Part shown: one piece after another, positions 1 to 64,000 of the stretch
How positions within the stretch are numbered: the first letter of the stretch is position 1
Layout of the letters: each line of letters begins with the position of its first letter
DNA from: Candidatus Saccharimonadales bacterium
GTDB lineage: Bacteria; Patescibacteriota; Saccharimonadia; Saccharimonadales; CAIOMD01
Direction: 5' to 3'
Length of the DNA stretch: 64,000 nt
Assembly (NCBI GenBank): GCA_046350635.1
Contig: JAXLZY010000001.1
Location: forward strand, 11,897 to 75,896
Notes under the pieces: model-generated
What the model saw: the letters and a program-made list of their open reading frames with translations, nothing else
Told to the model about the DNA's origin: nothing
Database searches by the model: none
Program-made: the position numbers and the translations under genes

Positions 1-526
1 GCCAGAAAGAGATAGTCGTACCAGTGTGATCAGTTTTACCAACTACCTCAAGTTCTGATGTTGGCACGCCACGCTCATAAGTTTGACGATAAATTTTACC
101 GTCTTTATGAACATCTGCGATTAGTTTCTTTGATAGCGCATTAACCACGCTAATACCAACACCGTGCAAACCGCTCGATACCTTATAGCCACCGCCACCA
201 AACTTACCACCGGCGTGCAGTATTGTCAGCACCGTTTCAAGCGTGCTTTTACCCGTCTTTGGGTGAACGTCTACTGGAATACCACGTCCGTTGTCGGTAA
301 TTGTGACACCACCGTCTTCGAGCATGCGTACGGTAACCGCATCGGCTTCGCCAGCAATGGCTTCGTCGATTGAGTTATCGGCAATTTCCTTAATTAAATG
401 ATGAAGTCCATCGCGACCAGTACCACCAATGTACATTCCCGGACGTTTACGGACAGGCTCGAGCCCCTCGAGCACCTGAATCTGGTCAGCATCATAGCTG
501 GCTGAAGTGTCTTTTTGTTTAGCCAT
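1..526 (-). CDS. gyrB: DNA gyrase subunit B, N-terminal part (gene continues past the window start)
   Basis: Own minus-strand translation from CAT at 524-526: [83 protein letters not shown]. This is the GHKL ATPase signature of GyrB. The ORF runs off the window edge, so it is absent from the ORF track. Confidence 0.85.
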
Positions 527-693
527 ACCCTCTACAACTCTTATATTTTAATGCTCCAACTATTATAGGTGTTATCCCCTAATTACACAACCATAAGCTA
601 CTTGATTGATTGCATAAAAATATGGTTCAATGATTTCAGAGGTTTTTGTACCTATTTATAAACATAAAAAACAGAGAGCGGCCAAACAGCGCC

Positions 694-2676
694 ATGTTCC
701 GCAAATTAGTTTCCAACCTACCCTTCCAACCAGCCTTACTGGGCCAGGTTTCTTTTTATTTGCACCGCATGCGTCAAGAACAATCACTACGACGAATCGG
801 TTTTGCTCTTATGGCAGTGGTGGTTGTACTTCAACTATTTGCCATGTTTTCACCTGCTAAGCCTTCACTTGCTACGAGTTCGGCAGATATTGTCTACGGT
901 GCAAATAGCCGCGCTGATGTACTAACTGCATATCGCAATAATCGCGACCAAATTGGCCACACAGATATACAGGCAATCTTTAATTATTATGGTATTGGTG
1001 CTGATCAAATCTCTAAAGCAGCTTTTGTTCACATTAGCGATGGAGATGGCCACGACTATATCAATACATCACGCAGTACTACCCGCTGGCAGGATACGTT
1101 TGTAAAAATACCGGGTGCATCTGATGGAGGTATATATGAGTTTCCACTTTCGTATTGGCGCCAAGGCCAATACCCAAATGGCTATCCCGCATTAACAGGT
1201 ATGAGTAGTTATGGGTTCCGATTTTGGATTTTACTAAAAGGTTGTGGCAACATTGTCTACGAAAAGGGTGCTAAAAAGCCTAACCTCGACATTGTTAAAA
1301 AACGTACCTCTGGAGCAACAGTTGCCCCAGGTGATACGACTACCTATTCAATAGAATTCAGGAACGCTGGGCTTGCGAATGCAAACGGTGTAACTATAAG
1401 TGATAAGCTTGCACCCGAATTTAACTATGTCAGCTATACGAGCAATGTTGATTTAAACTTCACGCGCAGTGGCCAGCAATTAACCTGGAAGATAAAAAAC
1501 ACTGGCAGTGTTCTTGCGCCTTCGTCGCGGTGGTTTACGATAACCGTTAAAGTAAAAGCTAAAGATATATCGGCTAATACCCAAAAGGTCTGTAATGCAA
1601 GCTCTATTGATGCCACAAACGCAGGTGCTGCTAGCTCTAGCGGTACTGATAGCGCCCATTGTGTGACTATTAGTAAACCCTTATGCCCCGGAACGGGCTT
1701 ACCGATTCCACCAGGTGGGGTCACTAAATGTAGCGTTACCTGCCCTGATGGCTCAACCGTTTCATACGATAAAACCTGTCCGGTACCACAACTAAGTTGC
1801 CAGTCACTACAGGTAGCTGCGGAACCAGCCTGGAATAGCCGTAAGTACGAAACCACTATTGTCATGCAAAAAGGCGCTGTCGCTAAACAAATTGATTATT
1901 ACGTAAACAACACTAAGGTGGGTTCACAGCCAATGACTACCGGCTCGACCAGCCAGTTCTTTACCTACACTTTCCCTAAAGAGGGAGATTACAAAGTACG
2001 GGCAGATCTCATTGCCACCACTGGCACCGTACAGCCAGGTGCAAACTGTGCCGTCACCGAAACAATCACTAAGCCGACCCAACCGACCCCTCGTATTACT
2101 ACTGATAAAGCAGTTACGAACCTAACGCAAAAAATTGCTGACGCCAACGGGACCACCGCCCACGCGGGTGATGTACTTCGCTATACCTTAACTATTGCCA
2201 ATACTGGCGATGCCCCAGCCACCGACTTTGCCCTTAGCGGTGAATACGGCGAAAATATCGCTGACATTATGGAGTATGCAGATCTTACCGATAAGGGTGA
2301 TGCCACCTTGAATGAAACAACAAAAGTATTAACCTGGGCACCGGTTACGATCCCAGCTGGCGGGCAGGTACAGAAAGTCTTTAGCGTCACTATAAAAAAC
2401 CCAATTCCAGCTACACCTACTTCTGTTTCTAATCCGTTATCGTTTGACTACGTTATGCACAATAAATACGGCCGAGACGTGAGCATTAACCTCGACAAAC
2501 CAGCCAACAAGATAATCGAACAAACGGCTACCGCCCTTCCAGAAACCGGCCCCGGCACTGGTATGTTCGTGACCGCAGTTATTGTTATGGTTGTTGGCTA
2601 CTTCTTTTACCGAAGTCGACTCCTTACAAAGGAACTTGAACTTGTACACCACGAATATAGCGCAGGAGGCTTATAG
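694..2676 (+). CDS. Secreted cell-surface protein with DUF11-like repeats and a C-terminal LPXTG (LPETG) sortase anchor
   Basis: Track ORF 646..2676; the likely start is MFRKLV at 694. It has a signal anchor, DUF11-like segments (GDTTTYSIEFRNAG.., GDVLRYTLTIANTGD..), a Cys-rich linker, and LPETG followed by a hydrophobic helix and a basic tail. Confidence 0.75.
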   Translation: MFRKLVSNLPFQPALLGQVSFYLHRMRQEQSLRRIGFALMAVVVVLQLFAMFSPAKPSLATSSADIVYGANSRADVLTAYRNNRDQIGHTDIQAIFNYYGIGADQISKAAFVHISDGDGHDYINTSRSTTRWQDTFVKIPGASDGGIYEFPLSYWRQGQYPNGYPALTGMSSYGFRFWILLKGCGNIVYEKGAKKPNLDIVKKRTSGATVAPGDTTTYSIEFRNAGLANANGVTISDKLAPEFNYVSYTSNVDLNFTRSGQQLTWKIKNTGSVLAPSSRWFTITVKVKAKDISANTQKVCNASSIDATNAGAASSSGTDSAHCVTISKPLCPGTGLPIPPGGVTKCSVTCPDGSTVSYDKTCPVPQLSCQSLQVAAEPAWNSRKYETTIVMQKGAVAKQIDYYVNNTKVGSQPMTTGSTSQFFTYTFPKEGDYKVRADLIATTGTVQPGANCAVTETITKPTQPTPRITTDKAVTNLTQKIADANGTTAHAGDVLRYTLTIANTGDAPATDFALSGEYGENIADIMEYADLTDKGDATLNETTKVLTWAPVTIPAGGQVQKVFSVTIKNPIPATPTSVSNPLSFDYVMHNKYGRDVSINLDKPANKIIEQTATALPETGPGTGMFVTAVIVMVVGYFFYRSRLLTKELELVHHEYSAGGL

Positions 2677-2678
2677 AT

Positions 2679-3266
2679 ATGAGTGAGCAACTTCGTTCGC
2701 ACGAACAACACACCTCACCCGAGGCTACAACTGAACATATCGATAGATTAAAAGATATCGAACAAAAAGCTCACGAAGCTCATCATGAACACGCTGAGCA
2801 ACTAGAGGCGATTCGCGCTAAAGTTGAGCACGAAGCCCACTCGGCCGAAGAAGTAAAAGACAAAGAAGAATCAGCTACTGAACGTCAGACACTACACCAT
2901 CACATTACAAAGCGCATCAAAAAAGAACAGTACCAGCAAACCCTTAAGCAGGTGCAATCTCATCTATCGAAGCCAGAGAAACGCTTTAGCAAGGTCATTC
3001 ACCAACCTGTGGTCGAAACGGCCAGCGAAGTTGGGGCCAAAACAATTGCACGCCCCTACAGCATTATTGGTGGTGCCCTATTTGCGATTATTGGTAGTTT
3101 TACGGTGCTTTCAATTGCTAAACACGTTGGTTTTGAAGTACCAAATAGTATCTTCTTTATTTTGTTTGTACTTGGTTACGTAGTGGCGTTATTAGTTGAA
3201 TTTGTGGTGCGTATGATTCGTAAAACGAGTCCAAAACACCGTAAACGCCACACGACTAGCTATTAA
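2679..3266 (+). CDS. Hypothetical membrane protein (His/Glu-rich N-half, two TM helices)
   Basis: Track ORF starting 3 nt after the upstream stop. The N-half is charged and HE-rich and the C-half is hydrophobic. No family recognised. Confidence 0.5.
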   Translation: MSEQLRSHEQHTSPEATTEHIDRLKDIEQKAHEAHHEHAEQLEAIRAKVEHEAHSAEEVKDKEESATERQTLHHHITKRIKKEQYQQTLKQVQSHLSKPEKRFSKVIHQPVVETASEVGAKTIARPYSIIGGALFAIIGSFTVLSIAKHVGFEVPNSIFFILFVLGYVVALLVEFVVRMIRKTSPKHRKRHTTSY

Positions 3267-4500
3267 CCACAGGTAGAGATTGCCACTCAGCGTGATTATA
3301 AGGGCTCACAGATGCCCGTTTACCGCGCCACGACTCATTAAGCATTGCCGTTGCAATATGAGGTCCTAGAGCCCCGTATCGCTTCACAAGGGCATCTATC
3401 GCTACCAGTAAATCCCCATTATTGCCTTTAGATGATAGTAGGCTTAGCTGTTGGACAGTTCGTAGCTCTGGCAGTACTATCATCGCTTTTATGTACGACT
3501 TATCTGATTCAAAAAGCGTATTAAGCACCACATCTGCCGATTGGCTTATTACAAACGTGTCGTCAGTCCATTCACCAAAGGTAATTTCAGTACCCACTCC
3601 CTTGCCGTGAACCTTACCGGGCACTCGGTATCGTATAGAAACATAAGCCCTATCAGCAACAAGCCCTTTTCGGCGCAGCTTTGCGGCTAACTCGGTGCAA
3701 AATACAGCCAAGGCCGCCCTTAATGCCGCTTTATCAGATATCGAAGTCCCAAACGAACGGCTATACATAATTGATTTTTGATGCTTGGGCTTAGCAACAA
3801 CACCTTCAGCCCAGCCCCGCAATTGATATATAAGCTCTTTAGTCGGTGCATCCAAGAGACCAAGTACGGGACTATCGCTACCAATACTCATAAAATCGTA
3901 GGCAGTCTTGATACCACAAACTTCTAGTTTAGGAGCCAGACGCCTGCCAACACCCCATATATCCCGGACTGGTATTCCTTTAAGAACCTTTTCGGTTTCC
4001 TGACTTTCGATATCTATAACACAAACACCGTCACGCTTTTTTGCCACATGTGAGGCTAGCTTAGCCAAGGCATGCGATGATCCAATACCGATGCTAACGG
4101 GGAGGCCTGTCCACTTTAAGATAGTCTCCCGAAGCAGTCTCGCCCACTCTGTAGGATTATCAATTTGGTCATCTTTTATAACCAAAAAGGATTCATCTAT
4201 AGAATAAACTTCAATTGATTCTGCAGGGATAGCCCTTAGAATACCTTGCATACGCTTTGCAAAATGTCGGTACAGTAAAAAATTAGCCGATAACACCTCT
4301 GCCCCAATGCTATCAAGCATTGCCTTACATTCGTGATACGGCTGACCCATTTTGACACCCGCCCGCTTAACTTCAGCCGAGCGCGCGACCACACAACCAT
4401 CATTATTAGAAAGTACTGCCACCGGCCTATCAAGAAGTTGCGGTTGCATAACCCTCTCACATGATGCGAAGAAGTTGTCGCAGTCTATTAGCACTACCAT
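3256..4500 (-). CDS. umuC: Y-family translesion DNA polymerase, UmuC-like
   Basis: The N-terminus MVVLIDCDNFFASCERV..PVAVLSNNDGCVVARSAEVKRAGVKMG parallels the E. coli UmuC N-terminus. It lies directly downstream of umuD. Confidence 0.85.
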   Translation of the reverse strand: MVVLIDCDNFFASCERVMQPQLLDRPVAVLSNNDGCVVARSAEVKRAGVKMGQPYHECKAMLDSIGAEVLSANFLLYRHFAKRMQGILRAIPAESIEVYSIDESFLVIKDDQIDNPTEWARLLRETILKWTGLPVSIGIGSSHALAKLASHVAKKRDGVCVIDIESQETEKVLKGIPVRDIWGVGRRLAPKLEVCGIKTAYDFMSIGSDSPVLGLLDAPTKELIYQLRGWAEGVVAKPKHQKSIMYSRSFGTSISDKAALRAALAVFCTELAAKLRRKGLVADRAYVSIRYRVPGKVHGKGVGTEITFGEWTDDTFVISQSADVVLNTLFESDKSYIKAMIVLPELRTVQQLSLLSSKGNNGDLLVAIDALVKRYGALGPHIATAMLNESWRGKRASVSPYNHAEWQSLPVVNS

Positions 4501-4509
4501 GACTTAAGT

Positions 4510-4932
4510 TTAGTGCGCAGAGCGTAGCGCGCGCAACGTAAAGGTAACAACGCCCCAAATAGTCAGTTCATCACCATCATTCATGGTTATATCAGCAAAT
4601 CGTTTATTCTCCGCCTGGAGCCGTACCAATGTCCCCTTTTTGCGCAACCGTTTTAAGGTATATGCGCCATTCAAGACTGCTACCACAATATCGCCATCTT
4701 GCGCCTGTAATGACTTGTCTATAACAACAATGTCACCATCATAAATACCCGCATCTTGCATAGAATTGCCCGTAACACGCATAAAAAACGTCGCAGCAGG
4801 GTTACGGACTAACAGCTGGTTTGTATCAAGCGGCGAGGTATCTAGCTCTTCGCCCGGTGACGGAAACCCAGCCTGCACTAGATTAGTTAAAAACGTTGGC
4901 AAATTCTCACCGCTACTGCTGTTCGTCGGCAT
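4510..4932 (-). CDS. umuD: S24 self-cleaving peptidase, UmuD-like
   Basis: LVQAGFPSP (Ala-Gly cleavage site), GNSM (Ser nucleophile) and TLKRL (Lys) form the LexA/UmuD signature. It is paired with umuC. Confidence 0.8.
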   Translation of the reverse strand: MPTNSSSGENLPTFLTNLVQAGFPSPGEELDTSPLDTNQLLVRNPAATFFMRVTGNSMQDAGIYDGDIVVIDKSLQAQDGDIVVAVLNGAYTLKRLRKKGTLVRLQAENKRFADITMNDGDELTIWGVVTFTLRALRSAH

Positions 4933-7876
4933 TCTTAAAGTTGCCTTCTTTATCGATATAGATTGTATCGTTATGCTCTAAAACATCGCTCGATTTCTTT
5001 GGGGCTAGCGTGGGTGTTGACGTAGCTACGGCTGGCTGTGGGCTTTCTTGGCTTGGTTCGCCTTTTACAAGGCTCTGCCGAAGTTCGTCAGCAATTGAAT
5101 TAACCTCTTTAGCATCAATCGAACCACTCGAAATGTTTTGGCTTCCCTGGGCATCTTCTGCATAGCTCACCGAATTGCCACTGCCTAACTTAACATCTAC
5201 CGGCGAAACAGGTTGAACAGATGGCTTAGGTTCTGGTGCCGATTGAGGGTTTGTGGTTGTAGTAGGAGTTACGGGTTTGGCTGTCGGTGTTGCCGATTTA
5301 CGCTTTGCAAGCCACTCGTCAAGGAAGGACGATTGGCCACCGGCTGGACTTGGTTTTGGTGCACCCGCCCCCGGAGGACCAAATGGTGATGATGCGCCAC
5401 CAAACGCGGGTTTTGGCGCTGGTTCAGTTTTTAGTCGTTTAAATATCTCAGCCTCTACCTGTGCTTTTGGTCGGCCATGTTTAGCTGCAGATAATTGCTT
5501 AAGCGCACCTTCAAGTTGTTTGTTTGCGTTACCGAGCACCGGCAAATCAGCCATGCTAAATGGTTGCGTTGGAACACCGCCAATCAACATACGCACTACC
5601 GCATTATAGTTTGGTAACTGTTGCAGATCATCGACGTCAAAAATTGGTCTAAATTGTTTTTCTAGCACTTCAGCATCGGCTGTACCAACTCGGTGCGCAA
5701 TAACAGTACCGATGTTACCAAACACCGCATCGCGTATCTCTTCGCTCAGCTGACTAATAAACTGGTTGGCAACAATCAGGTTAAGGCGGTATTTACGAGC
5801 TTCGCTTAAGATTGTCGCAAACGAATCAGTCGAGAAGTTTTGGAACTCGTCAACGTACAAGCTAAAGTCTTTGCGCTCTGATTCTGGCATGTTAGCCCGA
5901 CTCATGGCAGCAGCCTGGAACTTCATCACAAAAATCATACCAAGTAGCTTAGAGTTAAGTTCCCCAGTACGACCCTTACTTAGGTTGACGATCAATATCT
6001 TGTTGTTGTCCATGATGTCACGCAAATCAAACGAGCTCTTTGTTTGGCCAATAATATTGCGCATCATCTCGTTCGACATAAAGGCGCCAAACTTACTGAC
6101 AACCCAGGCCGTGACTTCACCCGCTTCATTCGAACGCTGAGAGTTTGGATACTCTTTTGTCCAAAAGTCGAGCACCATTTGGTCAGTAACATACTTTAAC
6201 TTTTGTTTCATGAAGTCGTTGTCAACTAACAGCTTTGGAATATCAATAAAGGTGCCTCCGTTGGGGTCTGACATTAATAACAGTGCACAGTTACGAAAAA
6301 TGTGTTCATAGCGTGGGCCAATAATGCCCTGGCGCTGTGGGTCGTATAACTTATAGAGCATTGATATGACCTCTTGAATCAAGAAGTCCTTTTGTTCTGG
6401 CAGGCTGTACTCAAACAGATTAAGCCCAAGCGGATAATCCATATCGGATGGGCAGAAGTATATAACATCTTCTGTTCTCTCTTTGGGCACCATGCCTAGT
6501 AGTTTCTCAGCCGTATCACCGTGCGGATCAACAAATGCAAAGCCTCGCCCCTCAATCATGTCTTGTAGGGCTAGATTCTCTAGGAACGTTGACTTACCAG
6601 TACCTGTCTGACCGACAACGTACATGTGTCGACGGCGGTCGTTCTCGCTTAAACGAATCGGCTTTTTAGTGCCACGAAACACGTTATAACCAAGCAATAA
6701 ACCGCTATCAAGTAGGTTACGTGGCCCATCAACTTGCTTAGAAGACTGTCGTTCAAGCTGGGTTGTTGGAATATTTGATGCATCTGGGAAGTGAAATATT
6801 GTTGCAAGTTCTACAGCATTTAGAATACTACTGTTCTGTTCCGGCGGAAAGAACCGTAGAATATAAGCCGTCACAAAGCTTTCTATATCCTTAGCAGGAA
6901 TAAACTTAAAACCATTCTTACCCGGTGAATCAAACAACGAGAACGTTGCAACGATGTTCCCAAGTATAGCCTGAGAACGTTGTGAAATGTTCGACGATGC
7001 TACAACCCTAATAAGAACTTCATAGCCTGGCTGCCTTGTTTTATCTTCTATAGATTCTGCGACCGACTGCTCAAGACTGGTGCCTGGCTTCTCGGTCTTC
7101 TCGCCAACCTCCTTCTCTTTTGCCTCTGGTGGTTTAACGGGAGCAATAAATATTTGTTTAAGCCACCAAAAGGTTAAATCGGCTCCTTTTCGGCTCTTCT
7201 TACCTTCACGTAACCTGTTTGCTTCGGCAGTAGCGGTCTTCGTCCAGCCTTCGGTAGCTGGGCGTAGGAGTATCTGAATACCGGCTCCATCTTCTTTATC
7301 TAGATTGGATAACGAGTTAAGTAATGACTGCATCGTATCCCGCTTTAGGTCATGGAATGTTGCTATTGGATATGCGAACTGCTCTTTTAAGACAAGTTCA
7401 CCACCTGTAGTGCCACTTAATTTACCGACAGGACTAAAGATGTTATGCTCTGCTACTTCTTCGAGCCGGGCATTTGGGTAGGCACTTAGTACAGCTTGTT
7501 CGACGACTGACACAAGTGCAATTGGAACCGCAGAATAAAAGTAAACGAGGCCTTTATGAGCAACAATCTCAAAGCTAATATGCCTTTGACCATAAAACTT
7601 ACTCCTAAATCCCTTTTGGGCCGTACTCGCAATGATGTTATACAGTACTTGTGCTTTCGAGATGTTTTCGTCAGCCACATCACGTGCATCACGACCCTCG
7701 CTGACGACATCATCACTCATGGGCGGTAAGTGAATTAAGAGCGGAACCATCTTAAGGCCACGCTCATAGTTCTTGGCCTCACGTAGTAATTTTCGGGTTC
7801 GCCACAACAAGAAAAAGGCAAGCAAAAAGAGCGCTAAAAATATAATTGCAAATACGCTGAGAAGCGTTGAATTCAT
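4913..7876 (-). CDS. Membrane-anchored VirD4/TraG/TraD-like (type IV coupling protein family) P-loop ATPase with a low-complexity C-tail
   Basis: N-terminal TM helix, Walker A GQTGTGKS, Walker B-like LYVDEFQNF, and the ARKYRLNLIVANQ motif typical of coupling ATPases. The last ~250 aa are Pro/Ala/Thr/Ser-rich. The stop overlaps the umuD start by 20 nt. Confidence 0.65.
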   Translation of the reverse strand: MNSTLLSVFAIIFLALFLLAFFLLWRTRKLLREAKNYERGLKMVPLLIHLPPMSDDVVSEGRDARDVADENISKAQVLYNIIASTAQKGFRSKFYGQRHISFEIVAHKGLVYFYSAVPIALVSVVEQAVLSAYPNARLEEVAEHNIFSPVGKLSGTTGGELVLKEQFAYPIATFHDLKRDTMQSLLNSLSNLDKEDGAGIQILLRPATEGWTKTATAEANRLREGKKSRKGADLTFWWLKQIFIAPVKPPEAKEKEVGEKTEKPGTSLEQSVAESIEDKTRQPGYEVLIRVVASSNISQRSQAILGNIVATFSLFDSPGKNGFKFIPAKDIESFVTAYILRFFPPEQNSSILNAVELATIFHFPDASNIPTTQLERQSSKQVDGPRNLLDSGLLLGYNVFRGTKKPIRLSENDRRRHMYVVGQTGTGKSTFLENLALQDMIEGRGFAFVDPHGDTAEKLLGMVPKERTEDVIYFCPSDMDYPLGLNLFEYSLPEQKDFLIQEVISMLYKLYDPQRQGIIGPRYEHIFRNCALLLMSDPNGGTFIDIPKLLVDNDFMKQKLKYVTDQMVLDFWTKEYPNSQRSNEAGEVTAWVVSKFGAFMSNEMMRNIIGQTKSSFDLRDIMDNNKILIVNLSKGRTGELNSKLLGMIFVMKFQAAAMSRANMPESERKDFSLYVDEFQNFSTDSFATILSEARKYRLNLIVANQFISQLSEEIRDAVFGNIGTVIAHRVGTADAEVLEKQFRPIFDVDDLQQLPNYNAVVRMLIGGVPTQPFSMADLPVLGNANKQLEGALKQLSAAKHGRPKAQVEAEIFKRLKTEPAPKPAFGGASSPFGPPGAGAPKPSPAGGQSSFLDEWLAKRKSATPTAKPVTPTTTTNPQSAPEPKPSVQPVSPVDVKLGSGNSVSYAEDAQGSQNISSGSIDAKEVNSIADELRQSLVKGEPSQESPQPAVATSTPTLAPKKSSDVLEHNDTIYIDKEGNFKNADEQQ

Positions 7877-7894
7877 TCGCCCCTCCTATGCTCG

Positions 7895-8305
7895 TTATTC
7901 GGCTTGCTTAATCTCTTTCCCATAGCGCTTCTTCATATAGTCATTCTTAAATGTTGAAAGCGCAGCAGACTGCTGATGTGGATCTGCCTTTGTCTGCTCG
8001 ACAATCGTCTTAGCTTTTTCTACCCACTCCTTCTCAATCACATCAACATCATCCGCGACTGGTGGTAATCCTTGAGCACTTTGTTGCGTGACAGCAGGGT
8101 CTACCACAGGAATAACAGCAGGATCAGCGACGGTGGCAGATTGCGCTTGTGCAACCGCTTGTGAAGCTTGCGAAATCCGTTCCCCTACAGGCGCCTGACC
8201 CACTTGCTCTGGGTACGGCACAACAAAATCACCGGACTCATTTTGAGGTGAAATTCTCTCTGGTCGAGGAAGCTCTGGGCTCGGTAGATTATGTTGCTGG
8301 TCCAT
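7895..8305 (-). CDS. Hypothetical protein
   Basis: Track ORF in the same orientation as, and just upstream of, the ATPase gene. No recognisable motif. Confidence 0.45.
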   Translation of the reverse strand: MDQQHNLPSPELPRPERISPQNESGDFVVPYPEQVGQAPVGERISQASQAVAQAQSATVADPAVIPVVDPAVTQQSAQGLPPVADDVDVIEKEWVEKAKTIVEQTKADPHQQSAALSTFKNDYMKKRYGKEIKQAE

Positions 8306-8352
8306 CAGAGGTTAGTATACAAAAAATAAACTACAAATTATATAGCTAACGT

Positions 8353-8691
8353 TTATTTTATGACGCCGCGACGCAAGCCATACCACACGATAATTGCCGG
8401 CACACCGATTGCGAGTACGATATCGATAAAGCTAACACTACTTAGTGAGCCGAGGGCCATAATTACGGCAGGACAAAAGGCAAAGACAATACTGATGAAT
8501 AGCTTCTCTGACCTGGTTAACGATGAATAAGCGATATCCAAAAACAGTTGAATAACAAGCATTGAAATAATGTATATAAGCGAAAAAACTACTAGATAGA
8601 GTGGTAGTCGAGCTGTGTTCGGTGATGTTGCACCCATGAGCGCTATCAGCGCTATGATAGTTGCAAATAGTATGATAATTCTTTTGTTCAT
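8353..8691 (-). CDS. Small multi-pass membrane protein
   Basis: Track ORF 8353..8754. The internal start MNKRIIILFATIIALIAL at 8691 gives a cleaner hydrophobic N-terminus. Three or four TM segments. Confidence 0.45.
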   Translation of the reverse strand: MNKRIIILFATIIALIALMGATSPNTARLPLYLVVFSLIYIISMLVIQLFLDIAYSSLTRSEKLFISIVFAFCPAVIMALGSLSSVSFIDIVLAIGVPAIIVWYGLRRGVIK

Positions 8692-9124
8692 TTGTATGTA
8701 TTTTACCCTAAAAATTGAATACCCGCCTCCAACCAGGCGGGTATTCACCAACAACAGAAAGCCCTATGGTGTCCCGAGGGGTAAAACCGCCCTTTAAAAT
8801 TGAATTTATGGCGCTTACCTGGTCCCCGGAACTTCTGACTGACCGCTCTCTCGTAGTAACGAGTGAGCGTTATCCGTGACACGATGCAGAGGCATTCGTG
8901 CTCGTTTTAGTAAGTTTTTTGTTTTTATAACTTACTGACTAAAACTTATCACACCGAATGGTCTGTGTCAATGGTTTTTTGTAGATTTTTATACAATATT
9001 CATCTGTAATATATAAAAATATTTAGTTGTAATTATGATAACGATATTAATATCCTGTAGCCGTATACATAATATATCGGGTCTTTTTTTGGGCCATACG
9101 ACTCCATGGTGTTACGCTTTTACC

Positions 9125-9635
9125 ATGACTCTTTTTACCCAAAAATGGACTATTGTGTCTTTTATCTCACCTGTGCCAGAGGGTTTTGAATTTTCGTATA
9201 AAAATTGGCCTCGTCATATTACTATGGTGGATGTTTTTTTCCATTGATCGCGTTCAGGTCCAAGCGCTGCATGAGTTTCTTGTGCAAGTGGCTTCGAACC
9301 AATCACCCATTGAACTTACGCCATCCTCGACGACATATTTTGAATCGAATAATGATAGAGTTCTGGTTCAGCTGTACCAACAGCAAGAATCACTCCATGC
9401 GTTACATACCAAGCTAACCACCACACTCGAAGCCGACTATCACATCACGTTCAATAACCCTGAATATAGTAATGAAGGTTATATGCCACACGAAACGTTA
9501 GACACTAGTCCCGAGCTCGTATCACAGCAAAATATCATTATTGATAATCTCGCCTTGATTGATATGTTCCCGCATAAAAATGGCTATATGCGAAGGGTCG
9601 TTATGACGCTACCGTTCGGCAAGCACACGCACTAA
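9125..9635 (+). pseudogene. 2H phosphoesterase (LigT / 2'-5' RNA ligase-like) gene interrupted by a 1-nt frameshift in a T7 run
   Basis: Two HxT/Sx motifs lie in different frames: WPRHITMVDVFF (track ORF 9035..9247) and MPHETLDT (track ORF 9153..9635). The frames meet at TTTTTTT, 9234-9240. Removing one T joins ..HITMVDVF-SIDRVQVQ... Confidence 0.6.
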
Positions 9636-9681
9636 TCAAAAATATCGTTTGTAAGTTATACACAGTTTTAAAAAAATACCA

Positions 9682-9711
9682 TTGACAGTGCTTTTGCTTA
9701 TCTATTACTAT
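9682..9711 (+). promoter_or_regulatory. Sigma-70-type promoter (TTGACA, 18-nt spacer, TACTAT)
   Basis: Perfect -35 TTGACA at 9682-9687 and TACTAT at 9706-9711, read directly from the sequence. Confidence 0.45.
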
Positions 9712-9717
9712 GAGGCC

Positions 9718-9875
9718 AGCACTGAATAAAAAAAGTGCTCAAAAACAAAAACCTCGACTGCAAACAACGGCTTCTCGCAAGCCGTTGTTTCAAAGCAAAA
9801 AACGAGGTTTAAATACACATAAAAACGCCAAACCGAATCCTCTCATCGTCCGCAGCTCGATGAGAGGATTTTTAG
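9718..9875 (+). ncRNA. Candidate structured sRNA or attenuator leader upstream of comM
   Basis: Downstream of the promoter are: hairpin AGCACT/AGTGCT; a nested helix AAACCTCG..CGAGGTTT enclosing a perfect 12-bp hairpin (9762-9773/9779-9790); then the terminator AATCCTCTCATCG..CGATGAGAGGATT+TTT (9836-9875). No family recognised. Confidence 0.3.
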
Positions 9876-9915
9876 TTTCCATTCAACCAATTCTAAGCGT
9901 ACAATAACGATAGTT

Positions 9916-11418
9916 ATGGCCGTAAAAAGTCTCATCAATATTGGCTTTCAAAGTATCGAGATTGAGGTTGAGTGTAGCCTTACAAATGGCCTCCCTTCTA
10001 TGACAATTGTTGGCCTTGCCAGTAAGGCAGTTGATGAATCTAAGGAACGACTGCGAGCGGCTATTACTGCCAGTGGGTTCAGCTTTCCCCGTAAACGCAT
10101 TGTCGTCAACTTGGCACCAGCAGACATACCAAAAGATAGTGCCAGTCTAGACCTTGCTATTGCCGTTGCCTTATTGGCCGCTGATGGCCAAATCAAAGCT
10201 GATCTTTCTGATTATTTCTTTATCGGCGAACTATCTCTAGACGGTTCGCTACGACCAGTTCGCGGTATTATTGGTAAGCTCATGAGCCCGTTGTCACGTC
10301 AGTCGGCTGGCATCTTCATTGCCCATGATAATGCCAGACAGGCAGCGATTACCGATTCAGCTGCACCAATCTTCGCGGCCTCATCACTAAGCGATATCGT
10401 TATGCATCTCAATGCCACCAAGCCTTTATTGCCAGTTACTCACCTTACGCCAGATGCTCTCCATCACAAACTTACGACTAATACCGATTTTGCTGAAATC
10501 CATGGTCAAGATACAGCTAAGCGCGCACTTGTTATCGCGGCGGCTGGTGGACATAATGTACTTTTGTCTGGCCCGCCAGGGACTGGCAAATCGATGCTCG
10601 CAAAAGCATTTATTGGTATTTTACCGCCGTTGACAACCAGACAAATTATTGAGACTACACACATACATAGTCTTGCTAACATCACCTTTGATCAGTTAAT
10701 CATTGAACCACCACTTAGGTCACCTCACCACACTTCGAGTGATGTTGCCATTATTGGCGGTGGTCATAACGTTAGGCCGGGTGAAATTAGCCTAGCTCAC
10801 AACGGTGTACTCTTCTTAGATGAGCTACCAGAGTTTACTCGCCACACCATTGAGTCACTCCGACAACCACTTGAAGACGGTGTTATCACTATTGCGCGCG
10901 CTCAGCAAAGTGCACAATTACCCGCTCGATTCATACTAGTCGCCACTAGTAACCCATGCCCGTGCGGCTATTTATTTTCAGATAAGCCCTGTACCTGTAC
11001 TCCAGCTCAGATTCAAAAGTATCAAAAGAAGTTATCGGGCCCCATTATGGATCGTATCGATATGCACGTAACAGTTGGTATGGTCGAACATCGTAATATT
11101 TTAAAAGTTACCACCGAACGCACCAGCCCTGGGTTGCAAAAAAATGTTGCCCAAGCTCGTCGTATACAGTACGACCGCCAGCGACAAAAATTAAATGCCC
11201 GATTAAGCAATGCTGACCTCAAAAAATGGGCTCAGCTTGATACGGAAGGCGAAGAACTACTGGTTAAGGCTGCCGAAACACTCGGTTTATCGCCCCGCTC
11301 CTACGTACGTACCATAAAAGTTGCCCGAACTATCGCTGATATCGAAAATTCGACGGATATAAAAGCATCTCACATCGCCGAAGCGTTGCAATATCGACCA
11401 AGGCAATATACCTATTAA
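9916..11418 (+). CDS. comM: YifB/ComM family Mg-chelatase-like AAA+ ATPase
   Basis: Lon-like N-terminal domain, Walker A GPPGTGKSM, LFLDELPEF, and the Cys cluster NPCPCGY..CTC typical of ComM/YifB. Confidence 0.85.
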   Translation: MAVKSLINIGFQSIEIEVECSLTNGLPSMTIVGLASKAVDESKERLRAAITASGFSFPRKRIVVNLAPADIPKDSASLDLAIAVALLAADGQIKADLSDYFFIGELSLDGSLRPVRGIIGKLMSPLSRQSAGIFIAHDNARQAAITDSAAPIFAASSLSDIVMHLNATKPLLPVTHLTPDALHHKLTTNTDFAEIHGQDTAKRALVIAAAGGHNVLLSGPPGTGKSMLAKAFIGILPPLTTRQIIETTHIHSLANITFDQLIIEPPLRSPHHTSSDVAIIGGGHNVRPGEISLAHNGVLFLDELPEFTRHTIESLRQPLEDGVITIARAQQSAQLPARFILVATSNPCPCGYLFSDKPCTCTPAQIQKYQKKLSGPIMDRIDMHVTVGMVEHRNILKVTTERTSPGLQKNVAQARRIQYDRQRQKLNARLSNADLKKWAQLDTEGEELLVKAAETLGLSPRSYVRTIKVARTIADIENSTDIKASHIAEALQYRPRQYTY

Positions 11419-11426
11419 TGATTTAT

Positions 11427-11455
11427 TTGACCTCTGTAAGCCTATCTGTTATACT
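11427..11455 (+). promoter_or_regulatory. Promoter of the infC-rpmI-rplT operon (TTGACC, 17-nt spacer, TATACT)
   Basis: Hexamers at 11427-11432 and 11450-11455, followed by the AAGGAG Shine-Dalgarno sequence. Confidence 0.5.
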
Positions 11456-11481
11456 TTACCGTTGAATAAGGAGAATGCTAC

Positions 11482-12009
11482 ATTAACAAGCACACTCGCC
11501 TCAACGAAGCAATCCGAGCGAGCGTTTTACGAGTCATAGACCAGAACGGCAACCAGTTAGGAGTCATTTCTAAGCAGGAAGCCTTACAAGCAGCACGAGT
11601 TGCCGAGCTTGACCTGGTAGAAATCTCGCCAGACGCAGACCCACCGGTTGCAAAGATTGTAGACTGGGGCAAATTCAACTATCAACGAACGAAACAACTT
11701 CAAAAAAATAAGCGTAACGCCAAGGCTAGTGAGCTAAAGCAAATGCGATTTGGATTGAAGATTAGCGACCACGACATTGGCGTGAAGCTAAAAAAAGTGA
11801 GCTCGTTCCTCGCCGACGGAGACAAAGTGCGATTAAGCATTATTTACCGCGGCCGTGAACTTGCCCACAAAGAGCTTGGATACAAACTCATGGATAAATT
11901 GATAGCAGAGCTTGGAGAAAACGTAGTAGCTGATCAACAGCCCCAGTTCGCCGGAAGACAGTTAAGTGTAGTAGTAAGGAGCACACATGCCAAAGCTAAA
12001 AACGCATAG
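11482..12009 (+). CDS. infC: Translation initiation factor IF-3, probable AUU start
   Basis: The track shows only the C-terminal half (11743..12009). The same frame is open back to a stop at 11467-11469 and reads INKHTRLNEAIRASVLRVIDQNGNQLGVIS..., an IF-3 N-domain. ATT at 11482 lies 8 nt after AAGGAG. No in-frame ATG, GTG or TTG is available upstream of 11743. Confidence 0.8.
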   Translation: MNKHTRLNEAIRASVLRVIDQNGNQLGVISKQEALQAARVAELDLVEISPDADPPVAKIVDWGKFNYQRTKQLQKNKRNAKASELKQMRFGLKISDHDIGVKLKKVSSFLADGDKVRLSIIYRGRELAHKELGYKLMDKLIAELGENVVADQQPQFAGRQLSVVVRSTHAKAKNA

Positions 12010-12181
12010 CGGGACAAAAGACCGAGTGCGCATTACCAAGAACGGTAAGGCACTCTCCCGTAAAAATGGCGGAAATCACCTTCTTGAAAAGAAGAGTATG
12101 GCCCGCAAACGAACCTATAGTGGCGTTAAAGAAATCACTGGTTCAACCAAACGAAATATTAAGCGTAAATTAGGAGTCTAA
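11987..12181 (+). CDS. rpmI: 50S ribosomal protein L35
   Basis: MPKLKTHSGTKDRVRITKNGK.. is a typical L35. It sits between infC and rplT. Confidence 0.9.
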   Translation: MPKLKTHSGTKDRVRITKNGKALSRKNGGNHLLEKKSMARKRTYSGVKEITGSTKRNIKRKLGV

Positions 12182-12185
12182 GTAG

Positions 12186-12533
12186 ATGCGCGTTAAACGA
12201 GGTGTAACCTCTCACCAGAAGCACAACAAGATTCGCAAAGCCACCAAGGGCATGTCACATTCACGACGCCGTAGCGTACGTATGGGTCGCCAAGGTGTGG
12301 TTAAGGCGATGCAGTATTCGTACCGCGACCGACGCAATCACAAGCGCACCTTCCGCGCTTTATGGAATGCTCGTATTAATGCAGCCGCACGTCTTAATGG
12401 CGTTAGCTACAGCGTACTTATCAATGGCCTTAAAAAAGCTGATATCACCCTTGATCGCAAAGTTCTTGCCGAACTAGCTGTCAACGAACCAGCTGCCTTT
12501 AGTGCAGTGGTAAAAGCTGCAAAAATCGCCTAA
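12186..12533 (+). CDS. rplT: 50S ribosomal protein L20
   Basis: [46 protein letters not shown] is a typical L20. Confidence 0.9.
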
Positions 12534-12551
12534 GTTTACGAACTACTACAC

Positions 12552-12587
12552 AAAAAAACACCTGCTTCATAGCAGGTGTTTTTTATT
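12552..12587. terminator. Bidirectional rho-independent terminator (rplT / rnpB)
   Basis: AAAAAAACACCTGCT-TCAT-AGCAGGTGTTTTTTATT. A and T runs on both sides allow it to serve both convergent transcripts. Confidence 0.7.
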
Positions 12588-12590
12588 GCC

Positions 12591-12930
12591 AGACCACCCG
12601 TAAGCCGGGTTCTGTTTTATCTGGCCATCTATCTAGGCTTGCGTATTGCTACGAAGCTCGAGCGGTAACAACGCGAACTCTGGCGGGCAGCCATCTGCAC
12701 TAGGCAGAAATGAGTCCACTCCTTGCAGCCGACAGGGTTTACCTCTTTACCGAGTCACCCCGGTAAACTGTGGGCTTTTACCCCACTCGTTTCACCCTTA
12801 CCCCATTTATAACGGGGCGGTATCGTTTCTGTGGCACTTTCCCTAGGATTACTCCTGGTTGTCGTTAACAACTGTCGCGCCCTATGCTGCCCGGACTTTC
12901 CTCCCACAGGGGGCGGCCAGTCGATGGTCT
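12591..12930 (-). ncRNA. rnpB: RNase P RNA (bacterial type A-like)
   Basis: The reverse complement contains the universal blocks GGAGGAAAGTCCGGGC, AGGGTGAAA and ACAGAACCCGGCTTA. The 5' AGACCATCG pairs with the 3' CGGGTGGTCT (P1). Ends are approximate. Confidence 0.85.
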
Positions 12931-12940
12931 AGCTCGTCTA

Positions 12941-13741
12941 TTATACCAACTCCGATGAAAGTCCGCTGTCATTCTTTTCGGCATCATCAAGAATCTTATT
13001 AACCTCAGTATCAGCCCGTTTGTTCATTTCACGCGGAACATGTGTAAAAGACACTTTAGCAAATTCAGTTAAAGTCTCTTTAATCGCTTGGTGGATCGGC
13101 CATAACTCACGGTTCTTGATTTTAAAAATTCCGTTCATTTGGTTTACGACAAGCAAGCTGTCCATGTAAACATGGACCATGTTTGCACCGAGATTCTTTG
13201 CCATTTTTAAGCCTTGTAATACAGCCTGGTATTCGGCTTGATTATTAGTTGTAATGCCTAAATACTTACCAGTATTTGTTACAACGTTATCTTCCATGTC
13301 TGTTATGACTACGCCCGTGGCTGAAGGACCTGGGTTGCCACGAGACCCCCCATCAGTAAAGAGTTTAACCTCTGTTATTATATTTGTATTTGTTACAACG
13401 TCTGCATGCTGATTATGCTTCGAAAATTCGTACGATATAACCTTTATCACTGTTTCACGGGTTACTGTATCTCCATAGAATTTACGAAACCTCGCAAGAA
13501 TTTTTTCTTCATCCCCGTATGTTTCATGTCCATTTTTATCATTATCATCGAGATCTTTAATGCGCTTTGTGACGACTTGGGTTATAGTTGCGTAGCCAAA
13601 GGGTTGCCCAGTATCACTATTTAAACATCGAATAACATCACCTACTTCTAATTGCTTTTCATCAAATAAACGCCAGGTTTTTGTGATTTCGCCTGACTCT
13701 ATACTTGGAATACTTGTGGCGGAAAATTTGAGTGGTTTCAT
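12941..13741 (-). CDS. ASCH-domain / RNase HI fusion protein
   Basis: Track ORF 12941..13885, trimmed to MKPLKF at 13741 because the upstream part overlaps tRNA sequence. The C-half DGGSRGNPGP..NNQAEYQAV..VYMDS..NKRAD is RNase H. The N-half aligns by eye with the ASCH protein YqfB. Confidence 0.75.
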   Translation of the reverse strand: MKPLKFSATSIPSIESGEITKTWRLFDEKQLEVGDVIRCLNSDTGQPFGYATITQVVTKRIKDLDDNDKNGHETYGDEEKILARFRKFYGDTVTRETVIKVISYEFSKHNQHADVVTNTNIITEVKLFTDGGSRGNPGPSATGVVITDMEDNVVTNTGKYLGITTNNQAEYQAVLQGLKMAKNLGANMVHVYMDSLLVVNQMNGIFKIKNRELWPIHQAIKETLTEFAKVSFTHVPREMNKRADTEVNKILDDAEKNDSGLSSELV

Positions 13742-13748
13742 ATTATTT

Positions 13749-13772
13749 TGGTCGGGGTGACAGGACTTGAAC
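13749..13772 (-). repeat. 24-nt exact copy of the tRNA-Pro 3' end (T-loop to CCA)
   Basis: tggtcggggtgacaggacttgaac occurs at 13749-13772 and again at 13850-13873, inside the intact tRNA. Confidence 0.9.
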
Positions 13773-13849
13773 TTACGGCTATCGCCGCAAGACTGCGCAT
13801 TAAATAACTTCGGTCGCAGGTTCAAGTGATTTGTCTTGTTAAATCTATG

Positions 13850-13925
13850 TGGTCGGGGTGACAGGACTTGAACCTGCGACCTCACGGCCCCCAGCCGTAC
13901 GCGCTACCAACTGCGCTACACCCCG
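13850..13925 (-). tRNA. tRNA-Pro (GGG)
   Basis: Hand-folded cloverleaf: CGGGGTG/CACCCCG acceptor, anticodon loop CTGGGGG, T-arm GCAGG-TTCAAGT-CCTGT, encoded CCA. Confidence 0.9.
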
Positions 13926-13944
13926 ATATCGTATTTGTAACTTT

Positions 13945-14089
13945 CAAAAAGAACCCCGAAGGGTGACTAAGCAACCGTTTGGATTCCTGCTGGAAACCAG
14001 GTGGGTCTCCGCAATTTGTCTCCACGGAGACAAATCATTAAGAGTCCCAAAAGCTTTAATATTCAGAAATCATTGCTTGTTGCTTAGTC
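13945..14089 (-). ncRNA. Candidate ~145-nt structured sRNA of unknown family
   Basis: On the minus strand: TATACT (-10) at 14096-14101. An 11-bp closing helix GACTAAGCAAC (14079-14089) / GTTGCTTAGTC (13965-13975). An internal perfect hairpin TTTGTCTCC-GTG-GAGACAAA. Terminator ACCC-TTCG-GGGT plus a T-run (13945-13964). Confidence 0.35.
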
Positions 14090-14125
14090 TATTAAAGTAT
14101 ACCGTACTGTTGGTAGCTTGCGCTA

Positions 14126-14755
14126 TTAGATTCCAAGTATTGCCTGTGCAACGACTTGGTATACATTATTTAGCACTGGTCCAAGTAATGGCATGCCCAA
14201 AATCACTAATACAGCGATAAGCAGGAAACCAAACTGTTCAATCCTGTCCATAAATTCTTGTACAACCGTGGGTGCGAACGCATAGAGCACGCGGGATCCG
14301 TCGAGTGGTGGAGTAGGAATAAGATTAAAAAGAGCAAATCCAACATTTATGTAAACAAAGTATATCCACCACGTTGTCCAATATACATCGTTAATTCCAC
14401 CGATTCGTAGTATCAACCCACCGATTCCAGCTAATACTATATTAGTAAGTGGTCCAGCTATGGCGACTAACGCCATGCCAAATTCATTCCATTTCAAACG
14501 GTGCCGTAAAACAGGCACCGGTTTTGCTGCTCCAAATATTGGTTGCCCAGTTACTGCTAATATGAGCGGTAACGCTAATGTCATAATTGGGTCAATGTGC
14601 GGAATTGGGTTAAGGGTTAACCTACCCTCTTCTTCGGCCGTATCATCACCTAAATATTTTGCGACATAGCCATGCGCTATCTCATGTAGGATTATAGATA
14701 TTACAATTACAAAAAATGTAATTATTCCAATGTACAGTTTATTACTAATAAGCAT
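14126..14755 (-). CDS. Site-2 protease family (M50) membrane zinc metalloprotease
   Basis: HEIAHGY (HExxH) lies in the first TM region. The protein is multi-pass hydrophobic with an NLIPTPPLDG motif. Confidence 0.8.
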   Translation of the reverse strand: MLISNKLYIGIITFFVIVISIILHEIAHGYVAKYLGDDTAEEEGRLTLNPIPHIDPIMTLALPLILAVTGQPIFGAAKPVPVLRHRLKWNEFGMALVAIAGPLTNIVLAGIGGLILRIGGINDVYWTTWWIYFVYINVGFALFNLIPTPPLDGSRVLYAFAPTVVQEFMDRIEQFGFLLIAVLVILGMPLLGPVLNNVYQVVAQAILGI

Positions 14756-14778
14756 ATGTTAAGTATAGCAAAGCAGAC

Positions 14779-14807
14779 TTGACTTTTACCTCTATAAACT
14801 GTAAAAT
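14779..14807 (+). promoter_or_regulatory. rpmB promoter (TTGACT, 17-nt spacer, TAAAAT)
   Basis: Hexamers at 14779-14784 and 14802-14807, about 28 nt upstream of the rpmB ATG. Confidence 0.5.
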
Positions 14808-14835
14808 TTACTACTGAATCTCAAAGGAATAAATC

Positions 14836-15027
14836 ATGCATACATGTGACGTAACTGGTAAGGGCAAGCAGTTTGGCAGCAATGTCAGCTTTTCGCAGCG
14901 CCATACTAAGAAAGTTTGGAAACCAAACCTCCAGACAAAGACGGTTATTGTTGATGGCAAAAAGGTAAAACTTCGTGTCAGCACACAAGCTATCCGCACT
15001 CTTAAGAAAAAGGGCCTACTCGTTTAG
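14836..15027 (+). CDS. rpmB: 50S ribosomal protein L28
   Basis: MHTCDVTGKGKQFGSNVSFSQRHTKKVWKPNLQ.. is a typical L28. Confidence 0.9.
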   Translation: MHTCDVTGKGKQFGSNVSFSQRHTKKVWKPNLQTKTVIVDGKKVKLRVSTQAIRTLKKKGLLV

Positions 15028-15047
15028 GCTTGGTTTTTTACTCTTAA

Positions 15048-15078
15048 AATACCCCCTCATTTAGTGAGGGGGTATTTT
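15048..15078. terminator. Bidirectional terminator hairpin
   Basis: AATACCCCCTCA..TGAGGGGGTATT flanked by A and T runs, between convergent rpmB and the MBL hydrolase gene. Confidence 0.65.
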
Positions 15079-15100
15079 AATATGAAGTTAATAAGACTCT

Positions 15101-15727
15101 CTACTTCTTAGAGCGCTCAATAACAACAACTCGAGTTTTATCACCAAGTTCTGATTCTTTAAGCTTAAGTACATCTACTCGCTCTGGTTCTGATGCACCA
15201 ATTTCACTCAAGAAAGTGTTGAGTTCAGCCTGGGGCAATTCATACTTTACGGCGCTATCTGCGTAATGTGTTGGGACAACAATTTTTGGCTCAATTTTCT
15301 TGACCAAACTCGCCGCACCAGTTGCATCAAGCGTATAGCCCGAACCGCCAACAGGGATAATCAGCACATCTATAAGGCCAAGTAATTCAAGCTGATCTTC
15401 GCTGAGGTTAGGGTGGACATGTCCGATAACCCCAATCGAAAATCCTTGCATTTGGATACTATACATTGTCGCTCGATGACCATCGGCATCAAGGTGTGCT
15501 TGCGCAGGAATACCCCGCACAGAAACTTCGGAAACTTCATATTCACCCGGACCTTCAATGAGGAACTTATTTGGATTCTTAGTCCCCTTTTCAAGAGTGA
15601 ACAACGCAATATCCTCTGCGGTAGCAACCGAACTTAGGCCAACATTTGCCAGCGTATCGTCCACTAAAACACTTACCTTTTTATTGCCGATACGAACACA
15701 GTTAGCACCGTAATACTGAATTTCCAT
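15101..15727 (-). CDS. MBL-fold metallo-hydrolase (UPF0173-like)
   Basis: MEIQYYGANCVRI.., GHVHPN and VPTHY motifs, with a size typical of small beta-lactamase-fold hydrolases. Confidence 0.6.
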   Translation of the reverse strand: MEIQYYGANCVRIGNKKVSVLVDDTLANVGLSSVATAEDIALFTLEKGTKNPNKFLIEGPGEYEVSEVSVRGIPAQAHLDADGHRATMYSIQMQGFSIGVIGHVHPNLSEDQLELLGLIDVLIIPVGGSGYTLDATGAASLVKKIEPKIVVPTHYADSAVKYELPQAELNTFLSEIGASEPERVDVLKLKESELGDKTRVVVIERSKK

Positions 15728-15736
15728 TCTGACTCC

Positions 15737-16393
15737 TTACAACAATTTATCTTTATCTATCAACACGATGTTCTTCGCAGTTAATAGATTTGAAACAAAC
15801 CTATCGTTAACCTGTTTTCGATACTTAAATTCATCTGTGCTGAATATACTATACCTGAGTTCTTTTTTCTCCGCTGCCTCGAGGTCAGCTATAGCGTGTT
15901 CTACGGCAGCATGGTTAACATCGCCGACGATAACGACATCAACACCCGGTGTCTCGTCACGAGTAAACTGACCAGTGTAAACCGCAAGGCTCACATTACC
16001 AGTTTTTAGTAGTTCTATTGCAAACGGATCTGTTACTGTCACTTCAACAACTTGCTCTACGACTTGCTGTTCTTGGACAGGAGCTTCTGAACTTTCTGAA
16101 ACTTTTGGTGTCTTCGCTGCTTTTTTAGGTTTGTATGCCTTACCACCAAACATACTACTAAGTGCAGCGTAGTGTTCGAACGACTGGTTGACCTCGTAGT
16201 ACAGTTTGTTGTTTGTATTATCAGATGTAATAATGCCAATGTTTAATAAATTAGCGAGCTCACGTCGAACCGAATTAATTTGCTCGTCGATTTTGCGCGT
16301 AATTTCTCGCACATAAAAAGATCGATTTGGGTTTTGGTAAAACAGTTGTAAAAGCTTCACCCTCGTCTTTGATCCAAACAGTTGTTCAATCAT
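15737..16393 (-). CDS. Winged-helix (ArsR-like) DNA-binding protein
   Basis: The N-terminus LFGSKTRVKLLQLFYQNPNRSFYVREITRKIDEQINSVRRELANL is a wHTH pattern. Confidence 0.55.
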   Translation of the reverse strand: MIEQLFGSKTRVKLLQLFYQNPNRSFYVREITRKIDEQINSVRRELANLLNIGIITSDNTNNKLYYEVNQSFEHYAALSSMFGGKAYKPKKAAKTPKVSESSEAPVQEQQVVEQVVEVTVTDPFAIELLKTGNVSLAVYTGQFTRDETPGVDVVIVGDVNHAAVEHAIADLEAAEKKELRYSIFSTDEFKYRKQVNDRFVSNLLTAKNIVLIDKDKLL

Positions 16394-16442
16394 GCTCTTA
16401 TTGTAGCAAGCTCAAGCTATGTTGGATAGAATAATTGTTATT

Positions 16443-17159
16443 TTAGCGAGGACGTCTTTCGGCAACAGAGGCCGATAAGTACTCAAGCGAATCATCAAGT
16501 GGTTCAAGCTCAGGCTCTACACCAGCATACTTAAGGGCTTTTCTTAGCAAAAAGTCTGCAAATTTTGATGATTTGGCAAGTATAGGACCGTGTAAGTACG
16601 ATCCATATACATTATTGTATACAGCACCTTCTGTATTATCCTCTGCATTATTACCTTGTCCAATTTTTGTCGCACCAATTGGCTTAACTGTCTTACCCAA
16701 ATACGTTCTTCCGCTATGATTTTCGTAGCCAATGAGTTTACCTAGCTCGTCAGCTTCTACCATTATATTACCTATAATTCTTGATGTGCCCGCAACAGTA
16801 TGAACATCTAAAATACCAATTCCCTGTATCTTCTCACCTTCGGTCGTCTTAAAATAATGACCAAACATCTGGTACATACCGCAAATCATTAGCATGGGAA
16901 CTCCTTGGTCAGCGTAGGATTTTAACAGCGCAGCTTTTTTACTTAAATCATCAGCAATATCAGACTGACCTTTGTCCTGCCCACCCCCACCAAGTATTAA
17001 ATGTACCTCTTTCGGAAACGAATCACCTACGCCAACGCGATGAATCATAACTGAATAACCTCGCCACTCAAGCCGTTGCTTCAGCACAAGTAAATTACCA
17101 TTGTCACCATAGATATTCATCTCTTTAGGGTATAGGTGCACAATGTGGATAGTTTTCAT
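16443..17159 (-). CDS. gatD: Lipid II isoglutaminyl synthase, glutamine amidotransferase subunit GatD
   Basis: CobB/CobQ-type GATase with Cys in MICGMYQMFG and His in YLHGP. It overlaps murT by 4 nt. Confidence 0.75.
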   Translation of the reverse strand: MKTIHIVHLYPKEMNIYGDNGNLLVLKQRLEWRGYSVMIHRVGVGDSFPKEVHLILGGGGQDKGQSDIADDLSKKAALLKSYADQGVPMLMICGMYQMFGHYFKTTEGEKIQGIGILDVHTVAGTSRIIGNIMVEADELGKLIGYENHSGRTYLGKTVKPIGATKIGQGNNAEDNTEGAVYNNVYGSYLHGPILAKSSKFADFLLRKALKYAGVEPELEPLDDSLEYLSASVAERRPR

Positions 17160-18406
17160 ACCGATTCTACCTCTGTTATTTTTTCGAGTAATTGGCGTAA
17201 TTCAAGCATAGCCGTATAGGTTGTATATATAAGTACTAAGTCGGACTGTTTGAGCACAAATGTGAGTGCATCTGATAAATCTGGTTCTATAGTGTCCGTC
17301 TTGATACCATCATACTTTAAACGCAGTGCCATATCCGCTGCGCGCACACCACTCGTTACAATGCGCCCATGCACACCACAATCGAATGAAACATCCCACA
17401 ACCATGAAACATCTCGGCCATCTGCGTAATCATCGTTAATTGCAATCATGGTCGCAGTAGGCCGTATTGACTCACCCATAAGTAACGCATGCCTAAATCC
17501 TCCGGGATTTTTTACCAACTGTAAAACGACAGTTTTTGTACCAATTTTGATATGCTCACCACGCCCAAATGCTGGTGAAACTTCTGAAATACGTGTTGTA
17601 ATTGTATCAACGGGTATTTTGAGTTGATTAGCCGCAAGGACGACAGCAGTCGCGTTCTGCGCATTATATGTACCGCGTGCAGTAAGGGGGATCGAGAGTA
17701 CTTCTCCGCCTAGATCAACTGTTGCTATATTATTGGAGTCAAACTTCTTAAGTTCGGCTTGTAAGGCTGGCCTTTTTTTGTGCTTAACTGCGTCCTGGTG
17801 TAGCTCGTCGTCAGTTCTAAAGATTTCTCGTAAATCAGAACTTACACCAAAGTAATAGGCGGTAGCTTTGGTGTGATTTTTCATCGTCGCGACACGTTCA
17901 TCATCACCATTAAGTATCACAAATTCAGTTGCACTTTTTACAACTCTTTCTAGAAGCTTTGCTGTGTGATCAATCTCACCAAACCTATCCATTTGGTCAC
18001 GCATAACGTTCAAAACGATAACAACCCGTGGTTTATATTGCGCAACAAACCGAACTGCGTATGCTTCATCTAGTTCAAACACTCCAATGTCATATTTGAG
18101 CTTTCCGGTCCACGAGCTGTGCTGAATAACACTCGCCACAATACCGCGCACAAAATTGCTCCCAGTGGGGTTAGTGAGAACCCTTTTTTGCCCTCTGAGT
18201 ACATGAGTTAACATCTTGGTGCTCGTCGTTTTACCATTTGTTCCAGTTACGACTACAACACCTTCTGGAAGTAAATTTAATGACTTAGCAAGAAAAGTTG
18301 GAAATAAACGTTCAACAACGAGCCCTGGTAAAGCCGCGCCACGGCGACCTAGTAGATGCAAGCCACTAAAAATCAATTTTCCGATAATAAGTGCGATGAT
18401 TCGCAT
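17156..18406 (-). CDS. murT: Lipid II isoglutaminyl synthase, Mur-ligase-like subunit MurT
   Basis: Mur ligase P-loop VVVTGTNGKTTSTKML. The C-terminal DUF1727-like region and the pairing with gatD support the call. Confidence 0.75.
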   Translation of the reverse strand: MRIIALIIGKLIFSGLHLLGRRGAALPGLVVERLFPTFLAKSLNLLPEGVVVVTGTNGKTTSTKMLTHVLRGQKRVLTNPTGSNFVRGIVASVIQHSSWTGKLKYDIGVFELDEAYAVRFVAQYKPRVVIVLNVMRDQMDRFGEIDHTAKLLERVVKSATEFVILNGDDERVATMKNHTKATAYYFGVSSDLREIFRTDDELHQDAVKHKKRPALQAELKKFDSNNIATVDLGGEVLSIPLTARGTYNAQNATAVVLAANQLKIPVDTITTRISEVSPAFGRGEHIKIGTKTVVLQLVKNPGGFRHALLMGESIRPTATMIAINDDYADGRDVSWLWDVSFDCGVHGRIVTSGVRAADMALRLKYDGIKTDTIEPDLSDALTFVLKQSDLVLIYTTYTAMLELRQLLEKITEVESV

Positions 18407-19281
18407 TACTTTAGTGTACCTATAAACTCTTTCTCAAACCAGGCATAAGCTGCTTCTGCAGAATCGAACCATTGTATGTCTTGGTTACGCTTAAACCATG
18501 CCATCTGGCGTTTTGCGAGCTGCATGTCGCTGGTAACGAATAAATCGACAGCTTGTTCGGTTGTTAACTTACCCCAGATAACATCACGATAAATACGATA
18601 CACCCCACCGGTCATAGCTTCGCTATCAAGCCCGTAGTGTTCGAGCCCCCATGCAACTTCGTCCAGTACGCCAGTATTGAGCATAGCGTGAGCTCGTTCA
18701 GTAATACGAACTCTCAGTAGTTCTTTGCCTGGGTTTATACCAATAATGATTGTTTCGGGACTTAGAGGCTTGTGGTTGATAGCTACATCACCTTTTTCGA
18801 GTGTCCTTACTAAATGTCGGCGGTTTTGAGTATTTTCGGGCATTTGTAACCTTGCTGCTTGTATGCGCTTTTGAAGCTCCACAATCCCAAGGCCCTCAAG
18901 CTCTTTTCGGACCGCATCATTCGGTGGGGCCAAACTAAAATCATAGACTACCGCATTAACATACAGCCCCGTGCCACCTACCAGTATTGGCGTATTACCT
19001 CGAATTTGTATGTCATGTATAGTGCTGTCGGCGTACGTCTTAAAGTCACCAACGCTAAATGATTCACCCGGCCCCACTAAATCGAAACCATAGTGTGGAA
19101 TACCCCGTTGCTCTACCGCCGTTGGTTTTGCAGTACCAATGTCAAGACCTTTGTATACCGTACGCGAGTCAGCTGCGATAATTTCGCCATGATATTTTTT
19201 AGCAATTTCAATAGCAAGTCCGGTTTTGCCTGATGCAGTTGGACCAACAATAACTAGTAAATCTAACTGTTTGGCCACCAC
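18406..19281 (-). CDS. miaA: tRNA dimethylallyltransferase
   Basis: VIVGPTASGKTGLAIEIAKK.., AADSRTVYKGLDIGTAKP. Confidence 0.85.
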   Translation of the reverse strand: MVAKQLDLLVIVGPTASGKTGLAIEIAKKYHGEIIAADSRTVYKGLDIGTAKPTAVEQRGIPHYGFDLVGPGESFSVGDFKTYADSTIHDIQIRGNTPILVGGTGLYVNAVVYDFSLAPPNDAVRKELEGLGIVELQKRIQAARLQMPENTQNRRHLVRTLEKGDVAINHKPLSPETIIIGINPGKELLRVRITERAHAMLNTGVLDEVAWGLEHYGLDSEAMTGGVYRIYRDVIWGKLTTEQAVDLFVTSDMQLAKRQMAWFKRNQDIQWFDSAEAAYAWFEKEFIGTLK

Positions 19282-19574
19282 AGATACTCCGTTACTAATA
19301 CATTATCGTTTACAACTTCAACGCCCTCAGCCTCAAGCATACGAGCTTGGCCATGGCGACCATCGGGTACAAAACCAGCTGCAAGACCGCCCCTGGCATT
19401 AACAACTCGCTGCCATGGCAAGTCGGTTGGCCCAAAATGGGCAATTTGGCCAACAACTCTGGCTGCCCCCGGATGGCCGCAGAGTGCGGCAATCTGACCA
19501 TACGTCATGACCTTGCCTGTTGGAATTAGTGCAACCAACCTATACACATCGTTTTTAAAACGGCTATCAGTCAT
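19263..19574 (-). CDS. Alkyltransferase-like protein (ATL; MGMT DNA-binding domain lacking the acceptor Cys)
   Basis: Single-domain, 103 aa. The motif LPWQRVV occupies the place of the PCHRV active site, with Trp where the Cys would be. Confidence 0.7.
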   Translation of the reverse strand: MTDSRFKNDVYRLVALIPTGKVMTYGQIAALCGHPGAARVVGQIAHFGPTDLPWQRVVNARGGLAAGFVPDGRHGQARMLEAEGVEVVNDNVLVTEYLWWPNS

Positions 19575-21424
19575 TACAGTGTTGTATGTGAGGTACGTGA
19601 TTTTGCTTCGTTAGCTACTGTCTTTAAGAAGTGGTCGATACCCATCGGTGTTGGCTCTTTAATAACCATATCACCCCGTACACGAGGTGTCGTTTTACCG
19701 GTTGATGCTTCTTGTTCACCAATTACTATCACGTACGGCACCTTCATCTTCTCGGCGTTGCGAATCTTTTTACCCACTGAATCGTTATTGTTATCTACCG
19801 TTACTCGAAGGCCCATATCAAACGCCTCTAAGCGCACCCTTTCAGCAAAATCAACGAGCTCATCGGTCTGGTTAACGGTAAGTAGGCGAATTTGCTCTGG
19901 TGCATTCCACACTGGGAACCTACCAGCCGTATGTTCTATATACACGCTCAAAAACCGCTCATGGGAGCCCATTACCGCACAGTGAAGCATGATAATCCGC
20001 TCAGACTCACCTTGTTCGTTCGTGCATGTTAAGTCAAATCCTTCTGGTTGATTAAAGTCTAACTGAATCGTAGCGACTTGGTGCTCACGGCCGATTGCAT
20101 CTTTTGCCATAAAGTCGATTTTTGGCCCGTAAAATGCAGCTTCACCAACACCGACAAAGTAATCACTGCCAACTTTTGCCTTAAGAATATTTTCAAGCTG
20201 AGATACGGTTGATTCCCACTTTTCGGGTGATCCGGCATATCCGGCCATATTGTCTGGATCGTGGGTAGATAAACGAAATTTTAGCTCAGTAAAACCTGTA
20301 CCACTATAAAAAGTCTGGATAATATCCCATAGTTTAAAGGCTTCGTCCTCAACCTGATTAGTGCGACAAAATACATGTGCATCATCTTGCGTGATGCCCC
20401 GTACGCGGCTTAAACCACCGAGCTCACCGCTCTGCTCATCACGATATACCATAGTCGTGTCACGGTAACGGATTGGTAGGTCACGATAACTTCGTGAGCG
20501 CGATGCATAAATTTGCGTATGATGCGGGCAGTTCATTGGTTTCATGGCAAACTCATGATCTTCACGAGTATTTATACGGAATAATTCGTCCTTGAATTTT
20601 GCCCAGTGTCCACTGGCTTCGTACAGGTCTTTTTTGGTAATGTGCGGAATGCTCACCTGCTGGAACCCTGCAGCATCACGAAGTTCTTGTACGAATCTAT
20701 CTAGCTCATTTTTTAGGACCGTGCCCCGCGGAGTCCATAGTGGCAAACCAGGTCCAACTAAGTCGCTAAAGACAAATAAGTCGAGTTCTTGGCCTAATTT
20801 GCGATGGTCACGCTGCTTAGCTTCTTCGAGCATTTTTAGATGTGCATCCAGCTCTTCTTGGGTAGTAAACGCAACACCATATAAGCGTTGCATCTGAGGG
20901 TTGCTTTCTTTGCCCCGCCAATAGGCACCAGCTACACGCATTAGCTTAAAGGCACCCACCTTACCCGTAGACGCTACGTGTGGACCACGACAAAGGTCTG
21001 TAAAGGCATCATTCGTGTAAAACGATACATATTCCACCTTACTATCACCTTCGGCTGCTATGCCCAGTTCTGACATGTCTAGTTCCTTAGCGATGGTGGT
21101 ACCCGCACGTTTAAGATCGTTTAATAACTCTTCTTTATATGGTTGCTTATGTTCGCGCGCCCAGTCTATGGCGTCATCTACTAATTCTTCACGCTTAACA
21201 AATTCGGCGTCACCTTTAATAATGCGACGCATTTCTTTTTCTATCTTCTTAAAATCAGCATCAGAAATTGCTGTATCGGGGATATCAATATCGTAGTAAA
21301 AACCGTTCTCTACCACTGGGCCAACGCCAAATTTAGCCTCGGGCCAGAGTGTTTGAACAGCGTCTGCCATAATGTGCGCTAAGCTATGGCGCATTGCGTA
21401 TTGTTCGTCAGGTTTGTTTGCCAT
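19574..21424 (-). CDS. thrS: Threonyl-tRNA synthetase
   Basis: Editing-domain HSLAHIMA, class II catalytic core (FRINTREDHEFAMKPMNCPHH, RVRGITQDDAHVF), and a C-terminal anticodon-binding domain. Confidence 0.9.
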   Translation of the reverse strand: MANKPDEQYAMRHSLAHIMADAVQTLWPEAKFGVGPVVENGFYYDIDIPDTAISDADFKKIEKEMRRIIKGDAEFVKREELVDDAIDWAREHKQPYKEELLNDLKRAGTTIAKELDMSELGIAAEGDSKVEYVSFYTNDAFTDLCRGPHVASTGKVGAFKLMRVAGAYWRGKESNPQMQRLYGVAFTTQEELDAHLKMLEEAKQRDHRKLGQELDLFVFSDLVGPGLPLWTPRGTVLKNELDRFVQELRDAAGFQQVSIPHITKKDLYEASGHWAKFKDELFRINTREDHEFAMKPMNCPHHTQIYASRSRSYRDLPIRYRDTTMVYRDEQSGELGGLSRVRGITQDDAHVFCRTNQVEDEAFKLWDIIQTFYSGTGFTELKFRLSTHDPDNMAGYAGSPEKWESTVSQLENILKAKVGSDYFVGVGEAAFYGPKIDFMAKDAIGREHQVATIQLDFNQPEGFDLTCTNEQGESERIIMLHCAVMGSHERFLSVYIEHTAGRFPVWNAPEQIRLLTVNQTDELVDFAERVRLEAFDMGLRVTVDNNNDSVGKKIRNAEKMKVPYVIVIGEQEASTGKTTPRVRGDMVIKEPTPMGIDHFLKTVANEAKSRTSHTTL

Positions 21425-21737
21425 AAGTTCTCCTTACACTTAATTGTACTAAAAACGCACGAGCGACAAGAGTAAAACTCTTATAACTCGTGCGTCTCGG
21501 GTCCCGAGGTGATCAGGACGGTTCCACCGGACTTCCCGTAGGTGTTTATCTAATCTCGCAGCTTGGTTTCCCAAATAGACAAACACTGTAGGGCACTTGT
21601 ATGGTCACGATTCGTTCGTTACCACGGCCGACGGAGCTGATACAGGTGGTTAGTCTGCGTTATCGCTCACTACCACCAGTGTAACACACCTGACAAAACT
21701 TCACCTGTACAAAGTAGTATACACATACTAGCCATAT
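21425..21737 (-). promoter_or_regulatory. T-box leader (Thr, ACU specifier) with terminator, upstream of thrS
   Basis: On the minus strand: Stem I ACAGGTG..CACCTGT, with ..GCAG-ACU-A.. just 5' of the closing helix. T-box core GUCCGGUGGAACCGUCC (plus-strand 21517-21535). Terminator ACGCACGAG..CTCGTGCGT+TTTTT (21450-21496). A -10 TATACT at 21744-21749. Confidence 0.6.
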
Positions 21738-21752
21738 ATTACTAGTATAATC

Positions 21753-21772
21753 TTATCCACACATGTGGATAA
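21753..21772. promoter_or_regulatory. Inverted pair of perfect DnaA-box nonamers (TTATCCACA-CA-TGTGGATAA)
   Basis: Read directly from the sequence. It lies between the divergent thrS and tRNA-Val promoters and overlaps the thrS -35 region. Confidence 0.4.
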
Positions 21773-21826
21773 GGCAGACTCTTGCCTTTTACCCCTGTTA
21801 TTGGTATAGTTATGAGGCCTAAATGC

Positions 21827-21903
21827 GGGCGATTAGCTCATTTGGCTAGAGCGCTTCCTTGACGTGGAAGAGGTGAGAGGTTCGAATCCTCTATCGCCCA
21901 CCA
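21827..21903 (+). tRNA. tRNA-Val (GAC)
   Basis: Hand fold: GGGCGAT/ATCGCCC acceptor, anticodon arm CTTCC-TTGACGT-GGAAG, T-arm AGAGG-TTCGAAT-CCTCT, encoded CCA. Confidence 0.9.
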
Positions 21904-21939
21904 ACTAAAAAACACCCTTCTTTGGGTGTTTTTTAGTTG
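21902..21939. terminator. Palindromic terminator abutting the tRNA-Val CCA end
   Basis: CAACTAAAAAACACCC-TTCTTT-GGGTGTTTTTTAGTTG, a perfect 16-bp stem. Confidence 0.7.
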
Positions 21940-22288
21940 ACGACTGGATTTATTCTTGGACAGTCTCGCCAGGTAGGACCGAAAGTGTACCGTCTGGCCC
22001 AACACTAATGACATAGTAGTCCTCTCCTTCAGGTAGTTCATCTAAAGGCCTGCTGGTCATCGGTGGGTGTACTTCGATATCATGACATCCAACATTCCCT
22101 ATGCCCCACGCGATATCTGCTTGTAATCTGCGCTGTAAACCTCAATACGATCCATAGGCTGATTATATAAAGATTTGGCCGTAAAAGCCATCAGAGGGCA
22201 CTTTACCGGCCTTAAAAGCTAAAAGATTGCCTAACGAGCTCATGCTTTGCTATAGTGCTTATGAAAGCTCGTGTGGAGTCTACGGGTA

Positions 22289-22318
22289 TTGACTTTTGAT
22301 GCCCTATTACTCTATAAT
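22289..22318 (+). promoter_or_regulatory. Promoter (TTGACT, 18-nt spacer, TATAAT)
   Basis: Hexamers at 22289-22294 and 22313-22318. Confidence 0.45.
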
Positions 22319-22343
22319 TAACAGGTTAAACGAGGCGTTTTGT

Positions 22344-22460
22344 TTGAGTAACAATTCACCGTTAGATGGCTTTAAGCTATTCTACGAAGAGTTGCATTCA
22401 TCAAAAGAGTTTGTAAACCGTATCCGTCGCTTACGACGTGCTGCGGCTCAGGCAAACTAA
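22344..22460 (+). CDS. Possible 38-aa small protein (TTG start)
   Basis: GAGG lies 8 nt upstream of the TTG. The frame reads LSNNSPLDGFKLFYEELHSSKEFVNRIRRLRRAAAQAN and is followed by the terminator AAGGACGTTTCC..GGAAACGTCCTT+T-run (22481-22513). It is below the track length cutoff. Confidence 0.3.
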   Translation: MSNNSPLDGFKLFYEELHSSKEFVNRIRRLRRAAAQAN

Positions 22461-22551
22461 ATCAGATAGAATCAGCGTAAAAGGACGTTTCCCACAGGAA
22501 ACGTCCTTTTTTCCACTATGAATTTTAACTGCGTTATGTCAATATATTGGC

Positions 22552-22998
22552 ATGGAATGCATATATTGTGGGCACAAAACAAAAGTAACAAATAGCCGAC
22601 CGCTTAAAAAAGACCACCAGACCTGGCGCCGACGCGAATGTTTATCGTGTCACGCTACTGTCACCTCTATTGAAGAGCTCGATTTATGTGGGTCTTTACG
22701 AGCAGAAAAGAAAAACGGCTCAATAGAACCGTTTGACCGAGATAAATTATATATAAGTATTTATAAAGCAATCGACCACCTACCAAACCCCGCTACAACA
22801 GCCGGTAGTTTGACCGCCACTGTTTTGCGACATCTATTACAGGTAAAGCCCCTTGATCCAGTTATCCCTACAAAAGAAATTGCAAGGCAAACTGCAACCG
22901 TATTACGACGTTTCGATGCGGCAAGTTCCGTACGCTACTTATCGTTCCAAACATCAATGCAATTACCCAACGACGTTAGGCGCACGCTCAAACGTTAA
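22552..22998 (+). CDS. nrdR: Transcriptional repressor NrdR
   Basis: Zinc ribbon CIYCGH..RRRECLSCH followed by an ATP-cone (IEPFDRDKLYISIYKA). Confidence 0.8.
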   Translation: MECIYCGHKTKVTNSRPLKKDHQTWRRRECLSCHATVTSIEELDLCGSLRAEKKNGSIEPFDRDKLYISIYKAIDHLPNPATTAGSLTATVLRHLLQVKPLDPVIPTKEIARQTATVLRRFDAASSVRYLSFQTSMQLPNDVRRTLKR

Positions 22999-23005
22999 CG
23001 ACTGA

Positions 23006-24616
23006 CTACTTTTTGACGGCTTTTTCGGTAACGTCAAACTTACCTAGGTAACGGCCGAATAATAATCGTGTCTGTGCCACTAGAGCTGCCAATCCACTGT
23101 ACACAATTGTTGTGACCGGCAAATATACCCATTGCAGAATCATATACACCCGGTGACGCATTTTGTAGCGTGGGGGCTTTGGTGGTAATAAGCGAATACT
23201 GAAATAAATGCTGACAAATAAACCAATCATAGCGAAGGTCTGGATACGACTGGCGATAATTGGTAATTGGTTGGCAATGAGACTCATACTTGCCTGTGGT
23301 GCCAGATACAGTGGCACAAACGCACCGAGTAACAGAATAAGTGAGGCTGTTGCCCATGAAACATGGCCTTCTATCAGACGAGTGGTTTTAAAGAACAAAT
23401 CCCACTTCGGTACTTTATTATCCTTGCGCCAACCTGTTTGTAAGACATACGCGATATCACTTGCACCCCACGCCCAACGTCGCACCTGGATAAACTGGGC
23501 TTTAAGGGTTTTAACATAACTGCTCGCAAGTACCGCATCTTGGTATATGGGCACTAGGATAGGTACTACCTCGTGCACTCCATCGTATCTAAAGTACGTG
23601 CGCCAGTACTGGTGCCCGTCTTCTACAATCGTACGCACACTCCAAAAATCGGTATCAATAAGTGTTTGCATGCTCTGTGAGTGCGAAGCAAAATTACGAA
23701 TCATATGTGGCCTTAGGGCTAGTACGATGTTCCAGAACGAGTTACCAGTCGCGATAACGCGCATTGGTGCTGGGACGTCCCAGATATTATTAGTGAACAT
23801 CGACACAGGCTGAAACGAGGTACGAACAGGGTCTGGACACGCAATATATGCATACATAACAGATGCGAAATACTGCGGATGTGGCCTATTATCCGCATCA
23901 AGGGTCGTGACAATAACATTTTTAAATGGCTCTTGTTTTTCTTCGAGCAACGTTTTGAGTCGACGGCCCGCGAATGTAATATTGCCACCCTTGCCAATAA
24001 CTTCGTTTGGTAAATCCTTAGGGTGTTTGACAGCTTCCATGTGGTAGAAATGATGGCCAAACTCCTTCGCAAGATCTTGCACTGTAGCCTCTACCTCGGC
24101 ACCACCTCGCTCTTCGTAAGCAATTAGAACAATCATTTTTTTGTGATTATAATCCGTTTTGAGAATACTTTTAATGGTTGGTTCGATAATATCGCGACTT
24201 TCGTTGTAAACGGCAATAATAACAGCCTGCAAGATATCTTTTTGGTACAAGCGGTCGTCTTCACGTTCTTGAATAGACAGCAAATTACGACGGTGCCACT
24301 TTGGTGATATCCCCTGCTCATACTGCTTAAACGCTTTGGCCGGATTATCAAGTTCATCTACCAGCTTAAGCCACTCGTATGACATATGTTGATTTAGCCG
24401 GCGATATCCCTGCATAACACGCAAACTCATAACAAGTGCCTTAAAGACCCAAATTAACAGATACGCGATAATAAAATACGCGGCAAGTGTAGGGCTAATA
24501 AGGCTTAAAATAATCGGTGAAAGCAGCATTAACCAGCTTAGAATACCTGGTAAGCGTTCGAACCAACGGTATACTCTATCCCGCTCTTCTACTAATGGGA
24601 TTTCTATATGCTTCAT
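23006..24616 (-). CDS. Membrane-embedded family 2 glycosyltransferase (processive, QxxRW type)
   Basis: AVYNESRDIIEPTIKSIL, TLDADN and QVRRWAWG motifs, flanked by N- and C-terminal TM helices. Confidence 0.7.
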   Translation of the reverse strand: MKHIEIPLVEERDRVYRWFERLPGILSWLMLLSPIILSLISPTLAAYFIIAYLLIWVFKALVMSLRVMQGYRRLNQHMSYEWLKLVDELDNPAKAFKQYEQGISPKWHRRNLLSIQEREDDRLYQKDILQAVIIAVYNESRDIIEPTIKSILKTDYNHKKMIVLIAYEERGGAEVEATVQDLAKEFGHHFYHMEAVKHPKDLPNEVIGKGGNITFAGRRLKTLLEEKQEPFKNVIVTTLDADNRPHPQYFASVMYAYIACPDPVRTSFQPVSMFTNNIWDVPAPMRVIATGNSFWNIVLALRPHMIRNFASHSQSMQTLIDTDFWSVRTIVEDGHQYWRTYFRYDGVHEVVPILVPIYQDAVLASSYVKTLKAQFIQVRRWAWGASDIAYVLQTGWRKDNKVPKWDLFFKTTRLIEGHVSWATASLILLLGAFVPLYLAPQASMSLIANQLPIIASRIQTFAMIGLFVSIYFSIRLLPPKPPRYKMRHRVYMILQWVYLPVTTIVYSGLAALVAQTRLLFGRYLGKFDVTEKAVKK

Positions 24617-24626
24617 CTATTTATAC

Positions 24627-24977
24627 CTATTGTAGGTTAAGAATCGCACCCGAAACAATTAAGTTAAACAGTAGTGCCACGATCGTAAGTGACAAGATAA
24701 GCAAACTCAACGTACGACGTTGGCCATACATGCGAGCACTTAAAAAGACGGCTACAGTTGCCATAACAACAGCCGCAACTGCAAAACTGTATAGTTCGTA
24801 GTTACTGCCCTTAGGGAAGCCGCCGAGACCTAATTCTGATTCATATCGAATAATTGCCACACTACGACTTGTGTCGATACGCAAGGTGGTAGTAATAACG
24901 TTAATAAGTGCACCAAGTACAACGACAAGGTTAAGGAATAATATAGGTCTGTCTTGAAAATATTTTTTAGTAAACAT
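24627..24977 (-). CDS. Small membrane protein
   Basis: Track ORF with three hydrophobic helices, immediately downstream of the glycosyltransferase gene. Confidence 0.45.
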   Translation of the reverse strand: MFTKKYFQDRPILFLNLVVVLGALINVITTTLRIDTSRSVAIIRYESELGLGGFPKGSNYELYSFAVAAVVMATVAVFLSARMYGQRRTLSLLILSLTIVALLFNLIVSGAILNLQ

Positions 24978-25000
24978 CGGGTTCTTTAATTATCTCACAT

Positions 25001-25075
25001 TGGTGCGGGTAGAGGGAGTCGAACCCTCGTTTCATCCTTGGGAAGGATACATAATAGCCGTTATACGATACCCGC
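25001..25075 (-). tRNA. tRNA-Gly (CCC)
   Basis: Hand fold: GCGGGTA/TACCCGC acceptor, anticodon loop TTCCCAA, T-arm GAGGG-TTCGACT-CCCTC, encoded CCA. Confidence 0.85.
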
Positions 25076-25087
25076 TTGTTTCCCATT

Positions 25088-25108
25088 TGGAGCAGAAGAT
25101 GGGACTCG
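25088..25108 (-). repeat. 21-nt copy (1 mismatch) of the tRNA-Thr 3' end
   Basis: tggagcAgaagatgggactcg compared with tggagcCgaagatgggactcg at 25242-25262. Confidence 0.85.
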
Positions 25109-25241
25109 GTCACCTCTGGCGACCCTGTAGTAACAGCTTTGAAAACATAGTTTTCAAGTGTCAACTACCTTGCAACCCGCCACTGGCGGGTTTCGCCCAC
25201 GACTTGGCAGATCATGGCTTCTCGCCCATCTTAATCTACCT

Positions 25242-25317
25242 TGGAGCCGAAGATGGGACTCGAACCCACGACCTGCTCGTTACGAATGAGCTGCTCTACC
25301 AACTGAGCTACTTCGGC
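25242..25317 (-). tRNA. tRNA-Thr (CGT)
   Basis: Hand fold: GCCGAAG/CTTCGGC acceptor, anticodon loop TTCGTAA, T-arm GTGGG-TTCGAGT-CCCAT, discriminator U, encoded CCA. Confidence 0.9.
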
Positions 25318-25382
25318 ATATCCCTAACGCGAGCTCGCTCTATAATAGCAAACTACCCCTGTTTTTGGTAGAGGTTTATCGT

Positions 25383-25411
25383 ATCTTGGCGGGCCCGACC
25401 GGATTCGAACC
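25383..25411 (-). repeat. 29-nt exact copy of the tRNA-Asp 3' end plus 4 nt of downstream flank
   Basis: atcttggcgggcccgaccggattcgaacc occurs at 25383-25411 and at 25578-25606. Confidence 0.9.
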
Positions 25412-25538
25412 CGAGAAGTGCCTGTGGCACTTTGAGTTCACGCACACTGATAACAATGATTATTTAAATTCCCTATTATGATTAGATTCCACTGATTGAT
25501 AGGCGTTAAGGTTCGAATCTTGCCGAGCTTGCTCGGTA

Positions 25539-25578
25539 TGCAACTAAAAAAACACCCCTTGGGGTGTTTTTAGTTGCA
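25539..25578. terminator. Palindromic terminator abutting the tRNA-Asp CCA end
   Basis: TGCAACTAAAAAAACACCCC-TT-GGGGTGTTTTTAGTTGCA. Same sequence family as the tRNA-Val terminator. Confidence 0.65.
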
Positions 25579-25581
25579 TCT

Positions 25582-25658
25582 TGGCGGGCCCGACCGGATT
25601 CGAACCGGCGATCTCCTCCGTGACAGGGAGGCATGTTAGGCCTCTACACCACGAGCCC
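25582..25658 (-). tRNA. tRNA-Asp (GTC)
   Basis: Hand fold: GGGCTCG/CGGGCCC acceptor, anticodon arm CCTCC-CTGTCAC-GGAGG, T-arm GCCGG-TTCGAAT-CCGGT, encoded CCA. Confidence 0.9.
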
Positions 25659-25712
25659 GTATCATAGAAGCAACCGCTATCTTATCAGAGAAGAGGTAGT
25701 TTTGCAACGCTC

Positions 25713-26810
25713 TTACTGCTGCTGAACGCGTATGAACGTATGTGCTTTTTGCTTGTCTTTGTAGTCGTTAAGATAGTTATTTATATCCTGGTAGCTAAAG
25801 AATATGCGGGCAGCTTTGATTTTATCGTCTTGAACACCAAGATTCTTCACAATTTCGAGCCCATAGCCAATGTTTATGACGTCTGAAGTCTGACCAGGCT
25901 GTAATTTATATAGTGCGTTGATAGTCTCAATTGGTATATTACGATCTGTTTTGCTCACTAAGAAACCTAGCTGGCCGCCATTATCTTTAGTTGCAGTATC
26001 ATCTGAGTACTTTTTGGCAACCGCGCTAAAGTCTGAACCACCTTTAATCTCCGCCAAAGCTGCATCAGCTCGCGCTTTTGTGCCTGTATCGAGTGTCTGT
26101 AACACCTTATTCGTTAAGATTTCCTGACGGATACTACGCCTAAAATCAGATACCGACCATCCATAGTAATCTTTTAGTACGTCTTCGAAAACTTTATTAT
26201 CAGTACCTAAACGGCTTAGATTACGCAACAGTTCGATCTGGTTATCGACTTCCTGCTCAGATACAGTGATATTCTTTTCTTTCGCAATCTTTTGCACGTA
26301 TGCATAATTCACCACTTTATCAAGAGATTTTTTACGCTGATCGGCAAGCTGAGCCTTACCTGTTTCAGACGTAAAATCAACTTCCGACTGTACTCCAAAA
26401 TAGTGTATATAGTGCCTGAGCTCAAATAAGTAGCTTTCGTAGCTTACAAAATGCCCACCTACGCGCGCAACGGGCAGTGGTAGAACCTTAGTGACTTGAT
26501 AAACAAAATTTGAGGTAGACTGAAACTTATAAAGACTCAGGAGAATATAACTGCTGAATGCAATAAATACCGCTGTTAATATTATTACAGTTGTAATCAC
26601 AATTTTATGACGTGAATGCCTGAGTGGATACACATATTTACGCGCACCTTTTAACACTTCCTCACGGTGTTGAATAACTGTTTCATTGGTAATGCGAGGC
26701 ATACCAGCATCGGCCACCGGTGCTGTTACCTCTTTGCGCTTAATACGCGGCGTTAAAAAACGCCGAGGACGCTTTTGTTCTGGTATAGAATTAGGTTCTT
26801 TTTTTGCCAT
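25713..26810 (-). CDS. Membrane-anchored parvulin-type peptidyl-prolyl isomerase (PrsA/SurA-like)
   Basis: N-terminal TM anchor. The parvulin block is FSAVAKKYSDDTATKDNGGQLGF..GYGLEIVK. Confidence 0.7.
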   Translation of the reverse strand: MAKKEPNSIPEQKRPRRFLTPRIKRKEVTAPVADAGMPRITNETVIQHREEVLKGARKYVYPLRHSRHKIVITTVIILTAVFIAFSSYILLSLYKFQSTSNFVYQVTKVLPLPVARVGGHFVSYESYLFELRHYIHYFGVQSEVDFTSETGKAQLADQRKKSLDKVVNYAYVQKIAKEKNITVSEQEVDNQIELLRNLSRLGTDNKVFEDVLKDYYGWSVSDFRRSIRQEILTNKVLQTLDTGTKARADAALAEIKGGSDFSAVAKKYSDDTATKDNGGQLGFLVSKTDRNIPIETINALYKLQPGQTSDVINIGYGLEIVKNLGVQDDKIKAARIFFSYQDINNYLNDYKDKQKAHTFIRVQQQ

Positions 26811-26816
26811 GAATAC

Positions 26817-27356
26817 TTATTGATCATTCCCCACCGGAGCATTCGCAGTGATTCCGAGCTCCCGTAGGATTTGAGACATTCGTTTTTGAATATGTTTTGG
26901 GTGATGGACGTCATGTATAACAAGTTCACCAACGTATGTCTGTATTACTATTGTACCAAATCCAAGCAGAGTTTCTTGAAATCCGTTTACTTCATATGCG
27001 ATAGTTTGTATCTTATCTAAGCCAATATCGATAACACTTCGCTTCCATAAACCCTTTTGGCTCACCTGAATAAATCGTTGGTTTGTAACTACGTACACAC
27101 TGAAGTTCCAGCCAATCCAACTATAAAACATAACAAGGAAACCTAAGAATAAGCCAAGAATTAAGCAACCAAAGAAAAACGGAATTGTCGGAGGACTATC
27201 GGGCCTAAAAAAAGTTAACCCACCCACATACAATACAGGTAGTAGTAGCACTACAGATGACACCACAATTGCCTTGCGCATCACAATTGGATGCTTCCTA
27301 AACACATACAAGACTTCTTCGTCGTCAAATTGGTCTTTAAAATATTTGTATGCCAT
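26817..27356 (-). CDS. Membrane protein with a bacterial PH (YdbT/DUF304-like) domain
   Basis: Track ORF 26817..27401; the likely start is MAYKYF at 27356. DDEEVLYVFRKHPIV is followed by two TM helices and then a PH-like C-domain. Confidence 0.5.
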   Translation of the reverse strand: MAYKYFKDQFDDEEVLYVFRKHPIVMRKAIVVSSVVLLLPVLYVGGLTFFRPDSPPTIPFFFGCLILGLFLGFLVMFYSWIGWNFSVYVVTNQRFIQVSQKGLWKRSVIDIGLDKIQTIAYEVNGFQETLLGFGTIVIQTYVGELVIHDVHHPKHIQKRMSQILRELGITANAPVGNDQ

Positions 27357-27429
27357 AACCTTAGTGGTTATTGTACGCGCCTTTACGCATTTCGTGAACA
27401 ACTAACAGTGGTATACTAGTGTGGAGTTT

Positions 27430-27480
27430 GGTCCGGTAGTTCAATGGATAGAACACCACCGTCCTAAGGTGGGTGTTGGG
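27430..27480 (+). repeat. 51-nt exact copy of the tRNA-Arg 5' part (positions 1-51)
   Basis: ggtccggtagttcaatggatagaacaccaccgtcctaaggtgggtgttggg is identical to 27607-27657. Confidence 0.9.
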
Positions 27481-27606
27481 TGAAATCTGCCGGTGGCAGA
27501 TTGCAAGGCAACCTTCCGGAGCAAGCTAGCTTGCTACAGTGAAGTTGCGGGCCCGCCAAAGGTGGGTCGATTTAGAATCGAACCCCTGTAGTACAATGTA
27601 ATTCAT

Positions 27607-27682
27607 GGTCCGGTAGTTCAATGGATAGAACACCACCGTCCTAAGGTGGGTGTTGGGGGTTCGATTCCCTCCCGGGCCACCA
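27607..27682 (+). tRNA. tRNA-Arg (CCT)
   Basis: Hand fold: GGTCCGG/CCGGGCC acceptor, anticodon arm CCACC-GTCCTAA-GGTGG, T-arm GGGGG-TTCGATT-CCCTC, encoded CCA. Confidence 0.85.
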
Positions 27683-27687
27683 TGATT

Positions 27688-27710
27688 ATCCCGCATGCGG
27701 GATTTTTATT
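27688..27710 (+). terminator. Terminator after the intact tRNA-Arg
   Basis: ATCCCGC-AT-GCGGGAT followed by TTTTATT. Confidence 0.6.
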
Positions 27711-27802
27711 TGGGAATCGAACGACAATTGCCGGTGGCAATTGGCCGCCCTTAAGCCCCGAAAGGGGTTTGCTTGCCAAAACTAAGTTTGTTTTGGCGCA
27801 AA

Positions 27803-27826
27803 GGTTGATTCCCTCCCGGGCCACCA
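27803..27826 (+). repeat. 24-nt copy of the tRNA-Arg 3' end (T-loop to CCA, one deletion)
   Basis: ggttgattccctcccgggccacca compared with ggttcgattccctcccgggccacca at 27658-27682. Confidence 0.9.
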
Positions 27827-27832
27827 AACTAA

Positions 27833-27863
27833 AACCGACCCTTTCGGGCCGGTTATTTTTATT
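27833..27863. terminator. Terminator hairpin shared by the tRNA-Arg locus and convergent ndk
   Basis: AACCGACCC-TTTC-GGGCCGGTT followed by ATTTTTATTT. Confidence 0.55.
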
Positions 27864-28371
27864 TCTTCGGTACCTTACCAAGCACGGTTGTTTCGTGAGG
27901 TAAGTTATAATCGTACAGATCAGACTTATCAAACCATAATTCAATTTCTTGCGCGGCTTCTTCTGGGTTACCGGATGCATGAATAATATTTGGTAATGTT
28001 CCGCCACGACTATTAGTGTAATTACGAGTTACGTGGGTATAATCACCGCGAATCGTACCAGGAGCTGAGTCTTTTGGGTCTGTGGTTCCAACCATTTTAC
28101 GAACATGAGCTACTGCCTCTACACCTTCAAGTACCACCGCAACAACGGGTGCTTCTGTCATTTGTGAAAGGGTAATATTGTAGATTTCCTCACCCCAACG
28201 GCTAATAAGCTGACTAATACCTTCGTAATGTGCATGAAAGTGCTCTTTCGTTGGCGCAACCATCTTCATACCAACAATTTTTAAGCCTGCTCGTTCAAAA
28301 CGCTGCAAGACATCACCGACAATACCGCGCTGTACGGCGTCCGGCTTTAATACAATTAATGTTCGTTCCAT
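27859..28371 (-). CDS. ndk: Nucleoside diphosphate kinase
   Basis: MERTLIVLKPDAVQRG..GTIRGDY.., with NIIHASG as the active-site His motif. The C-terminus is about 20 aa longer than usual. Confidence 0.9.
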   Translation of the reverse strand: MERTLIVLKPDAVQRGIVGDVLQRFERAGLKIVGMKMVAPTKEHFHAHYEGISQLISRWGEEIYNITLSQMTEAPVVAVVLEGVEAVAHVRKMVGTTDPKDSAPGTIRGDYTHVTRNYTNSRGGTLPNIIHASGNPEEAAQEIELWFDKSDLYDYNLPHETTVLGKVPKK

Positions 28372-28390
28372 ATAATAAATCCTTTAGTTT

Positions 28391-29194
28391 CTATACTGTA
28401 ATGATACCAGTAACGAGCAGGATTGCTAATAGAATGCCGCTCGCAATCCGATACCAACCAAAATCTTTAAGGCCACGCTTACCGAGCCATTTAATCAAAA
28501 AACCAATTGCAAGCATGCCGGATATAAAGGCAACGAGGTTACCTACTAAAAACTGGCCAGTATTTTGCTGAATAAATGTCTTGCCTGCTTCTGACGTCAA
28601 AACTTTTAAACTACCCCCAGCAAGCACTGGTATTGCGAGCATAAAACTAAATTCAGCTGCCCGCGCTGCACTTAAATTAAGTCTTAAACCAGTTAGAATT
28701 GTGATACCAGATCGTGACGTACCCGGGATTAGGGCAAGTGTTTGCGCCAGACCAATCTTGATTGCAGTTGGCCACGTAATTGATTTCTCAAGTTCCCTGT
28801 CATCCGCATCTTCGTTTGGTTTACCAGCTACAACCATGATAATACCAATGGTAATCAGCATGAAAATAACGACCCAAATCATTGAATTCAATTTTTTTAT
28901 TTGATCGCTAAAACTAAACCCAATAATCACCGCCGGGATGGTTGCGACAATCAGTTGACCAGCAAGAGTCCAATCCCTACCCGCAAACACTCGCTTAATC
29001 AAATCCCATACTCGCTTTCGATAAAAGATTAAAAGCGCAGCAAGCGTGCCAAAGTTAAGCATAGTGTCAAATGTAAAGGCATCTTTCATGCCAAGTAACT
29101 GACTCGCAATAACAAGGTGACCCGAACTTGAAACAGGGATAAATTCGGTTAGACCCTGTACTAACCCTAAAATAATGGCATCAATATAACTCAT
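28391..29194 (-). CDS. uppP: Undecaprenyl-diphosphate phosphatase
   Basis: GLVQGLTEFIPVSSSGHL and PGTSRSG motifs of BacA/UppP; eight TM segments. Confidence 0.9.
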   Translation of the reverse strand: MSYIDAIILGLVQGLTEFIPVSSSGHLVIASQLLGMKDAFTFDTMLNFGTLAALLIFYRKRVWDLIKRVFAGRDWTLAGQLIVATIPAVIIGFSFSDQIKKLNSMIWVVIFMLITIGIIMVVAGKPNEDADDRELEKSITWPTAIKIGLAQTLALIPGTSRSGITILTGLRLNLSAARAAEFSFMLAIPVLAGGSLKVLTSEAGKTFIQQNTGQFLVGNLVAFISGMLAIGFLIKWLGKRGLKDFGWYRIASGILLAILLVTGIITV

Positions 29195-29301
29195 TTACAT
29201 AATGGTAGCAGAAGTATAAGCAGAATAATATTGTGCAATTTATGTACTCAGTAGTACCCCTGTAAAATTTACAAAGTTGTTAAACTTTTGTTGTATTTTA
29301 A

Positions 29302-30252
29302 GTGGTATTTACAGAGGTAAGGTCGTACAATAATAACGTGAAAGCAGCCCAAGCAATCAGTGAATACCTTGATTACCTTGCGATAGAGCAAAACCGTTCG
29401 AAGCGAACGATTGCCAACTATAATCATTATCTAACCCGTCTACTCGATTACGCTGGTGATATTACCGTAGCAGACATTACCCCTGAGCTGGTTCGCAAAT
29501 GGCGTTTGTGGCTGCACGAACTTGGTTCTGATCGCTCAGACGAGCTTAGCAAGGCAACGCAGAATTATCACCTTATTGCACTGCGTAGCTTTTTGAAATT
29601 TTGCCATAAACGAAACATCCCCGCACTTGCCTCTGACCAAATTGAGCTCGCACGAGTTAAGCGAAGCCAGGTTACCTTTTTAGATTCCGACGAACTCCAT
29701 CGATTAATTACACAACCCAATACCACCGAAGAATCTGGTCTACGAGACCGTGCTATATTAGAGCTCTTATTTAGCGGCGGCTTACGTGTATCCGAACTTG
29801 TGGGTTTAGATAGAACGCACATTAACCTAGAGCGTCGCGAGTTCATGGTTCGTGGTAAGGGGCAAAAGGACCGACCAATCTTTGTCAGCCAAGAGGCGGC
29901 CGATTGGTTAAAGCTATATCTAGAAAAGCGTACCGACAACCTCCCTGCGCTCTTTATAAGCTACAGCGGACGCCACCAGGCCACAACGAGTGGCAATTAC
30001 CGCCGATTAACCCCACGGAGCGTACAGCGCATGATTTCACAGTACGCGCGCCTTGCAGGCATTACAAAGCACGTAAGCCCCCATACAATGCGCCACAGCT
30101 TTGCCACCGACCTACTTATGAACGGTGCCGATTTACGCAGCGTACAAGCAATGCTCGGCCACAGCAACATTGCCACAACTCAAATATATACGCACGTCAC
30201 AGATCCACACCTTAAAAGCGTACACGAACGCTTTCACGGCAAAGGCGCCTAG
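29302..30252 (+). CDS. Tyrosine recombinase, XerC/XerD family
   Basis: SAM-like N-domain (YLDYLAIEQNRSKRTIANY) and catalytic residues in ..GLRVSEL.., HTMRHSFAT and LGHSNIATTQIYTHV. The exact start is uncertain (alternative GTG at 29338). Confidence 0.8.
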   Translation: MVFTEVRSYNNNVKAAQAISEYLDYLAIEQNRSKRTIANYNHYLTRLLDYAGDITVADITPELVRKWRLWLHELGSDRSDELSKATQNYHLIALRSFLKFCHKRNIPALASDQIELARVKRSQVTFLDSDELHRLITQPNTTEESGLRDRAILELLFSGGLRVSELVGLDRTHINLERREFMVRGKGQKDRPIFVSQEAADWLKLYLEKRTDNLPALFISYSGRHQATTSGNYRRLTPRSVQRMISQYARLAGITKHVSPHTMRHSFATDLLMNGADLRSVQAMLGHSNIATTQIYTHVTDPHLKSVHERFHGKGA

Positions 30253-30255
30253 AAC

Positions 30256-31206
30256 TTAATAACAACGAGCGCCGATTGCAGTATTGTCAGAAGCGTACGA
30301 GTTCTGAGTGCCATTAACTTGTAAATCTTTACAGACACTGTCTGCAGATAATGCGAACCCAGGATTCCAAGTCTGTGAAACAAGTGGCACGCGCGCTTTA
30401 ATGCGCTTTGTAACATCTTGTGCTCGAGCGTTTGAGTCTATCTCCGCTTGGGCATTGGTCAGTTTGTTGTCAGTCGCACCTAGTACACTTATCCCGGTTA
30501 TATTAGCAGGCGGACCGTATGCAATCACTGATAAATAAGCATCATTCGAAGAAAATGGTACCGATGCAGTGCAGACACCCGATGAACATGAATACGTGCC
30601 TATCGATCCACTCGAAAAACCTGAAGCCAGCGAAGATTGACTATCATTTGGCACAAGATATGCAACTTTCGTGCCACTAACATTTGATTTATCTGTAATT
30701 GCAATTCGTAGAATTGAAATATTACCACTATTTATAGCGGGGAGACTTGAGGTGGTTGCGCCCGTGTATGTAGTAGTGCTTCCACTTGAATTCCACACAA
30801 TTTTAACACTACTGAATGCACCATTCTTTGGCTTAAGTCTTGTTACGAACGGATCAATCGAAAGTCCTGTTTTTTCAATCGAATCAACCTCGCTCGTCCA
30901 GGTAATGCAAGTTACCTTTGCACTTGCACTGCTCGATGCATCATTTAAGTCTAGGGTCTCACAAGAGGATTGTGCGGTAGCAAGACCACCATTTGGGTCG
31001 CGTAATTGTGCGCCAACTCTGTTAATAGCAGTTTCTGCGGCATACTGTGCTTGATATGATAATGTCTTATCAAGTACTTGCCTTTGGTCGTTACGAACCA
31101 ACGTGGCAAAACCTATAGCTAGTAGTGATAGAATAATCGCAAACACCATAGAAAACAAAATGGCTGAAAGCCCTTGTTGATTTAGTTTCTTAGTGCGGTA
31201 TTTCAT
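30256..31206 (-). CDS. PilX-like minor pilin / pilus assembly protein
   Basis: N-terminal QQGLSAILFSMVFAIILSLLAIGFATLV hydrophobic helix and a Ser/Thr-rich extracellular body. It is the last gene of the pilus operon. Confidence 0.5.
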   Translation of the reverse strand: MKYRTKKLNQQGLSAILFSMVFAIILSLLAIGFATLVRNDQRQVLDKTLSYQAQYAAETAINRVGAQLRDPNGGLATAQSSCETLDLNDASSSASAKVTCITWTSEVDSIEKTGLSIDPFVTRLKPKNGAFSSVKIVWNSSGSTTTYTGATTSSLPAINSGNISILRIAITDKSNVSGTKVAYLVPNDSQSSLASGFSSGSIGTYSCSSGVCTASVPFSSNDAYLSVIAYGPPANITGISVLGATDNKLTNAQAEIDSNARAQDVTKRIKARVPLVSQTWNPGFALSADSVCKDLQVNGTQNSYASDNTAIGARCY

Positions 31207-31208
31207 TA

Positions 31209-31850
31209 TTAGTTTGTGATTCGTTTAGAAGTGCTACTGCTTAATTGTACTACTGAGCAATACTCTTTACCAGTAACCAGAGCCTTACATTCAACGACAC
31301 TATATGATTGCGGGGTACTTGTAAGTGTCAATAAATCCGCATCCGCATATGCCAATTTAGTTGTGATTGTCCCGCTATTTACATTAAAATATAGCACCTT
31401 TGAACCCGAAGGTAGCATATTAGATGCACCCGAAGCAGAAGAGTCAGGATTACTAAGTACCGTACAAGAGCCCGGAGTTACGCTTATGTCATCAACGTAA
31501 AGTCCTGGTTTTGCCGATGTATAGGATGCAGTTGTGTAGCTAGGTGTCCCGGTAGCAGTTTCTGCGTATGTGTATCGTTTATTGCCAATGCAGGTAGATA
31601 TCCAACCGCTGTTTGTTGAAGAATTAACTGAATCAACAGAAGAAAAAGCTATACTCTGTTCAACTTGTTGGTGTATTTCCCGAGTGGCGTTCTCTAACTT
31701 AACTCGGGTACTTGTTTGCTGAAATTGTCGACCAATAAATATTATCCCTACGGTTATAACCATTACAATTGTGGCAAACACACCTGTTGCTATCATTAAT
31801 TCGACTATCGTAAAGCCCTGCTGTTTAGGTTTTACTTTATTAGATACCAT
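31209..31850 (-). CDS. Prepilin-type minor pilin
   Basis: QQGFTIVELMIATGVFATIV is a class III signal / N-methylation motif. The start is trimmed to MVSNK. Confidence 0.65.
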   Translation of the reverse strand: MVSNKVKPKQQGFTIVELMIATGVFATIVMVITVGIIFIGRQFQQTSTRVKLENATREIHQQVEQSIAFSSVDSVNSSTNSGWISTCIGNKRYTYAETATGTPSYTTASYTSAKPGLYVDDISVTPGSCTVLSNPDSSASGASNMLPSGSKVLYFNVNSGTITTKLAYADADLLTLTSTPQSYSVVECKALVTGKEYCSVVQLSSSTSKRITN

Positions 31851-32301
31851 AGACGAGCTCCACTGTATCTGTGCCACCCTTCAAGGAATCCCAAGATACC
31901 TTTATGTAGTAGTTATTGTAGACATTTGAGCAAGTGCCAGTAATATAGCTACAGCTCGTCACTGCCTTTACGGTCACTTTATATAGTCCATCTTTAGTGC
32001 ATGCTGGTTGCGACTCATCAAGTTGAACCGATGTGCTACTTTCCATGCAAAAAACAGTATCCGACGCAGAAAACTTCCCCATGAATGTTGACCTATTTGC
32101 CGCAGAAGCCTGTCGAATCCATTCAGCCTGCTCATTTGCGTACATTTGGGCTTGATAACGTTCATGATTCGCCTGTGCAGATGTTTTTGATCTTTGGGCT
32201 ACCGCAAATGTGCCGCCAAGTACCGCAGACAAGATAACTAATGCCATCATTACTTCGATAATCGTGTCGCCCTTTTGGGTAAGACTTTTGGTTATTTGCA
32301 T
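31840..32301 (-). CDS. Prepilin-type minor pilin (degenerate cleavage motif)
   Basis: QKGDTIIEVMMALVILSAVLGG is a pilin-like N-terminus. The gene sits in the pilus operon. Confidence 0.55.
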   Translation of the reverse strand: MQITKSLTQKGDTIIEVMMALVILSAVLGGTFAVAQRSKTSAQANHERYQAQMYANEQAEWIRQASAANRSTFMGKFSASDTVFCMESSTSVQLDESQPACTKDGLYKVTVKAVTSCSYITGTCSNVYNNYYIKVSWDSLKGGTDTVELVYGI

Positions 32302-33035
32302 TGCGTATCTTCCGTATTTACAGTGGCATCAAGATTACCGCGCACACCAATCGTCACGCTTCCGTATCTGGTACCGTCAGAAAAACATAGAGTTCGGCCA
32401 TTCCCGCTATTGATTGTAGACATGGCTTTGATGTCACTGGTATACATCGCGATTCCCTGAGCCCCTGAAGTAAATTGACCAGTAGTGCTTGAGCTATATA
32501 ACGAATAGAGCACATTGTATTCCATGGCTACCGTTTCGTTTTGTTTATCCGAAAGTGGGTTTGGGAAATATGAGCCTGTAAAGCGCAAAGAAGCTGGATA
32601 AGGGCGAGTCTCACGTAAATCTGTTATAGGCTTAAACGCAGCTTGATTACCCGCACTCACTGGATTCGTTGAGCTTGCGCTACCTGCATTTACCGCAAGT
32701 GTATCAATTACCAAATTATTTTCAGTAAACGTAATCTTTTTACCCGCAATTACACAGTTAATACTTACCCCCGAGGTGTTCAGTGTTTCGGATCCACCTC
32801 CACAATAATCAGCCGCACCACTCCCTGTAGGTATATTTGGGTAGTACCCTGTTTGTACATCATTAAACACATCCCGTGTGATTGTCTGGATTTCTGACAT
32901 ACCAGATTTATACTGAGTCTTTGCAATCTGACCCGACACTAAAAAAGAAGTTGATAAAAACATTGCAGCCGTAACTGCAAGCACAATTAATGTCTCAACG
33001 ATTGTAAAGCCGTTTTGTTTATTTTTGGCCCACAT
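32292..33035 (-). CDS. Prepilin-type minor pilin
   Basis: NKQNGFTIVETLIVLAVTAAMF cleavage/methylation motif. Confidence 0.65.
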   Translation of the reverse strand: MWAKNKQNGFTIVETLIVLAVTAAMFLSTSFLVSGQIAKTQYKSGMSEIQTITRDVFNDVQTGYYPNIPTGSGAADYCGGGSETLNTSGVSINCVIAGKKITFTENNLVIDTLAVNAGSASSTNPVSAGNQAAFKPITDLRETRPYPASLRFTGSYFPNPLSDKQNETVAMEYNVLYSLYSSSTTGQFTSGAQGIAMYTSDIKAMSTINSGNGRTLCFSDGTRYGSVTIGVRGNLDATVNTEDTQCK

Positions 33036-33077
33036 ATTGATGTAAGTATAACATAAGCATCATGCATAACACAGATA

Positions 33078-33962
33078 CTAAGAGGCTACTAAAAGTGTGG
33101 TTGTGTACCAATCAATCACGTATTGCCCCCACAAAGCTACAACGATAGTGGCAGCTATTAAAAATGGCCCAAACGGTATTCTTGAATTATTGTTAACTTT
33201 TTTAGACATAATTAACGGAATTAACCATATCATTCCAAATACAGAAGAAAAAAATAGCATCAAAAACGCAAGTATACCAGACCCGAGCATCGCTCCAAGC
33301 AAAAAACCTAGTTTAACATCACCACCACCAATCCACCTTCCATTGGAAACCTGGAATAGAACCCAGAAAATACCGCCACCTATTAAGATACCTGTTACAA
33401 TTCCCAGCAAAGACTCAATTGGCCTTCCAAGCGCGACTTGGAAAACGAAAGAAATAAACAGAACAAGGTACAGTTTAAAGACTATTTTGTCAGGCAATAG
33501 CATCCATTTAGCATCATAAATAAATAACGCTATTAGTCCTACCAATAAAACAAGCCATGTTATAAACGAAAGCCATACCCAAGATTCATTAAAATCAACT
33601 GGCCATAGGATATACGAAACAGCAAATAGCACTGCAGTCACAGCTTCAACTATAGGATATTGAACACCTATAGGGGCTCTGCAGTATCTGCATTTACCGT
33701 TAAGCAGAATCCAGCTAAGAACAGGGATAAGATCCTTTGCCGCTAGTTCGTGGCCGCACTGTGGGCACATACTTCTACCAGTGGCGATTGAAAGTTCTTT
33801 TTGCTTTTTCTTACTTATTTTTTTCGGGTTACCATCTTTATTAAGCTGTTCGTGCAAGCGCCACACCCAAGCATTTATAAAGCTACCGAATATCAATCCA
33901 AATATGAGTAGTATAAATACCATTGTGACTATCCTATCATGAGATTTAGGTATACCTATCAA
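33078..33962 (-). CDS. pilD: Prepilin peptidase (A24 family)
   Basis: Zinc-binding CPQCGH..CRYC, GGGDVKL and a second Asp-motif region; multi-pass membrane protein. An alternative start is MVFILL at 33923. Confidence 0.85.
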   Translation of the reverse strand: MIGIPKSHDRIVTMVFILLIFGLIFGSFINAWVWRLHEQLNKDGNPKKISKKKQKELSIATGRSMCPQCGHELAAKDLIPVLSWILLNGKCRYCRAPIGVQYPIVEAVTAVLFAVSYILWPVDFNESWVWLSFITWLVLLVGLIALFIYDAKWMLLPDKIVFKLYLVLFISFVFQVALGRPIESLLGIVTGILIGGGIFWVLFQVSNGRWIGGGDVKLGFLLGAMLGSGILAFLMLFFSSVFGMIWLIPLIMSKKVNNNSRIPFGPFLIAATIVVALWGQYVIDWYTTTLLVAS

Positions 33963-33965
33963 TAA

Positions 33966-34005
33966 AATTGCCCCTAGGAGTCATTGTGACTAGCTAGGGG
34001 CAATT
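33966..34005 (-). terminator. Strong hairpin between pilA and pilD (likely attenuating terminator)
   Basis: AATTGCCCCTAG..CTAGGGGCAATT, a 12-bp perfect stem followed on the minus strand by TTTTAT. Confidence 0.6.
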
Positions 34006-34027
34006 ATTTTTTAAGTACTATGAATAC

Positions 34028-34513
34028 TTATAGGTTGATACATTGCCCAACGTACGTAGAACCACTCGCTTCTTTTGTATATTGAAGTGCTGTTTTTCGT
34101 GAATTTGAACTTGTATCTGCAACTGTAGCGCCATTGTCTCCACATTGCGCACCAGTAACTACTCTAAACGCATCTGTAGTTAGTGCAGCCTGTGTTCCGG
34201 TTGCAACTGTAAAGTTTTGTCCCGATCCAGTGGCGGTAATGGTTGTTTGGCTCAAAGTTCCAACTGAATTTGAAACCGCCGTTAAGTTAGCATCACTCGT
34301 ACCAGCAGTGAACACCTTACCTTGGTTGTTTGCCGTCCAGTCTGAAACTGCAGCTGCAACACGTGATGCATCATTTTGTCGTCCATTGTTACGGCTATTA
34401 CGTTGTAGCGCTGGTACTGCCAAGAAAACTACAAGCATAATAAGACCTGCTATCGCTAAAACTATCAAGACTTCAATGATAGTAAAGCCTTTATTATTCG
34501 TTTTTTTAAGCAT
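34028..34513 (-). CDS. pilA: Major type IV pilin
   Basis: MLKKTNNKGFTIIEVLIVLAIAGLIMLVVFLAV is a class III signal peptide. A C-terminal Cys pair (GAQC..GQC) is present, and the gene has its own terminator. Confidence 0.8.
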   Translation of the reverse strand: MLKKTNNKGFTIIEVLIVLAIAGLIMLVVFLAVPALQRNSRNNGRQNDASRVAAAVSDWTANNQGKVFTAGTSDANLTAVSNSVGTLSQTTITATGSGQNFTVATGTQAALTTDAFRVVTGAQCGDNGATVADTSSNSRKTALQYTKEASGSTYVGQCINL

Positions 34514-34588
34514 GTAAGTGGTGCCCTTTCTTTTAATGCTTATGCTATATAAGTTTAATATTAACTAGATTTTTACAAAAAGCAAGTA

Positions 34589-35797
34589 TTAACCACTTAG
34601 GTTCTTACCGGCGAGGCCATAGATTGGCATTAGTACTGCTCCAACAATAATCAGAGCAACCACACCAAGGACAATCATAAGTACGGGTTCGATTATGGTT
34701 GAGATTGCCTTAATCTGATCATCTACTTCTTTTTCGTAATAATCAGCTGTTTTGCTAAGCATTTCTTCGACCGAGCCGGATTGTTCACCAATACGAAGCA
34801 TGTTAGGTACTAATTCTAAGAAGTTTGGGTCGCCATCAATTGCATCAGCGAGGCTCTTACCACCTTTTACTTGAATTATGGCCCGTTGTATTGATTCTTC
34901 TATATATACGTTGTTGATAGATTTACCCGTAATATCTAGCATCTGAAGAAGTGGTACGCCACTAGCTATAAGAGTAGAGCCCGTGCGAGCAAAACGTGCC
35001 ATATATACTTTCATAAACAAAGGGCCGAATGGGGGTGTTCGCATTTTAACCTTGTCGATAAACCTCTTCCCTCCTAAGGTCCTAGCCCAACGAGAGCCAA
35101 ATACAACGGCCACAACAGCTAAAATTACAAATATCCACCAGAATTTTATAATAAATGATGATACTGCAAGTAATACATTTGTAATAAATGGAAGTTGAGC
35201 TCCTGGCATTCCATCATAGAGCACTTTTACCTGAGGTAATACCGTAACAAGCATAAACGTCACGACTGCAATCATGACAAATAAGACTATAATCGGGTAC
35301 ACCATTGCACCCCTAACCTTCGACTGTATTTCTGCGTCTTTTTCTTGCTGAAGCGCAAGTCGCTCTAATGCTTTATCTAGCGTACCTGATACTTCTCCTG
35401 CTGCTATGAGGTTTACAAATACCGTACTAAATGTGCGAGGATGCTTGCCGAGTGCGGAAGCAAACGATTGACCAGCCTCTACGTCAGATATTACCTCAGA
35501 AAGTTCGGCTTGGAGTGGTTTGCTGGCCGACTGTTTTTGCACCATACGCAAACTCTGTACCAATGGCAGGCCAGCGTTAATGAGTGTACTGAGCTGTCGG
35601 GCAAATAAAATTCTATCTTTAGATTTAACCTTCTTAAAAAAACCTTTGGCATCTTTATCAACTTGACTAATTTCGAGTGGAGCTAGGCCTTGTTCTTGAA
35701 TCAAACGTGCTGCCGCACGTTCATTTTCGGCTTGAACAGTTGATTTAACCTTTTGACCTGTAGCAGGATTTCGTGCCTCGTAACTATAGGTAAGCAT
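34589..35797 (-). CDS. pilC: Type IV pilus platform protein (GspF family)
   Basis: Two GspF repeats (ARQLSTLINAGLPLVQSL / ARFARTGSTLIASGVPLLQML) with three TM segments. Confidence 0.85.
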   Translation of the reverse strand: MLTYSYEARNPATGQKVKSTVQAENERAAARLIQEQGLAPLEISQVDKDAKGFFKKVKSKDRILFARQLSTLINAGLPLVQSLRMVQKQSASKPLQAELSEVISDVEAGQSFASALGKHPRTFSTVFVNLIAAGEVSGTLDKALERLALQQEKDAEIQSKVRGAMVYPIIVLFVMIAVVTFMLVTVLPQVKVLYDGMPGAQLPFITNVLLAVSSFIIKFWWIFVILAVVAVVFGSRWARTLGGKRFIDKVKMRTPPFGPLFMKVYMARFARTGSTLIASGVPLLQMLDITGKSINNVYIEESIQRAIIQVKGGKSLADAIDGDPNFLELVPNMLRIGEQSGSVEEMLSKTADYYEKEVDDQIKAISTIIEPVLMIVLGVVALIIVGAVLMPIYGLAGKNLSG

Positions 35798-35798
35798 T

Positions 35799-36869
35799 CT
35801 AGCCTCGCATTAGCCTATCTAGCTCATCTAAATCAACGGCGTAGTTACGAGCTTCATCGTACGTTATAGTTCCATTATGTATGAGGCTTACAAGTGTTTT
35901 ATCCATACTCTGCATGCCAAACTCTGCACCGGTTTGAATAACAGCATCAAGCTGGTGTGACTTACCTTCACGGATAATATTACGTACAGCGGGTGTTGCA
36001 ACCAAGATTTCAGCCGCAGCAACGCGCCCGCCACCAATTGAGGGTACTAAGCGCTGTGACGTAATGGACATTAAAATGTTACTAAGCTGTGCGCGAATTT
36101 GAGGCTGCTGATGCGGCGGAAAGACGTCAATCATACGGTCTATACTTTGAGCAGCACTGTTAGTGTGCAGGGTTGCGAATACTAAGTGCCCCGTTTCCGC
36201 AATTGTAATAGCCGCAGCTATGGTTTCAAGATCGCGCATTTCTCCAATCAGCACAACATCAGGATCTTCACGCAAGCTACTTCGTAAAGCTGCACTAAAG
36301 CTAAAGGTATCGTAGTGAACTTCGCGCTGAACAATAATACTTTTTACGCTTTTATGGGTAAATTCAATTGGATCTTCGATGGTAATAATATGGTCTGCGC
36401 GCTCGTGATTTATTTTATGGATGAGCGCTGCAAGCGTAGTTGACTTACCTGAACCAGTCGGCCCGGTAACTAATACGAGGCCACGTGGATAGTCGGCAAA
36501 CTTATTAACAATCTGTGGCAAGCCAAGTTGTTCAATTGTTAAAATCTCGTTCGGAATAAGACGTAATGCCGCTGCTAAGTTACCCCGCTCGTGGAAAGCA
36601 TTAACACGGAAGCGACCTAAATCACCAAAAGCAAAACTGAAGTCGAATTCTTTATCCTTAAGCAAAATTTGCTTTTGGTCTTCGTCTAAAATAGCGAAAA
36701 CGAGTGCCTCTACACCTTCTTCGTTGAGCGGATCAGTACCGCTTACTGGCTTTAAAGCACCATCTACGCGTAGCATAGGAGGTAGCCCAACCTGTAAATG
36801 AAGGTCGCTTGCCTTCTTTTTAATTACTTCTTCTAGTAGTATTTCTATTCTTGGTTGTGCTTGTTGCAT
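35799..36869 (-). CDS. pilT: Twitching motility retraction ATPase
   Basis: GLVLVTGPTGSGKSTT, the AHLVFATLHTNSAAQSIDR box, and a size of about 350 aa lacking the GspE N-domain. Confidence 0.85.
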   Translation of the reverse strand: MQQAQPRIEILLEEVIKKKASDLHLQVGLPPMLRVDGALKPVSGTDPLNEEGVEALVFAILDEDQKQILLKDKEFDFSFAFGDLGRFRVNAFHERGNLAAALRLIPNEILTIEQLGLPQIVNKFADYPRGLVLVTGPTGSGKSTTLAALIHKINHERADHIITIEDPIEFTHKSVKSIIVQREVHYDTFSFSAALRSSLREDPDVVLIGEMRDLETIAAAITIAETGHLVFATLHTNSAAQSIDRMIDVFPPHQQPQIRAQLSNILMSITSQRLVPSIGGGRVAAAEILVATPAVRNIIREGKSHQLDAVIQTGAEFGMQSMDKTLVSLIHNGTITYDEARNYAVDLDELDRLMRG

Positions 36870-36889
36870 GTGTGTTGTTTCACCCCTTA

Positions 36890-38680
36890 TTACGCGCTAT
36901 CTGATGCAGCTACACGATTTACTTCGCTTAGCGTCGTCTTACCAGTTAGTGCTTTAAAGTACCCATCCTGCTGCATGCTAATCATGCCTTGTTTTTGCGC
37001 CATCTCTTGGATTTCTGCGCTGGTCGCCCGTTTGATTATGAGGTCTTGGATTTCTTCGGTAACATTAAATACCTCATATAAACCCATTCGCCCCTTATAA
37101 CCGCTTTGGTTATTTGGGGTTGGCGTACCCTTAAACAAAGTATAAGCGTTTTGGCCCGCCAGTGGCAAGTCGCCGTAGGCTAAATCGTCAACTACTGCTT
37201 TCTTTTCTTCTTCTGTCTTGGGTAATAATGCACCGACTGCAGAATTTATAGCTTCAACTTCTGGCTTAGTTGCAGCATAGCCTTCTGGTTTGCCGGCTAT
37301 ACGCCGTACTAGTCGCTGACCGATAACAGTACGGACTGTGCTCGCAATCAAAAATGGTTCAATATCCATATCGAGCAAACGTGGCAAAATACCCGCTGCA
37401 CTATTGGTGTGCAACGTGCTTAACACTAAGTGACCCGTTAGGGCTGCCTGAACAGCTAAGCTAGCTGTTTCTTTATCGCGGATTTCCCCTACCATTACGA
37501 CATCAGGGTCTTGGCGCAAAATACTACGCAAGCCACTTGCGAATGTTAAGCCAACATCTGCATTAACCTGTATCTGGTTAATGCCATCCATTTTATACTC
37601 AACAGGGTCTTCAAGGGTAACAATGTTAATTTCGTCGCTCTTAATTTCTTGAATAAGCGCATATAAACTTGTTGATTTACCCGAACCAGTTGGCCCAGAG
37701 GTTAGAATCATACCGTTTGGATTCTTAATGCCTTCGCGGATAGTTCTTAGAGCCCGGCCACTATAGCCCATGTCCTCTAACTTTAAGCTTGTTCCAGTTT
37801 TATCAAGTAAGCGAATAACTACTTGTTCACCCCACACAACCGGGCTAATGGCGATACGTAGGTCAATGGGCTTTTTATCTACGATAACCGTAAACTGACC
37901 GTCCTGCGGAATACGGTGTTCGTCAATTTTAAGGTTCGATAAAATTTTTATACGGCTTACCAATGGGGGTTCGGTAGCTTTAGGAAGCTTCATCACCTCC
38001 TTAAGCACGCCGTCAATTCTGCATCGTATTTTTAGTTCTTTTTCAAGTGGTTCTATATGAATGTCACTTGCTCTATTCTTGGCGGCATAGTCTAAAATCG
38101 CCGAGAGTGCTTTACTTATTGGCGAATCTTGAACAATGGTTTGGATATTCTTATCTGAAGCTTGTTGTGACTGCTGTCCTTCAACTACAACCGATTGGGC
38201 TCCACCACCCAAGGCATCCGCAACATCTTTACCAACATCAAGTTGATACTGCTTAAGTACGTTTTCTATACCCTCTTGGCTTGCCAAAAAAACTTTGAGC
38301 GGTCGTCCAATGCGATTTGCCAAAAAATCGACTGCCTGCACATTGTCGGCGTCTAGCATAGCGACGACAAGACGATTCTGCATTTCACCCAGTGGTACCG
38401 CCATATAACGAGCAGCTATTTCTTGTGGTAATAACGAAAGAATTTTAGGGTTAACCTTGGCGTTAGATAAATTAACATAGGGTACTTTAGTGACCTGAGC
38501 GATGGTCTTCGTTAAATCTTCATTGCTGACATGATTTTCCGATACCAATAATGATAAAAATGGTTGGTTGTCGGCCGTTGCTCTGGCATGAAGTTTTTTT
38601 AACTCATCTGACGATATCAAACCGTTTTGAACAAGTAATTCCTCTACTTGCTTCTGTGTATCCGCTAGCAGGACGCTCAT
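36890..38680 (-). CDS. pilB: Type IV pilus assembly ATPase (GspE family)
   Basis: T2SSE N-domain, MILTSGPTGSGKSTSL Walker A, GHLVLSTLHTNSAAG. Confidence 0.85.
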   Translation of the reverse strand: MSVLLADTQKQVEELLVQNGLISSDELKKLHARATADNQPFLSLLVSENHVSNEDLTKTIAQVTKVPYVNLSNAKVNPKILSLLPQEIAARYMAVPLGEMQNRLVVAMLDADNVQAVDFLANRIGRPLKVFLASQEGIENVLKQYQLDVGKDVADALGGGAQSVVVEGQQSQQASDKNIQTIVQDSPISKALSAILDYAAKNRASDIHIEPLEKELKIRCRIDGVLKEVMKLPKATEPPLVSRIKILSNLKIDEHRIPQDGQFTVIVDKKPIDLRIAISPVVWGEQVVIRLLDKTGTSLKLEDMGYSGRALRTIREGIKNPNGMILTSGPTGSGKSTSLYALIQEIKSDEINIVTLEDPVEYKMDGINQIQVNADVGLTFASGLRSILRQDPDVVMVGEIRDKETASLAVQAALTGHLVLSTLHTNSAAGILPRLLDMDIEPFLIASTVRTVIGQRLVRRIAGKPEGYAATKPEVEAINSAVGALLPKTEEEKKAVVDDLAYGDLPLAGQNAYTLFKGTPTPNNQSGYKGRMGLYEVFNVTEEIQDLIIKRATSAEIQEMAQKQGMISMQQDGYFKALTGKTTLSEVNRVAASDSA

Positions 38681-38692
38681 GTAGCAGTCTCG

Positions 38693-38938
38693 CTAATTAG
38701 ACTTAAATGGTTGATTATTCGTGCTGTCGCCAATCACAATATTCTTTGTTGGGTTGAGCGCATTGCTATTGAAGTACGTAGTATTTGGTTGCTTAAAATC
38801 CGCCGAAATTGCATCAATAGTTGGGGCTTTTAAATTATATGACTTTTCACCACCAAACAGTAAATTTGCAAGTACGAAACTAAGTACTCCACTAACAAAT
38901 GCAACGACTAGGATTAATACTATATCTTTTTGTTTCAT
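38693..38938 (-). CDS. Small single-pass membrane protein in the pilus operon
   Basis: Track ORF with the TM helix IVLILVVAFVSGVLSFVLANLLF. Its start overlaps the upstream stop. Confidence 0.45.
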   Translation of the reverse strand: MKQKDIVLILVVAFVSGVLSFVLANLLFGGEKSYNLKAPTIDAISADFKQPNTTYFNSNALNPTKNIVIGDSTNNQPFKSN

Positions 38939-39642
38939 TACTTTTTACTCCCCGTTGCTTTGGTGACAGTTTTTTTAGTTGTGCCGTTACTTACAACCGT
39001 CTGCTTTAAGTCGAGTGTCCGTTCTGGTTGATAGTACGTTTTTGCAGATACATTTACTTGTAAATTAGAGCTATCGCCCGAAATATCAAGCGATGTTACC
39101 TGAATTGGCCTAATAGAACGCTGTAAATCGGCTATTAATTTTTGAACCGTAGTAAAATTACCAGTTGCGGAAATTTGAAACGGTATCTCGGTTGCCTTTG
39201 GGTTACTGCTGGCCTGCTCTGCCTGTGTTTCATTATCGGTCCCGGTGATACCAGACACACTTGCACCACTTCCGGAAATTAATCCATCTAGGCTTGTTGC
39301 AAGCGCCGGAAAGTCATACTTACTTGGCAGCGCATCTAGAATGACCTTGGAGTTTTTATCTTTTGTTCCGATAACAGATTCGGGAGCATCATCAAATGCT
39401 TTATACGCAATTACAAGTGGTTCGACAGCCTTTACGTTTGCAACTAGTTGCTTATTTGCTTTCGAACGTAGTGAAATTACTTTATTCTGATATTTCATTT
39501 GTTTAATTAATGCCATAGAGCCAACAATGGAGAAGATGACAATGGCCACACTTACAGATATAGCAATTACTGCAAATTGATTTGCTTTATCTATTTGCAG
39601 GTGCTTGTTTGAAAATTTTAGTTTGCCGCCTAGATTTGCCAT
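38938..39642 (-). CDS. pilO: PilO-like pilus alignment protein
   Basis: Single N-terminal TM helix followed by a coiled segment. The call rests on its position after pilM-pilN, not on a motif. Confidence 0.5.
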   Translation of the reverse strand: MANLGGKLKFSNKHLQIDKANQFAVIAISVSVAIVIFSIVGSMALIKQMKYQNKVISLRSKANKQLVANVKAVEPLVIAYKAFDDAPESVIGTKDKNSKVILDALPSKYDFPALATSLDGLISGSGASVSGITGTDNETQAEQASSNPKATEIPFQISATGNFTTVQKLIADLQRSIRPIQVTSLDISGDSSNLQVNVSAKTYYQPERTLDLKQTVVSNGTTKKTVTKATGSKK

Positions 39643-39644
39643 GT

Positions 39645-40325
39645 TTATTGCCCTTGTTGTGAATCTGCTTTAAATAAGTCCGTTGGCTGTTCGGTTTGAG
39701 ATCTAGTAGATGTTATCTTTGGAACTACGAGCGTAACTTTTTTGTTCGAGCTATTAAATATTTCTGGATTGTATTTTAGCGTAATAGTATAGGTCGCCTG
39801 ACCATCTTTTCTTGTAAAGTTAACTAAAACTACTTCTGAAAACGCAGGTTTTTGATCAGTACTATCATCAACAGTAAATTTAGTAAATTTTAGTGTATCT
39901 GCAAACTTATTTACAGATTCTAATGTTTTTGCGCCGCCAGTAAACTGCATCGTAGGATCAGCAAAATTCAAATTGAGAGACGATATCTGAACATCATTCG
40001 GTGTAATTTGTGGTAAGAATTCAAATAAACGTGTTGTGACTGGCTTATTATTATGTAAACCCTCAAGAGTATTGAGCTGATTTTGAACCGTTAATATTTT
40101 ATCTAAATCTGAAACTTTATTGAGCGTTTCGCTATTTTTTTTAATTTCACGGTCATAGTAGCTAAGCTGGACTTTTTGTGCTCCATACACAACTGAGCCG
40201 ACAATCACTAAAATACCCAGACTGACGCCAGAAATCACAATTGCGCTGAGCAGTATCATACGCTTGCTGCGCTGAGCTTTGATGTACTTAACCTTTACAT
40301 CGGGGAGTAGGTTGAGCTGTATCAT
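39645..40325 (-). CDS. pilN: PilN-like pilus alignment protein
   Basis: MIQLNLLP.. N-terminus typical of PilN, followed by a TM helix. It overlaps pilM by 4 nt. Confidence 0.6.
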   Translation of the reverse strand: MIQLNLLPDVKVKYIKAQRSKRMILLSAIVISGVSLGILVIVGSVVYGAQKVQLSYYDREIKKNSETLNKVSDLDKILTVQNQLNTLEGLHNNKPVTTRLFEFLPQITPNDVQISSLNLNFADPTMQFTGGAKTLESVNKFADTLKFTKFTVDDSTDQKPAFSEVVLVNFTRKDGQATYTITLKYNPEIFNSSNKKVTLVVPKITSTRSQTEQPTDLFKADSQQGQ

Positions 40326-41362
40326 TCTATTCGCTCCGCTAAGCCAGCTGCTACACCAAAGTGATTAGACACTGCGAGTAGTTCATTTTGCCTATCGGCC
40401 GGGAATGTTACATTACGCCATGCGTTACCAATTTCAACATTAATGCTAAATTTATTTGCGATAAAGAGCGGAAACTCTGGTAGGGTCGACGCACCACCGG
40501 TGACAATTATTCGCTCTAATGGCACATTCGGGTATCTTGTCTGGTAAAATTTAATCGATTTCTCAATTTCCCCAACCAATACTTCGACAGTACCGATTAT
40601 TGCGTTATAGATTTGGCCTTCAAGCTTATCTTTACTTAGGCCAAACTTATACACAAATTGTTCTGCCTGCTTTTCATCTATGTTTAGGTTTTGAATAGCT
40701 GCTTTTAGAACCGTGTCGGTACCTGTTGGGATTGAACGCATTAAGCGTGGTCCGCCCGCTACAGAAATTACTAAATCTGAAGCTAACGCCCCCATATCAA
40801 CTACCATTTGAGCACCGGTAGCATCTGTCGGTATTATTGCGCGCGCAAGTGCCAATGTATCTGGTTCGAATGCAATAACATTAAGTCCTACGCCTTCGAG
40901 CATATCAAGTCGCGCTTCTACAAATTCATTTGCAACGCTAGAAAGTAAAATTTCAACTTTATTTGCATCTTTAGGTGAATCACCTAATAATGCCCAGTCA
41001 ATTTTGCTTTCGTCTATAGGGGTTGGAATTAAGGTGTCAGCTTGATATTGAATAGTTTTTTCAAGTTCCGCTTTGCTCAAGCGCTCTATATCAACAACAG
41101 TGCTAAAAACACGTTGCGATGGCAAGCCAACTACAACATTCTTGGTTGAAACTTTAGATTGTCCCACCAATTCTTTTATAATGCCTGCTACTTTTTGTTG
41201 ATCTGCTTTCGCGTCACTTAATACTAATTTCGAATCTACCGGCACTAGTGCATATTTGACGAGTGCCTTTACCGGTCCACCACCCCTAAGCTGTACAAGC
41301 CTAATTGCAGAGGTGCCGATATCGAGACCAAAAAAGTCCGTGACGCCACTAAGGACGCTCAT
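40322..41362 (-). CDS. pilM: Type IV pilus assembly protein PilM (actin-like ATPase fold)
   Basis: FGLDIGTSAIRLVQL.., VVDMGALASDL, TGGASTLPEF: actin/FtsA-like phosphate and adenosine motifs. Confidence 0.8.
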   Translation of the reverse strand: MSVLSGVTDFFGLDIGTSAIRLVQLRGGGPVKALVKYALVPVDSKLVLSDAKADQQKVAGIIKELVGQSKVSTKNVVVGLPSQRVFSTVVDIERLSKAELEKTIQYQADTLIPTPIDESKIDWALLGDSPKDANKVEILLSSVANEFVEARLDMLEGVGLNVIAFEPDTLALARAIIPTDATGAQMVVDMGALASDLVISVAGGPRLMRSIPTGTDTVLKAAIQNLNIDEKQAEQFVYKFGLSKDKLEGQIYNAIIGTVEVLVGEIEKSIKFYQTRYPNVPLERIIVTGGASTLPEFPLFIANKFSINVEIGNAWRNVTFPADRQNELLAVSNHFGVAAGLAERIE

Positions 41363-41403
41363 ACGTGTAATTGTAGCATAAGCACTATAGATAACAACGT
41401 GTT

Positions 41404-43944
41404 TTATAGACGAGGGGGGCTATTGTAATACGAATCAAGCGTCTTCTTTGCTTCTTCGTCTAGGTTTAGTGGTGTGAAGTTTAGATATGCCGGGTAGTTA
41501 ATTGTTTCCGAGGGTACCGTACTGTCAAGTGCATAGCTGCCTGGTCCAGGTGTAGTAGTATTTGTATTCGCGAGGAGTCGAGTACCTCCGTTGCGCTGTA
41601 AGTGTATGTTTGGGGCTACAAGCGCACCATTAATGATGAGTGTTCCTCGACATGCTGTGTCCCAAGATGCTCGCGCTGCTGCACTTGTATCACTGCTACA
41701 GGTGTAGATGTTGTTTGTAGCGACCAATATGGCATCTACTCGACGTACTCCCGGTGCAATAACAATATTCTGGGCTTTAATAAGAAGTGTGGGCGCGGTT
41801 GTAATATCGAGTGATCCTGTTGGGATGTTCGACGTAATATCGCCCGTAATAGTAACGGTACCGCTGTCGATGACGGTAATTTGACCTGTCACACTACCGC
41901 CCCCAATAGAAGCACCCGAAGACGTGTAATAGTTCTTGCCGCTCGCAGTAATAACCGGGCCTGTAGTAATGGGGTTACCTGTTGGTGTAATCGTTGGACT
42001 ACCACAAGTGCCACCCGAAGTTAAAGATGACCAGTCGGTGCGTAGTTTGTCTCGTGTACCAGAAGCATCTTGTGTATGAAGACCATTAAACGCATTACCA
42101 CCAAGTGACTTAAATATGGCTGCTAGGCTACTGAATGAACCCTTTCTGCCATCAGCAGGTGTAAACATAAATCGGTTGTTATCTGCCGTACCACAAACGA
42201 GTACATCTTGGCCAAAAACTCGAGCAAATGGGATTTCAGTGATTGTAAGTACTGCGTTATTAGTTAGATTAGGCGTAACAGAAGATATTGTAGCGGTGTA
42301 TGTTTTACCACCCGGGGTAATACCGTTGCCATCGAGAACATTACCACTATTAACCTCGAAGTCATACGTTTGAGTAGTATTGACGGAACACGTGACGCTG
42401 CCGTTACCAACCGCAGGCATACCCGAAGAATTACTTAGGGTAATTGTGTGCGTGCCCGTTAGCGAGTTGCACTGTACTGTGGCGCGAAGCTTGACGCTAC
42501 CACCAGCGCCCTTTTCATAGGTAGCGCCGGTGAGTGTGAGGGTGGGTGGAGTTGGTGGTGGCGGTGGTGGCGGTGGTGGAACCGCAATTGAAACACATGC
42601 AAAGTCGGATGGTTTTATAAGGATCATATCATCACGATCGGTAATTGTTATCTTCACACATACCCTGCTATGCCCCGCCAAAGCTGCATTTGTAAAAATT
42701 AGACTTGGCACAAAAGCAAGATTTGATACGTTACCCGATATATGTAGGTTCATATTTCTTGGAGCATAAATACTACTACTTGTTATATTTGGGTCTGAAG
42801 GCAATGCCACGTAGGGTGACCCATCAGCCGCTACGCTGTCGTACGAATAATCGATGTTATATTTCACATCTCTGGGATTACGATACCCAGTTACCGTACG
42901 GTCAAACGTAAATGTAATTGGTGCCCCGATGGCTGCTGAGACCGCAGGAACTGATGATACGTTTGGATCCAGTTTAGGAGCTGGACAGTTTGCTAGAGCA
43001 TAAATACCGTTAAATGGCGTACTGAACTGTATAGTGTTATTTCGATATACATTGTAAATGCGCCATGTATATTTATGGTCTGGCAATGCACCGAATGAGG
43101 TTGCCGAACGTGCGTTATCATTCGTTGGTGGCGTCCACGATACAAATGCAACTTGCCATACACCCTTCGCATCATTCCACCATCGTGCCGCAGTTCTATC
43201 ATATAAAGCCATGGTAATTTTGCCGTTAAGCTGTGCGCCAGCTCCACCGTCATTATCTATATCATAGTAATAAAGGTTTTTTGATGTAGGGCCACTAATT
43301 GAACAGTCGGATCCAAATGGGATTGAAAACGCAGTGTTGCTTTGAGCGCCGCCAACTTGTTGCATCGTAACTTCATAGCCCGTGCTACCGCCTTCTTGTG
43401 CTATTGCAAAACCACTACCCCCAGTAATTGCAACATCGAAATAGTTCATGATCCCAGCATAACCGGTACCACTATCAATAAAATCAATATCTATTGCCGC
43501 ATAGTAAAGTCCTGTATTTGGGTCTTGCGGCAGATTTACAAGATTCTTAACGATACTGCTATTGCAAGCACTGCCAGTCCCTTTGTATTGGCCATAATAC
43601 GTCGTACCTCCAACCACAAATTGTGTTACATTTAGATTTGCTGGAATTGCGTGCGTGTCATAGTAATCAGCATTCTGTACTGCATCAGGATTGCCCGCTT
43701 GTGCTGGGCAGTAGTTAAACTTATATACTGTAATCTGCCCTGAGTTTGTATTAAAATATGCTTTTAAGCGAACCCCTGTTTGACGTACAAACTGTGTTTG
43801 ACCAATCACTAAATCAATATTCTGGTTATCGGCATCGCTCGTATCAAAATACGTTGTATCCATCGCTTTTACATGACCAGAATGTAACAAAATAACAAAG
43901 CCTAGTAGTGGCAAAAGTACTGCTAGATATTTTCTTAGTATCAT
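41404..43944 (-). CDS. Large secreted protein (846 aa) with a poly-proline hinge; candidate pilus-associated adhesin
   Basis: Signal peptide MILRKYLAVLLPLLGFVILLHSGHVKA and a run of nine Pro (42553-42579). The C-terminal ~370 aa are shared with the paralogue at 44650..47174. It lies directly upstream of pilM. Confidence 0.6.
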   Translation of the reverse strand: MILRKYLAVLLPLLGFVILLHSGHVKAMDTTYFDTSDADNQNIDLVIGQTQFVRQTGVRLKAYFNTNSGQITVYKFNYCPAQAGNPDAVQNADYYDTHAIPANLNVTQFVVGGTTYYGQYKGTGSACNSSIVKNLVNLPQDPNTGLYYAAIDIDFIDSGTGYAGIMNYFDVAITGGSGFAIAQEGGSTGYEVTMQQVGGAQSNTAFSIPFGSDCSISGPTSKNLYYYDIDNDGGAGAQLNGKITMALYDRTAARWWNDAKGVWQVAFVSWTPPTNDNARSATSFGALPDHKYTWRIYNVYRNNTIQFSTPFNGIYALANCPAPKLDPNVSSVPAVSAAIGAPITFTFDRTVTGYRNPRDVKYNIDYSYDSVAADGSPYVALPSDPNITSSSIYAPRNMNLHISGNVSNLAFVPSLIFTNAALAGHSRVCVKITITDRDDMILIKPSDFACVSIAVPPPPPPPPPTPPTLTLTGATYEKGAGGSVKLRATVQCNSLTGTHTITLSNSSGMPAVGNGSVTCSVNTTQTYDFEVNSGNVLDGNGITPGGKTYTATISSVTPNLTNNAVLTITEIPFARVFGQDVLVCGTADNNRFMFTPADGRKGSFSSLAAIFKSLGGNAFNGLHTQDASGTRDKLRTDWSSLTSGGTCGSPTITPTGNPITTGPVITASGKNYYTSSGASIGGGSVTGQITVIDSGTVTITGDITSNIPTGSLDITTAPTLLIKAQNIVIAPGVRRVDAILVATNNIYTCSSDTSAAARASWDTACRGTLIINGALVAPNIHLQRNGGTRLLANTNTTTPGPGSYALDSTVPSETINYPAYLNFTPLNLDEEAKKTLDSYYNSPPRL
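41423..42550 (-). repeat. Copy A of a ~1.13-kb duplicated segment (3' half of the 846-aa gene)
   Basis: Aligned by eye to 44669..45792. The flanks are near-identical and the core (about 41888-42352) is diverged. Confidence 0.85.
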
Positions 43945-44579
43945 ATGTTATTGAGCTTTCTGAACTTAATTTTCTGATCAAGCTCATCTAAAAGGATCTG
44001 CTTTTTTTGTGCATCCATCGTATTATCAGCTTGTAATATATCACGAGCTTTTTGCAGCATCTCTGAGCCAAGTTTCGTGTTGCCGGCAGAGTCGGCGGCA
44101 GCTGAATAATTTAAATAGAATTCGTAGTTTTGTGTAGAGGCTGCGGCTATGGTGTATGATTCTATTGCTTTATCATACGAACCGATTGCATTTAGCGATT
44201 GTGCGGCTTTGTATGCTTGTTCACCAGATGAATATGTTTTTGCTGTTATGGTGGTTGATTTAAGCTTATCTACATCGAGTCCGGTATCAGCCTTTAGTGA
44301 AGTTTTCACTTCATCTTGAGTTTGTTGTTCGAGTGGTTTATCAATAGTAACTTTAGGCTGATTCTTTTTATTACGCGATTGAACAAAAATAAGCGTACCA
44401 CCAACTAAAAACAAAAATAGCAAAATAATGGAGACAAGAATTAGCAGTTTAGTGCGTTTAGATTTACGTTCAAAAAACTTTTGATTAACTTCACCAGTGG
44501 TAATTTGAGTACTTAAAGAATTCTGGTTGCCTTTTGAGCCAACAGTAGAAGTCTCGGCGTTTTTTGTTTGATCATCCAT
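43941..44579 (-). CDS. Single-pass membrane protein with a helical-repeat (TPR-like) ectodomain
   Basis: TM helix LLILVSIILLFLFLVGGTLIFV. GSYDKAIESYTIAA.. matches GEYDKALNIYIIAD.. in the paralogue at 47171..47836. A 4-nt ATGA overlap links it to the downstream gene. Confidence 0.55.
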   Translation of the reverse strand: MDDQTKNAETSTVGSKGNQNSLSTQITTGEVNQKFFERKSKRTKLLILVSIILLFLFLVGGTLIFVQSRNKKNQPKVTIDKPLEQQTQDEVKTSLKADTGLDVDKLKSTTITAKTYSSGEQAYKAAQSLNAIGSYDKAIESYTIAAASTQNYEFYLNYSAAADSAGNTKLGSEMLQKARDILQADNTMDAQKKQILLDELDQKIKFRKLNNI

Positions 44580-44649
44580 ACCCGAATAATGCCTTTATAC
44601 TTAAGCATTATTTAACCATTATTTTGTACAATCCACAATCAACTATAAA

Positions 44650-47174
44650 CTACAATCTTGGTGGCATGTTGTAATACGAATCAAGCGTCTTCTTTGCTTC
44701 TTCGTCTAGGTTTAGTGGTGTGAAGTTTAGATATGCCGGGTAGTTAATTGTTTCCGAGGGTACCGTACTGTCAAGTGCATAGCTGCCTGGTCCAGGTGTA
44801 GTAGTATTTGTATTCGCGAGGAGTCGAGTACCTCCGTTGCGCTGTAAGTGTATGTTTGGGGCTACAAGCGCACCATTAATGATGAGTGTTCCTCGACATG
44901 CTGTGTCCCAAGATGCTCGCGCTGCTGCACTTGTATCACTGCTACAGGTGTAGATGTTGTTTGTAGCGACCATCATGGCATCTACTCGACGTACTCCCGG
45001 TGCAGTTATAACAATATTCTGGGCTTTAATAAGAAGTGTGGGCGCGGTTGTAATATCGAGTGATCCTGTTGGGATGTTCGACGTAATATCGCCCGTAATA
45101 GTAACGGTACCGTTGTCGATGACGGTAATTTGACCTGTCACACTACTGCCCCCCAATAGAAGCACCTGAAGACGTGTAATAGTTCTTGCCGCTTTCGCAG
45201 TAATAACTGGGCCCGTAGTAATGGGGTTACCTGTTGGTGTAATCGTTGACTACCGCGCCGCCACCGAAGTTAAAGATGACCAGTCGGTGCGTAGTTTGTT
45301 CCAGGTACCAGAAGCATCTTGTGTATGAAGACCATAAACGCATTACCACTTGGGTGACTTAAATATGGCTGCTAGGCTACTGAATGAACCCTTTCGCCAC
45401 CAGGCAGGTGTAAACATAAATCGGTTGGTGGTTCACGTACCACAAACGAGTACATCTTGGCCAAAAACTCGAGCAAATGGATTTCAGTGATTGTGGCATT
45501 GCGTTATTAGCGACGAAAGTGCAACAGAAGATATTGTAGCGGTGTATGTTTACCACCTGTAATACTGCCATCGAGAACATTACCACTATTAACCTCGGTG
45601 AAGTCATACGTTTGAGTAGTATTGACGGAACACGTGACGCTGCCGTTACCAACCGCAGGCATACCCGAAGAATTACTTAGGGTAATTGTGTGCGTGCCCG
45701 TTAGCGAGTTGCACTGTACTGTGGCGCGAAGCTTGACGCTACCACCAGCGCCCTTTTCATAGGTAGCGCCGGTGAGTGTGAGGGTGGGTGGAGCGACAAA
45801 ATTCGTACAATCCTCCGAGGGAGGATTTAGCTTTACGAAATTAGGAGTAGGGCTGGCATTAAGAAGCGTCAGCTTGAAGCAAGCAGACGTATCTCCGACG
45901 CTTGGGTTATAAGTTTCATTCGCTAGGCTATACGTTCCGTTGGCAGTAACATTATTAAGCGTACTGCTCGATATATCTACATAAGCACCGTTATTAATCT
46001 TTCGTGAAACTTTATAGGAAAGCGAGAATGGAGTTGATTGAAAATCAGAAATGATAACTTTTTTCGTGAAAGAAACAGGAGTTGTTCCTGTACTTGTCGG
46101 TGTCAATGCGGTAACTTTAGGAGTTGCTGTTGCAGTAGGGTATTGGCAGCCAATACTATCAAACGGCATTGCAAATTTGAGAGTATTATTGTCATACACA
46201 TGAATATGCTCCCAACGATAATTGACCCCACCTGTCATTTTGTAAGAAACGTATGAATTTACACCCGATAGACCAGATGGGTAAAAATTTGTACCGCTTT
46301 CAGTACCGTTAGAGGATGATTCTATTGCAACAGCCTTACCAGTACTTAGGTTAATTAATCTAACATACCATTTGTCGGGCTGAATTGAATCATTACCATT
46401 ATCAGGATCCGAAATATAAAACGCCCTGGTAACGGTTGTTCCGTCAGAAACACTACAATCTGGGCTAATAGGAAAAGTAATATTACCGTACGCCGTGTTT
46501 CTGCCTTGAGCATCCACTGCATAAATATATTTCTGCCAATTTGCTGCATCGTTTTTATAACCCCTATAGCTCACCAATGCACTACTATCATTTACGATAA
46601 TTCTAGCTGCATTCACGTATTCAAAACCAAGTGATTTACTAGTTGCTCCAGTTGCCGTTAGTCCCATCTTCCAACTATTAGTCGTAGCATCATATGGTAT
46701 CGCCTTCGCCTGTGCAGCTGTGAGTGAAATCGTTCTAGTGCAACTCGGTACGGGTGGGTTAGCAGTCGAAAGATTTACTACACCTCCTACCGATTTACTG
46801 CTAGTGCCCCAAGTCGCCGTATAAGTAGTAACTGTCTTTCCCTTATCTCCGGAAGTTATACTACTAAATCCGGCGTCAATTACTGCACTATCAGTCGTAT
46901 AACCTCGAGCATTTGTTTTACATAAGTCTGCATTTGCGATGTCAATTGTAAATGCAGCTGAAGGTTTGACTTTAAAGAAAATATCGACAGTTGACGTCGG
47001 TGCGGTTACGTCTGACGAATATGCGGTAACAAGGTAAACCCTATTCGGGAAAGTCTCTTCTGACGGTGAGTGCGCCTGATTTGATATTGCGGCATTCGTC
47101 GGAATCTGAAATGTGAATAGTATGGCAATCATAAAAGTTGCAAAGATCCCAAAATATACAAACCGTTTTATCAT
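44650..47174 (-). pseudogene. Paralogue of the 846-aa secreted protein, disrupted by multiple frameshifts in its middle
   Basis: Track ORFs 45507..47174 (signal peptide plus a distinct N-domain) and 44650..45165 (C-terminus nearly identical to the 846-aa protein) are separated by about 340 nt. That stretch aligns to copy A only with several 1-nt indels and clustered substitutions. Confidence 0.7.
44669..45792 (-). repeat. Copy B of the ~1.13-kb duplicated segment
   Basis: See copy A. Identity ends at ..gagggtgggtgga on the right and at ttgtaatacgaatc.. on the left. Confidence 0.85.
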
Positions 47175-47836
47175 TTGCTCAGCTCCTTGATACGTGTGTC
47201 ATAGTTTGAGATAGCATTTGAAATAGTAGTATCCTCTAAGTCCTTTTCTGCTAATATTGCCGCTTTTGCCTTTTGAAAATACTGGATAGCTAATTGCTTT
47301 TTATTTGCCTTAGTCGCAGTAATTCCGACTCTTTCATAGAAAACATAGTTTTTTGGGCCATTCAAACCATCGGCAATGATATAAATATTCAATGCCTTGT
47401 CATACTCACCTGAATCGTAATAAAGCGATGCTTTTGTTGTTGCCTCACTAATATCTTTAAAATTACTGTCGGATGATGGAATTTCTGATGTTCCATCTAT
47501 TTTCTTTAATACGCTTGAGGCTTCTGATTTGGCTAGAACTTGATCAGCCTTTGTTGAATTCTTTCCAGTAACACTATCAATGTATTCTTGGCTGGTAGTA
47601 TCAATTGTAGGTATTGGAGCTGCTTTTTTATTTTGAACTACTGCGTAAGTTACGATAACTAACGCAAGAACACACATACTAAAAAAACCAAGAACGACCA
47701 ATCTTTTTTTTGACCACGAATTATTTATAGTTTTTTTGTTACCAGCGGAACTAACCTTAGCTTCTAGGCTATCACTGAAATCTACTTGCTCATTCGAGGA
47801 GCTGAACTCTTTCGATTTGGAAGAATGTTTTTTCAT
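47171..47836 (-). CDS. Single-pass membrane protein with a helical-repeat ectodomain (paralogue of 43941..44579)
   Basis: Same architecture as the paralogue and the same 4-nt overlap with the downstream large gene. Confidence 0.55.
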   Translation of the reverse strand: MKKHSSKSKEFSSSNEQVDFSDSLEAKVSSAGNKKTINNSWSKKRLVVLGFFSMCVLALVIVTYAVVQNKKAAPIPTIDTTSQEYIDSVTGKNSTKADQVLAKSEASSVLKKIDGTSEIPSSDSNFKDISEATTKASLYYDSGEYDKALNIYIIADGLNGPKNYVFYERVGITATKANKKQLAIQYFQKAKAAILAEKDLEDTTISNAISNYDTRIKELSK

Positions 47837-47929
47837 AATTAAACAATTACTCTTAATTTAATCATGCGTACCAGATAAACACAACGCTTATGCATAGTTG
47901 TGGCTTCCCTGTTATAATAGTCATCGATT

Positions 47930-49012
47930 ATGAGTCTTTCTATCGGTATTATTGGTCTACCCAACGTTGGTAAATCAACGCTATTTAATGCCCTTACCAA
48001 TAACAATATTTTGGCGGCTAATTATCCTTTTGCAACGATTGAGCCTAATACCGGAATTGTACCTATTCCTGATGCTCGTTTAGACGAGTTAGCGAAGCTA
48101 TATAACAGCAAGAAAGTAGTGCCCGCAACTGTTGAGTTCACTGATATCGCCGGTCTAGTCGCTGGCGCCAGTAAAGGTGAAGGATTAGGTAATCAGTTTT
48201 TGAGCCACATTCGTGAGTGCGCCGCAATTGTGCAGGTTGTGCGTGACTTTACCGATGGCAACGTGATTCATGTTGATAACGAACTTCACCCATCTAAAGA
48301 CATTGATGTTATAAATACGGAGTTAGTTTTAGCAGATTTACAAACGCTTGATAAAACAATGCCTCGGCTCGAAAAAGAGGCTCGTGCCAACCCAAAACTT
48401 AAACCTACTGTTGAACTACTGCAAAAAGCGCATACACTCCTAGACGCCGGCACACCTATATATAGCGACGAAAACCTCCGCCAAGGGATTGCAGAATACA
48501 AGCAATTACAGCTATTGACTGCAAAGCCAATAATTTATTTGTTCAATGTCGATGAAGCCACATTAATAGATGCAAGTAAACAGGCTGAGCTTGCAAAGTT
48601 GGTAGCGCCAAGCCAATCATTGTTCGTAAATGCTAAGCTTGAAGACGAATTACGAAGCCTCGATGATGCCGATAGGACGGAAATGTTAAAAGAATATGGT
48701 GTTACTGAATCTGGTTTAATACAGCTCATACATGCAGCCTACGAAACACTTGGCTTACAAAGTTATTTAACAGCTGGTGAAAAAGAAGTTCGCGCTTGGA
48801 CAATACCCAAACAAGCCACTGCCCCACAAGCTGCGGGGGTAATTCATGGTGACTTTGAAAAAGGCTTTATTGCTGCCGAAATTGTTGATTACTACGATTT
48901 AATAGCTGCTGGCTCACTACCCGCTGCCCGTTCTGCCGGTAAAGTTCGTACCGAAGGAAAAACATACGTTATGCAACCAAACGATGTCGTTGAATTTAGG
49001 TTTAATGTCTAG
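47930..49012 (+). CDS. ychF: Ribosome-binding ATPase YchF
   Basis: IGIIGLPNVGKSTLFNALT, DIAGLV.GAS.GEGLGNQFL, and the C-terminal TGS-like AGVIHGDFEKGFI. Confidence 0.9.
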   Translation: MSLSIGIIGLPNVGKSTLFNALTNNNILAANYPFATIEPNTGIVPIPDARLDELAKLYNSKKVVPATVEFTDIAGLVAGASKGEGLGNQFLSHIRECAAIVQVVRDFTDGNVIHVDNELHPSKDIDVINTELVLADLQTLDKTMPRLEKEARANPKLKPTVELLQKAHTLLDAGTPIYSDENLRQGIAEYKQLQLLTAKPIIYLFNVDEATLIDASKQAELAKLVAPSQSLFVNAKLEDELRSLDDADRTEMLKEYGVTESGLIQLIHAAYETLGLQSYLTAGEKEVRAWTIPKQATAPQAAGVIHGDFEKGFIAAEIVDYYDLIAAGSLPAARSAGKVRTEGKTYVMQPNDVVEFRFNV

Positions 49013-49071
49013 TTTCACTGTTTATACACGAACTCTTTTGTAAAAGTTGATCTATAAAAAGTGATGTGCCC

Positions 49072-49106
49072 GGGTGGGCGCGCGTAATTGCTACGCGCGC
49101 CCACCC
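49072..49106 (-). terminator. G+C-rich perfect 15-bp hairpin downstream of the island gene
   Basis: GGGTGGGCGCGCGTA-ATTGC-TACGCGCGCCCACCC. On the minus strand a T-run (CTTTTTAT) follows within about 10 nt. Confidence 0.6.
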
Positions 49107-49121
49107 TAGGCGATGCTGACC

Positions 49122-49955
49122 CTAGCGGTGCGAGCCAGACGGCTTGCGCCTCGTCGCGAGCACCAGTGCGGTGCCAACGGCAAGGAAGAGAGCCGCCAGT
49201 CCGCCGGTGATGCCGGCAGACGCCGTGTTGTCTCCACCCGTCTTGGCCAGCTCCGTCGGCGGCTTGCTGGTGGAGGTGGGCGGAACGACGCTCGATGTCG
49301 CCGGGGGCGACGACGGCGGCTGGGTCGCCGGCACCGTCTGCGACGGCGTCGGTGTGGCACTCGGCGTCACAGACGGGGTGTCCGTGGGCGTCGGCGTCGG
49401 GGTGTCGGTCGGCGACTCGGACGGCGTGTCCGAAGGCTCCGGCGACGGTGAGTGGCACTCGACGAAGAAGATCTTCCCCGCCTTGTAGCCACTCTTGCCG
49501 TGACCCTGCGGGTACACGACATAGTCGAGCTGCGGGCCGGTGTAGACATCGGCTTGGAACCAGCCGCAACCGACGACCGACTTGGTGACCGAACCGGTCG
49601 TCTTCCCCGCAGGGATGATGATGGTGGTGCGGCCCCACTCGTTGAACGGCTGGCCAGAAGCCGAGCCGTTCCACTTGCCCGAGCCATCGTACGTCTCGGG
49701 GAGGGTGTAGATGTCACCGAACGCGACCGCGAGCGGTTCGCATGCCGGCTTCGGAATCGAGGCCGTGAAGGTGACGTCGAGGTCACGCTGCGAGAGCGAT
49801 CCCTTGACGGTCGACTTGTCGACTACCCGGACGCAGTCCTCGGACTGCGTCGGGTTCGGCGACGACTCGGTTGCGCTGGCACTCGGGACGAACCCGAACA
49901 TGCTGACGATGATGGTCACAGCGGATGCGGCCAGAGCCGCGGTGCGGAATCGCAC
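49122..49955 (-). CDS. Secreted cell-wall-anchored protein with an LAKTG (LAXTG, class E sortase-type) sorting signal; high-GC foreign-looking gene
   Basis: GTG start preceded by AGGGAAGAG. Signal peptide ..VPSASA, a ~150-aa four-Cys domain, a PT/S-rich linker, then ELAKTGG plus a hydrophobic helix and an RRK tail. It is the only one of about 9 overlapping ORFs here with protein-like architecture. Confidence 0.75.
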   Translation of the reverse strand: MRFRTAALAASAVTIIVSMFGFVPSASATESSPNPTQSEDCVRVVDKSTVKGSLSQRDLDVTFTASIPKPACEPLAVAFGDIYTLPETYDGSGKWNGSASGQPFNEWGRTTIIIPAGKTTGSVTKSVVGCGWFQADVYTGPQLDYVVYPQGHGKSGYKAGKIFFVECHSPSPEPSDTPSESPTDTPTPTPTDTPSVTPSATPTPSQTVPATQPPSSPPATSSVVPPTSTSKPPTELAKTGGDNTASAGITGGLAALFLAVGTALVLATRRKPSGSHR

Positions 49956-50052
49956 AGCTCTTCCCTCTTCTCATACTAGGGTCTTGCTGTTAATCGCACG
50001 GCGGGACTGCCGTACTGCAAACCGTACAGTCTCCCATACAGTTCAGCGTACA

Positions 50053-50082
50053 ATTATAACATATTTTATGCTATTTTGTCAA
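50053..50082 (-). promoter_or_regulatory. Consensus sigma-70 promoter (TTGACA, 18-nt spacer, TATAAT) facing the island gene
   Basis: The reverse complement reads TTGACAAAATAGCATAAAATATGTTATAAT. The -35 lies 5 nt past the stop of the upstream gene. Confidence 0.6.
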
Positions 50083-50086
50083 TACT

Positions 50087-50698
50087 TTACAGATTAAAAT
50101 AATCGTTATGTCTCTTAATAAGACGGTCAGCTTTTTTACCAAACACATATACATCGGGGTTATCACCATTGCGTAGTACTCGCTCGAGTCTATCGCATAG
50201 TTTTTTTGCACTACCTACCTCTGTTATAAGTGTATTGTCATAAACAACACGCGGTGAACCCGTTTGCTCTGTTGAGTAGCCTTCGGTTGCGTATAAATCT
50301 GTTTTTTCTGCTGGTAAAGCGCCTACCTGAAAGGTTAATACATACCGTTGTCCTGTCACACCATGCCCTGCCGGTATGTCCGCCAGTAGCTCTGCACTCA
50401 CTACTTTATAAAAAGTACCTACTGAAGGTGATCTGTTTTCTTGATGCGGACTGCGGTTACGATGCGTAACACTTAATAACCAGTAGTTGGCACTGTCGCT
50501 AACAACCGTTTGTAGTCGAAATTCTGACTGATTGTTTTGCAACGAACCAATAATAATGTCATCGAGCTGGGCTGGGGTGTAGGCGCCCAGAATAATATCT
50601 TCGAGTCCGCTAGCGACTTCAAATTCTAGCTCAGCCAAAGCCTGCTTTTCTTGCTTTTGATTGGCTTCGTTATTGAATGGATCTTGTTCGGTAGACAT
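50087..50698 (-). CDS. Hypothetical protein (203 aa)
   Basis: Track ORF with normal local composition. No motif recognised. Confidence 0.45.
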   Translation of the reverse strand: MSTEQDPFNNEANQKQEKQALAELEFEVASGLEDIILGAYTPAQLDDIIIGSLQNNQSEFRLQTVVSDSANYWLLSVTHRNRSPHQENRSPSVGTFYKVVSAELLADIPAGHGVTGQRYVLTFQVGALPAEKTDLYATEGYSTEQTGSPRVVYDNTLITEVGSAKKLCDRLERVLRNGDNPDVYVFGKKADRLIKRHNDYFNL

Positions 50699-50743
50699 CT
50701 GATTACTCTTAATGTACTACGAGAGAAGAAAAAGTAAAGCTAT

Positions 50744-51352
50744 CTATCGTTGAGCGGAACCACCACTAACGACCGAATCAAGTAAGGATTTAATCTTAGC
50801 CGCGACACGACCTTTTCGATTGTTCTCTTTTGAAATACGAAGGCTTTCTTCTTCAGTTAAGGTGCCTTCTGGGTTAGGCTCCATACCTTCGGCTTGCAAT
50901 ACACCCATTGGCAGTACCCCACGAGCACGCTGTGCTTCTACGGCGTAGTAAACGGTTGTAAATTCTTCGGGCGCGGGACGTGCATTGGCAATGACGTCTG
51001 CGAGATTACTTACCCCTGCTGTAGATAATTTTTCAGGATGATCTTCGTCTTCGATACCACCTGAAATCCAAACTAAACCATCAGGGCTCATCACATAACA
51101 TACTCGCTGTTTATTGTCGGTAATGTCATCAATCTTCGTTTCAGGACCGCGCTCATCAGTTTTACCGGTGATAGCAAAAATGCGATTAGTATTAGTCTCT
51201 ATAAGTGTCGGGAGTCCGGCTTGATTAGACGTTAGCCCTTGTTCAAAAATTTTAGACGTAACAGCTTGATTAAGCGCATTAACTGCGTGACGATACTCTA
51301 CTGTACCATCGCTGATATCTATTGATTGTGGATTTTTATTTTCAATGCTCAT
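50744..51352 (-). CDS. Hypothetical protein (202 aa)
   Basis: Track ORF with no motif recognised. Its promoter -10 ends only 6 nt before the ATG. Confidence 0.45.
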   Translation of the reverse strand: MSIENKNPQSIDISDGTVEYRHAVNALNQAVTSKIFEQGLTSNQAGLPTLIETNTNRIFAITGKTDERGPETKIDDITDNKQRVCYVMSPDGLVWISGGIEDEDHPEKLSTAGVSNLADVIANARPAPEEFTTVYYAVEAQRARGVLPMGVLQAEGMEPNPEGTLTEEESLRISKENNRKGRVAAKIKSLLDSVVSGGSAQR

Positions 51353-51358
51353 GCATAA

Positions 51359-51387
51359 ACATTAGCATTTTATTGCTATTTTGTCAA
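51359..51387 (-). promoter_or_regulatory. Promoter (TTGACA, 17-nt spacer, TAATGT) inside the tlyA 3' end; predicts a leaderless or near-leaderless mRNA for 50744..51352
   Basis: The reverse complement reads TTGACAAAATAGCAATAAAATGCTAATGT, followed by TTATGC and then ATG. Confidence 0.45.
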
Positions 51388-52095
51388 TTGTAATAGATAG
51401 AATCGTTCGCGATTACCCTTTGCGCCTGCAACCTCTGAATCATGTTTTGCAACCACCACGAAATACTTTTTTACCCATTGCTCAAAGTCTTTTAAAATCT
51501 GCCGACGCAGTGCATCATTTTTTATGACACCTTTATGCTTAGAGCCATCACCCGCCTCGAATTGAGGCTTAAGCATGGCTGCAATTTTGGTGTTTTTACC
51601 ACTGATAGCAGCGATGTGAGGCAAAATTTCGCGCAGGCTAATAAACGACACATCTATGACAATAATATCTGGTTTTTTAGATGGCTTAAAATCACGAATA
51701 TCGGTTTGTTCGTGTAGTTCTATTTTCGGGTTTCCATGCAAGCTCGGGTGCAACTGGTTGGTGCCAACATCGACTGCATACACTTTTTGCGCACCATGTT
51801 TGAGGGCGTAATCGGTAAAACCACCGGTGCTACTACCTACATCAAGCACAACAGCGTTTGTAAACGTAAGATTAAGGATTTCTGAGACACTCGCTAGCTT
51901 TAAGCCAGCACGACTCACATACTGTTCTGCCTGTTTAAGCTCAACCTTTGCACCTTCGGATACAAAAAAACCCGGTTTGGTTATCTGTTTTGTATCAACA
52001 AATACTACACCGAGTTTAATGTAACTTTCTGCCTGCGAACGACTCGTCACTAACCCTTTTTGCACTAGTAGAGTATCAAGTCGTTGCTTCGTCAT
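51376..52095 (-). CDS. tlyA: TlyA family rRNA 2'-O-methyltransferase
   Basis: S4 domain (RLDTLLVQKGLVTSRSQAESYI) plus FtsJ-type SAM motif VLDVGSSTGGFTDYAL. Confidence 0.85.
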   Translation of the reverse strand: MTKQRLDTLLVQKGLVTSRSQAESYIKLGVVFVDTKQITKPGFFVSEGAKVELKQAEQYVSRAGLKLASVSEILNLTFTNAVVLDVGSSTGGFTDYALKHGAQKVYAVDVGTNQLHPSLHGNPKIELHEQTDIRDFKPSKKPDIIVIDVSFISLREILPHIAAISGKNTKIAAMLKPQFEAGDGSKHKGVIKNDALRRQILKDFEQWVKKYFVVVAKHDSEVAGAKGNRERFYLLQLTK

Positions 52096-52104
52096 AGTCT
52101 ATCG

Positions 52105-52269
52105 TTACGCAGCGTCTACATCGACACAGCCAGCTACGGCAACTTGAGCTTCTGCAAGGCTAAGCTGAATCCGTCGCTCGACTGCATCCTGCTGTTTCAT
52201 GCTTTCAATAGCCCGATCACCGAGTTCAAGCTCATCGGTCTCTGTTAATGGAAATAATCGTTCAACCAT
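52105..52269 (-). CDS. Possible 54-aa small protein
   Basis: Own translation: MVERLFPLTETDELELGDRAIESMKQQDAVERRIQLSLAEAQVAVAGCVDVDAA. A strong AAGGAG lies 7 nt upstream. It is below the track cutoff. Confidence 0.4.
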   Translation of the reverse strand: MVERLFPLTETDELELGDRAIESMKQQDAVERRIQLSLAEAQVAVAGCVDVDAA

Positions 52270-52326
52270 AGTGTGCTCCTTTTGGTTTTATGTTTGAAAT
52301 ATAAAACCTAGTATACACCTATTTGA

Positions 52327-52893
52327 TTAGTCTTTTTTGCGTTCGCGGTAAGCACCGGTTTCGGTGTCGACGCTAATAACATCACCTTGTTTTATAAAGG
52401 CAGGTACCTTAACTGTAATACCCGTTTCGAGCGTCGCATCTTTAAGTACACTACTAGTAGTATCACCCTTAACGACGGTTTCGGTGTAGGTTACTTCTAG
52501 GTAGACATTTTTTGGTGGCTCGATGTTAATCACTTGTCCTTCGAAGGTCTGTGACTTAACGACATCGCCTTCTTTTAGGTAACCAGCGTAATCGCCCACT
52601 AAATCGGCTGATACCTCAATCTGCTCGTACGTATCGTTATCCATAAAGTAAAACTTTGCGCCGTCGTTATATAAATACTGAACATTCTGATAGCCAACGT
52701 CAGCCGGTTCGACTGCTTCGTTACCTTTAAAGGTTTTTTCGAGTACTTTGCCGTCTATAAGGCTCTTAATCCGGACGCCAACAATAGAACCGCCACGCCC
52801 CATAACCTTTTGGTTATATTCGAGTACGCGGTATGGTGTTCCGTCGAGTTTAAACACGGTACCTTTTTTTAAATCTGTAATGCCAAATGCCAT
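52327..52893 (-). CDS. efp: Elongation factor P
   Basis: Collinear with E. coli EF-P over LDG..EKTFK with no gaps. The loop reads MGRGG, with Arg at the position of E. coli Lys34. Confidence 0.9.
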   Translation of the reverse strand: MAFGITDLKKGTVFKLDGTPYRVLEYNQKVMGRGGSIVGVRIKSLIDGKVLEKTFKGNEAVEPADVGYQNVQYLYNDGAKFYFMDNDTYEQIEVSADLVGDYAGYLKEGDVVKSQTFEGQVINIEPPKNVYLEVTYTETVVKGDTTSSVLKDATLETGITVKVPAFIKQGDVISVDTETGAYRERKKD

Positions 52894-52904
52894 TGGAATC
52901 CTTG

Positions 52905-53174
52905 TTACTTAGCTGACTTGATTTGAGTTAAAAACAAATCAAGTTCTTGTTCTGATAATGCATTGGTAAGCTGGGCAGTTCTTAAAAGCGCCTCTAGCTT
53001 TGTTGAGTCATCGCGCTCGAACCAATCTTTAAGGGCAATGGACATATCTTGCGTAAAGTTACCGCCAGAGGTTTGAAAGCCAAACCCTTGGTTAGTACCA
53101 AGTAAAGCACTAAAATGCGGGTTTAACTTCTTAAAAATATCATCTGCAATTACCTTTTTTGCCTGAGCGTCCAT
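52905..53174 (-). CDS. Hypothetical small protein
   Basis: Track ORF 52905..53192. The start is moved to MDAQAKK because AAGGAGGG lies 3-4 nt upstream of it. Confidence 0.45.
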   Translation of the reverse strand: MDAQAKKVIADDIFKKLNPHFSALLGTNQGFGFQTSGGNFTQDMSIALKDWFERDDSTKLEALLRTAQLTNALSEQELDLFLTQIKSAK

Positions 53175-53203
53175 GTACCCTCCTTTACCCAAACGGGTAA
53201 CGA

Positions 53204-53410
53204 TTAGTTATGTGCGACGAATGGTAATAGTGCAATGTGGCGCGCGCGCTTAATTGCTTTTGCAAGGCGGCGTTGTTGCATTTCGGTTAAACCGGTACGC
53301 TTGCGTACTTCAATTTGTCCAAATTGGTTTACGTATCGTTGCAAGGTCTTAACGTCTTTGTAGTCAAAATAGACGGTTCCGGTTACTTGCTTTCTTTTAT
53401 TCTTAGCCAT
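53204..53410 (-). CDS. rpsR: 30S ribosomal protein S18
   Basis: [38 protein letters not shown]. Confidence 0.9.
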
Positions 53411-53420
53411 TATTTACTCC

Positions 53421-53861
53421 TTAAAATGGGATCTCTGATAGGTCGATAGGTTCATCACTGATGTCTTCTATGACGACATCTTTGTTCTTGGTATCATTGC
53501 TCGCTGCCGGTGCTGGTGCATCACCTTCACCACGGCCGCCTAAGAAGGTTACGTCTTGGGCAACGACTTCAACTTTGCTACGCTTTTGGCCATCTTGTTC
53601 CCAGCTTCGGCTTTGTAAACGTCCGCTTACGAGCACAGGGCGACCTTTAGTTACGTATTGTGATACACGCTCGCCGAGTGGGCCCCACGCTGTTACATCA
53701 ACGTAATCAGTTGCCTCTTGCCAGTTGCCATCAGAACCCTTGTAGCTACGGTTAAGTGCCAAGCTAAAGCTACAAACACTTTGGCCGTTTGGTGTGCTAC
53801 GCAGTTCTGGGTCGCGTGTTAAGTTACCCATTAATACCACCTGATTAAAACTTCGTGCCAT
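53421..53861 (-). CDS. ssb: Single-stranded DNA-binding protein
   Basis: OB-fold N-terminus NQVVLMGNLTRDPELR and an acidic tail ending IPF. Confidence 0.9.
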   Translation of the reverse strand: MARSFNQVVLMGNLTRDPELRSTPNGQSVCSFSLALNRSYKGSDGNWQEATDYVDVTAWGPLGERVSQYVTKGRPVLVSGRLQSRSWEQDGQKRSKVEVVAQDVTFLGGRGEGDAPAPAASNDTKNKDVVIEDISDEPIDLSEIPF

Positions 53862-53890
53862 GTCAAAATCCCTCGCTTATTAGTACTATC

Positions 53891-54268
53891 TTATTCTTCT
53901 GATTCGTCTTTGTCTGCTTTTTCTTCGCGAGCAGCTTGCTTTTTAGCGCGAGCAGCACGGAATGCTTCTGCCTTGGCGATAGCCTTGGTATCTGGCTTGG
54001 TAATCAAAAAGCGGATTACTTCGTCGGTAATGTTTAGGATGCCTTCAACCTTTTTAACAGCATCTGCTGGCATTTCGACTGTATAAAATACGTATACAGC
54101 GTGGTCGTGACCCTTAATTTTATAGGCAAGTTTGCGCTTACCCCAGTTGTCGTCGCCTGTAATCTTACCAACGTTGTCGGTAATAATTTTGGTGACTTTT
54201 TGAGCTGCTTTATCAAGATCAATTTCTAGATCTGGATGGTACAGCACGGCAATCTCGTAATTTAGCAC
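53891..54268 (-). CDS. rpsF: 30S ribosomal protein S6 (GTG start)
   Basis: LNYEIAVLYHPDLE..WGKRKLAYKIKGH..YVFY. It is the first gene of the rpsF-ssb-rpsR operon. Confidence 0.9.
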   Translation of the reverse strand: MLNYEIAVLYHPDLEIDLDKAAQKVTKIITDNVGKITGDDNWGKRKLAYKIKGHDHAVYVFYTVEMPADAVKKVEGILNITDEVIRFLITKPDTKAIAKAEAFRAARAKKQAAREEKADKDESEE

Positions 54269-54363
54269 GAGTACTCCTTCCGTTAGATTCCGGCTACCTC
54301 CCCGAGTGGTGATAACCTGAAAGATTAATAACTAGCAAAGTATATCGTATTCACCCCTGTTAG

Positions 54364-55434
54364 TCAAGCAGTGATAGATAAGCCTGGATGGCGCTGGGCA
54401 ACCACTGAACGATCATGGAAACGAGTAACGGTTGAGGCTGTCGCAATTCCACCTAATTCTTGACCACTATAATAATCTTTGATCATATTCATAAAGCGTT
54501 GCGATACGTCGTGAGCTATCGTTATTTGCCGTGTAGTTGCAGTGCCAGATTCTACTGCGGCAATTGCATGAAACGTATCGAGCGGGTCATTTTTGTCATC
54601 GCACAGGTGCATCTTACCGCGTACGATTAGTGCTAAATATCGTTTCCTATCCCGAAGGCTTGCTTTGGCTTTAACTTCTACCGGTACAACACTCTGCACT
54701 TCACCACCACGCCGCCTTACAACCAGCAAATCGTGGGTTTGTTCAGGGTGATAGTAACCGCTGTCAGCCCGTGCAATAGTTGGCAACGCAAACCAATCTT
54801 TTGATTGCACACGATTTAGTGCTAGCAACGCGTTACATTCGTGGACAAACCCAACATGGTCAGCATATCGCTCAACATCCATATCTGCCTTCGCACGCTC
54901 TAACTGTTCTGCATTGGCGCGCGCAACCTCAAGGCAATCAACATATGCATTCCGGCACATTTCTTCTGTCACGTGTCCTAAAATTAACCCTTCGAGCAAT
55001 GGCGTCACCGCGAGATCGAGGGCAATTCTGTAGGGTGCTGAGTGCTCTACCAAATGAGGTTTCTCTGTTTTATTAAATGCCAATTGTGTTTCAATTGCTT
55101 TTTCCCAGCAAACGATTCCTTGCTGTAAAAGATGTAGCCTTTGGCTGGTTGGCCAAGCGCCGACAATGGCAGCTTCTGCTGCAGCCCAGCCGGCCGCACT
55201 AAGATACCGAGGCATCGTTTCATTTTTTAGGCTATCGTGAATGCGATACAGCTCTTCGGCACCCTCGGCATCAAGCCATACCTTCTGCATGCGTAGGTAT
55301 GATTCGTAACTATTATTGGGCTGAATTAAAATACCGCCATCTGGTGGCGGTATTTGATCTTGTTGCTCAAAAAAACGTGCGCGTAGTTCAGTATCAAATG
55401 CATCGATACCGGGCTGAACCTGCGCTTCTGCCAT
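54364..55434 (-). CDS. Hypothetical protein with a C-terminal PD-(D/E)xK nuclease-like motif
   Basis: Track ORF 54364..55476. The start is moved to MAEAQV, which is preceded by AGGAGGG. The motif is ..THDLLVV..(13 aa)..VPVEVKAKAS. Confidence 0.45.
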   Translation of the reverse strand: MAEAQVQPGIDAFDTELRARFFEQQDQIPPPDGGILIQPNNSYESYLRMQKVWLDAEGAEELYRIHDSLKNETMPRYLSAAGWAAAEAAIVGAWPTSQRLHLLQQGIVCWEKAIETQLAFNKTEKPHLVEHSAPYRIALDLAVTPLLEGLILGHVTEEMCRNAYVDCLEVARANAEQLERAKADMDVERYADHVGFVHECNALLALNRVQSKDWFALPTIARADSGYYHPEQTHDLLVVRRRGGEVQSVVPVEVKAKASLRDRKRYLALIVRGKMHLCDDKNDPLDTFHAIAAVESGTATTRQITIAHDVSQRFMNMIKDYYSGQELGGIATASTVTRFHDRSVVAQRHPGLSITA

Positions 55435-55516
55435 AAACCCTCCTGTTTGGTTTTTATTTTTATGGCTCTTAAGCACATGCTATCGAACTGCTTGAAAAAG
55501 CGCAAGCAATTTATGG

Positions 55517-57760
55517 CTAATTTGTCAGATATTCGTCGCGTGGGTCGTCTGATACCGGAATTTTTGTAGGGCCGTCGTCATCGTCGCCACCAAACACTTC
55601 GTCTAAGCTACGTACAAGCACCTCACGAGGTCGTGCGCCATCTGCTGGCCCAATCACTCCGCGTTCTTCCATTTCATCGATAATACGACTGGCACGGCCA
55701 TAACCGATGCGTAAGCGGCGCTGTAGCAAGCTAGTGCTTGCCTTGCCACTTTCGATAACGACGCGCACAGCGTCTTGCCACATATCATCGTCACCATCAC
55801 CAGCGCCACCACCGTGTTCAACGACAACGCCACCCTTGCCGTTTAACTGTACTGGCATGCTAACAACTTCGTCATCGTATTGAGGTTCACGTTGTTCACG
55901 CAAGAAATCAGTTACTTTGGTAATTTCATCACCATCAATGAGTGCACCTTGCACACGAATTGGCTTACCCATTTCGGTTGTTTTATAGAGCATATCACCC
56001 ATACCAAGGAGCTTGTCTGCACCCGCTTGGTCAATAATAGTTTTTGAATCGACAAAACTTACGACCGTAAAGGCAATGCGTGATGGTACATTGGCTTTAA
56101 TAAGTCCAGTGATAACATCGACACTTGGGCGCTGTGTAGCAAGAACTAAATGAATACCTGCAGCGCGAGCTTTTTGGGCGATGCGAACAATTAAGGCTTC
56201 GACATCACGGGCTGCGACCATCATAAGGTCAGCCAGCTCGTCGATAACAATCACAATATAAGGCATACCTTCTTCTTTTTTGTAATCATTGTATTCAGCG
56301 ATGTTACGCTTACCTTCTTGAGAGAAGGTGCGCAAGCGTCGTTCCATTTCGGCCACCGCCCATTTAAGTGCACTAATAGTCTTTTCGGGTTCGGTAATAA
56401 CCGGTGTTAACAAGTGCGGAATATTGTTATAGGGCGTTAATTCAACCTGCTTAGGGTCAACTAAAATAAGCTTTAAGTCGCTGGGGCTGTTGCGGTACAG
56501 CAAACTCGTTAAGAGCGTGTTAATCATCACTGACTTACCAGAGCCAGTTTGACCCGCAATAAGTAAGTGAGGCATTTTTTCGAGCGCACCAACCACGGCA
56601 GTACCCGAGATGTCCTTACCGATGGCAAACGGTAGGTGTGATTTAGTAGTCACCCACTCTTTAGAGCTAATAATACTCGCCATACGTACCGTGGCAGGCT
56701 TGTAATTTGGTACTTCAATACCAACTGCACGCTTACCGGGAATCGGCGCTTCTATACGAATAGCCTCGGCAGCAAGTTCGTAGGCAATGTTTGGTTCGTA
56801 CGATGCAATCTTGCTCAGTTTTTGACCCGACGAAGGCTTAAGTGTGTACTGTGTAACGCGTGGGCCAATATTGGCGCCTTCCATTTCAGCCTGAATACCA
56901 AAATCCGCCAAAGTACTTTTAATGGTTTCTGCATTGGCTTCTACATCACCTGGGTCAGCTTTATCTTGCTTTTGGTTAAGCAAATTAACACCCGGGAACT
57001 TCCAGTTTGGATCACTTGCGGCTGTAAGTGCAGCGTGGTCTTCGTTAACGGTCAGTTTCGCAGCGCTATTTTTGAGCGAGCTCATACGAGGAGCTGGTTT
57101 TTCATCTACCTTGTTGTGGTGCTCAATTGGCACGCCTTCGTGTAGCTGAAACTCGTGCTCTTTATCTTTCTTTTTGAGGTCAGCAAGGTCAGTGTCTTCT
57201 TGTTCTTTTCGTTTAAATGGCTTTGTTAAAAAGCGCCACATCTGACCTGGACTAATGCCGGCCATAATCATAAAAGCAATCCAGGCAAATACAAAAAAGA
57301 TAATGAACGCTGTCATGCTGTTCAAGAACACCAGTAAACCTTTGCTCGCTGCGTAGCCTATTTCACCGCCATAAGTACCATCACTTGCGGCCTTACCTGC
57401 TTCTTCTGGGTTCACAAATACGTGCATCATACCAGCCAAACACGCTACAAATAGTAATGTGCTTAGCAACTTTACGAACGGTATGATTTTTTCTTCGTGT
57501 TTGAGTTTATTAATTGCAAGGTATAGCAATACAAACGGCACTATAAAGGCAACAAGACCAACCAGCCAACTGGTGAGATCAAACAGCTTAACCGGCAGTG
57601 CTCCGCCCCACCCAAAACCGCCAAGCATCAAAAAGAGGCTTAAAACGATAAGGATAAACGCATATACTTGGCGCCAAAAATAATTGGACTTGGGCGACTC
57701 ATCAACGGCCTCTTTACGAGAGCGTCGGGCGCGAGCTGGAGCTTTTTTCTTTTTTGCCAT
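55517..57760 (-). CDS. ftsK: DNA translocase FtsK/SpoIIIE
   Basis: N-terminal TM helices, LLIAGQTGSGKSV Walker A, IVIDELADL, and a C-terminal gamma wHTH (ASTSLLQRRLRIGYGRASRIID). Confidence 0.9.
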   Translation of the reverse strand: MAKKKKAPARARRSRKEAVDESPKSNYFWRQVYAFILIVLSLFLMLGGFGWGGALPVKLFDLTSWLVGLVAFIVPFVLLYLAINKLKHEEKIIPFVKLLSTLLFVACLAGMMHVFVNPEEAGKAASDGTYGGEIGYAASKGLLVFLNSMTAFIIFFVFAWIAFMIMAGISPGQMWRFLTKPFKRKEQEDTDLADLKKKDKEHEFQLHEGVPIEHHNKVDEKPAPRMSSLKNSAAKLTVNEDHAALTAASDPNWKFPGVNLLNQKQDKADPGDVEANAETIKSTLADFGIQAEMEGANIGPRVTQYTLKPSSGQKLSKIASYEPNIAYELAAEAIRIEAPIPGKRAVGIEVPNYKPATVRMASIISSKEWVTTKSHLPFAIGKDISGTAVVGALEKMPHLLIAGQTGSGKSVMINTLLTSLLYRNSPSDLKLILVDPKQVELTPYNNIPHLLTPVITEPEKTISALKWAVAEMERRLRTFSQEGKRNIAEYNDYKKEEGMPYIVIVIDELADLMMVAARDVEALIVRIAQKARAAGIHLVLATQRPSVDVITGLIKANVPSRIAFTVVSFVDSKTIIDQAGADKLLGMGDMLYKTTEMGKPIRVQGALIDGDEITKVTDFLREQREPQYDDEVVSMPVQLNGKGGVVVEHGGGAGDGDDDMWQDAVRVVIESGKASTSLLQRRLRIGYGRASRIIDEMEERGVIGPADGARPREVLVRSLDEVFGGDDDDGPTKIPVSDDPRDEYLTN

Positions 57761-57847
57761 AACGGTTTTATTTTACACTACTTATCAGATATAAGTTAGC
57801 ATCTACTACCATTGTTATTATAGCACAATAATGTAATTTTGTCTACA

Positions 57848-59902
57848 TTAATCCGTGCGAGCGTCTTGGTTCAGTAGTTGTTGGCGAAGTTGCGCAAATC
57901 GACGTGCTTGATTAGCGGCTTCGTCACGAGCGGCTTCTTCTGGAGATTTGCCACTCTTGTTTTGCTTTTGCGGCGCATCGCCCGATTTACCCACTACATT
58001 AATAACAGGTATAACAATTGGTGAACGCTGAGTTTTTTCGTATAAGAAGTGTGTTACGTGTTCTTTGATTTCTTGCTTAAAGCGATCAAGATCAACACGC
58101 TTAAACCGCTGTTGAACGGCACGGCGAAGTTCGTTACGAAGTTCGTTCATGAGCTCCTCGTTATCGCGCATATATATAAAGCCACGGCTGATAATGTCTG
58201 GGCTCGTTAGGCTCATACCTGTTTTACGGTCAACCGTAAGTACGACTGCAACTATACCATCCTGGGCCATCATAATTCGATCTTTGACAACCACGTTACT
58301 TACAATCGCACCGGTTTGGTCAACTAAGACGGTACCGTGAGGCACCTGGCCAAGATGTTCCATTTTGTCACCGGTAAATGCCAAAACATCACCGTTTTCG
58401 GCATTGTAGGTATTCTTACGTGGTATTCCTTCTTCGACTGCTATTTCGATATGACGTTGCTTAGAACGGTATGAGCCATAAATTGGTACAAAGAAACGAG
58501 GTTTAATAATGTTTATCATTTCGCGGTATTCTTCGATACTCGCGTGGCCTGATACGTGGAGTGGACCAACGCCATCAAGGTCATGAGTCACATGTTGGAA
58601 CACGTGTACTTGCTTGCGCAGTAAATCGTCAACCATAGCGCCAATGAGCGCATCATTCCCGGTTTCTGGGATAGGTGTCGAACTTAAGACAACCGTATCT
58701 TGAGGTTTCATCTTGATATGACGGTGGTCACCTGTACTCATACGCATAAGCGCAGAGCTCGGTTCGCCCTGTCCACCGGTACAGATAACAATTACCTTGT
58801 CATCGGGCAATGTATTAGCGCTTGCGATTGGCACAAAGGTTCCTTTAGGCACTTTAACAAAGCCGTGGCGAACTGCCATTTCGAGTGTACTCATCATGCT
58901 ACGGCCATCGAGTGCAATTTTACGCCCATGGTGGACGGCAGCATTAATAATCATTTGGATACGGTTAATGTTGGTTGAGAACACGGCCACAAATACGCGA
59001 CCTGGTGATTGCTCAAGAATTTGAATGTAGCTAGATTCAATGGTGCTTTCACTTGGGGTGCGACCAGCACGTTCGGTTGTAGTACTTTCTGATAGCAATA
59101 CTAAAACGCCTTCGTTACCAAGTTCTTTGAGGCGATCCATGTCGGTTCTTTCGTGGTCGAGTGGCTCTGGGTCAAACCTAAAGTCACCAGTGTTAATGAC
59201 ACGACCAACGGGTGTATCAACCACGACAACAGTTGAGCCCGGGATTGAGTGCGTTACGCGTACGAGTTCAACGAAAAAGCTACCTACCTTAAGGCGTTCG
59301 TGCGTGTTTTCGTTCATAACAATAGTCTGAAGTTCAAAGCCTTCGGGCATTGGTAAGCCAAAGTTTTCAAAAATTTCCTCGACACGACCAATCGTAAACT
59401 TACTACCGTAAACGGGTGCTGGGATTTTTGGAATAATGTGCGGTAAGCCACCGATGTGGTCAAGGTGACCATGGGTAATTACATAAGCACGGAGCTTATG
59501 ACGGATTGACTCTAGGTAGCTCACGTCAGCAATGCCGTAGTTAATACCTGGCAAATCAACACCAAGGTCGTTACCCGCGTCAATCACGATTGCATCGTTT
59601 TGGTATTCCAGTAGCATCATGTTCTTTGAGCCACCGCCATCCATACCACCAAGTCCAATTATTTTAAGTTGCGGTGAATCATCAATCACATTAGCTCTTT
59701 TTTCGAGCTTTGTTGCTGATGCGTCTAGGTATTCGTTTGCTAGTTTATTTGCCATTTCTGAATTACGCTTTTGGGCGCGAATAGCCGCCCCACGCGATAC
59801 AGTGCGGGCTGGTGCAGTTTGTTGCTGCTGTTGGCCACGTTGTTTCTGGCCATTTTGTTTTGGCCGAGCTTGTGGCTTAGGCCTATTTTGTTGTGGAGTC
59901 AT
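57848..59902 (-). CDS. rnj: Ribonuclease J
   Basis: Beta-CASP metallo-beta-lactamase with THGHLDHIGG and HVSGHAS. It has a Gln/Arg-rich N-terminal extension of about 60 aa. Confidence 0.85.
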   Translation of the reverse strand: MTPQQNRPKPQARPKQNGQKQRGQQQQQTAPARTVSRGAAIRAQKRNSEMANKLANEYLDASATKLEKRANVIDDSPQLKIIGLGGMDGGGSKNMMLLEYQNDAIVIDAGNDLGVDLPGINYGIADVSYLESIRHKLRAYVITHGHLDHIGGLPHIIPKIPAPVYGSKFTIGRVEEIFENFGLPMPEGFELQTIVMNENTHERLKVGSFFVELVRVTHSIPGSTVVVVDTPVGRVINTGDFRFDPEPLDHERTDMDRLKELGNEGVLVLLSESTTTERAGRTPSESTIESSYIQILEQSPGRVFVAVFSTNINRIQMIINAAVHHGRKIALDGRSMMSTLEMAVRHGFVKVPKGTFVPIASANTLPDDKVIVICTGGQGEPSSALMRMSTGDHRHIKMKPQDTVVLSSTPIPETGNDALIGAMVDDLLRKQVHVFQHVTHDLDGVGPLHVSGHASIEEYREMINIIKPRFFVPIYGSYRSKQRHIEIAVEEGIPRKNTYNAENGDVLAFTGDKMEHLGQVPHGTVLVDQTGAIVSNVVVKDRIMMAQDGIVAVVLTVDRKTGMSLTSPDIISRGFIYMRDNEELMNELRNELRRAVQQRFKRVDLDRFKQEIKEHVTHFLYEKTQRSPIVIPVINVVGKSGDAPQKQNKSGKSPEEAARDEAANQARRFAQLRQQLLNQDARTD

Positions 59903-59929
59903 ATAGTTACTATCTTCCTTCTCTTTAAT

Positions 59930-60502
59930 TTATTTAGATTCTCTTATTACTTTTAAAATTTCGGGGATACGACTGAAATCATCAATGAGTGTTTGTCGCA
60001 TGCCACCGTTATAGAGTGCCGCTGCTGGATGGAACAGTGGTAAATACACTAATCCATTCTTCCTTTTTGGCTCTCCGTGAACCTGACTAATTTGTAAATT
60101 TGGCAAAAAGCAGTTCATACTATGCCGCCCGAGGGTTACAACTAACAGTGGTTGAATGACTGCGAGCTGTTGCTCTAGATAGGGCAAAAAAGCTGCTTTT
60201 TCATCTGGGAGTGGATCACGATTATTGGGCGGACGATACTTTACGATGTTCGTAATGTACACTTGCTCGCGCTTTAAATTAATCGTTGCAAGCATTTCGC
60301 TCAAAAACTTGCCACTCGCTCCGACAAATGGTAACCCTTGTTCATCTTCCTGCCTACCGGGCGCTTCGCCGATAAAAACAATATCTGCATCAGGGTTGCC
60401 ATCTCCAAAAACAAGGTTCTTGGCCTGCTCGGCCAAATGGTCGCAGATATTATTGGTAATAATATCTGCTTTGATTTGGTCAAGAGACGATTGTTTGTTC
60501 AA
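59930..60502 (-). CDS. Uracil-DNA glycosylase, family 4
   Basis: GEAPGRQEDEQGLPFVGASGKFL and HPAA motifs. Confidence 0.8.
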   Translation of the reverse strand: MNKQSSLDQIKADIITNNICDHLAEQAKNLVFGDGNPDADIVFIGEAPGRQEDEQGLPFVGASGKFLSEMLATINLKREQVYITNIVKYRPPNNRDPLPDEKAAFLPYLEQQLAVIQPLLVVTLGRHSMNCFLPNLQISQVHGEPKRKNGLVYLPLFHPAAALYNGGMRQTLIDDFSRIPEILKVIRESK

Positions 60503-60548
60503 ATCTTGGTACCTTGTATGGTGCTCTCATTAGCTGAGAGCAGACTTA

Positions 60549-62666
60549 CTATTTAGCTTTTTTCATGCTGAGGTTTAATCGGCCACGATCGTCAATCGCC
60601 ACTAACTTAACCTTCACCTTGTCACCCTCTTTAACAACATCACTTGGGTGTTCAACTCGTTCTTCTGCCATTTCGCTAACATGAACCATACCATCAACAC
60701 CGGGCATAATGTTCACAAATGCACCAAAGTCCATAATTTTCACGACAGTACCGTCATAGACCTTACCTACTTCAGGTTCTTCAGTTAGGCTTTCAATCCA
60801 CTTACGGGTTGCATCAATGCTTGCCTTATCTGGGCTGGCGATAAAGACCGTTCCATCATCTTTAATATCGATATCGGCACCGGTTTCGGCAATAATCTTG
60901 TTAATCGTTTCGCCACCCTTACCAATCACATCGCGAATCTTATCTGGGTTGATGTGCATGCTTTCAACACGTGGTGCGTACGGGCTGAGTTCTTTGTTTG
61001 GCGCGCTAATAGTGCTAAGCATGTGCTCTAAAATGTGTGCGCGACCTTCTTTAGCTTGCGTGAGCGCGGCTGCTAAAACTTTTGGTTCAAGGCCATGGAC
61101 TTTCATATCCATCTGTAGGGCTGTAATACCTTTTTCGGTACCAGTGACTTTAAAGTCCATATCACCGGCAAAATCTTCGGCATCGGCAATATCACTTAAA
61201 ATATATGGCTTGTTGCCTTCCATCATAAGTCCCATTGCAATACCACTGACAGGTCGCTTAAGAGGTACACCAGCGTCCATAAGCGCCAAACAGCTGCTAC
61301 AAGTTGCTGCCATACTGGTTGAACCGTTTTGACTCATAATTTCGGTAACGCTACGAATAGCATATGGGAACTCTTCTTCGCTTGGCAAAACTGCTGTTAA
61401 GGCGCGTTCTGCAAGGTAGCCATGGCCAATTTCTCGGCGGCCTGGACTACCAAGACGACGAACCTCACCAACGGTGTAGCCTGGGGCATTGTAGTGGTGC
61501 ATATAGCGTCGCTCGTGGTCTTTTTCCATAGTATCTACCAGTTGTGCATAGCTAAGCGGAGCAAGTGTAACGATGTTTAAGGCCTGGGTCATACCGCGAG
61601 TAAAGATACTGCTACCATGCACTCGTGGTAGTAAACCAACTTGGCTACTTAATGGGCGGATTTCGGTTAGTTTGCGACCATCAGGGCGAACACCATCCTT
61701 TAAAATTCCGGCGCGTACGTCTTTGTGGAGTGCCAGCGTAAAGGCTTCATCATATTCGGTTTTAAGGTCGGCATATACTTCTTCGCCATACTTTTCTTGT
61801 AGTGATTCGTGGAACTGCTGTCGAAGAGCATTAACAAGGTCGTTGCGTTCTGGGTAAGCAGCGCGAATGTTTTCGCCAAACTTACCTTCTACCCATGCAT
61901 CAACTTCTTTTTGAACTTCTTCGTTTGGCAAATCAAGCTCAAATTCTTGTTCGGTAACGCCAACTTTTTTAACAAGTTCTTGCTGAACTTTAATTGCAGG
62001 TTGCATGGCTTTGTACGCCCATTCAATGGCATCGGCTACGGTTTGTTCTGATACTTCACTCGCACCAGCCTCAACCATCATGACACCGTGTTCGGTACCG
62101 GCTACAACTAAGTCAAGCTCGCCTTCGTCGTACTCTTTACCTGGTAGGAATGCGTCAAACGTACCGTCTTTGAGTCCAACGCGTAAACCAGCTACTGGGC
62201 CATCAAACGGTGCACCGGTAAGGCTAAAGGCGGCGCTCATCGCAATCATGGCAATAACATCTGGCCTAAAGGTAGGGTCAAGACTTAATACGGTTGCAAC
62301 ACCCTGGGCTTCGTGGCGATAGCCTTTTGGCCATAACGGGCGGATTGGGCGGTCGATTAAACGACCAATCAAAATTGCGTCGTCACTAGGGCGACCTTCG
62401 CGCTTAATAAAACGGCTGCCACTAATTTTGCCAGCTGCATACATTTTTTCTTCGTAGTCGATACTAAGCGGGAAGTAATCCATGCCACTAAGGCGATTTG
62501 GGCTGACCATAGCGGTGCCAAGGACGACGGTTTCACCGTACGTTACAAGTACTGATGCGCTGGTTCGAAACCCGACGCGGTTAATTTCTAGTTTTAATGT
62601 GCGGCCAAAAAACTCCGTTTCGACGGTTACAAGCTTTTTGCCGTATGGGTTAATGATATCTCCCAT
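60549..62666 (-). CDS. pnp: Polyribonucleotide nucleotidyltransferase (PNPase)
   Basis: Two RNase PH domains, a KH domain (IRDVIGKGGETINKI) and an S1 domain (GKVYDGTVVKIMDFGAFV). Confidence 0.9.
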   Translation of the reverse strand: MGDIINPYGKKLVTVETEFFGRTLKLEINRVGFRTSASVLVTYGETVVLGTAMVSPNRLSGMDYFPLSIDYEEKMYAAGKISGSRFIKREGRPSDDAILIGRLIDRPIRPLWPKGYRHEAQGVATVLSLDPTFRPDVIAMIAMSAAFSLTGAPFDGPVAGLRVGLKDGTFDAFLPGKEYDEGELDLVVAGTEHGVMMVEAGASEVSEQTVADAIEWAYKAMQPAIKVQQELVKKVGVTEQEFELDLPNEEVQKEVDAWVEGKFGENIRAAYPERNDLVNALRQQFHESLQEKYGEEVYADLKTEYDEAFTLALHKDVRAGILKDGVRPDGRKLTEIRPLSSQVGLLPRVHGSSIFTRGMTQALNIVTLAPLSYAQLVDTMEKDHERRYMHHYNAPGYTVGEVRRLGSPGRREIGHGYLAERALTAVLPSEEEFPYAIRSVTEIMSQNGSTSMAATCSSCLALMDAGVPLKRPVSGIAMGLMMEGNKPYILSDIADAEDFAGDMDFKVTGTEKGITALQMDMKVHGLEPKVLAAALTQAKEGRAHILEHMLSTISAPNKELSPYAPRVESMHINPDKIRDVIGKGGETINKIIAETGADIDIKDDGTVFIASPDKASIDATRKWIESLTEEPEVGKVYDGTVVKIMDFGAFVNIMPGVDGMVHVSEMAEERVEHPSDVVKEGDKVKVKLVAIDDRGRLNLSMKKAK

Positions 62667-62880
62667 GTGGTTTTATCCTTTCTGTAGTCAACGTGACAGG
62701 GTTCAGATATAGGTGAACGCATGCGTCCAGGTATAGCTGTGCTCTGTCACCTTGCCTTTTATGTTGTGCCCTTAATACCTATTATAGCAAGTAACCCTGG
62801 CTTCTGGTTATGCCTTTTACTTGGGGTTAACGCGCTAGTTCTTGGTACTAACAATAGTACGAACAACTAGAGAGTTAACC

Positions 62881-63147
62881 CTAGCGGCGAATGCCAAGTT
62901 TTGCGATAAGTTCAAGATACGCTTTGCTGTCTTGTTCCGCCAAGTACTTCAAAAGGCGCTTGCGCTTGCCAACAAGCTGCAATAGACCACGGCGAGCCAT
63001 GTAATCATGCTTGTTTTCCTTGAGGTGCTCGGTGATTTCAGCAATGCGAGCAGTCAGAATGCTAACCTGTACTTCTGGAGAACCAGTGTCGGTTTTGCTT
63101 GTCTGATGAGTCTTGATAAGCTCTGCTTTTTTAGCGGTTGAAATCAT
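62881..63147 (-). CDS. rpsO: 30S ribosomal protein S15
   Basis: Track ORF 62881..63186, trimmed to MISTAKKAELIK.. The sequence GSPEVQVSILTARI..HLKENKHDYMARRGLL is a typical S15. Confidence 0.85.
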   Translation of the reverse strand: MISTAKKAELIKTHQTSKTDTGSPEVQVSILTARIAEITEHLKENKHDYMARRGLLQLVGKRKRLLKYLAEQDSKAYLELIAKLGIRR

Positions 63148-63175
63148 ACAAGGACATAGTTTACCAGATATGTAC

Positions 63176-63868
63176 TCAGTTTTCAAGCGTTACGAGATTT
63201 TGCTCGATTGTTGCATACATTATGTCTGCGAGCGGTACGGCATTTTCGATACTAAAGTCACCTATACTGGTACGTCTAAGGTTGCTCATATAGGCACCAG
63301 TTTCAAGCATGTTACCGATGTCTTCTACTAGGCTACGGATATACGTACCGCTACCTACTTCGCTCGTAAACCGCACGTATGGGTACTCGTATGATACGAG
63401 TTCGTTTTTATAAATAGTCACCTGTCGGGGCTCAATTACAACTTCTTTGCCTTTGCGCGCTAAATTGTATGCGCGCTGGCCGTTAACTTTTATGGCACTA
63501 AATGCCGGTGGAGTTTGCATAATCTGCCCCGTAAAGGCTTGTAGGGCGTCAGCAACCGCTTGTTCGGTCGGTTGAGTGTTAGACACAGCAGTGATTTCGC
63601 CCTCTTTGTCACCGGTCGTGGATGTTTCGCCTAACTTCATAGTTACTTCGTAGGTTTTATCTTGTTTGAGTAGTTCGGGCACTCGTTTAGTGTATGTACC
63701 AATTGCGAGTACTAACAACCCAGTAGCGGCTGGGTCTAAGGTGCCAGTATGGCCTACCTTAATGTTTTTAATCCCAAAATGTGCCCTTAGCACGCCACGA
63801 ACTTTGGCAACAACGCCAAAACTACTAACACCAGCTGGTTTATCAACTAAAAGTAAGCCTTCTATCAC
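63176..63868 (-). CDS. truB: tRNA pseudouridine(55) synthase
   Basis: GLLLVDKPAGVSSF, HTGTLDPAATG (catalytic Asp). The track ORF extends to 63925, but GTG at 63868 avoids overlapping the divergent gene. The start is uncertain. Confidence 0.8.
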   Translation of the reverse strand: MIEGLLLVDKPAGVSSFGVVAKVRGVLRAHFGIKNIKVGHTGTLDPAATGLLVLAIGTYTKRVPELLKQDKTYEVTMKLGETSTTGDKEGEITAVSNTQPTEQAVADALQAFTGQIMQTPPAFSAIKVNGQRAYNLARKGKEVVIEPRQVTIYKNELVSYEYPYVRFTSEVGSGTYIRSLVEDIGNMLETGAYMSNLRRTSIGDFSIENAVPLADIMYATIEQNLVTLEN

Positions 63869-63892
63869 CAGGGCATTGTACAATAAACTGAT

Positions 63893-64000
63893 ATGAAACA
63901 GGTTTTTATTGGTATTTTTGCTCACCCAGACGATGAAAGTTTTGGACCAAGTGGCACGCTCGCATTACAGATACAAAACGGTGCCGAAGTTCATCTAATA
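63893..64000 (+). CDS. PIG-L / LmbE family deacetylase, N-terminal 36 codons (continues past the window end)
   Basis: Own translation: MKQVFIGIFAHPDDESFGPSGTLALQIQNGAEVHLI. AHPDDE is the family signature. Confidence 0.65.
   Translation, partial: MKQVFIGIFAHPDDESFGPSGTLALQIQNGAEVHLI

Follow-up and report, generated by a model that had tools for sequence, protein, structure and literature searches.

Within the window (the whole 64-kb stretch of DNA that was analysed) there is a single tRNA-Arg(CCT) gene, located at 27607-27682 on the plus strand. It is recognized by ARAGORN and by the Rfam tRNA model (RF00005, 60.9 bits), encodes its CCA end and is presumably functional. The gene lies between a bPH-domain gene and ndk, which is followed by uppP and a gene for a Xer-type tyrosine recombinase (29302-30252). 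A partial copy of the tRNA is found on either side of it, on the same strand. The 5' fragment (27430-27480) is an exact copy of tRNA positions 1-51 and comprises the 5' strand of the acceptor stem, the D arm, the anticodon arm, the variable loop and the first three G of the T stem. An earlier note on this DNA had reported the 51-nt copy; the repeat finder extends it by one upstream T to an exact direct repeat of 52 nt (27429-27480 = 27606-27657). The 3' fragment (27803-27826) corresponds to positions 53-76 minus C56. Here, the note's claim of a 24-nt copy holds for the last 20 nt, which are exact and include the CCA (27807-27826 = 27663-27682), whereas the full 24 nt can be aligned only if the T-loop base C56 is counted as deleted (GGTT-GATT versus GGTTCGATT). 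The spacing between the repeats is 126 nt on the 5' side and 124 nt on the 3' side. Both 18-20-mers are without further occurrence in the 64-kb window, and a chance origin of the tRNA copies is thus excluded.

When 27430-27480 and 27803-27826 are joined artificially, the product matches the tRNA with 75/76 identities and is called as tRNA-Arg(CCT) by ARAGORN, in agreement with the note's statement that the outer pieces make up a complete gene. The pieces pass as a tRNA in ARAGORN only after such joining. By itself the 5' piece reaches 19.1 bits with the tRNA model (threshold 29 bits) and the 3' piece is not detected with Rfam, so that the middle copy is the only one that scores, as the note had anticipated. 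The 5' fragment is regarded as a non-functional copy because its ortholog in L040, one of the relatives described below, has diverged.

The locus has two sets of expression signals. An extended -10 box, TGgTATACT (27409-27417, plus strand), was read from the sequence and appears to be native to the locus. In L014, a relative with an empty site, it lies directly 5' of the single tRNA (TGTTATACT); in L005 and L040 it lies 5' of the 5' fragment. In the window this native box would now drive the 5' fragment and the spacer behind it (E1). A second -10 box, TACAAT (27592-27597, plus strand), was likewise read from the sequence; it is located 10 nt 5' of the intact tRNA and probably acts as its promoter. 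A similar box (TACAAT, TAAAAT or TATAAT) is present at the equivalent place in most 5' modules and is absent or unclear in a few (L022, L041). Both terminators described in the note were called by the terminator scan. Terminator 1 (27688-27710, plus strand) consists of a hairpin at 27688-27703 and a T run, and is missing from L005, where the native terminator lies directly 3' of the tRNA. That native terminator is terminator 2 (27833-27865), found directly 3' of the 3' fragment in L040. Its hairpin (27833-27854) was called on the minus strand, and a T run follows on the plus strand as well; thus, it looks bidirectional and would also end ndk. The working tRNA is in this way surrounded by insertion-like extra DNA with its own promoter and terminator; the note had described the insert and its terminator.

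The spacer E1 contains a core of three hairpins at 27481-27568 on the plus strand (P1 27481-27505, P2 27508-27548, P3 27549-27568), which matches a covariance model of the family (R1) with 105 bits (E = 6e-24). Conserved motifs are GUGA, with which the core starts, GCAAG, which lies between P1 and P2, and CCRGUGG at the apex of P1. The core is followed on the same strand (27567-27586) by a remnant of the T loop, TCGATTT, and by an inverted copy of the T loop and the 5' strand of the T stem (GAATCGAACCCC). Over 12 nt, 27575-27586 is perfectly complementary to 27656-27667 of the intact tRNA. In the predicted fold the E1 domain is closed by pairing of this inverted T-arm copy with GGG(U) at 27478-27481, and the same closing layout recurs in most 5' modules. 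Folding of E1 exceeds that of shuffled sequences (z = -2.7). Among 114 distinct members, pairing is present in 96.5% of the pair cells, and both sides have changed in 28 of 33 pairs. The number of compensatory cells is 872 as opposed to 233 in shuffles, none of which reaches the observed value, and slid controls collapse. A G.U pair in P3 is conserved in 101 of the 114 members, which indicates that it is the sense strand of E1 that folds.

The spacer on the 3' side, E2, is built on the same plan. Its core (27712-27813, plus strand; model R2, 102 bits) has three hairpins (27725-27743, 27754-27769 and 27775-27797) inside a closing helix, in which an inverted T-arm copy, GGGAATCGAAC (27712-27722), pairs with GGTT-GATTCCC (27803-27813). 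The inverted piece is perfectly complementary to 27659-27669 of the intact tRNA over 11 nt. Folding relative to shuffles is stronger than for E1 (z = -3.0 to -3.9). The note was therefore right both about structured spacers and about inverted T-arm-like fragments within them. The E2 family has 18 members at 12 or more tRNA species; covariation is seen in the closing helix and the first hairpin, and the inverted arm follows whichever T-loop variant is present locally.

Further copies of both families, which the note had suggested searching for, are common beside other tRNA genes. At least 165 distinct E1 cores were found at 30 tRNA species; the loci were gathered through E1 and E2 motifs, and the counts are biased towards these two families. 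The P3 motif adjoins tRNA-Arg, Glu, Gly, Ser, Gln, Val and others, and the P1 motif occurs in at least 120 genomes, almost all of them Saccharibacteria among the matches listed. In 57 cases the core lies in a 5' fragment and the intact cognate tRNA follows downstream; in 38 it lies in a 3' fragment and that tRNA precedes it upstream. Orientation follows the strand of the neighbouring tRNA in 128 of 132 cores (97% sense). The 5' fragments begin at tRNA position +1 and break at loop or junction positions (16, 21-24, 36, 45 and 49-53). Other positions of cores are the D arm, the stretch behind the anticodon and the interior of another core. Within the window 4 of the 6 tRNA genes bear modules. 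A second E1-family module is located downstream of tRNA-Thr(CGT) on the minus strand (25088-25241; sequence, 79 bits with model R1, fold z = -4.1), and consists of a decayed inverted T arm, a copy of the variable loop and T stem, an E1 core (25200-25103) and a 3' fragment (25107-25088).

The gene order bPH-tRNA-ndk-uppP-xer is conserved among the window, L005, L014 and L040. L014 represents the empty-site state that the note had proposed looking for, with a single tRNA-Arg and neither unit, whereas the window and L040 have both E1 and E2. The site is half filled in L005, which is the closest relative (its flanking genes encode proteins of about 93% identity). Here, the order is 5' fragment, E1, tRNA and native terminator, with neither E2 nor a 3' fragment; in the same genome E2 is found at tRNA-Glu and tRNA-Val. 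E1-bearing lineages differ at the 3' side of tRNA-Arg, where they have E2 (window, L040), unrelated inserts (L002/L033, L011) or nothing (L005, L031). The E1 module itself has been kept at tRNA-Arg in lineages that share only about 60% identity in the flanking proteins. A search for the corresponding joints in four public DNA metagenomes gave no empty or excised alleles of the tRNA-Arg locus.

Several features of the families point to movement between genes. In 50 cases the core most closely related to a given E1 core adjoins another tRNA species, compared with 8 cases in which the species is the same; identity reaches 96% between the core of a Gln 5' module and that of a Lys 3' module. Insertions of one core into another are located at the T-stem-like P3, and whole modules form tandem arrays at three loci (L002, L064, L098). 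In recent 3' modules the repeat spans the T loop through the entire terminator, over 49 to 65 nt or more. Nested copies, tandem arrays, presence or absence among relatives, and near-identical cores at different tRNAs argue for non-autonomous mobile elements. We therefore prefer, with a probability of about 0.5, the reading that one working tRNA-Arg(CCT) lies between two independent tRNA-flank modules, and that E1 and E2 are non-autonomous mobile elements of Saccharibacteria.

According to this proposal, a module would consist of a redundant partial tRNA copy, an inverted local T arm pairing with it, and a non-coding three-hairpin core of about 90-100 nt situated at the T-stem/T-loop boundary of the partial copy (..GG/GUGA..core../(U)CGAWUCC, with slashes at the boundaries). 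In the 5' module (27430-27606), the core would belong to the E1 family and be accompanied by a new -10 box serving the real gene. In the 3' module (27683-27826), an E2-family core would come with a new terminator and with the 3' end that was displaced. The point of entry might be tRNA T-arm sequence, through a recombination event in which part of the gene becomes duplicated, comparable to insertion of a small circle or a folded single strand. Modules would persist only where an intact gene copy stays alongside, and would be co-transcribed with the tRNA. Their sense strand would adopt a closed junction of several helices, and precise loss could occur through the flanking direct repeats. The inverted T-arm copy is a local, tRNA-specific sequence and as such is predicted by no standard transposition or integrase scheme; it may have arisen by template switching at hairpins or by long-term selection for pairing.

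Evidence of transcription comes from assembled metatranscriptome contigs. These cover the 5' fragment, E1 and the tRNA at a depth of about 30 (the contigs give neither strand nor transcript ends, and DNA carry-over is possible), and one run also covers the tRNA's 3' end, terminator 1, E2 and the 3' fragment. Depth on the ndk side is 0. On this basis the modules are regarded as transcribed. Candidate enzymes for movement could be the large serine recombinases encoded next to several such tRNAs, a reverse transcriptase, or a Xer-type recombinase of the host that acts on a folded site. In about 7 loci a gene for a large serine recombinase adjoins a module-bearing tRNA at its 3' end, other loci have fragments of such genes nearby, and a 5.3-kb island (L120) ends in a P3-like hairpin directly before a displaced 3' fragment. 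No enzyme, excised form or autonomous parent element of the modules was found in the genomes, contigs and viral collection searched. The viral collection contained no E1 or E2 core (scans for the P3 and P1 motifs gave nothing, or chance matches within coding sequence), and relatives of the serine recombinases among viral contigs were limited to two N-terminal partial matches with no readable attP. The Xer-type recombinase near tRNA-Arg was considered as a module integrase and rejected, being syntenic and 89% identical in a relative with an empty site.

MITEs, Rickettsia palindromic elements and Correia/NEMIS elements are small non-autonomous palindromic elements of reduced bacterial genomes. 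The modules resemble them in size (about 100 nt), in being non-coding and stably folded, and in their many dispersed copies per genome (at least 165 E1 and 18 E2 cores overall). Co-transcription with host genes, promoter elements, nested copies and a small symbiont-type genome are further points of likeness. By contrast, the inverted repeat that closes a module comes from the local tRNA and not from the element, no fixed terminal repeats or short target-site duplications were seen (direct repeats measure 20-65 nt or more), and the target is a tRNA arm. The modules also differ in a long partial gene duplication per insertion, extensive RNA-type covariation and the lack of a known parent transposon.

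In the attP(+) hairpin of CTX phage, two att copies in inverted orientation are separated by about 90 nt, and the attC sites of integrons have a variable terminal structure. The modules may be likened to such folded single-strand att sites in their strand specificity and in having inverted site copies some 40-100 nt apart, which could fold into a mimic of the target duplex (the closing helix) with a branched insert. Unlike in those sites, the target is the T arm and not dif or attI, and the intervening core is strongly conserved. An integron attC site proper was rejected, since the modules do not match its core-site consensus. An IS200/IS605- or TnpB-type element was likewise rejected, with no constant target motif beyond RG/G and no transposase.

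In common with tRNA islands, prophages and cis-mobilisable elements (including PMC3293823), there is a displaced direct-repeat fragment beside an intact tRNA (20 nt at the 3' side, 52 nt at the 5' side), with the replaced part of the gene supplied. The break points in the T loop and the use of the same tRNA genes by serine recombinase islands in these genomes are also shared. However, the modules are only 126-145 nt in length and lack an integrase. As the note had stated, none is adjacent: the 126 and 124 nt between the repeats contain no such ORF, and the recombinase at 29302-30252 lies outside. Moreover, the modules have a covarying, three-hairpin RNA-like core and an inverted site copy beside the direct one; cores are located in D arms and anticodon loops too, and one inside another.

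Archaeal non-canonical tRNA introns and split tRNAs offer a parallel in structured inserts in D arm, anticodon and T arm that apparently move between genes, and in separated tRNA pieces. Here, the host is bacterial, and truncated, interrupted copies lie beside an intact gene, so that splicing is not needed. An intact gene accompanies every classified interrupted copy, the copies are missing either the 3' strand of the acceptor stem or the 5' half, and among the classified loci no core is found in a sole, complete tRNA gene copy. Joining in trans of a split tRNA from two modules was discarded, most loci having a single module. A group I intron is not indicated either, given the T-stem position, the truncated copy and the lack of any such family near its gathering threshold (Rfam, E up to 10). 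Rfam 15 (4227 models, including small ribozymes and tmRNA) detected only tRNA in 27380-27900 at E up to 10, and tRNA-free core loci gave no match to other RNA families in Rfam. A tmRNA gene as host of the tRNA-free cores was rejected: ARAGORN gives no tmRNA, with the core kept or removed.

The rejoining of the outer pieces with 75/76 identities into an ARAGORN-valid tRNA fits the proposal of the earlier note that a single nested insert of 322 nt (E1, a replacement tRNA, a terminator and E2) landed in the T arm and split a resident tRNA-Arg. The island in L120 also illustrates that larger elements can lie between a tRNA and its displaced 3' end. Such an insert is nevertheless very unlikely. E1 occurs without E2 in L005, which could be accommodated by later loss of one module via the flanking repeats, but E1-bearing lineages have unrelated 3' units at the same locus. 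Among 180 tRNA genes, 5' and 3' units co-occur 11 times, compared with about 13 expected by chance, and E1 alone and E2 alone are each found beside many other tRNA species. The outer pieces furthermore overlap in the T loop: with the remnant TCGATT 3' of E1 (27567-27573) the upstream piece extends to about position 60, and position 53 is already the start of the downstream piece (27803-27809). Break points are mismatched in other doubly flanked tRNAs as well (in L112 the 5' piece runs to position 45 and the 3' piece from 44). The note's alternative, a tandem triplication of the tRNA with decayed outer copies, appears extremely improbable. Three collinear tRNA-derived pieces are indeed present, and recent 3' modules resemble direct-inverted-direct repeats of the 3' part of the tRNA, but the outer pieces are exact, and the intervening DNA is unrelated to tRNA and belongs to conserved families found at other tRNAs. 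None of the relatives has three full genes, and one has a single gene.

Long-lasting compensatory evolution and the invariant single-stranded GUGA, GCAAG and CCAGUGG are equally expected of RNAs that are useful to the host. On this account, which we regard as possible but unlikely, the modules are structured RNAs, only rarely copied between loci, that aid or regulate transcription, processing or stability of tRNA, or act as decoys of tRNA arms. The very strong covariation and invariant junction and loop nucleotides would then be explained, as would transcription of the modules and their supplying a promoter or terminator for the real gene. Retention of the E1 module at tRNA-Arg next to flanking proteins of only about 60% identity, and occupation of most tRNA genes in a streamlined genome of roughly 1 Mb, are in line with a function. 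It is harder to reconcile with close relatives that lack modules without visible compensation (L014 has neither, L005 has no E2), with module presence that varies among genomes for one tRNA species, or with many decayed, truncated, nested and tandem copies and near-identical cores at different tRNAs; nor did the search give a consistent partner gene. A rather doubtful alternative is that the modules are scars or miniatures of integrase-borne islands or prophages, perhaps moved in trans, with the tRNA fragments as attL/attR and E1 and E2 as element ends. A tRNA followed by an insert and a displaced 3' fragment, and a 5' fragment followed by an insert and the tRNA, are both classical signatures of such events, and an archaeal 5'-fragment case involves a 1.8-kb recombinase element (PMC3293823). 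Several tRNAs that bear modules overlap at their 3' end with a gene for a large serine recombinase. The 3' fragment of L120 starts in the T loop behind its P3-like hairpin, the intact tRNA and neighbouring fragment are different alleles in L028 and L001, and in L037 the end of a terminase-like ORF runs into E1. Yet no full-length element ending in an E1 or E2 core was found, the island end in L120 is without P1 and P2, and the cores are missing from the viral collection. RNA-type covariation with conserved G.U pairs is unexpected of recombinase arm sites, cores occur also in D arms, after the anticodon and within other cores, and repeats of 49-65 nt or more that include terminators exceed att identities.

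In addition to the preferred reading of independent mobile modules, there is a bolder one, which we put forward tentatively and think improbable. E1, and perhaps E2, might represent a new class of catalytic or otherwise active RNA: a small retro-mobile element, intron-like or equipped with a ribozyme, whose target is the tRNA T arm at GG/GGUYC. It would be transcribed from tRNA promoters, cut at the invariant 5' GUGA boundary and copied back together with tRNA pieces. R2 elements, which carry a 5' ribozyme and reside inside rRNA genes, provide an analogue. The idea is compatible with sense-strand folding, 97% sense copies, invariant junction nucleotides and 5' fragments that start at +1.

A search of the literature on Saccharibacteria/CPR and tRNA-linked elements gave no description of the modules and one useful analogue, archaeal tRNA disruption (PMC3293823). 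The E1 and E2 families, located around most Saccharibacteria tRNA genes, thus seem to be undescribed. One practical consequence is that modules break metagenome assemblies at tRNA loci and give rise to false tRNA fragments in annotation; they are also usable as markers for strain-level comparison. In Saccharibacteria, whose genomes measure about 1 Mb, tRNA genes are single-copy, and yet most of them seem to be wrapped in modules. If the modules are mobile, they would represent a so far unrecorded kind of small element that resides at tRNA genes, leaves them working and influences their promoters and terminators. If they are functional, they would constitute two abundant new classes of structured RNA in a major uncultivated lineage.

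The window contains six tRNA genes and one RNase P RNA gene. The latter (class A; 12585-12932, minus strand; 245.8 bits) is ordinary, as is a lysM-TM7 RNA at a related locus (L107, 5587-5735, minus strand). The intact tRNA-Arg(CCT) (27607-27682) lies in a neighbourhood of a bPH-domain gene, ndk, uppP and a gene for an Xer-type tyrosine recombinase. The earlier note proposed that a 322-nt insert carrying this gene as a replacement had split a resident tRNA-Arg(CCT) in the T-arm. The partial 5' copy on which this rested is real, being exact over 52 nt (27429-27480 and 27606-27657). Of the 24-nt copy of the 3' end, 20 nt are exact (27807-27826 and 27663-27682), but the full 24 would need one base, C56, that is absent. 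The outer pieces do rejoin, with 75/76 identities, into a product that ARAGORN accepts as a tRNA. By the Rfam tRNA threshold the middle copy alone qualifies (the 5' piece reaches 19.1 bits), and the two terminator-like hairpins and two inverted T-arm copies, both perfect, were detected. In many loci (e.g., L050, L112 and window 27676-27712) the terminators trailing tRNAs are long hairpins, whose outer stem consists of the encoded CCA end and trailer pairing with a downstream ..TTGGT...

The 51-nt tRNA piece is found in 16 Saccharibacteria (TM7) genomes, the window sequence occurs in activated-sludge metagenomes, and the order bPH - tRNA-Arg - ndk - uppP - xer is conserved. An empty site with a single tRNA-Arg exists among the relatives: L014 (~86% identity to the window in flanking proteins) has a native promoter, one tRNA and a native terminator. 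L005 (~93%) carries the 5' fragment and E1 (the three-hairpin core at 27481-27568 in the window) upstream, followed downstream by the native terminator. L040 (~89%) has a diverged 5' fragment and E1 upstream, and E2 (the downstream core, 27712-27813 in the window) with compensatory changes. At ~60% identity, L002, L033 and L011 combine E1-type units (tandem in L002) with unrelated 3' inserts, and L031 has an E1-type unit and nothing downstream. Relatives differ in their combinations of units, which implies that the one upstream and the one downstream have had separate histories. The Xer gene belongs to neither, since it also occurs at the empty site, with 89% identity. A single nested self-insertion does not readily account for units that vary separately, with E1 and no E2 in L005 and neither in L014, and we regard the nested insert as very improbable. 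The locus is very probably one tRNA gene with two independent modules from two widespread families, rather than a nested self-insertion or a decayed triplication. At two other loci (L028 1217-1430, L001 6281-6470) the intact tRNA-Arg(CCT) and the adjoining tRNA-Arg(CCT) fragment are clearly distinct alleles (GTCCCCG-type versus GGTCCGG-type), and the resident gene appears to have been replaced by a foreign copy.

Both cores recur beside other tRNA genes. The third-hairpin motif of E1 adjoins tRNA-Glu, Gly, Ser, Gln, Val and others, each time with the 5' part of that same tRNA before it and the intact gene after it, while the first-hairpin motif occurs in >120 genomes among the matches listed, nearly all Saccharibacteria. 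A census by profile search and ARAGORN over 163 loci and the window yielded 165 distinct E1 cores at 30 tRNA species. Of the 165, 57 are embedded in a 5' fragment, the cognate intact tRNA following <260 nt downstream, and 38 in a 3' fragment that has its cognate tRNA upstream; the other 70 are mostly contig-end, diverged or nested. The 5' fragments break off after position 16, 21-24, 36, 45 or, most commonly, 49-53, always at ..RG|GUGA, and the 3' fragments restart at about position 58, with T54 absent after the core in every case. Core and tRNA share a strand in 128/132 cores with a tRNA within 300 nt. Clear exceptions are two antisense cores at tRNA-Phe(GAA) (L058 4118-4207, L078 187-275), where an inverted T arm directly abuts the core 5' end; another two cores on the opposite strand (L125, L129) are 163-244 nt away from a tRNA-Gly. 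Some E1 cores lack a nearby tRNA (L138 3890-4510, minus strand; L092, L053, L125, L051) and have a conserved motif, GAGGCGATAGCCGAGCTTTAGGGGGAGG, ahead of them. The L138 core lies at one end of an ORF-free stretch of ~600 nt, for which Rfam gave no match even at E = 1 and ARAGORN no tmRNA; this may be an unknown long structured RNA. An E1 core with a truncated first hairpin, beside tRNA-Val(CAC) in L037 (1-215), is entered by the end of a terminase-like ORF, and this may be a prophage junction within a module.

The fold of E1 is conserved. RNAalifold of 26 hand-picked copies gives three hairpins (P1, P2, P3), with compensatory changes at 25/33 pairs. Among 114 distinct copies, in an alignment fitted to the model that somewhat inflates the pairing figures, standard pairs make up 96.5% of pair cells and both-side changes occur at 28/33 pairs; an independent MAFFT alignment gave the same picture. 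Compensatory cells number 872, against 233 in shuffles (0/500 reach the observed value), and pairing falls to 27-51% when partners are slid by 1-3 columns. One P3 G.U pair persists in 101/114 copies, so that the sense strand is the folding one, as RNA or single-stranded DNA. The single-stranded motifs GUGA and GCAAG and the P1 apex CCAGUGG are near-invariant. An Rfam search with E1 returned no family match.

E2 is a second family that shares its design with E1. It adjoins tRNA-Leu, Gln, Lys, Glu, Val, Ser, Ala, Tyr and Arg, downstream in every case, in the order tRNA, terminator, inverted T-arm copy, core and GGTCGAWYCC.. 3' fragment. The inverted arm varies in step with the T-loop variant of its locus, and there is covariation in the first hairpin. 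In the L005 genome E2 is found at tRNA-Glu and tRNA-Val and is absent at tRNA-Arg.

A 5' module comprises the native promoter, tRNA positions 1 to ~53, core, T-loop remnant, inverted T loop with the T-stem 5' strand, -10 box and intact tRNA. A 3' module comprises tRNA-CCA, a long terminator hairpin including the CCA end, an inverted copy of local positions ~65 to 44 and a short loop, then positions 44-53, core, positions 57-76 and a second terminator. The inverted copy holds tRNA-specific variable-loop sequence and must therefore have originated in that gene. Young 3' modules have a direct repeat that spans the whole terminator and further (49 to 65 or more nt); the inverted piece is then interpretable as a decayed antisense copy of the entire 3' portion, which makes the layout direct-inverted-direct. 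In each of three modules folded from the window, the tRNA-derived strand and its inverted copy form a closing helix around a multi-hairpin junction (z scores -2.7, -3.0 and -4.1).

A second E1-family core in the window (25200-25103, within 25088-25241, minus strand; 79 bits) occupies a tRNA-Thr(CGT) 3' fragment, with the intact tRNA-Thr on one side and tRNA-Gly(CCC) on the other. As there is no terminator between these two genes, a tRNA operon transcript probably includes it. Two minus-strand units have inserts that look like additional module families. Behind tRNA-Asp(GTC) (25387-25581) come an inverted T-arm copy, an insert of ~110 nt and a 3' fragment of that tRNA, the repeat reaching 4 nt beyond CCA; behind tRNA-Pro(GGG) (13749-13849) come the same parts around a 37-nt insert, which carries a GGCGATAGCC motif that recurs at other loci.

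Several observations point to mobility. The nearest relative of a core belongs to another tRNA species in 50 cases and to the same species in 8 (35 unclassified), and the top identity, 96%, links a tRNA-Gln 5' module and a tRNA-Lys 3' module from separate genomes. In eight loci (L106, L116, L155, L059, L094, L071, L118, L133) a second E1 sits in the 5' strand of the first core's P3, at a T-stem-like GG|GGUCG. Tandem arrays of whole modules exist, and there are precise presence/absence differences between close relatives. Both modules occur at one tRNA in 11/180 cases (~13 expected), i.e. at chance level.

Clustering of ORFs near cores identified genes for large serine recombinases (Resolvase, Recombinase and zinc-ribbon domains). 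At ~7 loci these genes run convergently to the 3' end of module-bearing tRNAs, often overlapping it, and further fragments lie near others. In L120 an island of ~5.3 kb (1052-6460) separates tRNA-Gly(GCC), which also has a 5' module with the E1 core in the D arm, from a displaced 3' fragment (6440) whose start falls within the T loop. Its large serine recombinase gene (1105-2673, minus strand) overlaps the tRNA 3' end, and a P3-like hairpin (GTCCGCC-CATC-GGTGGAGTC) immediately precedes the displaced fragment, a hint that P3 resembles an attachment half-site. The island and the recombinase genes at tRNA 3' ends indicate that T-loop-targeting recombinases are active at these tRNA genes. The cores might be miniature remnants of recombinase-borne islands; this survey found no full-length element with a complete E1 or E2 core, and we consider such an origin improbable.

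It is slightly less doubtful, and still unlikely, that the cores are RNAs useful to the host. Contigs from three wastewater metatranscriptomes (assembler depth ~30, contig level, without strand or ends) span the 5' fragment, E1 and the tRNA start; they bear L005-type substitutions and have depth 0 on the ndk side. In a fourth, contigs, likewise without strand or ends, also span the tRNA 3' end, terminator 1 (27688-27710), E2 and the 3' fragment with zero mismatches. Neither core has a model in Rfam 15, and a full-text literature search found no description of them. That they form a new class of active RNA seems about as unlikely as a use to the host. The closest published analogue is the archaeal arrangement of 5' fragment, recombinase element and tRNA (PMC3293823), and small non-autonomous elements or integrative remnants at tRNA genes are rated the nearest known kind.

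Several origins of the local inverted copy would fit the data: a small circle inserted by homology, a single-strand attachment site that folds like that of CTX phage or like attC, template switches at the hairpins of the T arm and the terminator, or an RNA-mediated route. We suggest, with a probability of about 0.5, that the cores are mobile but non-autonomous, inserting at T-arm sequence with duplication of part of the gene and persisting only where an intact copy stands next to them.

Follow-up and report, generated by a model that had tools for sequence, protein, structure and literature searches.

Saccharibacteria are obligate epibionts of Actinomycetota, and to our knowledge the molecules with which they hold their hosts are largely unknown, type IV pili excepted. 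The 64,000-nt stretch of a Saccharibacteria contig analyzed here (the window) contains a short island that is far richer in G+C than its surroundings and in which one gene has the outline of a surface protein. A reading of the DNA letters alone (the sequence-only reading) had explained the island as the capture of a cell-wall protein gene from an actinobacterial host, with assembly chimerism as the main alternative. What does the island encode, and how did a gene of this composition come to lie in this genome? Our literature search turned up no publication on surface genes of Saccharibacteria that are GC-rich or of the LPXTG type.

Composition and gene content of the island

We found that the island (49066-50045) is 66.3% G+C (650/980) and the remainder of the window 43.8%, giving z = 8 relative to 611 other 980-bp windows (mean 0.438, sd 0.028, maximum 0.494). 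In 200-bp sliding windows its G+C reaches 0.735, and among 1-kb bins over the 64 kb the island alone exceeds 0.49. The island described by the sequence-only reading is thus real, and the two hand counts on which it drew (41/60 for 49141-49200 and 21/60 for 48961-49020) are exact. On one side lies ychF (47930..49012, +) and on the other a 203-aa ORF (50087..50698, –). Within the island, nine ORFs with lengths of 50 aa or more overlap one another; of these, only 49122..49955(–) has coding periodicity (GC1/2/3 of 0.565/0.604/0.856), as expected from the earlier description of about nine overlapping frames and one real protein. This ORF is a coding gene under purifying selection (dN/dS against its ortholog of 0.16 in the domain and 0.27 overall). 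The mean GC3 of the 49 other window ORFs is about 0.37, and GC1, GC2, and the amino-acid composition of the island gene are shifted as well as its GC3.

The codon usage of the island gene is much closer to that of a 70%-GC actinomycete than to that of the genome in which it lies: its codon likelihood was –1.38 bits/codon under an Angustibacter model, which any high-GC donor would match as well, compared to –2.18 bits/codon under a model of the window's own genes, and native window genes had the opposite preference. Windowed G+C and codon usage, two of the checks that had been proposed, both mark the island as foreign to the rest of the window. GC-ending codons are preferred by no other window gene, housekeeping genes included. 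The LPETG protein noticed earlier, which is the other sortase substrate in the window, is present at 646..2676 (676 aa) with an ordinary GC3 of 0.41, and the 203-aa and 202-aa orphan genes of the same gap are likewise ordinary (GC3 0.32-0.34).

Signals flanking the coding sequence

Table 1. Features of the locus, in coordinates of the window
Feature	Coordinates	Strand	Description
ychF-tlyA intergenic hot spot	49013..51375	.	Holds the cassette and two low-GC orphan genes (203 aa, 202 aa)
Sigma-70-type promoter	50053..50082	(–)	TTGACA-18 nt-TATAAT, TG ahead of the –10 box
Structured 5' leader, ~93 nt	49956..50048	(–)	G+C rise begins here; ends in ribosome-binding region GAGAAGAGGGAAGAG
GTG start and Sec-type signal peptide	49872..49955	(–)	Residues 1-28, MRFRTAALAASAVTIIVSMFGFVPSASA
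Four-Cys beta-sandwich domain	49452..49871	(–)	Residues 29-168, 140 aa
Pro/Thr/Ser low-complexity linker	49251..49451	(–)	Residues 169-235; presumed wall-spanning stalk
C-terminal sorting signal	49125..49250	(–)	LAKTG, hydrophobic segment, RRKPSGSHR tail
15-bp perfect G+C-rich hairpin	49072..49106	(–)	16 nt past the stop codon; low-coordinate island edge

The promoter (Table 1) matches the consensus at 12/12 positions, with 0.3 such sites expected in shuffles, and lies in A+T-rich DNA immediately past the 203-aa gene's stop codon. In a contig carrying the ortholog (L002), 85% of it is conserved even though the adjacent gene has reached saturation at its third codon positions, and comparable AT-rich promoters lie upstream of the relatives in L086 and L090. 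The increase in G+C begins approximately at the transcript start. The leader folds with a minimum free energy of –31.9 kcal/mol (z = –3.3) and is 91% identical to that of L002, above every coding part of the gene, and it may have a regulatory role. Neither the leader nor the 3' hairpin matched an Rfam family. The GTG start that had been placed behind GAGAAGAGGGAAGAG pairs in the alignment with the ATG of the ortholog.

The arms of the 3' hairpin (49072-49086 and 49092-49106) are 100% complementary around a 5-nt loop (–41 kcal/mol, z = –7.9). The sequence-only reading took it for a terminator that appeared to have travelled with the gene. The 15-bp hairpin is real, but with a T-run that begins only 11 nt past the stem it does not qualify as a canonical intrinsic terminator, and the displaced T-run kept a terminator scan from calling it. 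An outer stem, GGTGGG...CCCACC, is kept 3' of related cassettes (L001/L002, L086, L090, L085, and L007), with pairing retained despite changes on both sides in 5/17 pairs; the conserved form occurs once in the window (0.04 expected), and homology with L001 stops exactly at the hairpin edge, at 49065. We did not find the conserved hairpin in the examined flanks of Actinomycetota homologs. Judging from these flanks, the G+C-rich 3' hairpin appears to be a feature of the Saccharibacteria cassettes. The native-type AT-rich promoter, structured leader, GC-rich coding sequence, and conserved GC-rich hairpin would together make up a single transcription unit.

Predicted architecture and sorting of the protein

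The protein has a Sec signal peptide, an L-P/A-x-T-G motif, a hydrophobic segment, and a basic tail, as LPXTG-type proteins do, and every part of the architecture proposed earlier is present, with a domain of 140 aa. By inspection of the translation, the signal peptide (MRFRTAALAASAVTIIVSMFGFVPSASA, followed by TE) is basic in its n-region, hydrophobic in its core, and ends at an ASA site, with PSASA ahead of TESS. The domain contains the motifs YxLPxTYDGSGxFNxSAxPQ, CGWxQxDxYxGP, and YPxGHG and four conserved Cys at residues 41, 72, 130, and 167 (27-sequence alignment A1). Its AlphaFold2 model is all-beta (pLDDT 92.3). Foldseek returned only generic Ig-like or Fn3-like matches (E at least 1e-3, TM 0.27-0.43), and because these are generic to beta-sandwiches we draw no function from the fold; the domain belongs to no Pfam family and had no match to a PDB sequence profile. 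The linker differs by indels between orthologs and, in a word search with the full protein, attracted three spurious low-complexity matches (P0003, P0004, and P0006). LAKTG occupies residues 236-240 (nt 49236-49250) and is followed by 28 mostly hydrophobic residues, RRKPSGSHR, and the stop codon (49122-49124). Weak matches confined to the C-terminal region were obtained with the NCBIfam models TIGR01167 LPXTG_anchor (15.6 bits, cut-off 15.9) and NF041528 strep_LAETG (15.4 bits, cut-off 30). We rejected membership in the SCO1860 family of LAETG-anchored proteins (NF041527; 20.6 bits compared to a 200-bit cut-off, over the C-terminal 75 residues only).

In its tripartite sorting signal, signal peptide, Pro/Thr-rich wall-spanning stalk, and globular Ig-like passenger, the island protein resembles the LPXTG/LAXTG anchored proteins of Gram-positive bacteria, such as those that class E sortases anchor in Streptomyces and Corynebacterium. 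It differs from them in that its passenger domain is without a Pfam or PDB relative and in that its anchor-model scores fall below the curated cut-offs. It differs further in that its host is a Patescibacterium, in that its orthologs alternate between LAKTG and LPKTG (the 72%-identical ortholog has LPKTG at the position of LAKTG), and in the sortases of its relatives. No sortase was found in the window, which covers part of a 178,727-bp contig, by tblastn with five Saccharibacteria sortases or by a six-frame scan for the catalytic TLxTC. In related loci sortases adjoin family members, and those of L058, L059, and L094 scored best against class F (94, 37, and 30 bits, below the cut-off of 166) and only ~19 bits (L058 and L059) or not at all (L094) against class E; these sortases are thus probably class-F-like rather than class E. 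The earlier interpretation of LAXTG as a class E, actinobacterial signature does not hold up, as every clade contains both LA and LP variants, and the motif seems to be an unreliable signature here.

Following the LPXTG paradigm, the signal peptide would be taken off and the C-terminal helix and basic tail would keep the protein in the membrane. A sortase encoded outside the window (class-F-like in related loci) would then cut LAKTG between Thr and Gly and join Thr to peptidoglycan, so that the Pro/Thr stalk would present the disulfide-stabilized beta-sandwich. The beta-sandwich would most likely serve in adhesion or host contact; genes for type IV pili (pilM, pilN, pilB, pilT, and pilC at 34589-41362) lie beside the locus.

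The ychF-tlyA gap as a variable locus

Across 70 Saccharibacteria loci, ychF(+) and tlyA(–) are convergent neighbors, and the gap between them ranges from 11 bp to 6.5 kb among the 68 loci measured. The YchF of the window is 60-82% identical to those of 80 loci of GTDB species representatives, nearly all labelled Saccharibacteria or Saccharimonadales MAGs. Occupancy of this syntenic gap is patchy: it spans just 24 bp in L005 and 581 bp in L006, the nearest relatives in GTDB, while L086, L090, and L064 hold cassettes. Of 1010 ORFs in these loci, 6 are GC3 outliers and 5 of the 6 fall in the gap. In L086, P0007 (GC3 0.82, neighbors 0.19-0.36) lies on the tlyA side and converges on ychF; L090 carries P0044 and a second gene with GC3 0.84; and in L093, P0042 (GC3 0.84) shares its contig with ychF and a serine-recombinase/defence island, with the large serine recombinase adjoining ychF. 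Other family members with adjacent sortases (P0010, P0011, and P0013) lie upstream of pilM (L094 and L098) or of the homolog of a large pilM-adjacent gene (L097), and the partner sortase in L097 is itself GC-enriched (GC3 0.64 compared to 0.37-0.61). The gap also houses unrelated GC-rich secreted proteins, including a LAETG protein in L064, a 322-aa gene product in L090, and others in L039 and L043. In total, GC3 was 0.79-0.89 in 11/11 genes examined at or near the locus, with low-GC flanks.

In the window, we found no integrase, no target-site duplication, and no flanking direct repeats beyond chance, and the five ORFs flanking the island are free of recombinase domains. An integron cassette was rejected, there being no integrase and, on inspection, no attC core (RYYYAAC/GTTRRRY) in the hairpin, as was a diversity-generating retroelement (DGR) target, which would be one short variable region, whereas here the whole gene is GC-rich and neither a template repeat nor a reverse transcriptase was noticed close by.

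Relatives of the domain and evolution of codon sites

To place the domain, we searched libraries built from ~15 billion proteins, including Logan assemblies of runs that contain the cassette, and found 34 relatives among 1.84 billion representative proteins. The nearest, at domain identities of 90%, 55%, 51%, and 43%, are all borne by Saccharibacteria; P0002 (72% overall, 90% in the domain), P0007 (55%), and P0009/P0044 (51%) are similar in GC and lie in the same tlyA-ychF locus. The closest homologs of the island gene are thus GC-rich Saccharibacteria genes in the same gap of diverged genomes, and both this result and the synteny comparison count against the claim of a recent host-derived gene. 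Homologs in high-GC contexts are 32-37% identical to the window domain in A1 (41-47% over HMMER-matched stretches), and no nearer donor was found in GTDB representatives, plasmids, phages, IMG/VR, or JGI metagenomes. Indeed, the IMG/VR, phage, plasmid, and JGI collections gave no domain relative, and neither the 277-aa nor the 203-aa protein has a relative among GTDB species representatives. When YDGSGxFNxSAxPQ was turned into a degenerate DNA motif, only two Actinomycetota MAGs matched it. Homologs of the same architecture occur at native composition in four uniformly high-GC contexts (L088, L089, L100, and L101), two of them labelled Actinomycetota MAGs.

The largest membership of the domain family consists of low-GC Saccharibacteria proteins of ~230 aa, and of 78 further clusters all that carry an organism name are Saccharibacteria or Saccharimonadales; by membership, the family appears to be mainly a native low-GC Saccharibacteria family. 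Native low-GC members (for example P0036, P0038, P0062, P0068, and P0071, all annotated "hypothetical protein") share the phylum, signal peptide, four-Cys domain, Pro-rich linker, and anchor with the island protein, but their identity to it is only 27-38%, their motif is almost always LPxTG, and their tails are Lys-rich (KRR/KRQ) and without terminal His; the one copy whose context was checked (in L096) has a GC3 of ~0.31 and lies in another genomic setting. The high-GC homologs P0016 (Angustibacter sp. MAG, MGL5858162.1), P0021 (Actinomycetota MAG, MGL4173105.1), P0035, and P0024 are of similar size (246-293 aa) and high GC, with a Pro/Thr linker, the same architecture in most, and a C-terminal His tail (P0024 excepted), but their G+C equals that of their own genomes and their flanks are without the conserved hairpin. 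A His within the last four residues occurs in 6/10 GC-rich Saccharibacteria copies, 7/7 of the high-GC type, and 2/86 low-GC copies (Fisher p = 6e-6). In a neighbor-joining (NJ) tree, P0016, P0019, P0021, P0029, and P0035 form a separate clade (94% bootstrap), and the high-GC clade joins the low-GC Saccharibacteria clade (69% bootstrap) and does not enclose the GC-rich Saccharibacteria copies, although the tree is weak evidence because it is distance-based on ~130 columns. P0012, labelled "Microcoleus," comes from a 2.6-kb contig that is probably mis-binned, and we set the label aside.

Between the window and L002, dS is 0.36-0.76 in the island, while the 203-aa gene next to it has reached saturation (dS ~2.5, with 42% identity at third positions). 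At fourfold sites, identity between the window and L086 is 0.39 for ychF (0.28 expected) and 0.40 for the island gene (0.33 expected), yet the island gene has retained 0.78-0.80 G+C at these near-saturated sites in both lineages. A single old acquisition followed by neutral amelioration cannot explain these data, so several entries or a force that maintains GC must be assumed. Polarized synonymous changes ran GC>AT 7 times and AT>GC 2 times (P0007 as outgroup), although these 9 informative sites do not suffice to tell amelioration from equilibrium.

Origin and maintenance of the island

On balance, we lean toward the view that the island is a sortase-anchored surface-protein unit whose gene, a GC3-rich xenolog, came by way of a high-GC genome, entered long ago, and was later shuffled among Saccharibacteria. 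Most likely the GC3-rich subgroup once resided in a Gram-positive genome of high GC (Actinomycetota-like), to judge from its codon usage, C-terminal His tail, GC-enriched partner sortases, same-architecture high-GC homologs, and AT-ward synonymous flux. Entry into the variable tlyA-ychF hot spot would have preceded the present strain by a wide margin, and homologous recombination would have exchanged and rearranged the cassette among Saccharibacteria lineages thereafter. The cassette is not a fresh capture from the present host. Of the host-capture idea in the sequence-only reading, what stands is the foreign composition, the actinomycete-like codons, and the existence of high-GC homologs of the same architecture; what falls is close host ancestry, as no high-GC homolog exceeds 37% identity in A1 and the gene is not nested in the high-GC clade. 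Deviant composition and patchy presence, two marks of transfer from Actinomycetota, were thus found, while nesting among donors and a close donor homolog were not.

It is unlikely, in our estimate, that the gene is instead a native paralog whose G+C was raised and then held by mRNA or codon selection or by GC-biased gene conversion. The family is mainly Saccharibacterial, down to every named member of the further clusters, and the GC-rich Saccharibacteria clades do not nest within the high-GC clade, but the His tail ties the GC-rich copies to that clade. Although unrelated secreted proteins of the gap are GC-rich too, the ordinary GC3 of the two orphan genes means that the effect is not locus-wide, and that of the 676-aa LPETG protein means that surface proteins do not share it in general. 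The promoter is of native type, and G+C begins to rise near the transcript start, but no window gene prefers GC-ending codons, and GC1, GC2, and amino-acid composition have shifted too. The native-paralog reading would also fit the signs of recombination at the locus and the high GC3 of all 11 genes in the face of near-saturated housekeeping fourfold sites, but GC-biased conversion in bacteria is reported to lift GC3 by much less than the step from 0.37 to 0.86 observed in this window, and the net synonymous flux, at low power, seems to run toward AT.

Repeated capture or allelic replacement from current Actinomycetota hosts by competent epibionts, which would keep the cassette host-like, is more doubtful still. 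The actinomycete-like codons and the same-architecture homologs in high-GC genomes would be in keeping with it, but host-context homologs stop at 37% identity in A1 (47% over matched stretches) even in libraries that include runs containing the cassette. Replacement would also account for high GC3 that persists despite saturation and for the mosaic of identity within the gene (domain 89%, signal peptide 65%, anchor 69%), and the locus adjoins type IV pilus genes; yet the better-conserved segment common to the window and L002 takes in the AT-rich, Saccharibacteria-type promoter and the leader, which points to exchange between Saccharibacteria and not to host-to-epibiont transfer, and the conserved 3' hairpin is absent beside Actinomycetota homologs. 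Consistent with this, McLean et al. 2020 (PMC7427843) saw no strong indication that DNA had been transferred between TM7x and the Actinomyces that hosts it, and little genomic trace of exchange.

The favored reading, an old xenolog later shuffled among Saccharibacteria, can also be set beside compositional islands in general. Such islands, in the model of Lawrence and Ochman, are gained by horizontal transfer and ameliorated afterwards. The present island shares with them a sharp discontinuity in GC and codon usage, a patchy distribution, and a variable hot spot between conserved genes. It differs in that it comprises only one gene, has a promoter of native type, lacks mobility genes, and shows an anomaly that has not decayed across near-saturated lineages.

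We also entertain, as a speculation of low probability, that environmental Saccharibacteria use the tlyA-ychF gap as a dedicated host-interface locus, in which surface genes are kept at GC3 0.8-0.9 as a maintained trait. This could come about if high-GC host alleles repeatedly replaced the genes, or if the transcribed unit, with its conserved leader and 3' hairpin, were subject to selection or biased conversion. If so, the composition would be no fading scar of one transfer, and the cassettes would be candidate determinants of epibiont host specificity. The domain defines an uncharacterized, putatively wall-anchored beta-sandwich family common to Saccharibacteria and high-GC (Actinomycetota) genomes, and its GC3-rich subgroup, which recurs in a hypervariable locus beside pilus genes, supplies concrete candidates for attachment or host range. 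The cassette likewise offers a tractable case for studying, in a reduced genome, how genes are exchanged between phyla and how composition is maintained.

Independence of the island from assembly

That host (Actinomycetota) DNA was joined into a Saccharibacteria contig during assembly, the main alternative of the sequence-only reading, has nothing but the abrupt change in GC to suggest it and is vanishingly improbable: both junctions recur in other assemblies (L003, Logan SRR30909889, 100% identical across both; L004, ENA ERZ15186094, 99.8% identical across the upstream one), the edges of the island are a promoter and a hairpin and not arbitrary breakpoints, and the same GC-rich-in-low-GC layout with homologous genes recurs at the same locus of at least six other contigs, one of them 238 kb, from different samples and assemblers. 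The ortholog in L001/L002, for example, likewise forms an island of 0.6-0.7 GC within flanks of 0.3-0.45, and the unrelated LAETG gene of L064 occupies the gap of a closed long-read chromosome (OY969928.1). With comparable G+C-rich genes at this position in diverged relatives, the cassette is neither an assembly error nor a fresh theft from the present host. Such islands being real, GC-based contamination filters should not trim them from Patescibacteria MAGs.

The island holds one functional gene

The window is a segment of a Saccharibacteria chromosome; its YchF is 60–82% identical to orthologs in 80 loci of GTDB species representatives, nearly all labeled Saccharibacteria or Saccharimonadales MAGs. 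The sequence-only reading had described an abrupt GC-rich island beside ychF, and this observation is confirmed: 49066–50045 has 66.3% G+C versus 43.8% for the remaining window (z-score 8, 611 equal-sized windows), both hand counts were exact on recount, and 1-kb bins range from 0.36 to 0.49 with the sole exception of 49001–50000 (0.64). Nine overlapping ORFs of at least 50 aa lie inside the island, and coding periodicity is found only in the gene for the 277-aa protein P0001 (GC1/2/3 0.565/0.604/0.856; mean GC3 of 49 other window ORFs, ~0.37). All the protein features named from sequence were found there (Table). Measured against P0002, a 72%-identical ortholog, dN/dS is 0.16 for the domain and 0.27 overall, indicating that the product is a functional protein.

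The domain has no Pfam family and no sequence relative in the PDB. AlphaFold2, given a 27-sequence alignment (A1), produced a confident all-beta model (pLDDT 92.3, pTM 0.83). Because Foldseek returned only generic Ig/Fn3-like sandwiches (E ≥ 1e-3, TM 0.27–0.43; for example, C-terminal domains of GH3 enzymes and CARDB), the predicted fold tells us "displayed beta-sandwich module" and nothing further. The motif architecture suggests that the protein is wall-anchored; its C terminus scores just under the cut-offs of anchor models, and no sortase is encoded within the 64-kb window.

Features of the window and of loci (L) that carry relatives or other occupants of the ychF–tlyA gap; positions are those of the window unless a locus is named
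Feature	Location	Strand	Details
LPETG protein gene	646..2676	+	second sortase substrate; 676 aa, DUF11/DUF7927 repeats; normal composition
195-aa ORF	2679-3266	+	after LPETG gene; no significant family
DinB/ImpB-type Y-family polymerase gene	3256-4500	-	opposite strand
pilM, pilN, pilB, pilT, pilC	34589-41362		beyond ychF on the side far from the gap, after five unannotated genes
ychF	47930..49012	+	island neighbor
ychF–tlyA gap	49013-51375		GC-rich gene; two orphan genes of low GC
3' hairpin	arms 49072-49086, 49092-49106		15 bp, perfect, 5-nt loop
Island gene	49122..49955	-	GTG start after purine-rich ribosome-binding region; signal peptide, four Cys, Pro/Thr linker, hydrophobic helix, RRKPSGSHR tail
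Conserved domain	residues 29-168		YxLPxTYDGSGxFNxSAxPQ, CGWxQxDxYxGP, YPxGHG, four conserved Cys
LAKTG sorting motif	49236-49250	-	within island gene
Leader	49956-50048 (L002: 290-386)	-	about 93 nt; structured, z = -3.3
Promoter	50082..50053	-	perfect TTGACA-18-TATAAT, TG ahead of -10 box; AT-rich DNA directly past the 203-aa gene stop
203-aa orphan gene	50087-50698	-	low GC; no Pfam family
202-aa orphan gene	50744-51352	-	low GC; no Pfam family
Conserved-hairpin sites	L001 964-999; L007 13775-13807; L085 1207-1256; L086 about 11255-11305; L090 about 11315-11370
P0007 gene	L086 (238-kb contig)		order tlyA, four small genes, P0007, converging ychF; GC3 0.82 vs neighbors 0.19-0.36
P0044 gene and adjoining gene (322-aa secreted protein)	L090		tlyA–ychF gap; GC3 0.89 and 0.84 vs neighbors 0.33-0.49
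P0042 gene	L093		contig shared with ychF and serine recombinase/TIR/caspase island; GC3 0.84 vs neighbors about 0.40-0.62
P0010, P0011, P0013 genes	L094, L097, L098		sortase after each; pilM downstream in L094, L098; GC3 0.80-0.83 vs neighbors 0.37-0.67
LAETG protein gene	L064 9232-10260	-	GC3 0.85 vs locus median 0.38; GC 0.64 in 0.455 locus
Inserted element	L093 734-8421		Logan SRR26912390; directly adjoins ychF
Tandem GC-rich secreted-protein genes	L085 1-1604		Logan SRR27900774; AT-rich spacer with own promoter-like sequence between
Two secreted-protein genes	L007 13106-14281	-	DALYDK010000007.1; adjoin tlyA; GC3 0.50-0.52 vs neighbors 0.26
Class-F-like sortase and large GC-enriched surface protein	L058 9188-11109		ychF–tlyA gap
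Class-F-like sortase and large GC-enriched surface protein	L059 9198-11478	-	ychF–tlyA gap

The ychF–tlyA gap is a hot spot for GC-rich secreted proteins

Convergent ychF(+) and tlyA(-) are neighbors in 70 Saccharibacteria loci, separated by 11 bp to 6.5 kb (68 loci measured). Searched exhaustively with HMMER, 1.84 billion representatives yielded 34 relatives of the mature domain; the close relatives with a readable contig are all GC3-rich in a Saccharibacteria-type context, as judged from synteny with tlyA, ychF, and pilus genes. Across 80 scanned loci, just 6 of 1010 ORFs were GC3 outliers; five of these lie inside the gap, and at least four of the six have a signal-peptide-like N terminus. 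On the closed long-read Saccharibacteria chromosome L064 (OY969928.1), the gap is filled by one unrelated 342-aa GC-rich LAETG protein, whose anchor exceeds the cut-off of the NCBIfam LAVTG anchor model NF058582 (Microco_LAVTG) and whose N-terminal half is homologous (33%, E = 1.6e-14) to P0005, a protein with a linker common to the window protein. The best-supported reading is that the island gene belongs, as a GC3-rich and xenolog-like copy, to a family of wall-anchored beta-sandwich proteins found throughout Saccharibacteria. The gene lies in the tlyA–ychF hot spot near the type IV pilus genes, and its product probably acts at the epibiont–host interface. Our literature search found no paper describing a GC-rich cassette at this locus.

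The shared linker of P0005, encoded by the first L085 gene, is a near-identical stretch (PSSPPATSSVVPPTST), and its second domain (ICEIGQ...) is common to P0007 and P0009; this sharing suggests that modules may have been shuffled between cassettes. The L093 element, which encodes a large serine recombinase, an HTH_17 excisionase-like protein, two ThsB-type TIR proteins, and a caspase-like peptidase C14, looks like a defense island occupying the same hot spot. The L007 pair may be partly ameliorated cassettes. The L058/L059 surface proteins end in a hydrophobic helix and basic tail without a canonical LPXTG (e.g., ...VGSTGFGWYW...) and may bear a variant sorting signal. The 203-aa protein has no relatives among GTDB representatives; counterparts of the two orphan genes evolve fast and occur in L002 (at 67% aa identity) and in L086 (at 37% over 67 aa). 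In L001 and L090, cassette and ychF are separated by a different conserved small gene, whose 195/200-aa product ends ...PYRED.

The cassette is less diverged than its surroundings

Between the window and its counterpart in L002, island dS is 0.36 in the domain and 0.7–0.76 in the signal peptide and anchor, and the adjoining 203-aa gene has a dS of about 2.5, with 42% identity at third positions. Conservation is high over a segment that takes in the AT-rich promoter (85% identical) and, although third codon positions of the neighboring gene are saturated, the leader (91%). Because the island is far less diverged than the 203-aa gene, we infer that the cassette and its Saccharibacteria-type promoter were shared between lineages later than the genomes diverged. 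The alternative is that the cassette is under unusually strong synonymous constraint. The data point to a pool of cassettes that circulates between Saccharibacteria lineages at a hot spot of recombination and that high-GC genomes would have seeded at least once.

A single acquisition before the window and L086 lineages split, followed by neutral amelioration, fails. It predicts GC3 near 0.6; fourfold sites of conserved residues approach saturation (identity 0.39 vs 0.28 expected in ychF, 0.40 vs 0.33 in the island gene), and G+C at these sites is 0.78–0.80 in both lineages for the island gene and 0.34–0.49 for ychF and tlyA. YchF and TlyA are 78% and about 72% identical between the two. The cassette-pool reading accounts for the persistence of the GC-rich state only in part.

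The family points to a high-GC genome but not to recent host capture

The family falls into three compositional classes. Class (a) is large, low in GC, and native to Saccharibacteria, with members of 225–245 aa that are mostly LPxTG (78 clusters by profile search, all those with an organism name being Saccharibacteria/Saccharimonadales); the one context checked has a GC3 of 0.31 and is a different locus. Class (b) is a small high-GC subgroup of native composition on uniformly high-GC contigs: P0016 (Angustibacter MAG), P0021 (Actinomycetota MAG), P0035, and P0024. Class (c) comprises the GC3-rich copies within low-GC Saccharibacteria genomes. The island gene fits an Angustibacter codon model better than that of the window's own genes (-1.38 vs -2.18 bits per codon), a preference that is reversed in native genes. 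Class (c) is also shifted in GC1, GC2, and amino-acid composition; the last four residues include a His in 6/10 proteins of class (c) and 7/7 of class (b) type versus 2/86 of class (a) (p = 6e-6); partner sortases are GC-enriched; and synonymous flux is weakly AT-ward (7 vs 2). Together, these features argue that class (c) probably passed through a high-GC genome.

The sequence-only reading had proposed recent capture of a surface-protein gene from an actinobacterial host, with LAXTG as the diagnostic. Foreign composition, a sortase-type surface protein, and an Actinomycetota link stand; recency and the diagnostic do not. The closest relatives are not host genes but Saccharibacteria genes at the same locus. 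Simple or recent capture is disfavored because class (b) is at best 32–37% identical to the window domain in A1 (41–47% over HMMER-matched stretches), because class (b) joins class (a) in a bootstrapped NJ tree (69%) while class (c) clades are separate (P0001+P0002+P0007, 96%; P0008–P0014, 86%), and because P0002 carries LPKTG and the sortases adjoining relatives are class-F-like, not class E. An assembly chimera, the earlier alternative, is ruled out, as two further assemblies encode the exact protein, with 100% identity to 48818–50116 across both junctions in L003 (Logan, SRR30909889) and 99.8% across the upstream junction in L004 (ENA ERZ15186094), and as the P0002 gene forms a 0.6–0.7 GC island within flanks of 0.3–0.45 on two more contigs, L001 and L002, in the latter after the ortholog of the 203-aa gene.

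One family member, P0012 (MFS8118793.1), lies on a MAG contig of 2.6 kb, was deposited under the name "Microcoleus sp.", and is probably a Saccharibacteria or actinobacterial fragment mis-binned into a cyanobacterial bin.

Possible RNA elements flank the cassette

G+C starts to climb close to where the transcript is predicted to start. Predicted to fold into two or three hairpins, the leader had no match in Rfam; it may be a regulatory RNA specific to these cassettes. The 3' hairpin (-41 kcal/mol, z = -7.9) is not a textbook intrinsic terminator because its T-run begins 11 nt past the stem. It had been taken as baggage from the donor, wrongly: its outer stem, GGTGGG...CCCACC, comes after the stop codon in L001/L002, L086, L090, L085, and L007 (after one of the two intermediate-GC3 genes there), and it is absent from the flanks of two Actinomycetota homologs. 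Of 17 pairs, 5 stay paired despite changes on both sides, and inner-stem changes are compensatory. The window contains a single copy of this motif (0.04 expected), and homology between window and L001 stops exactly at 49065. A canonical terminator usually lies downstream of the conserved hairpin, for which candidate roles are mRNA stabilizer, I-shaped terminator, or recombination site.
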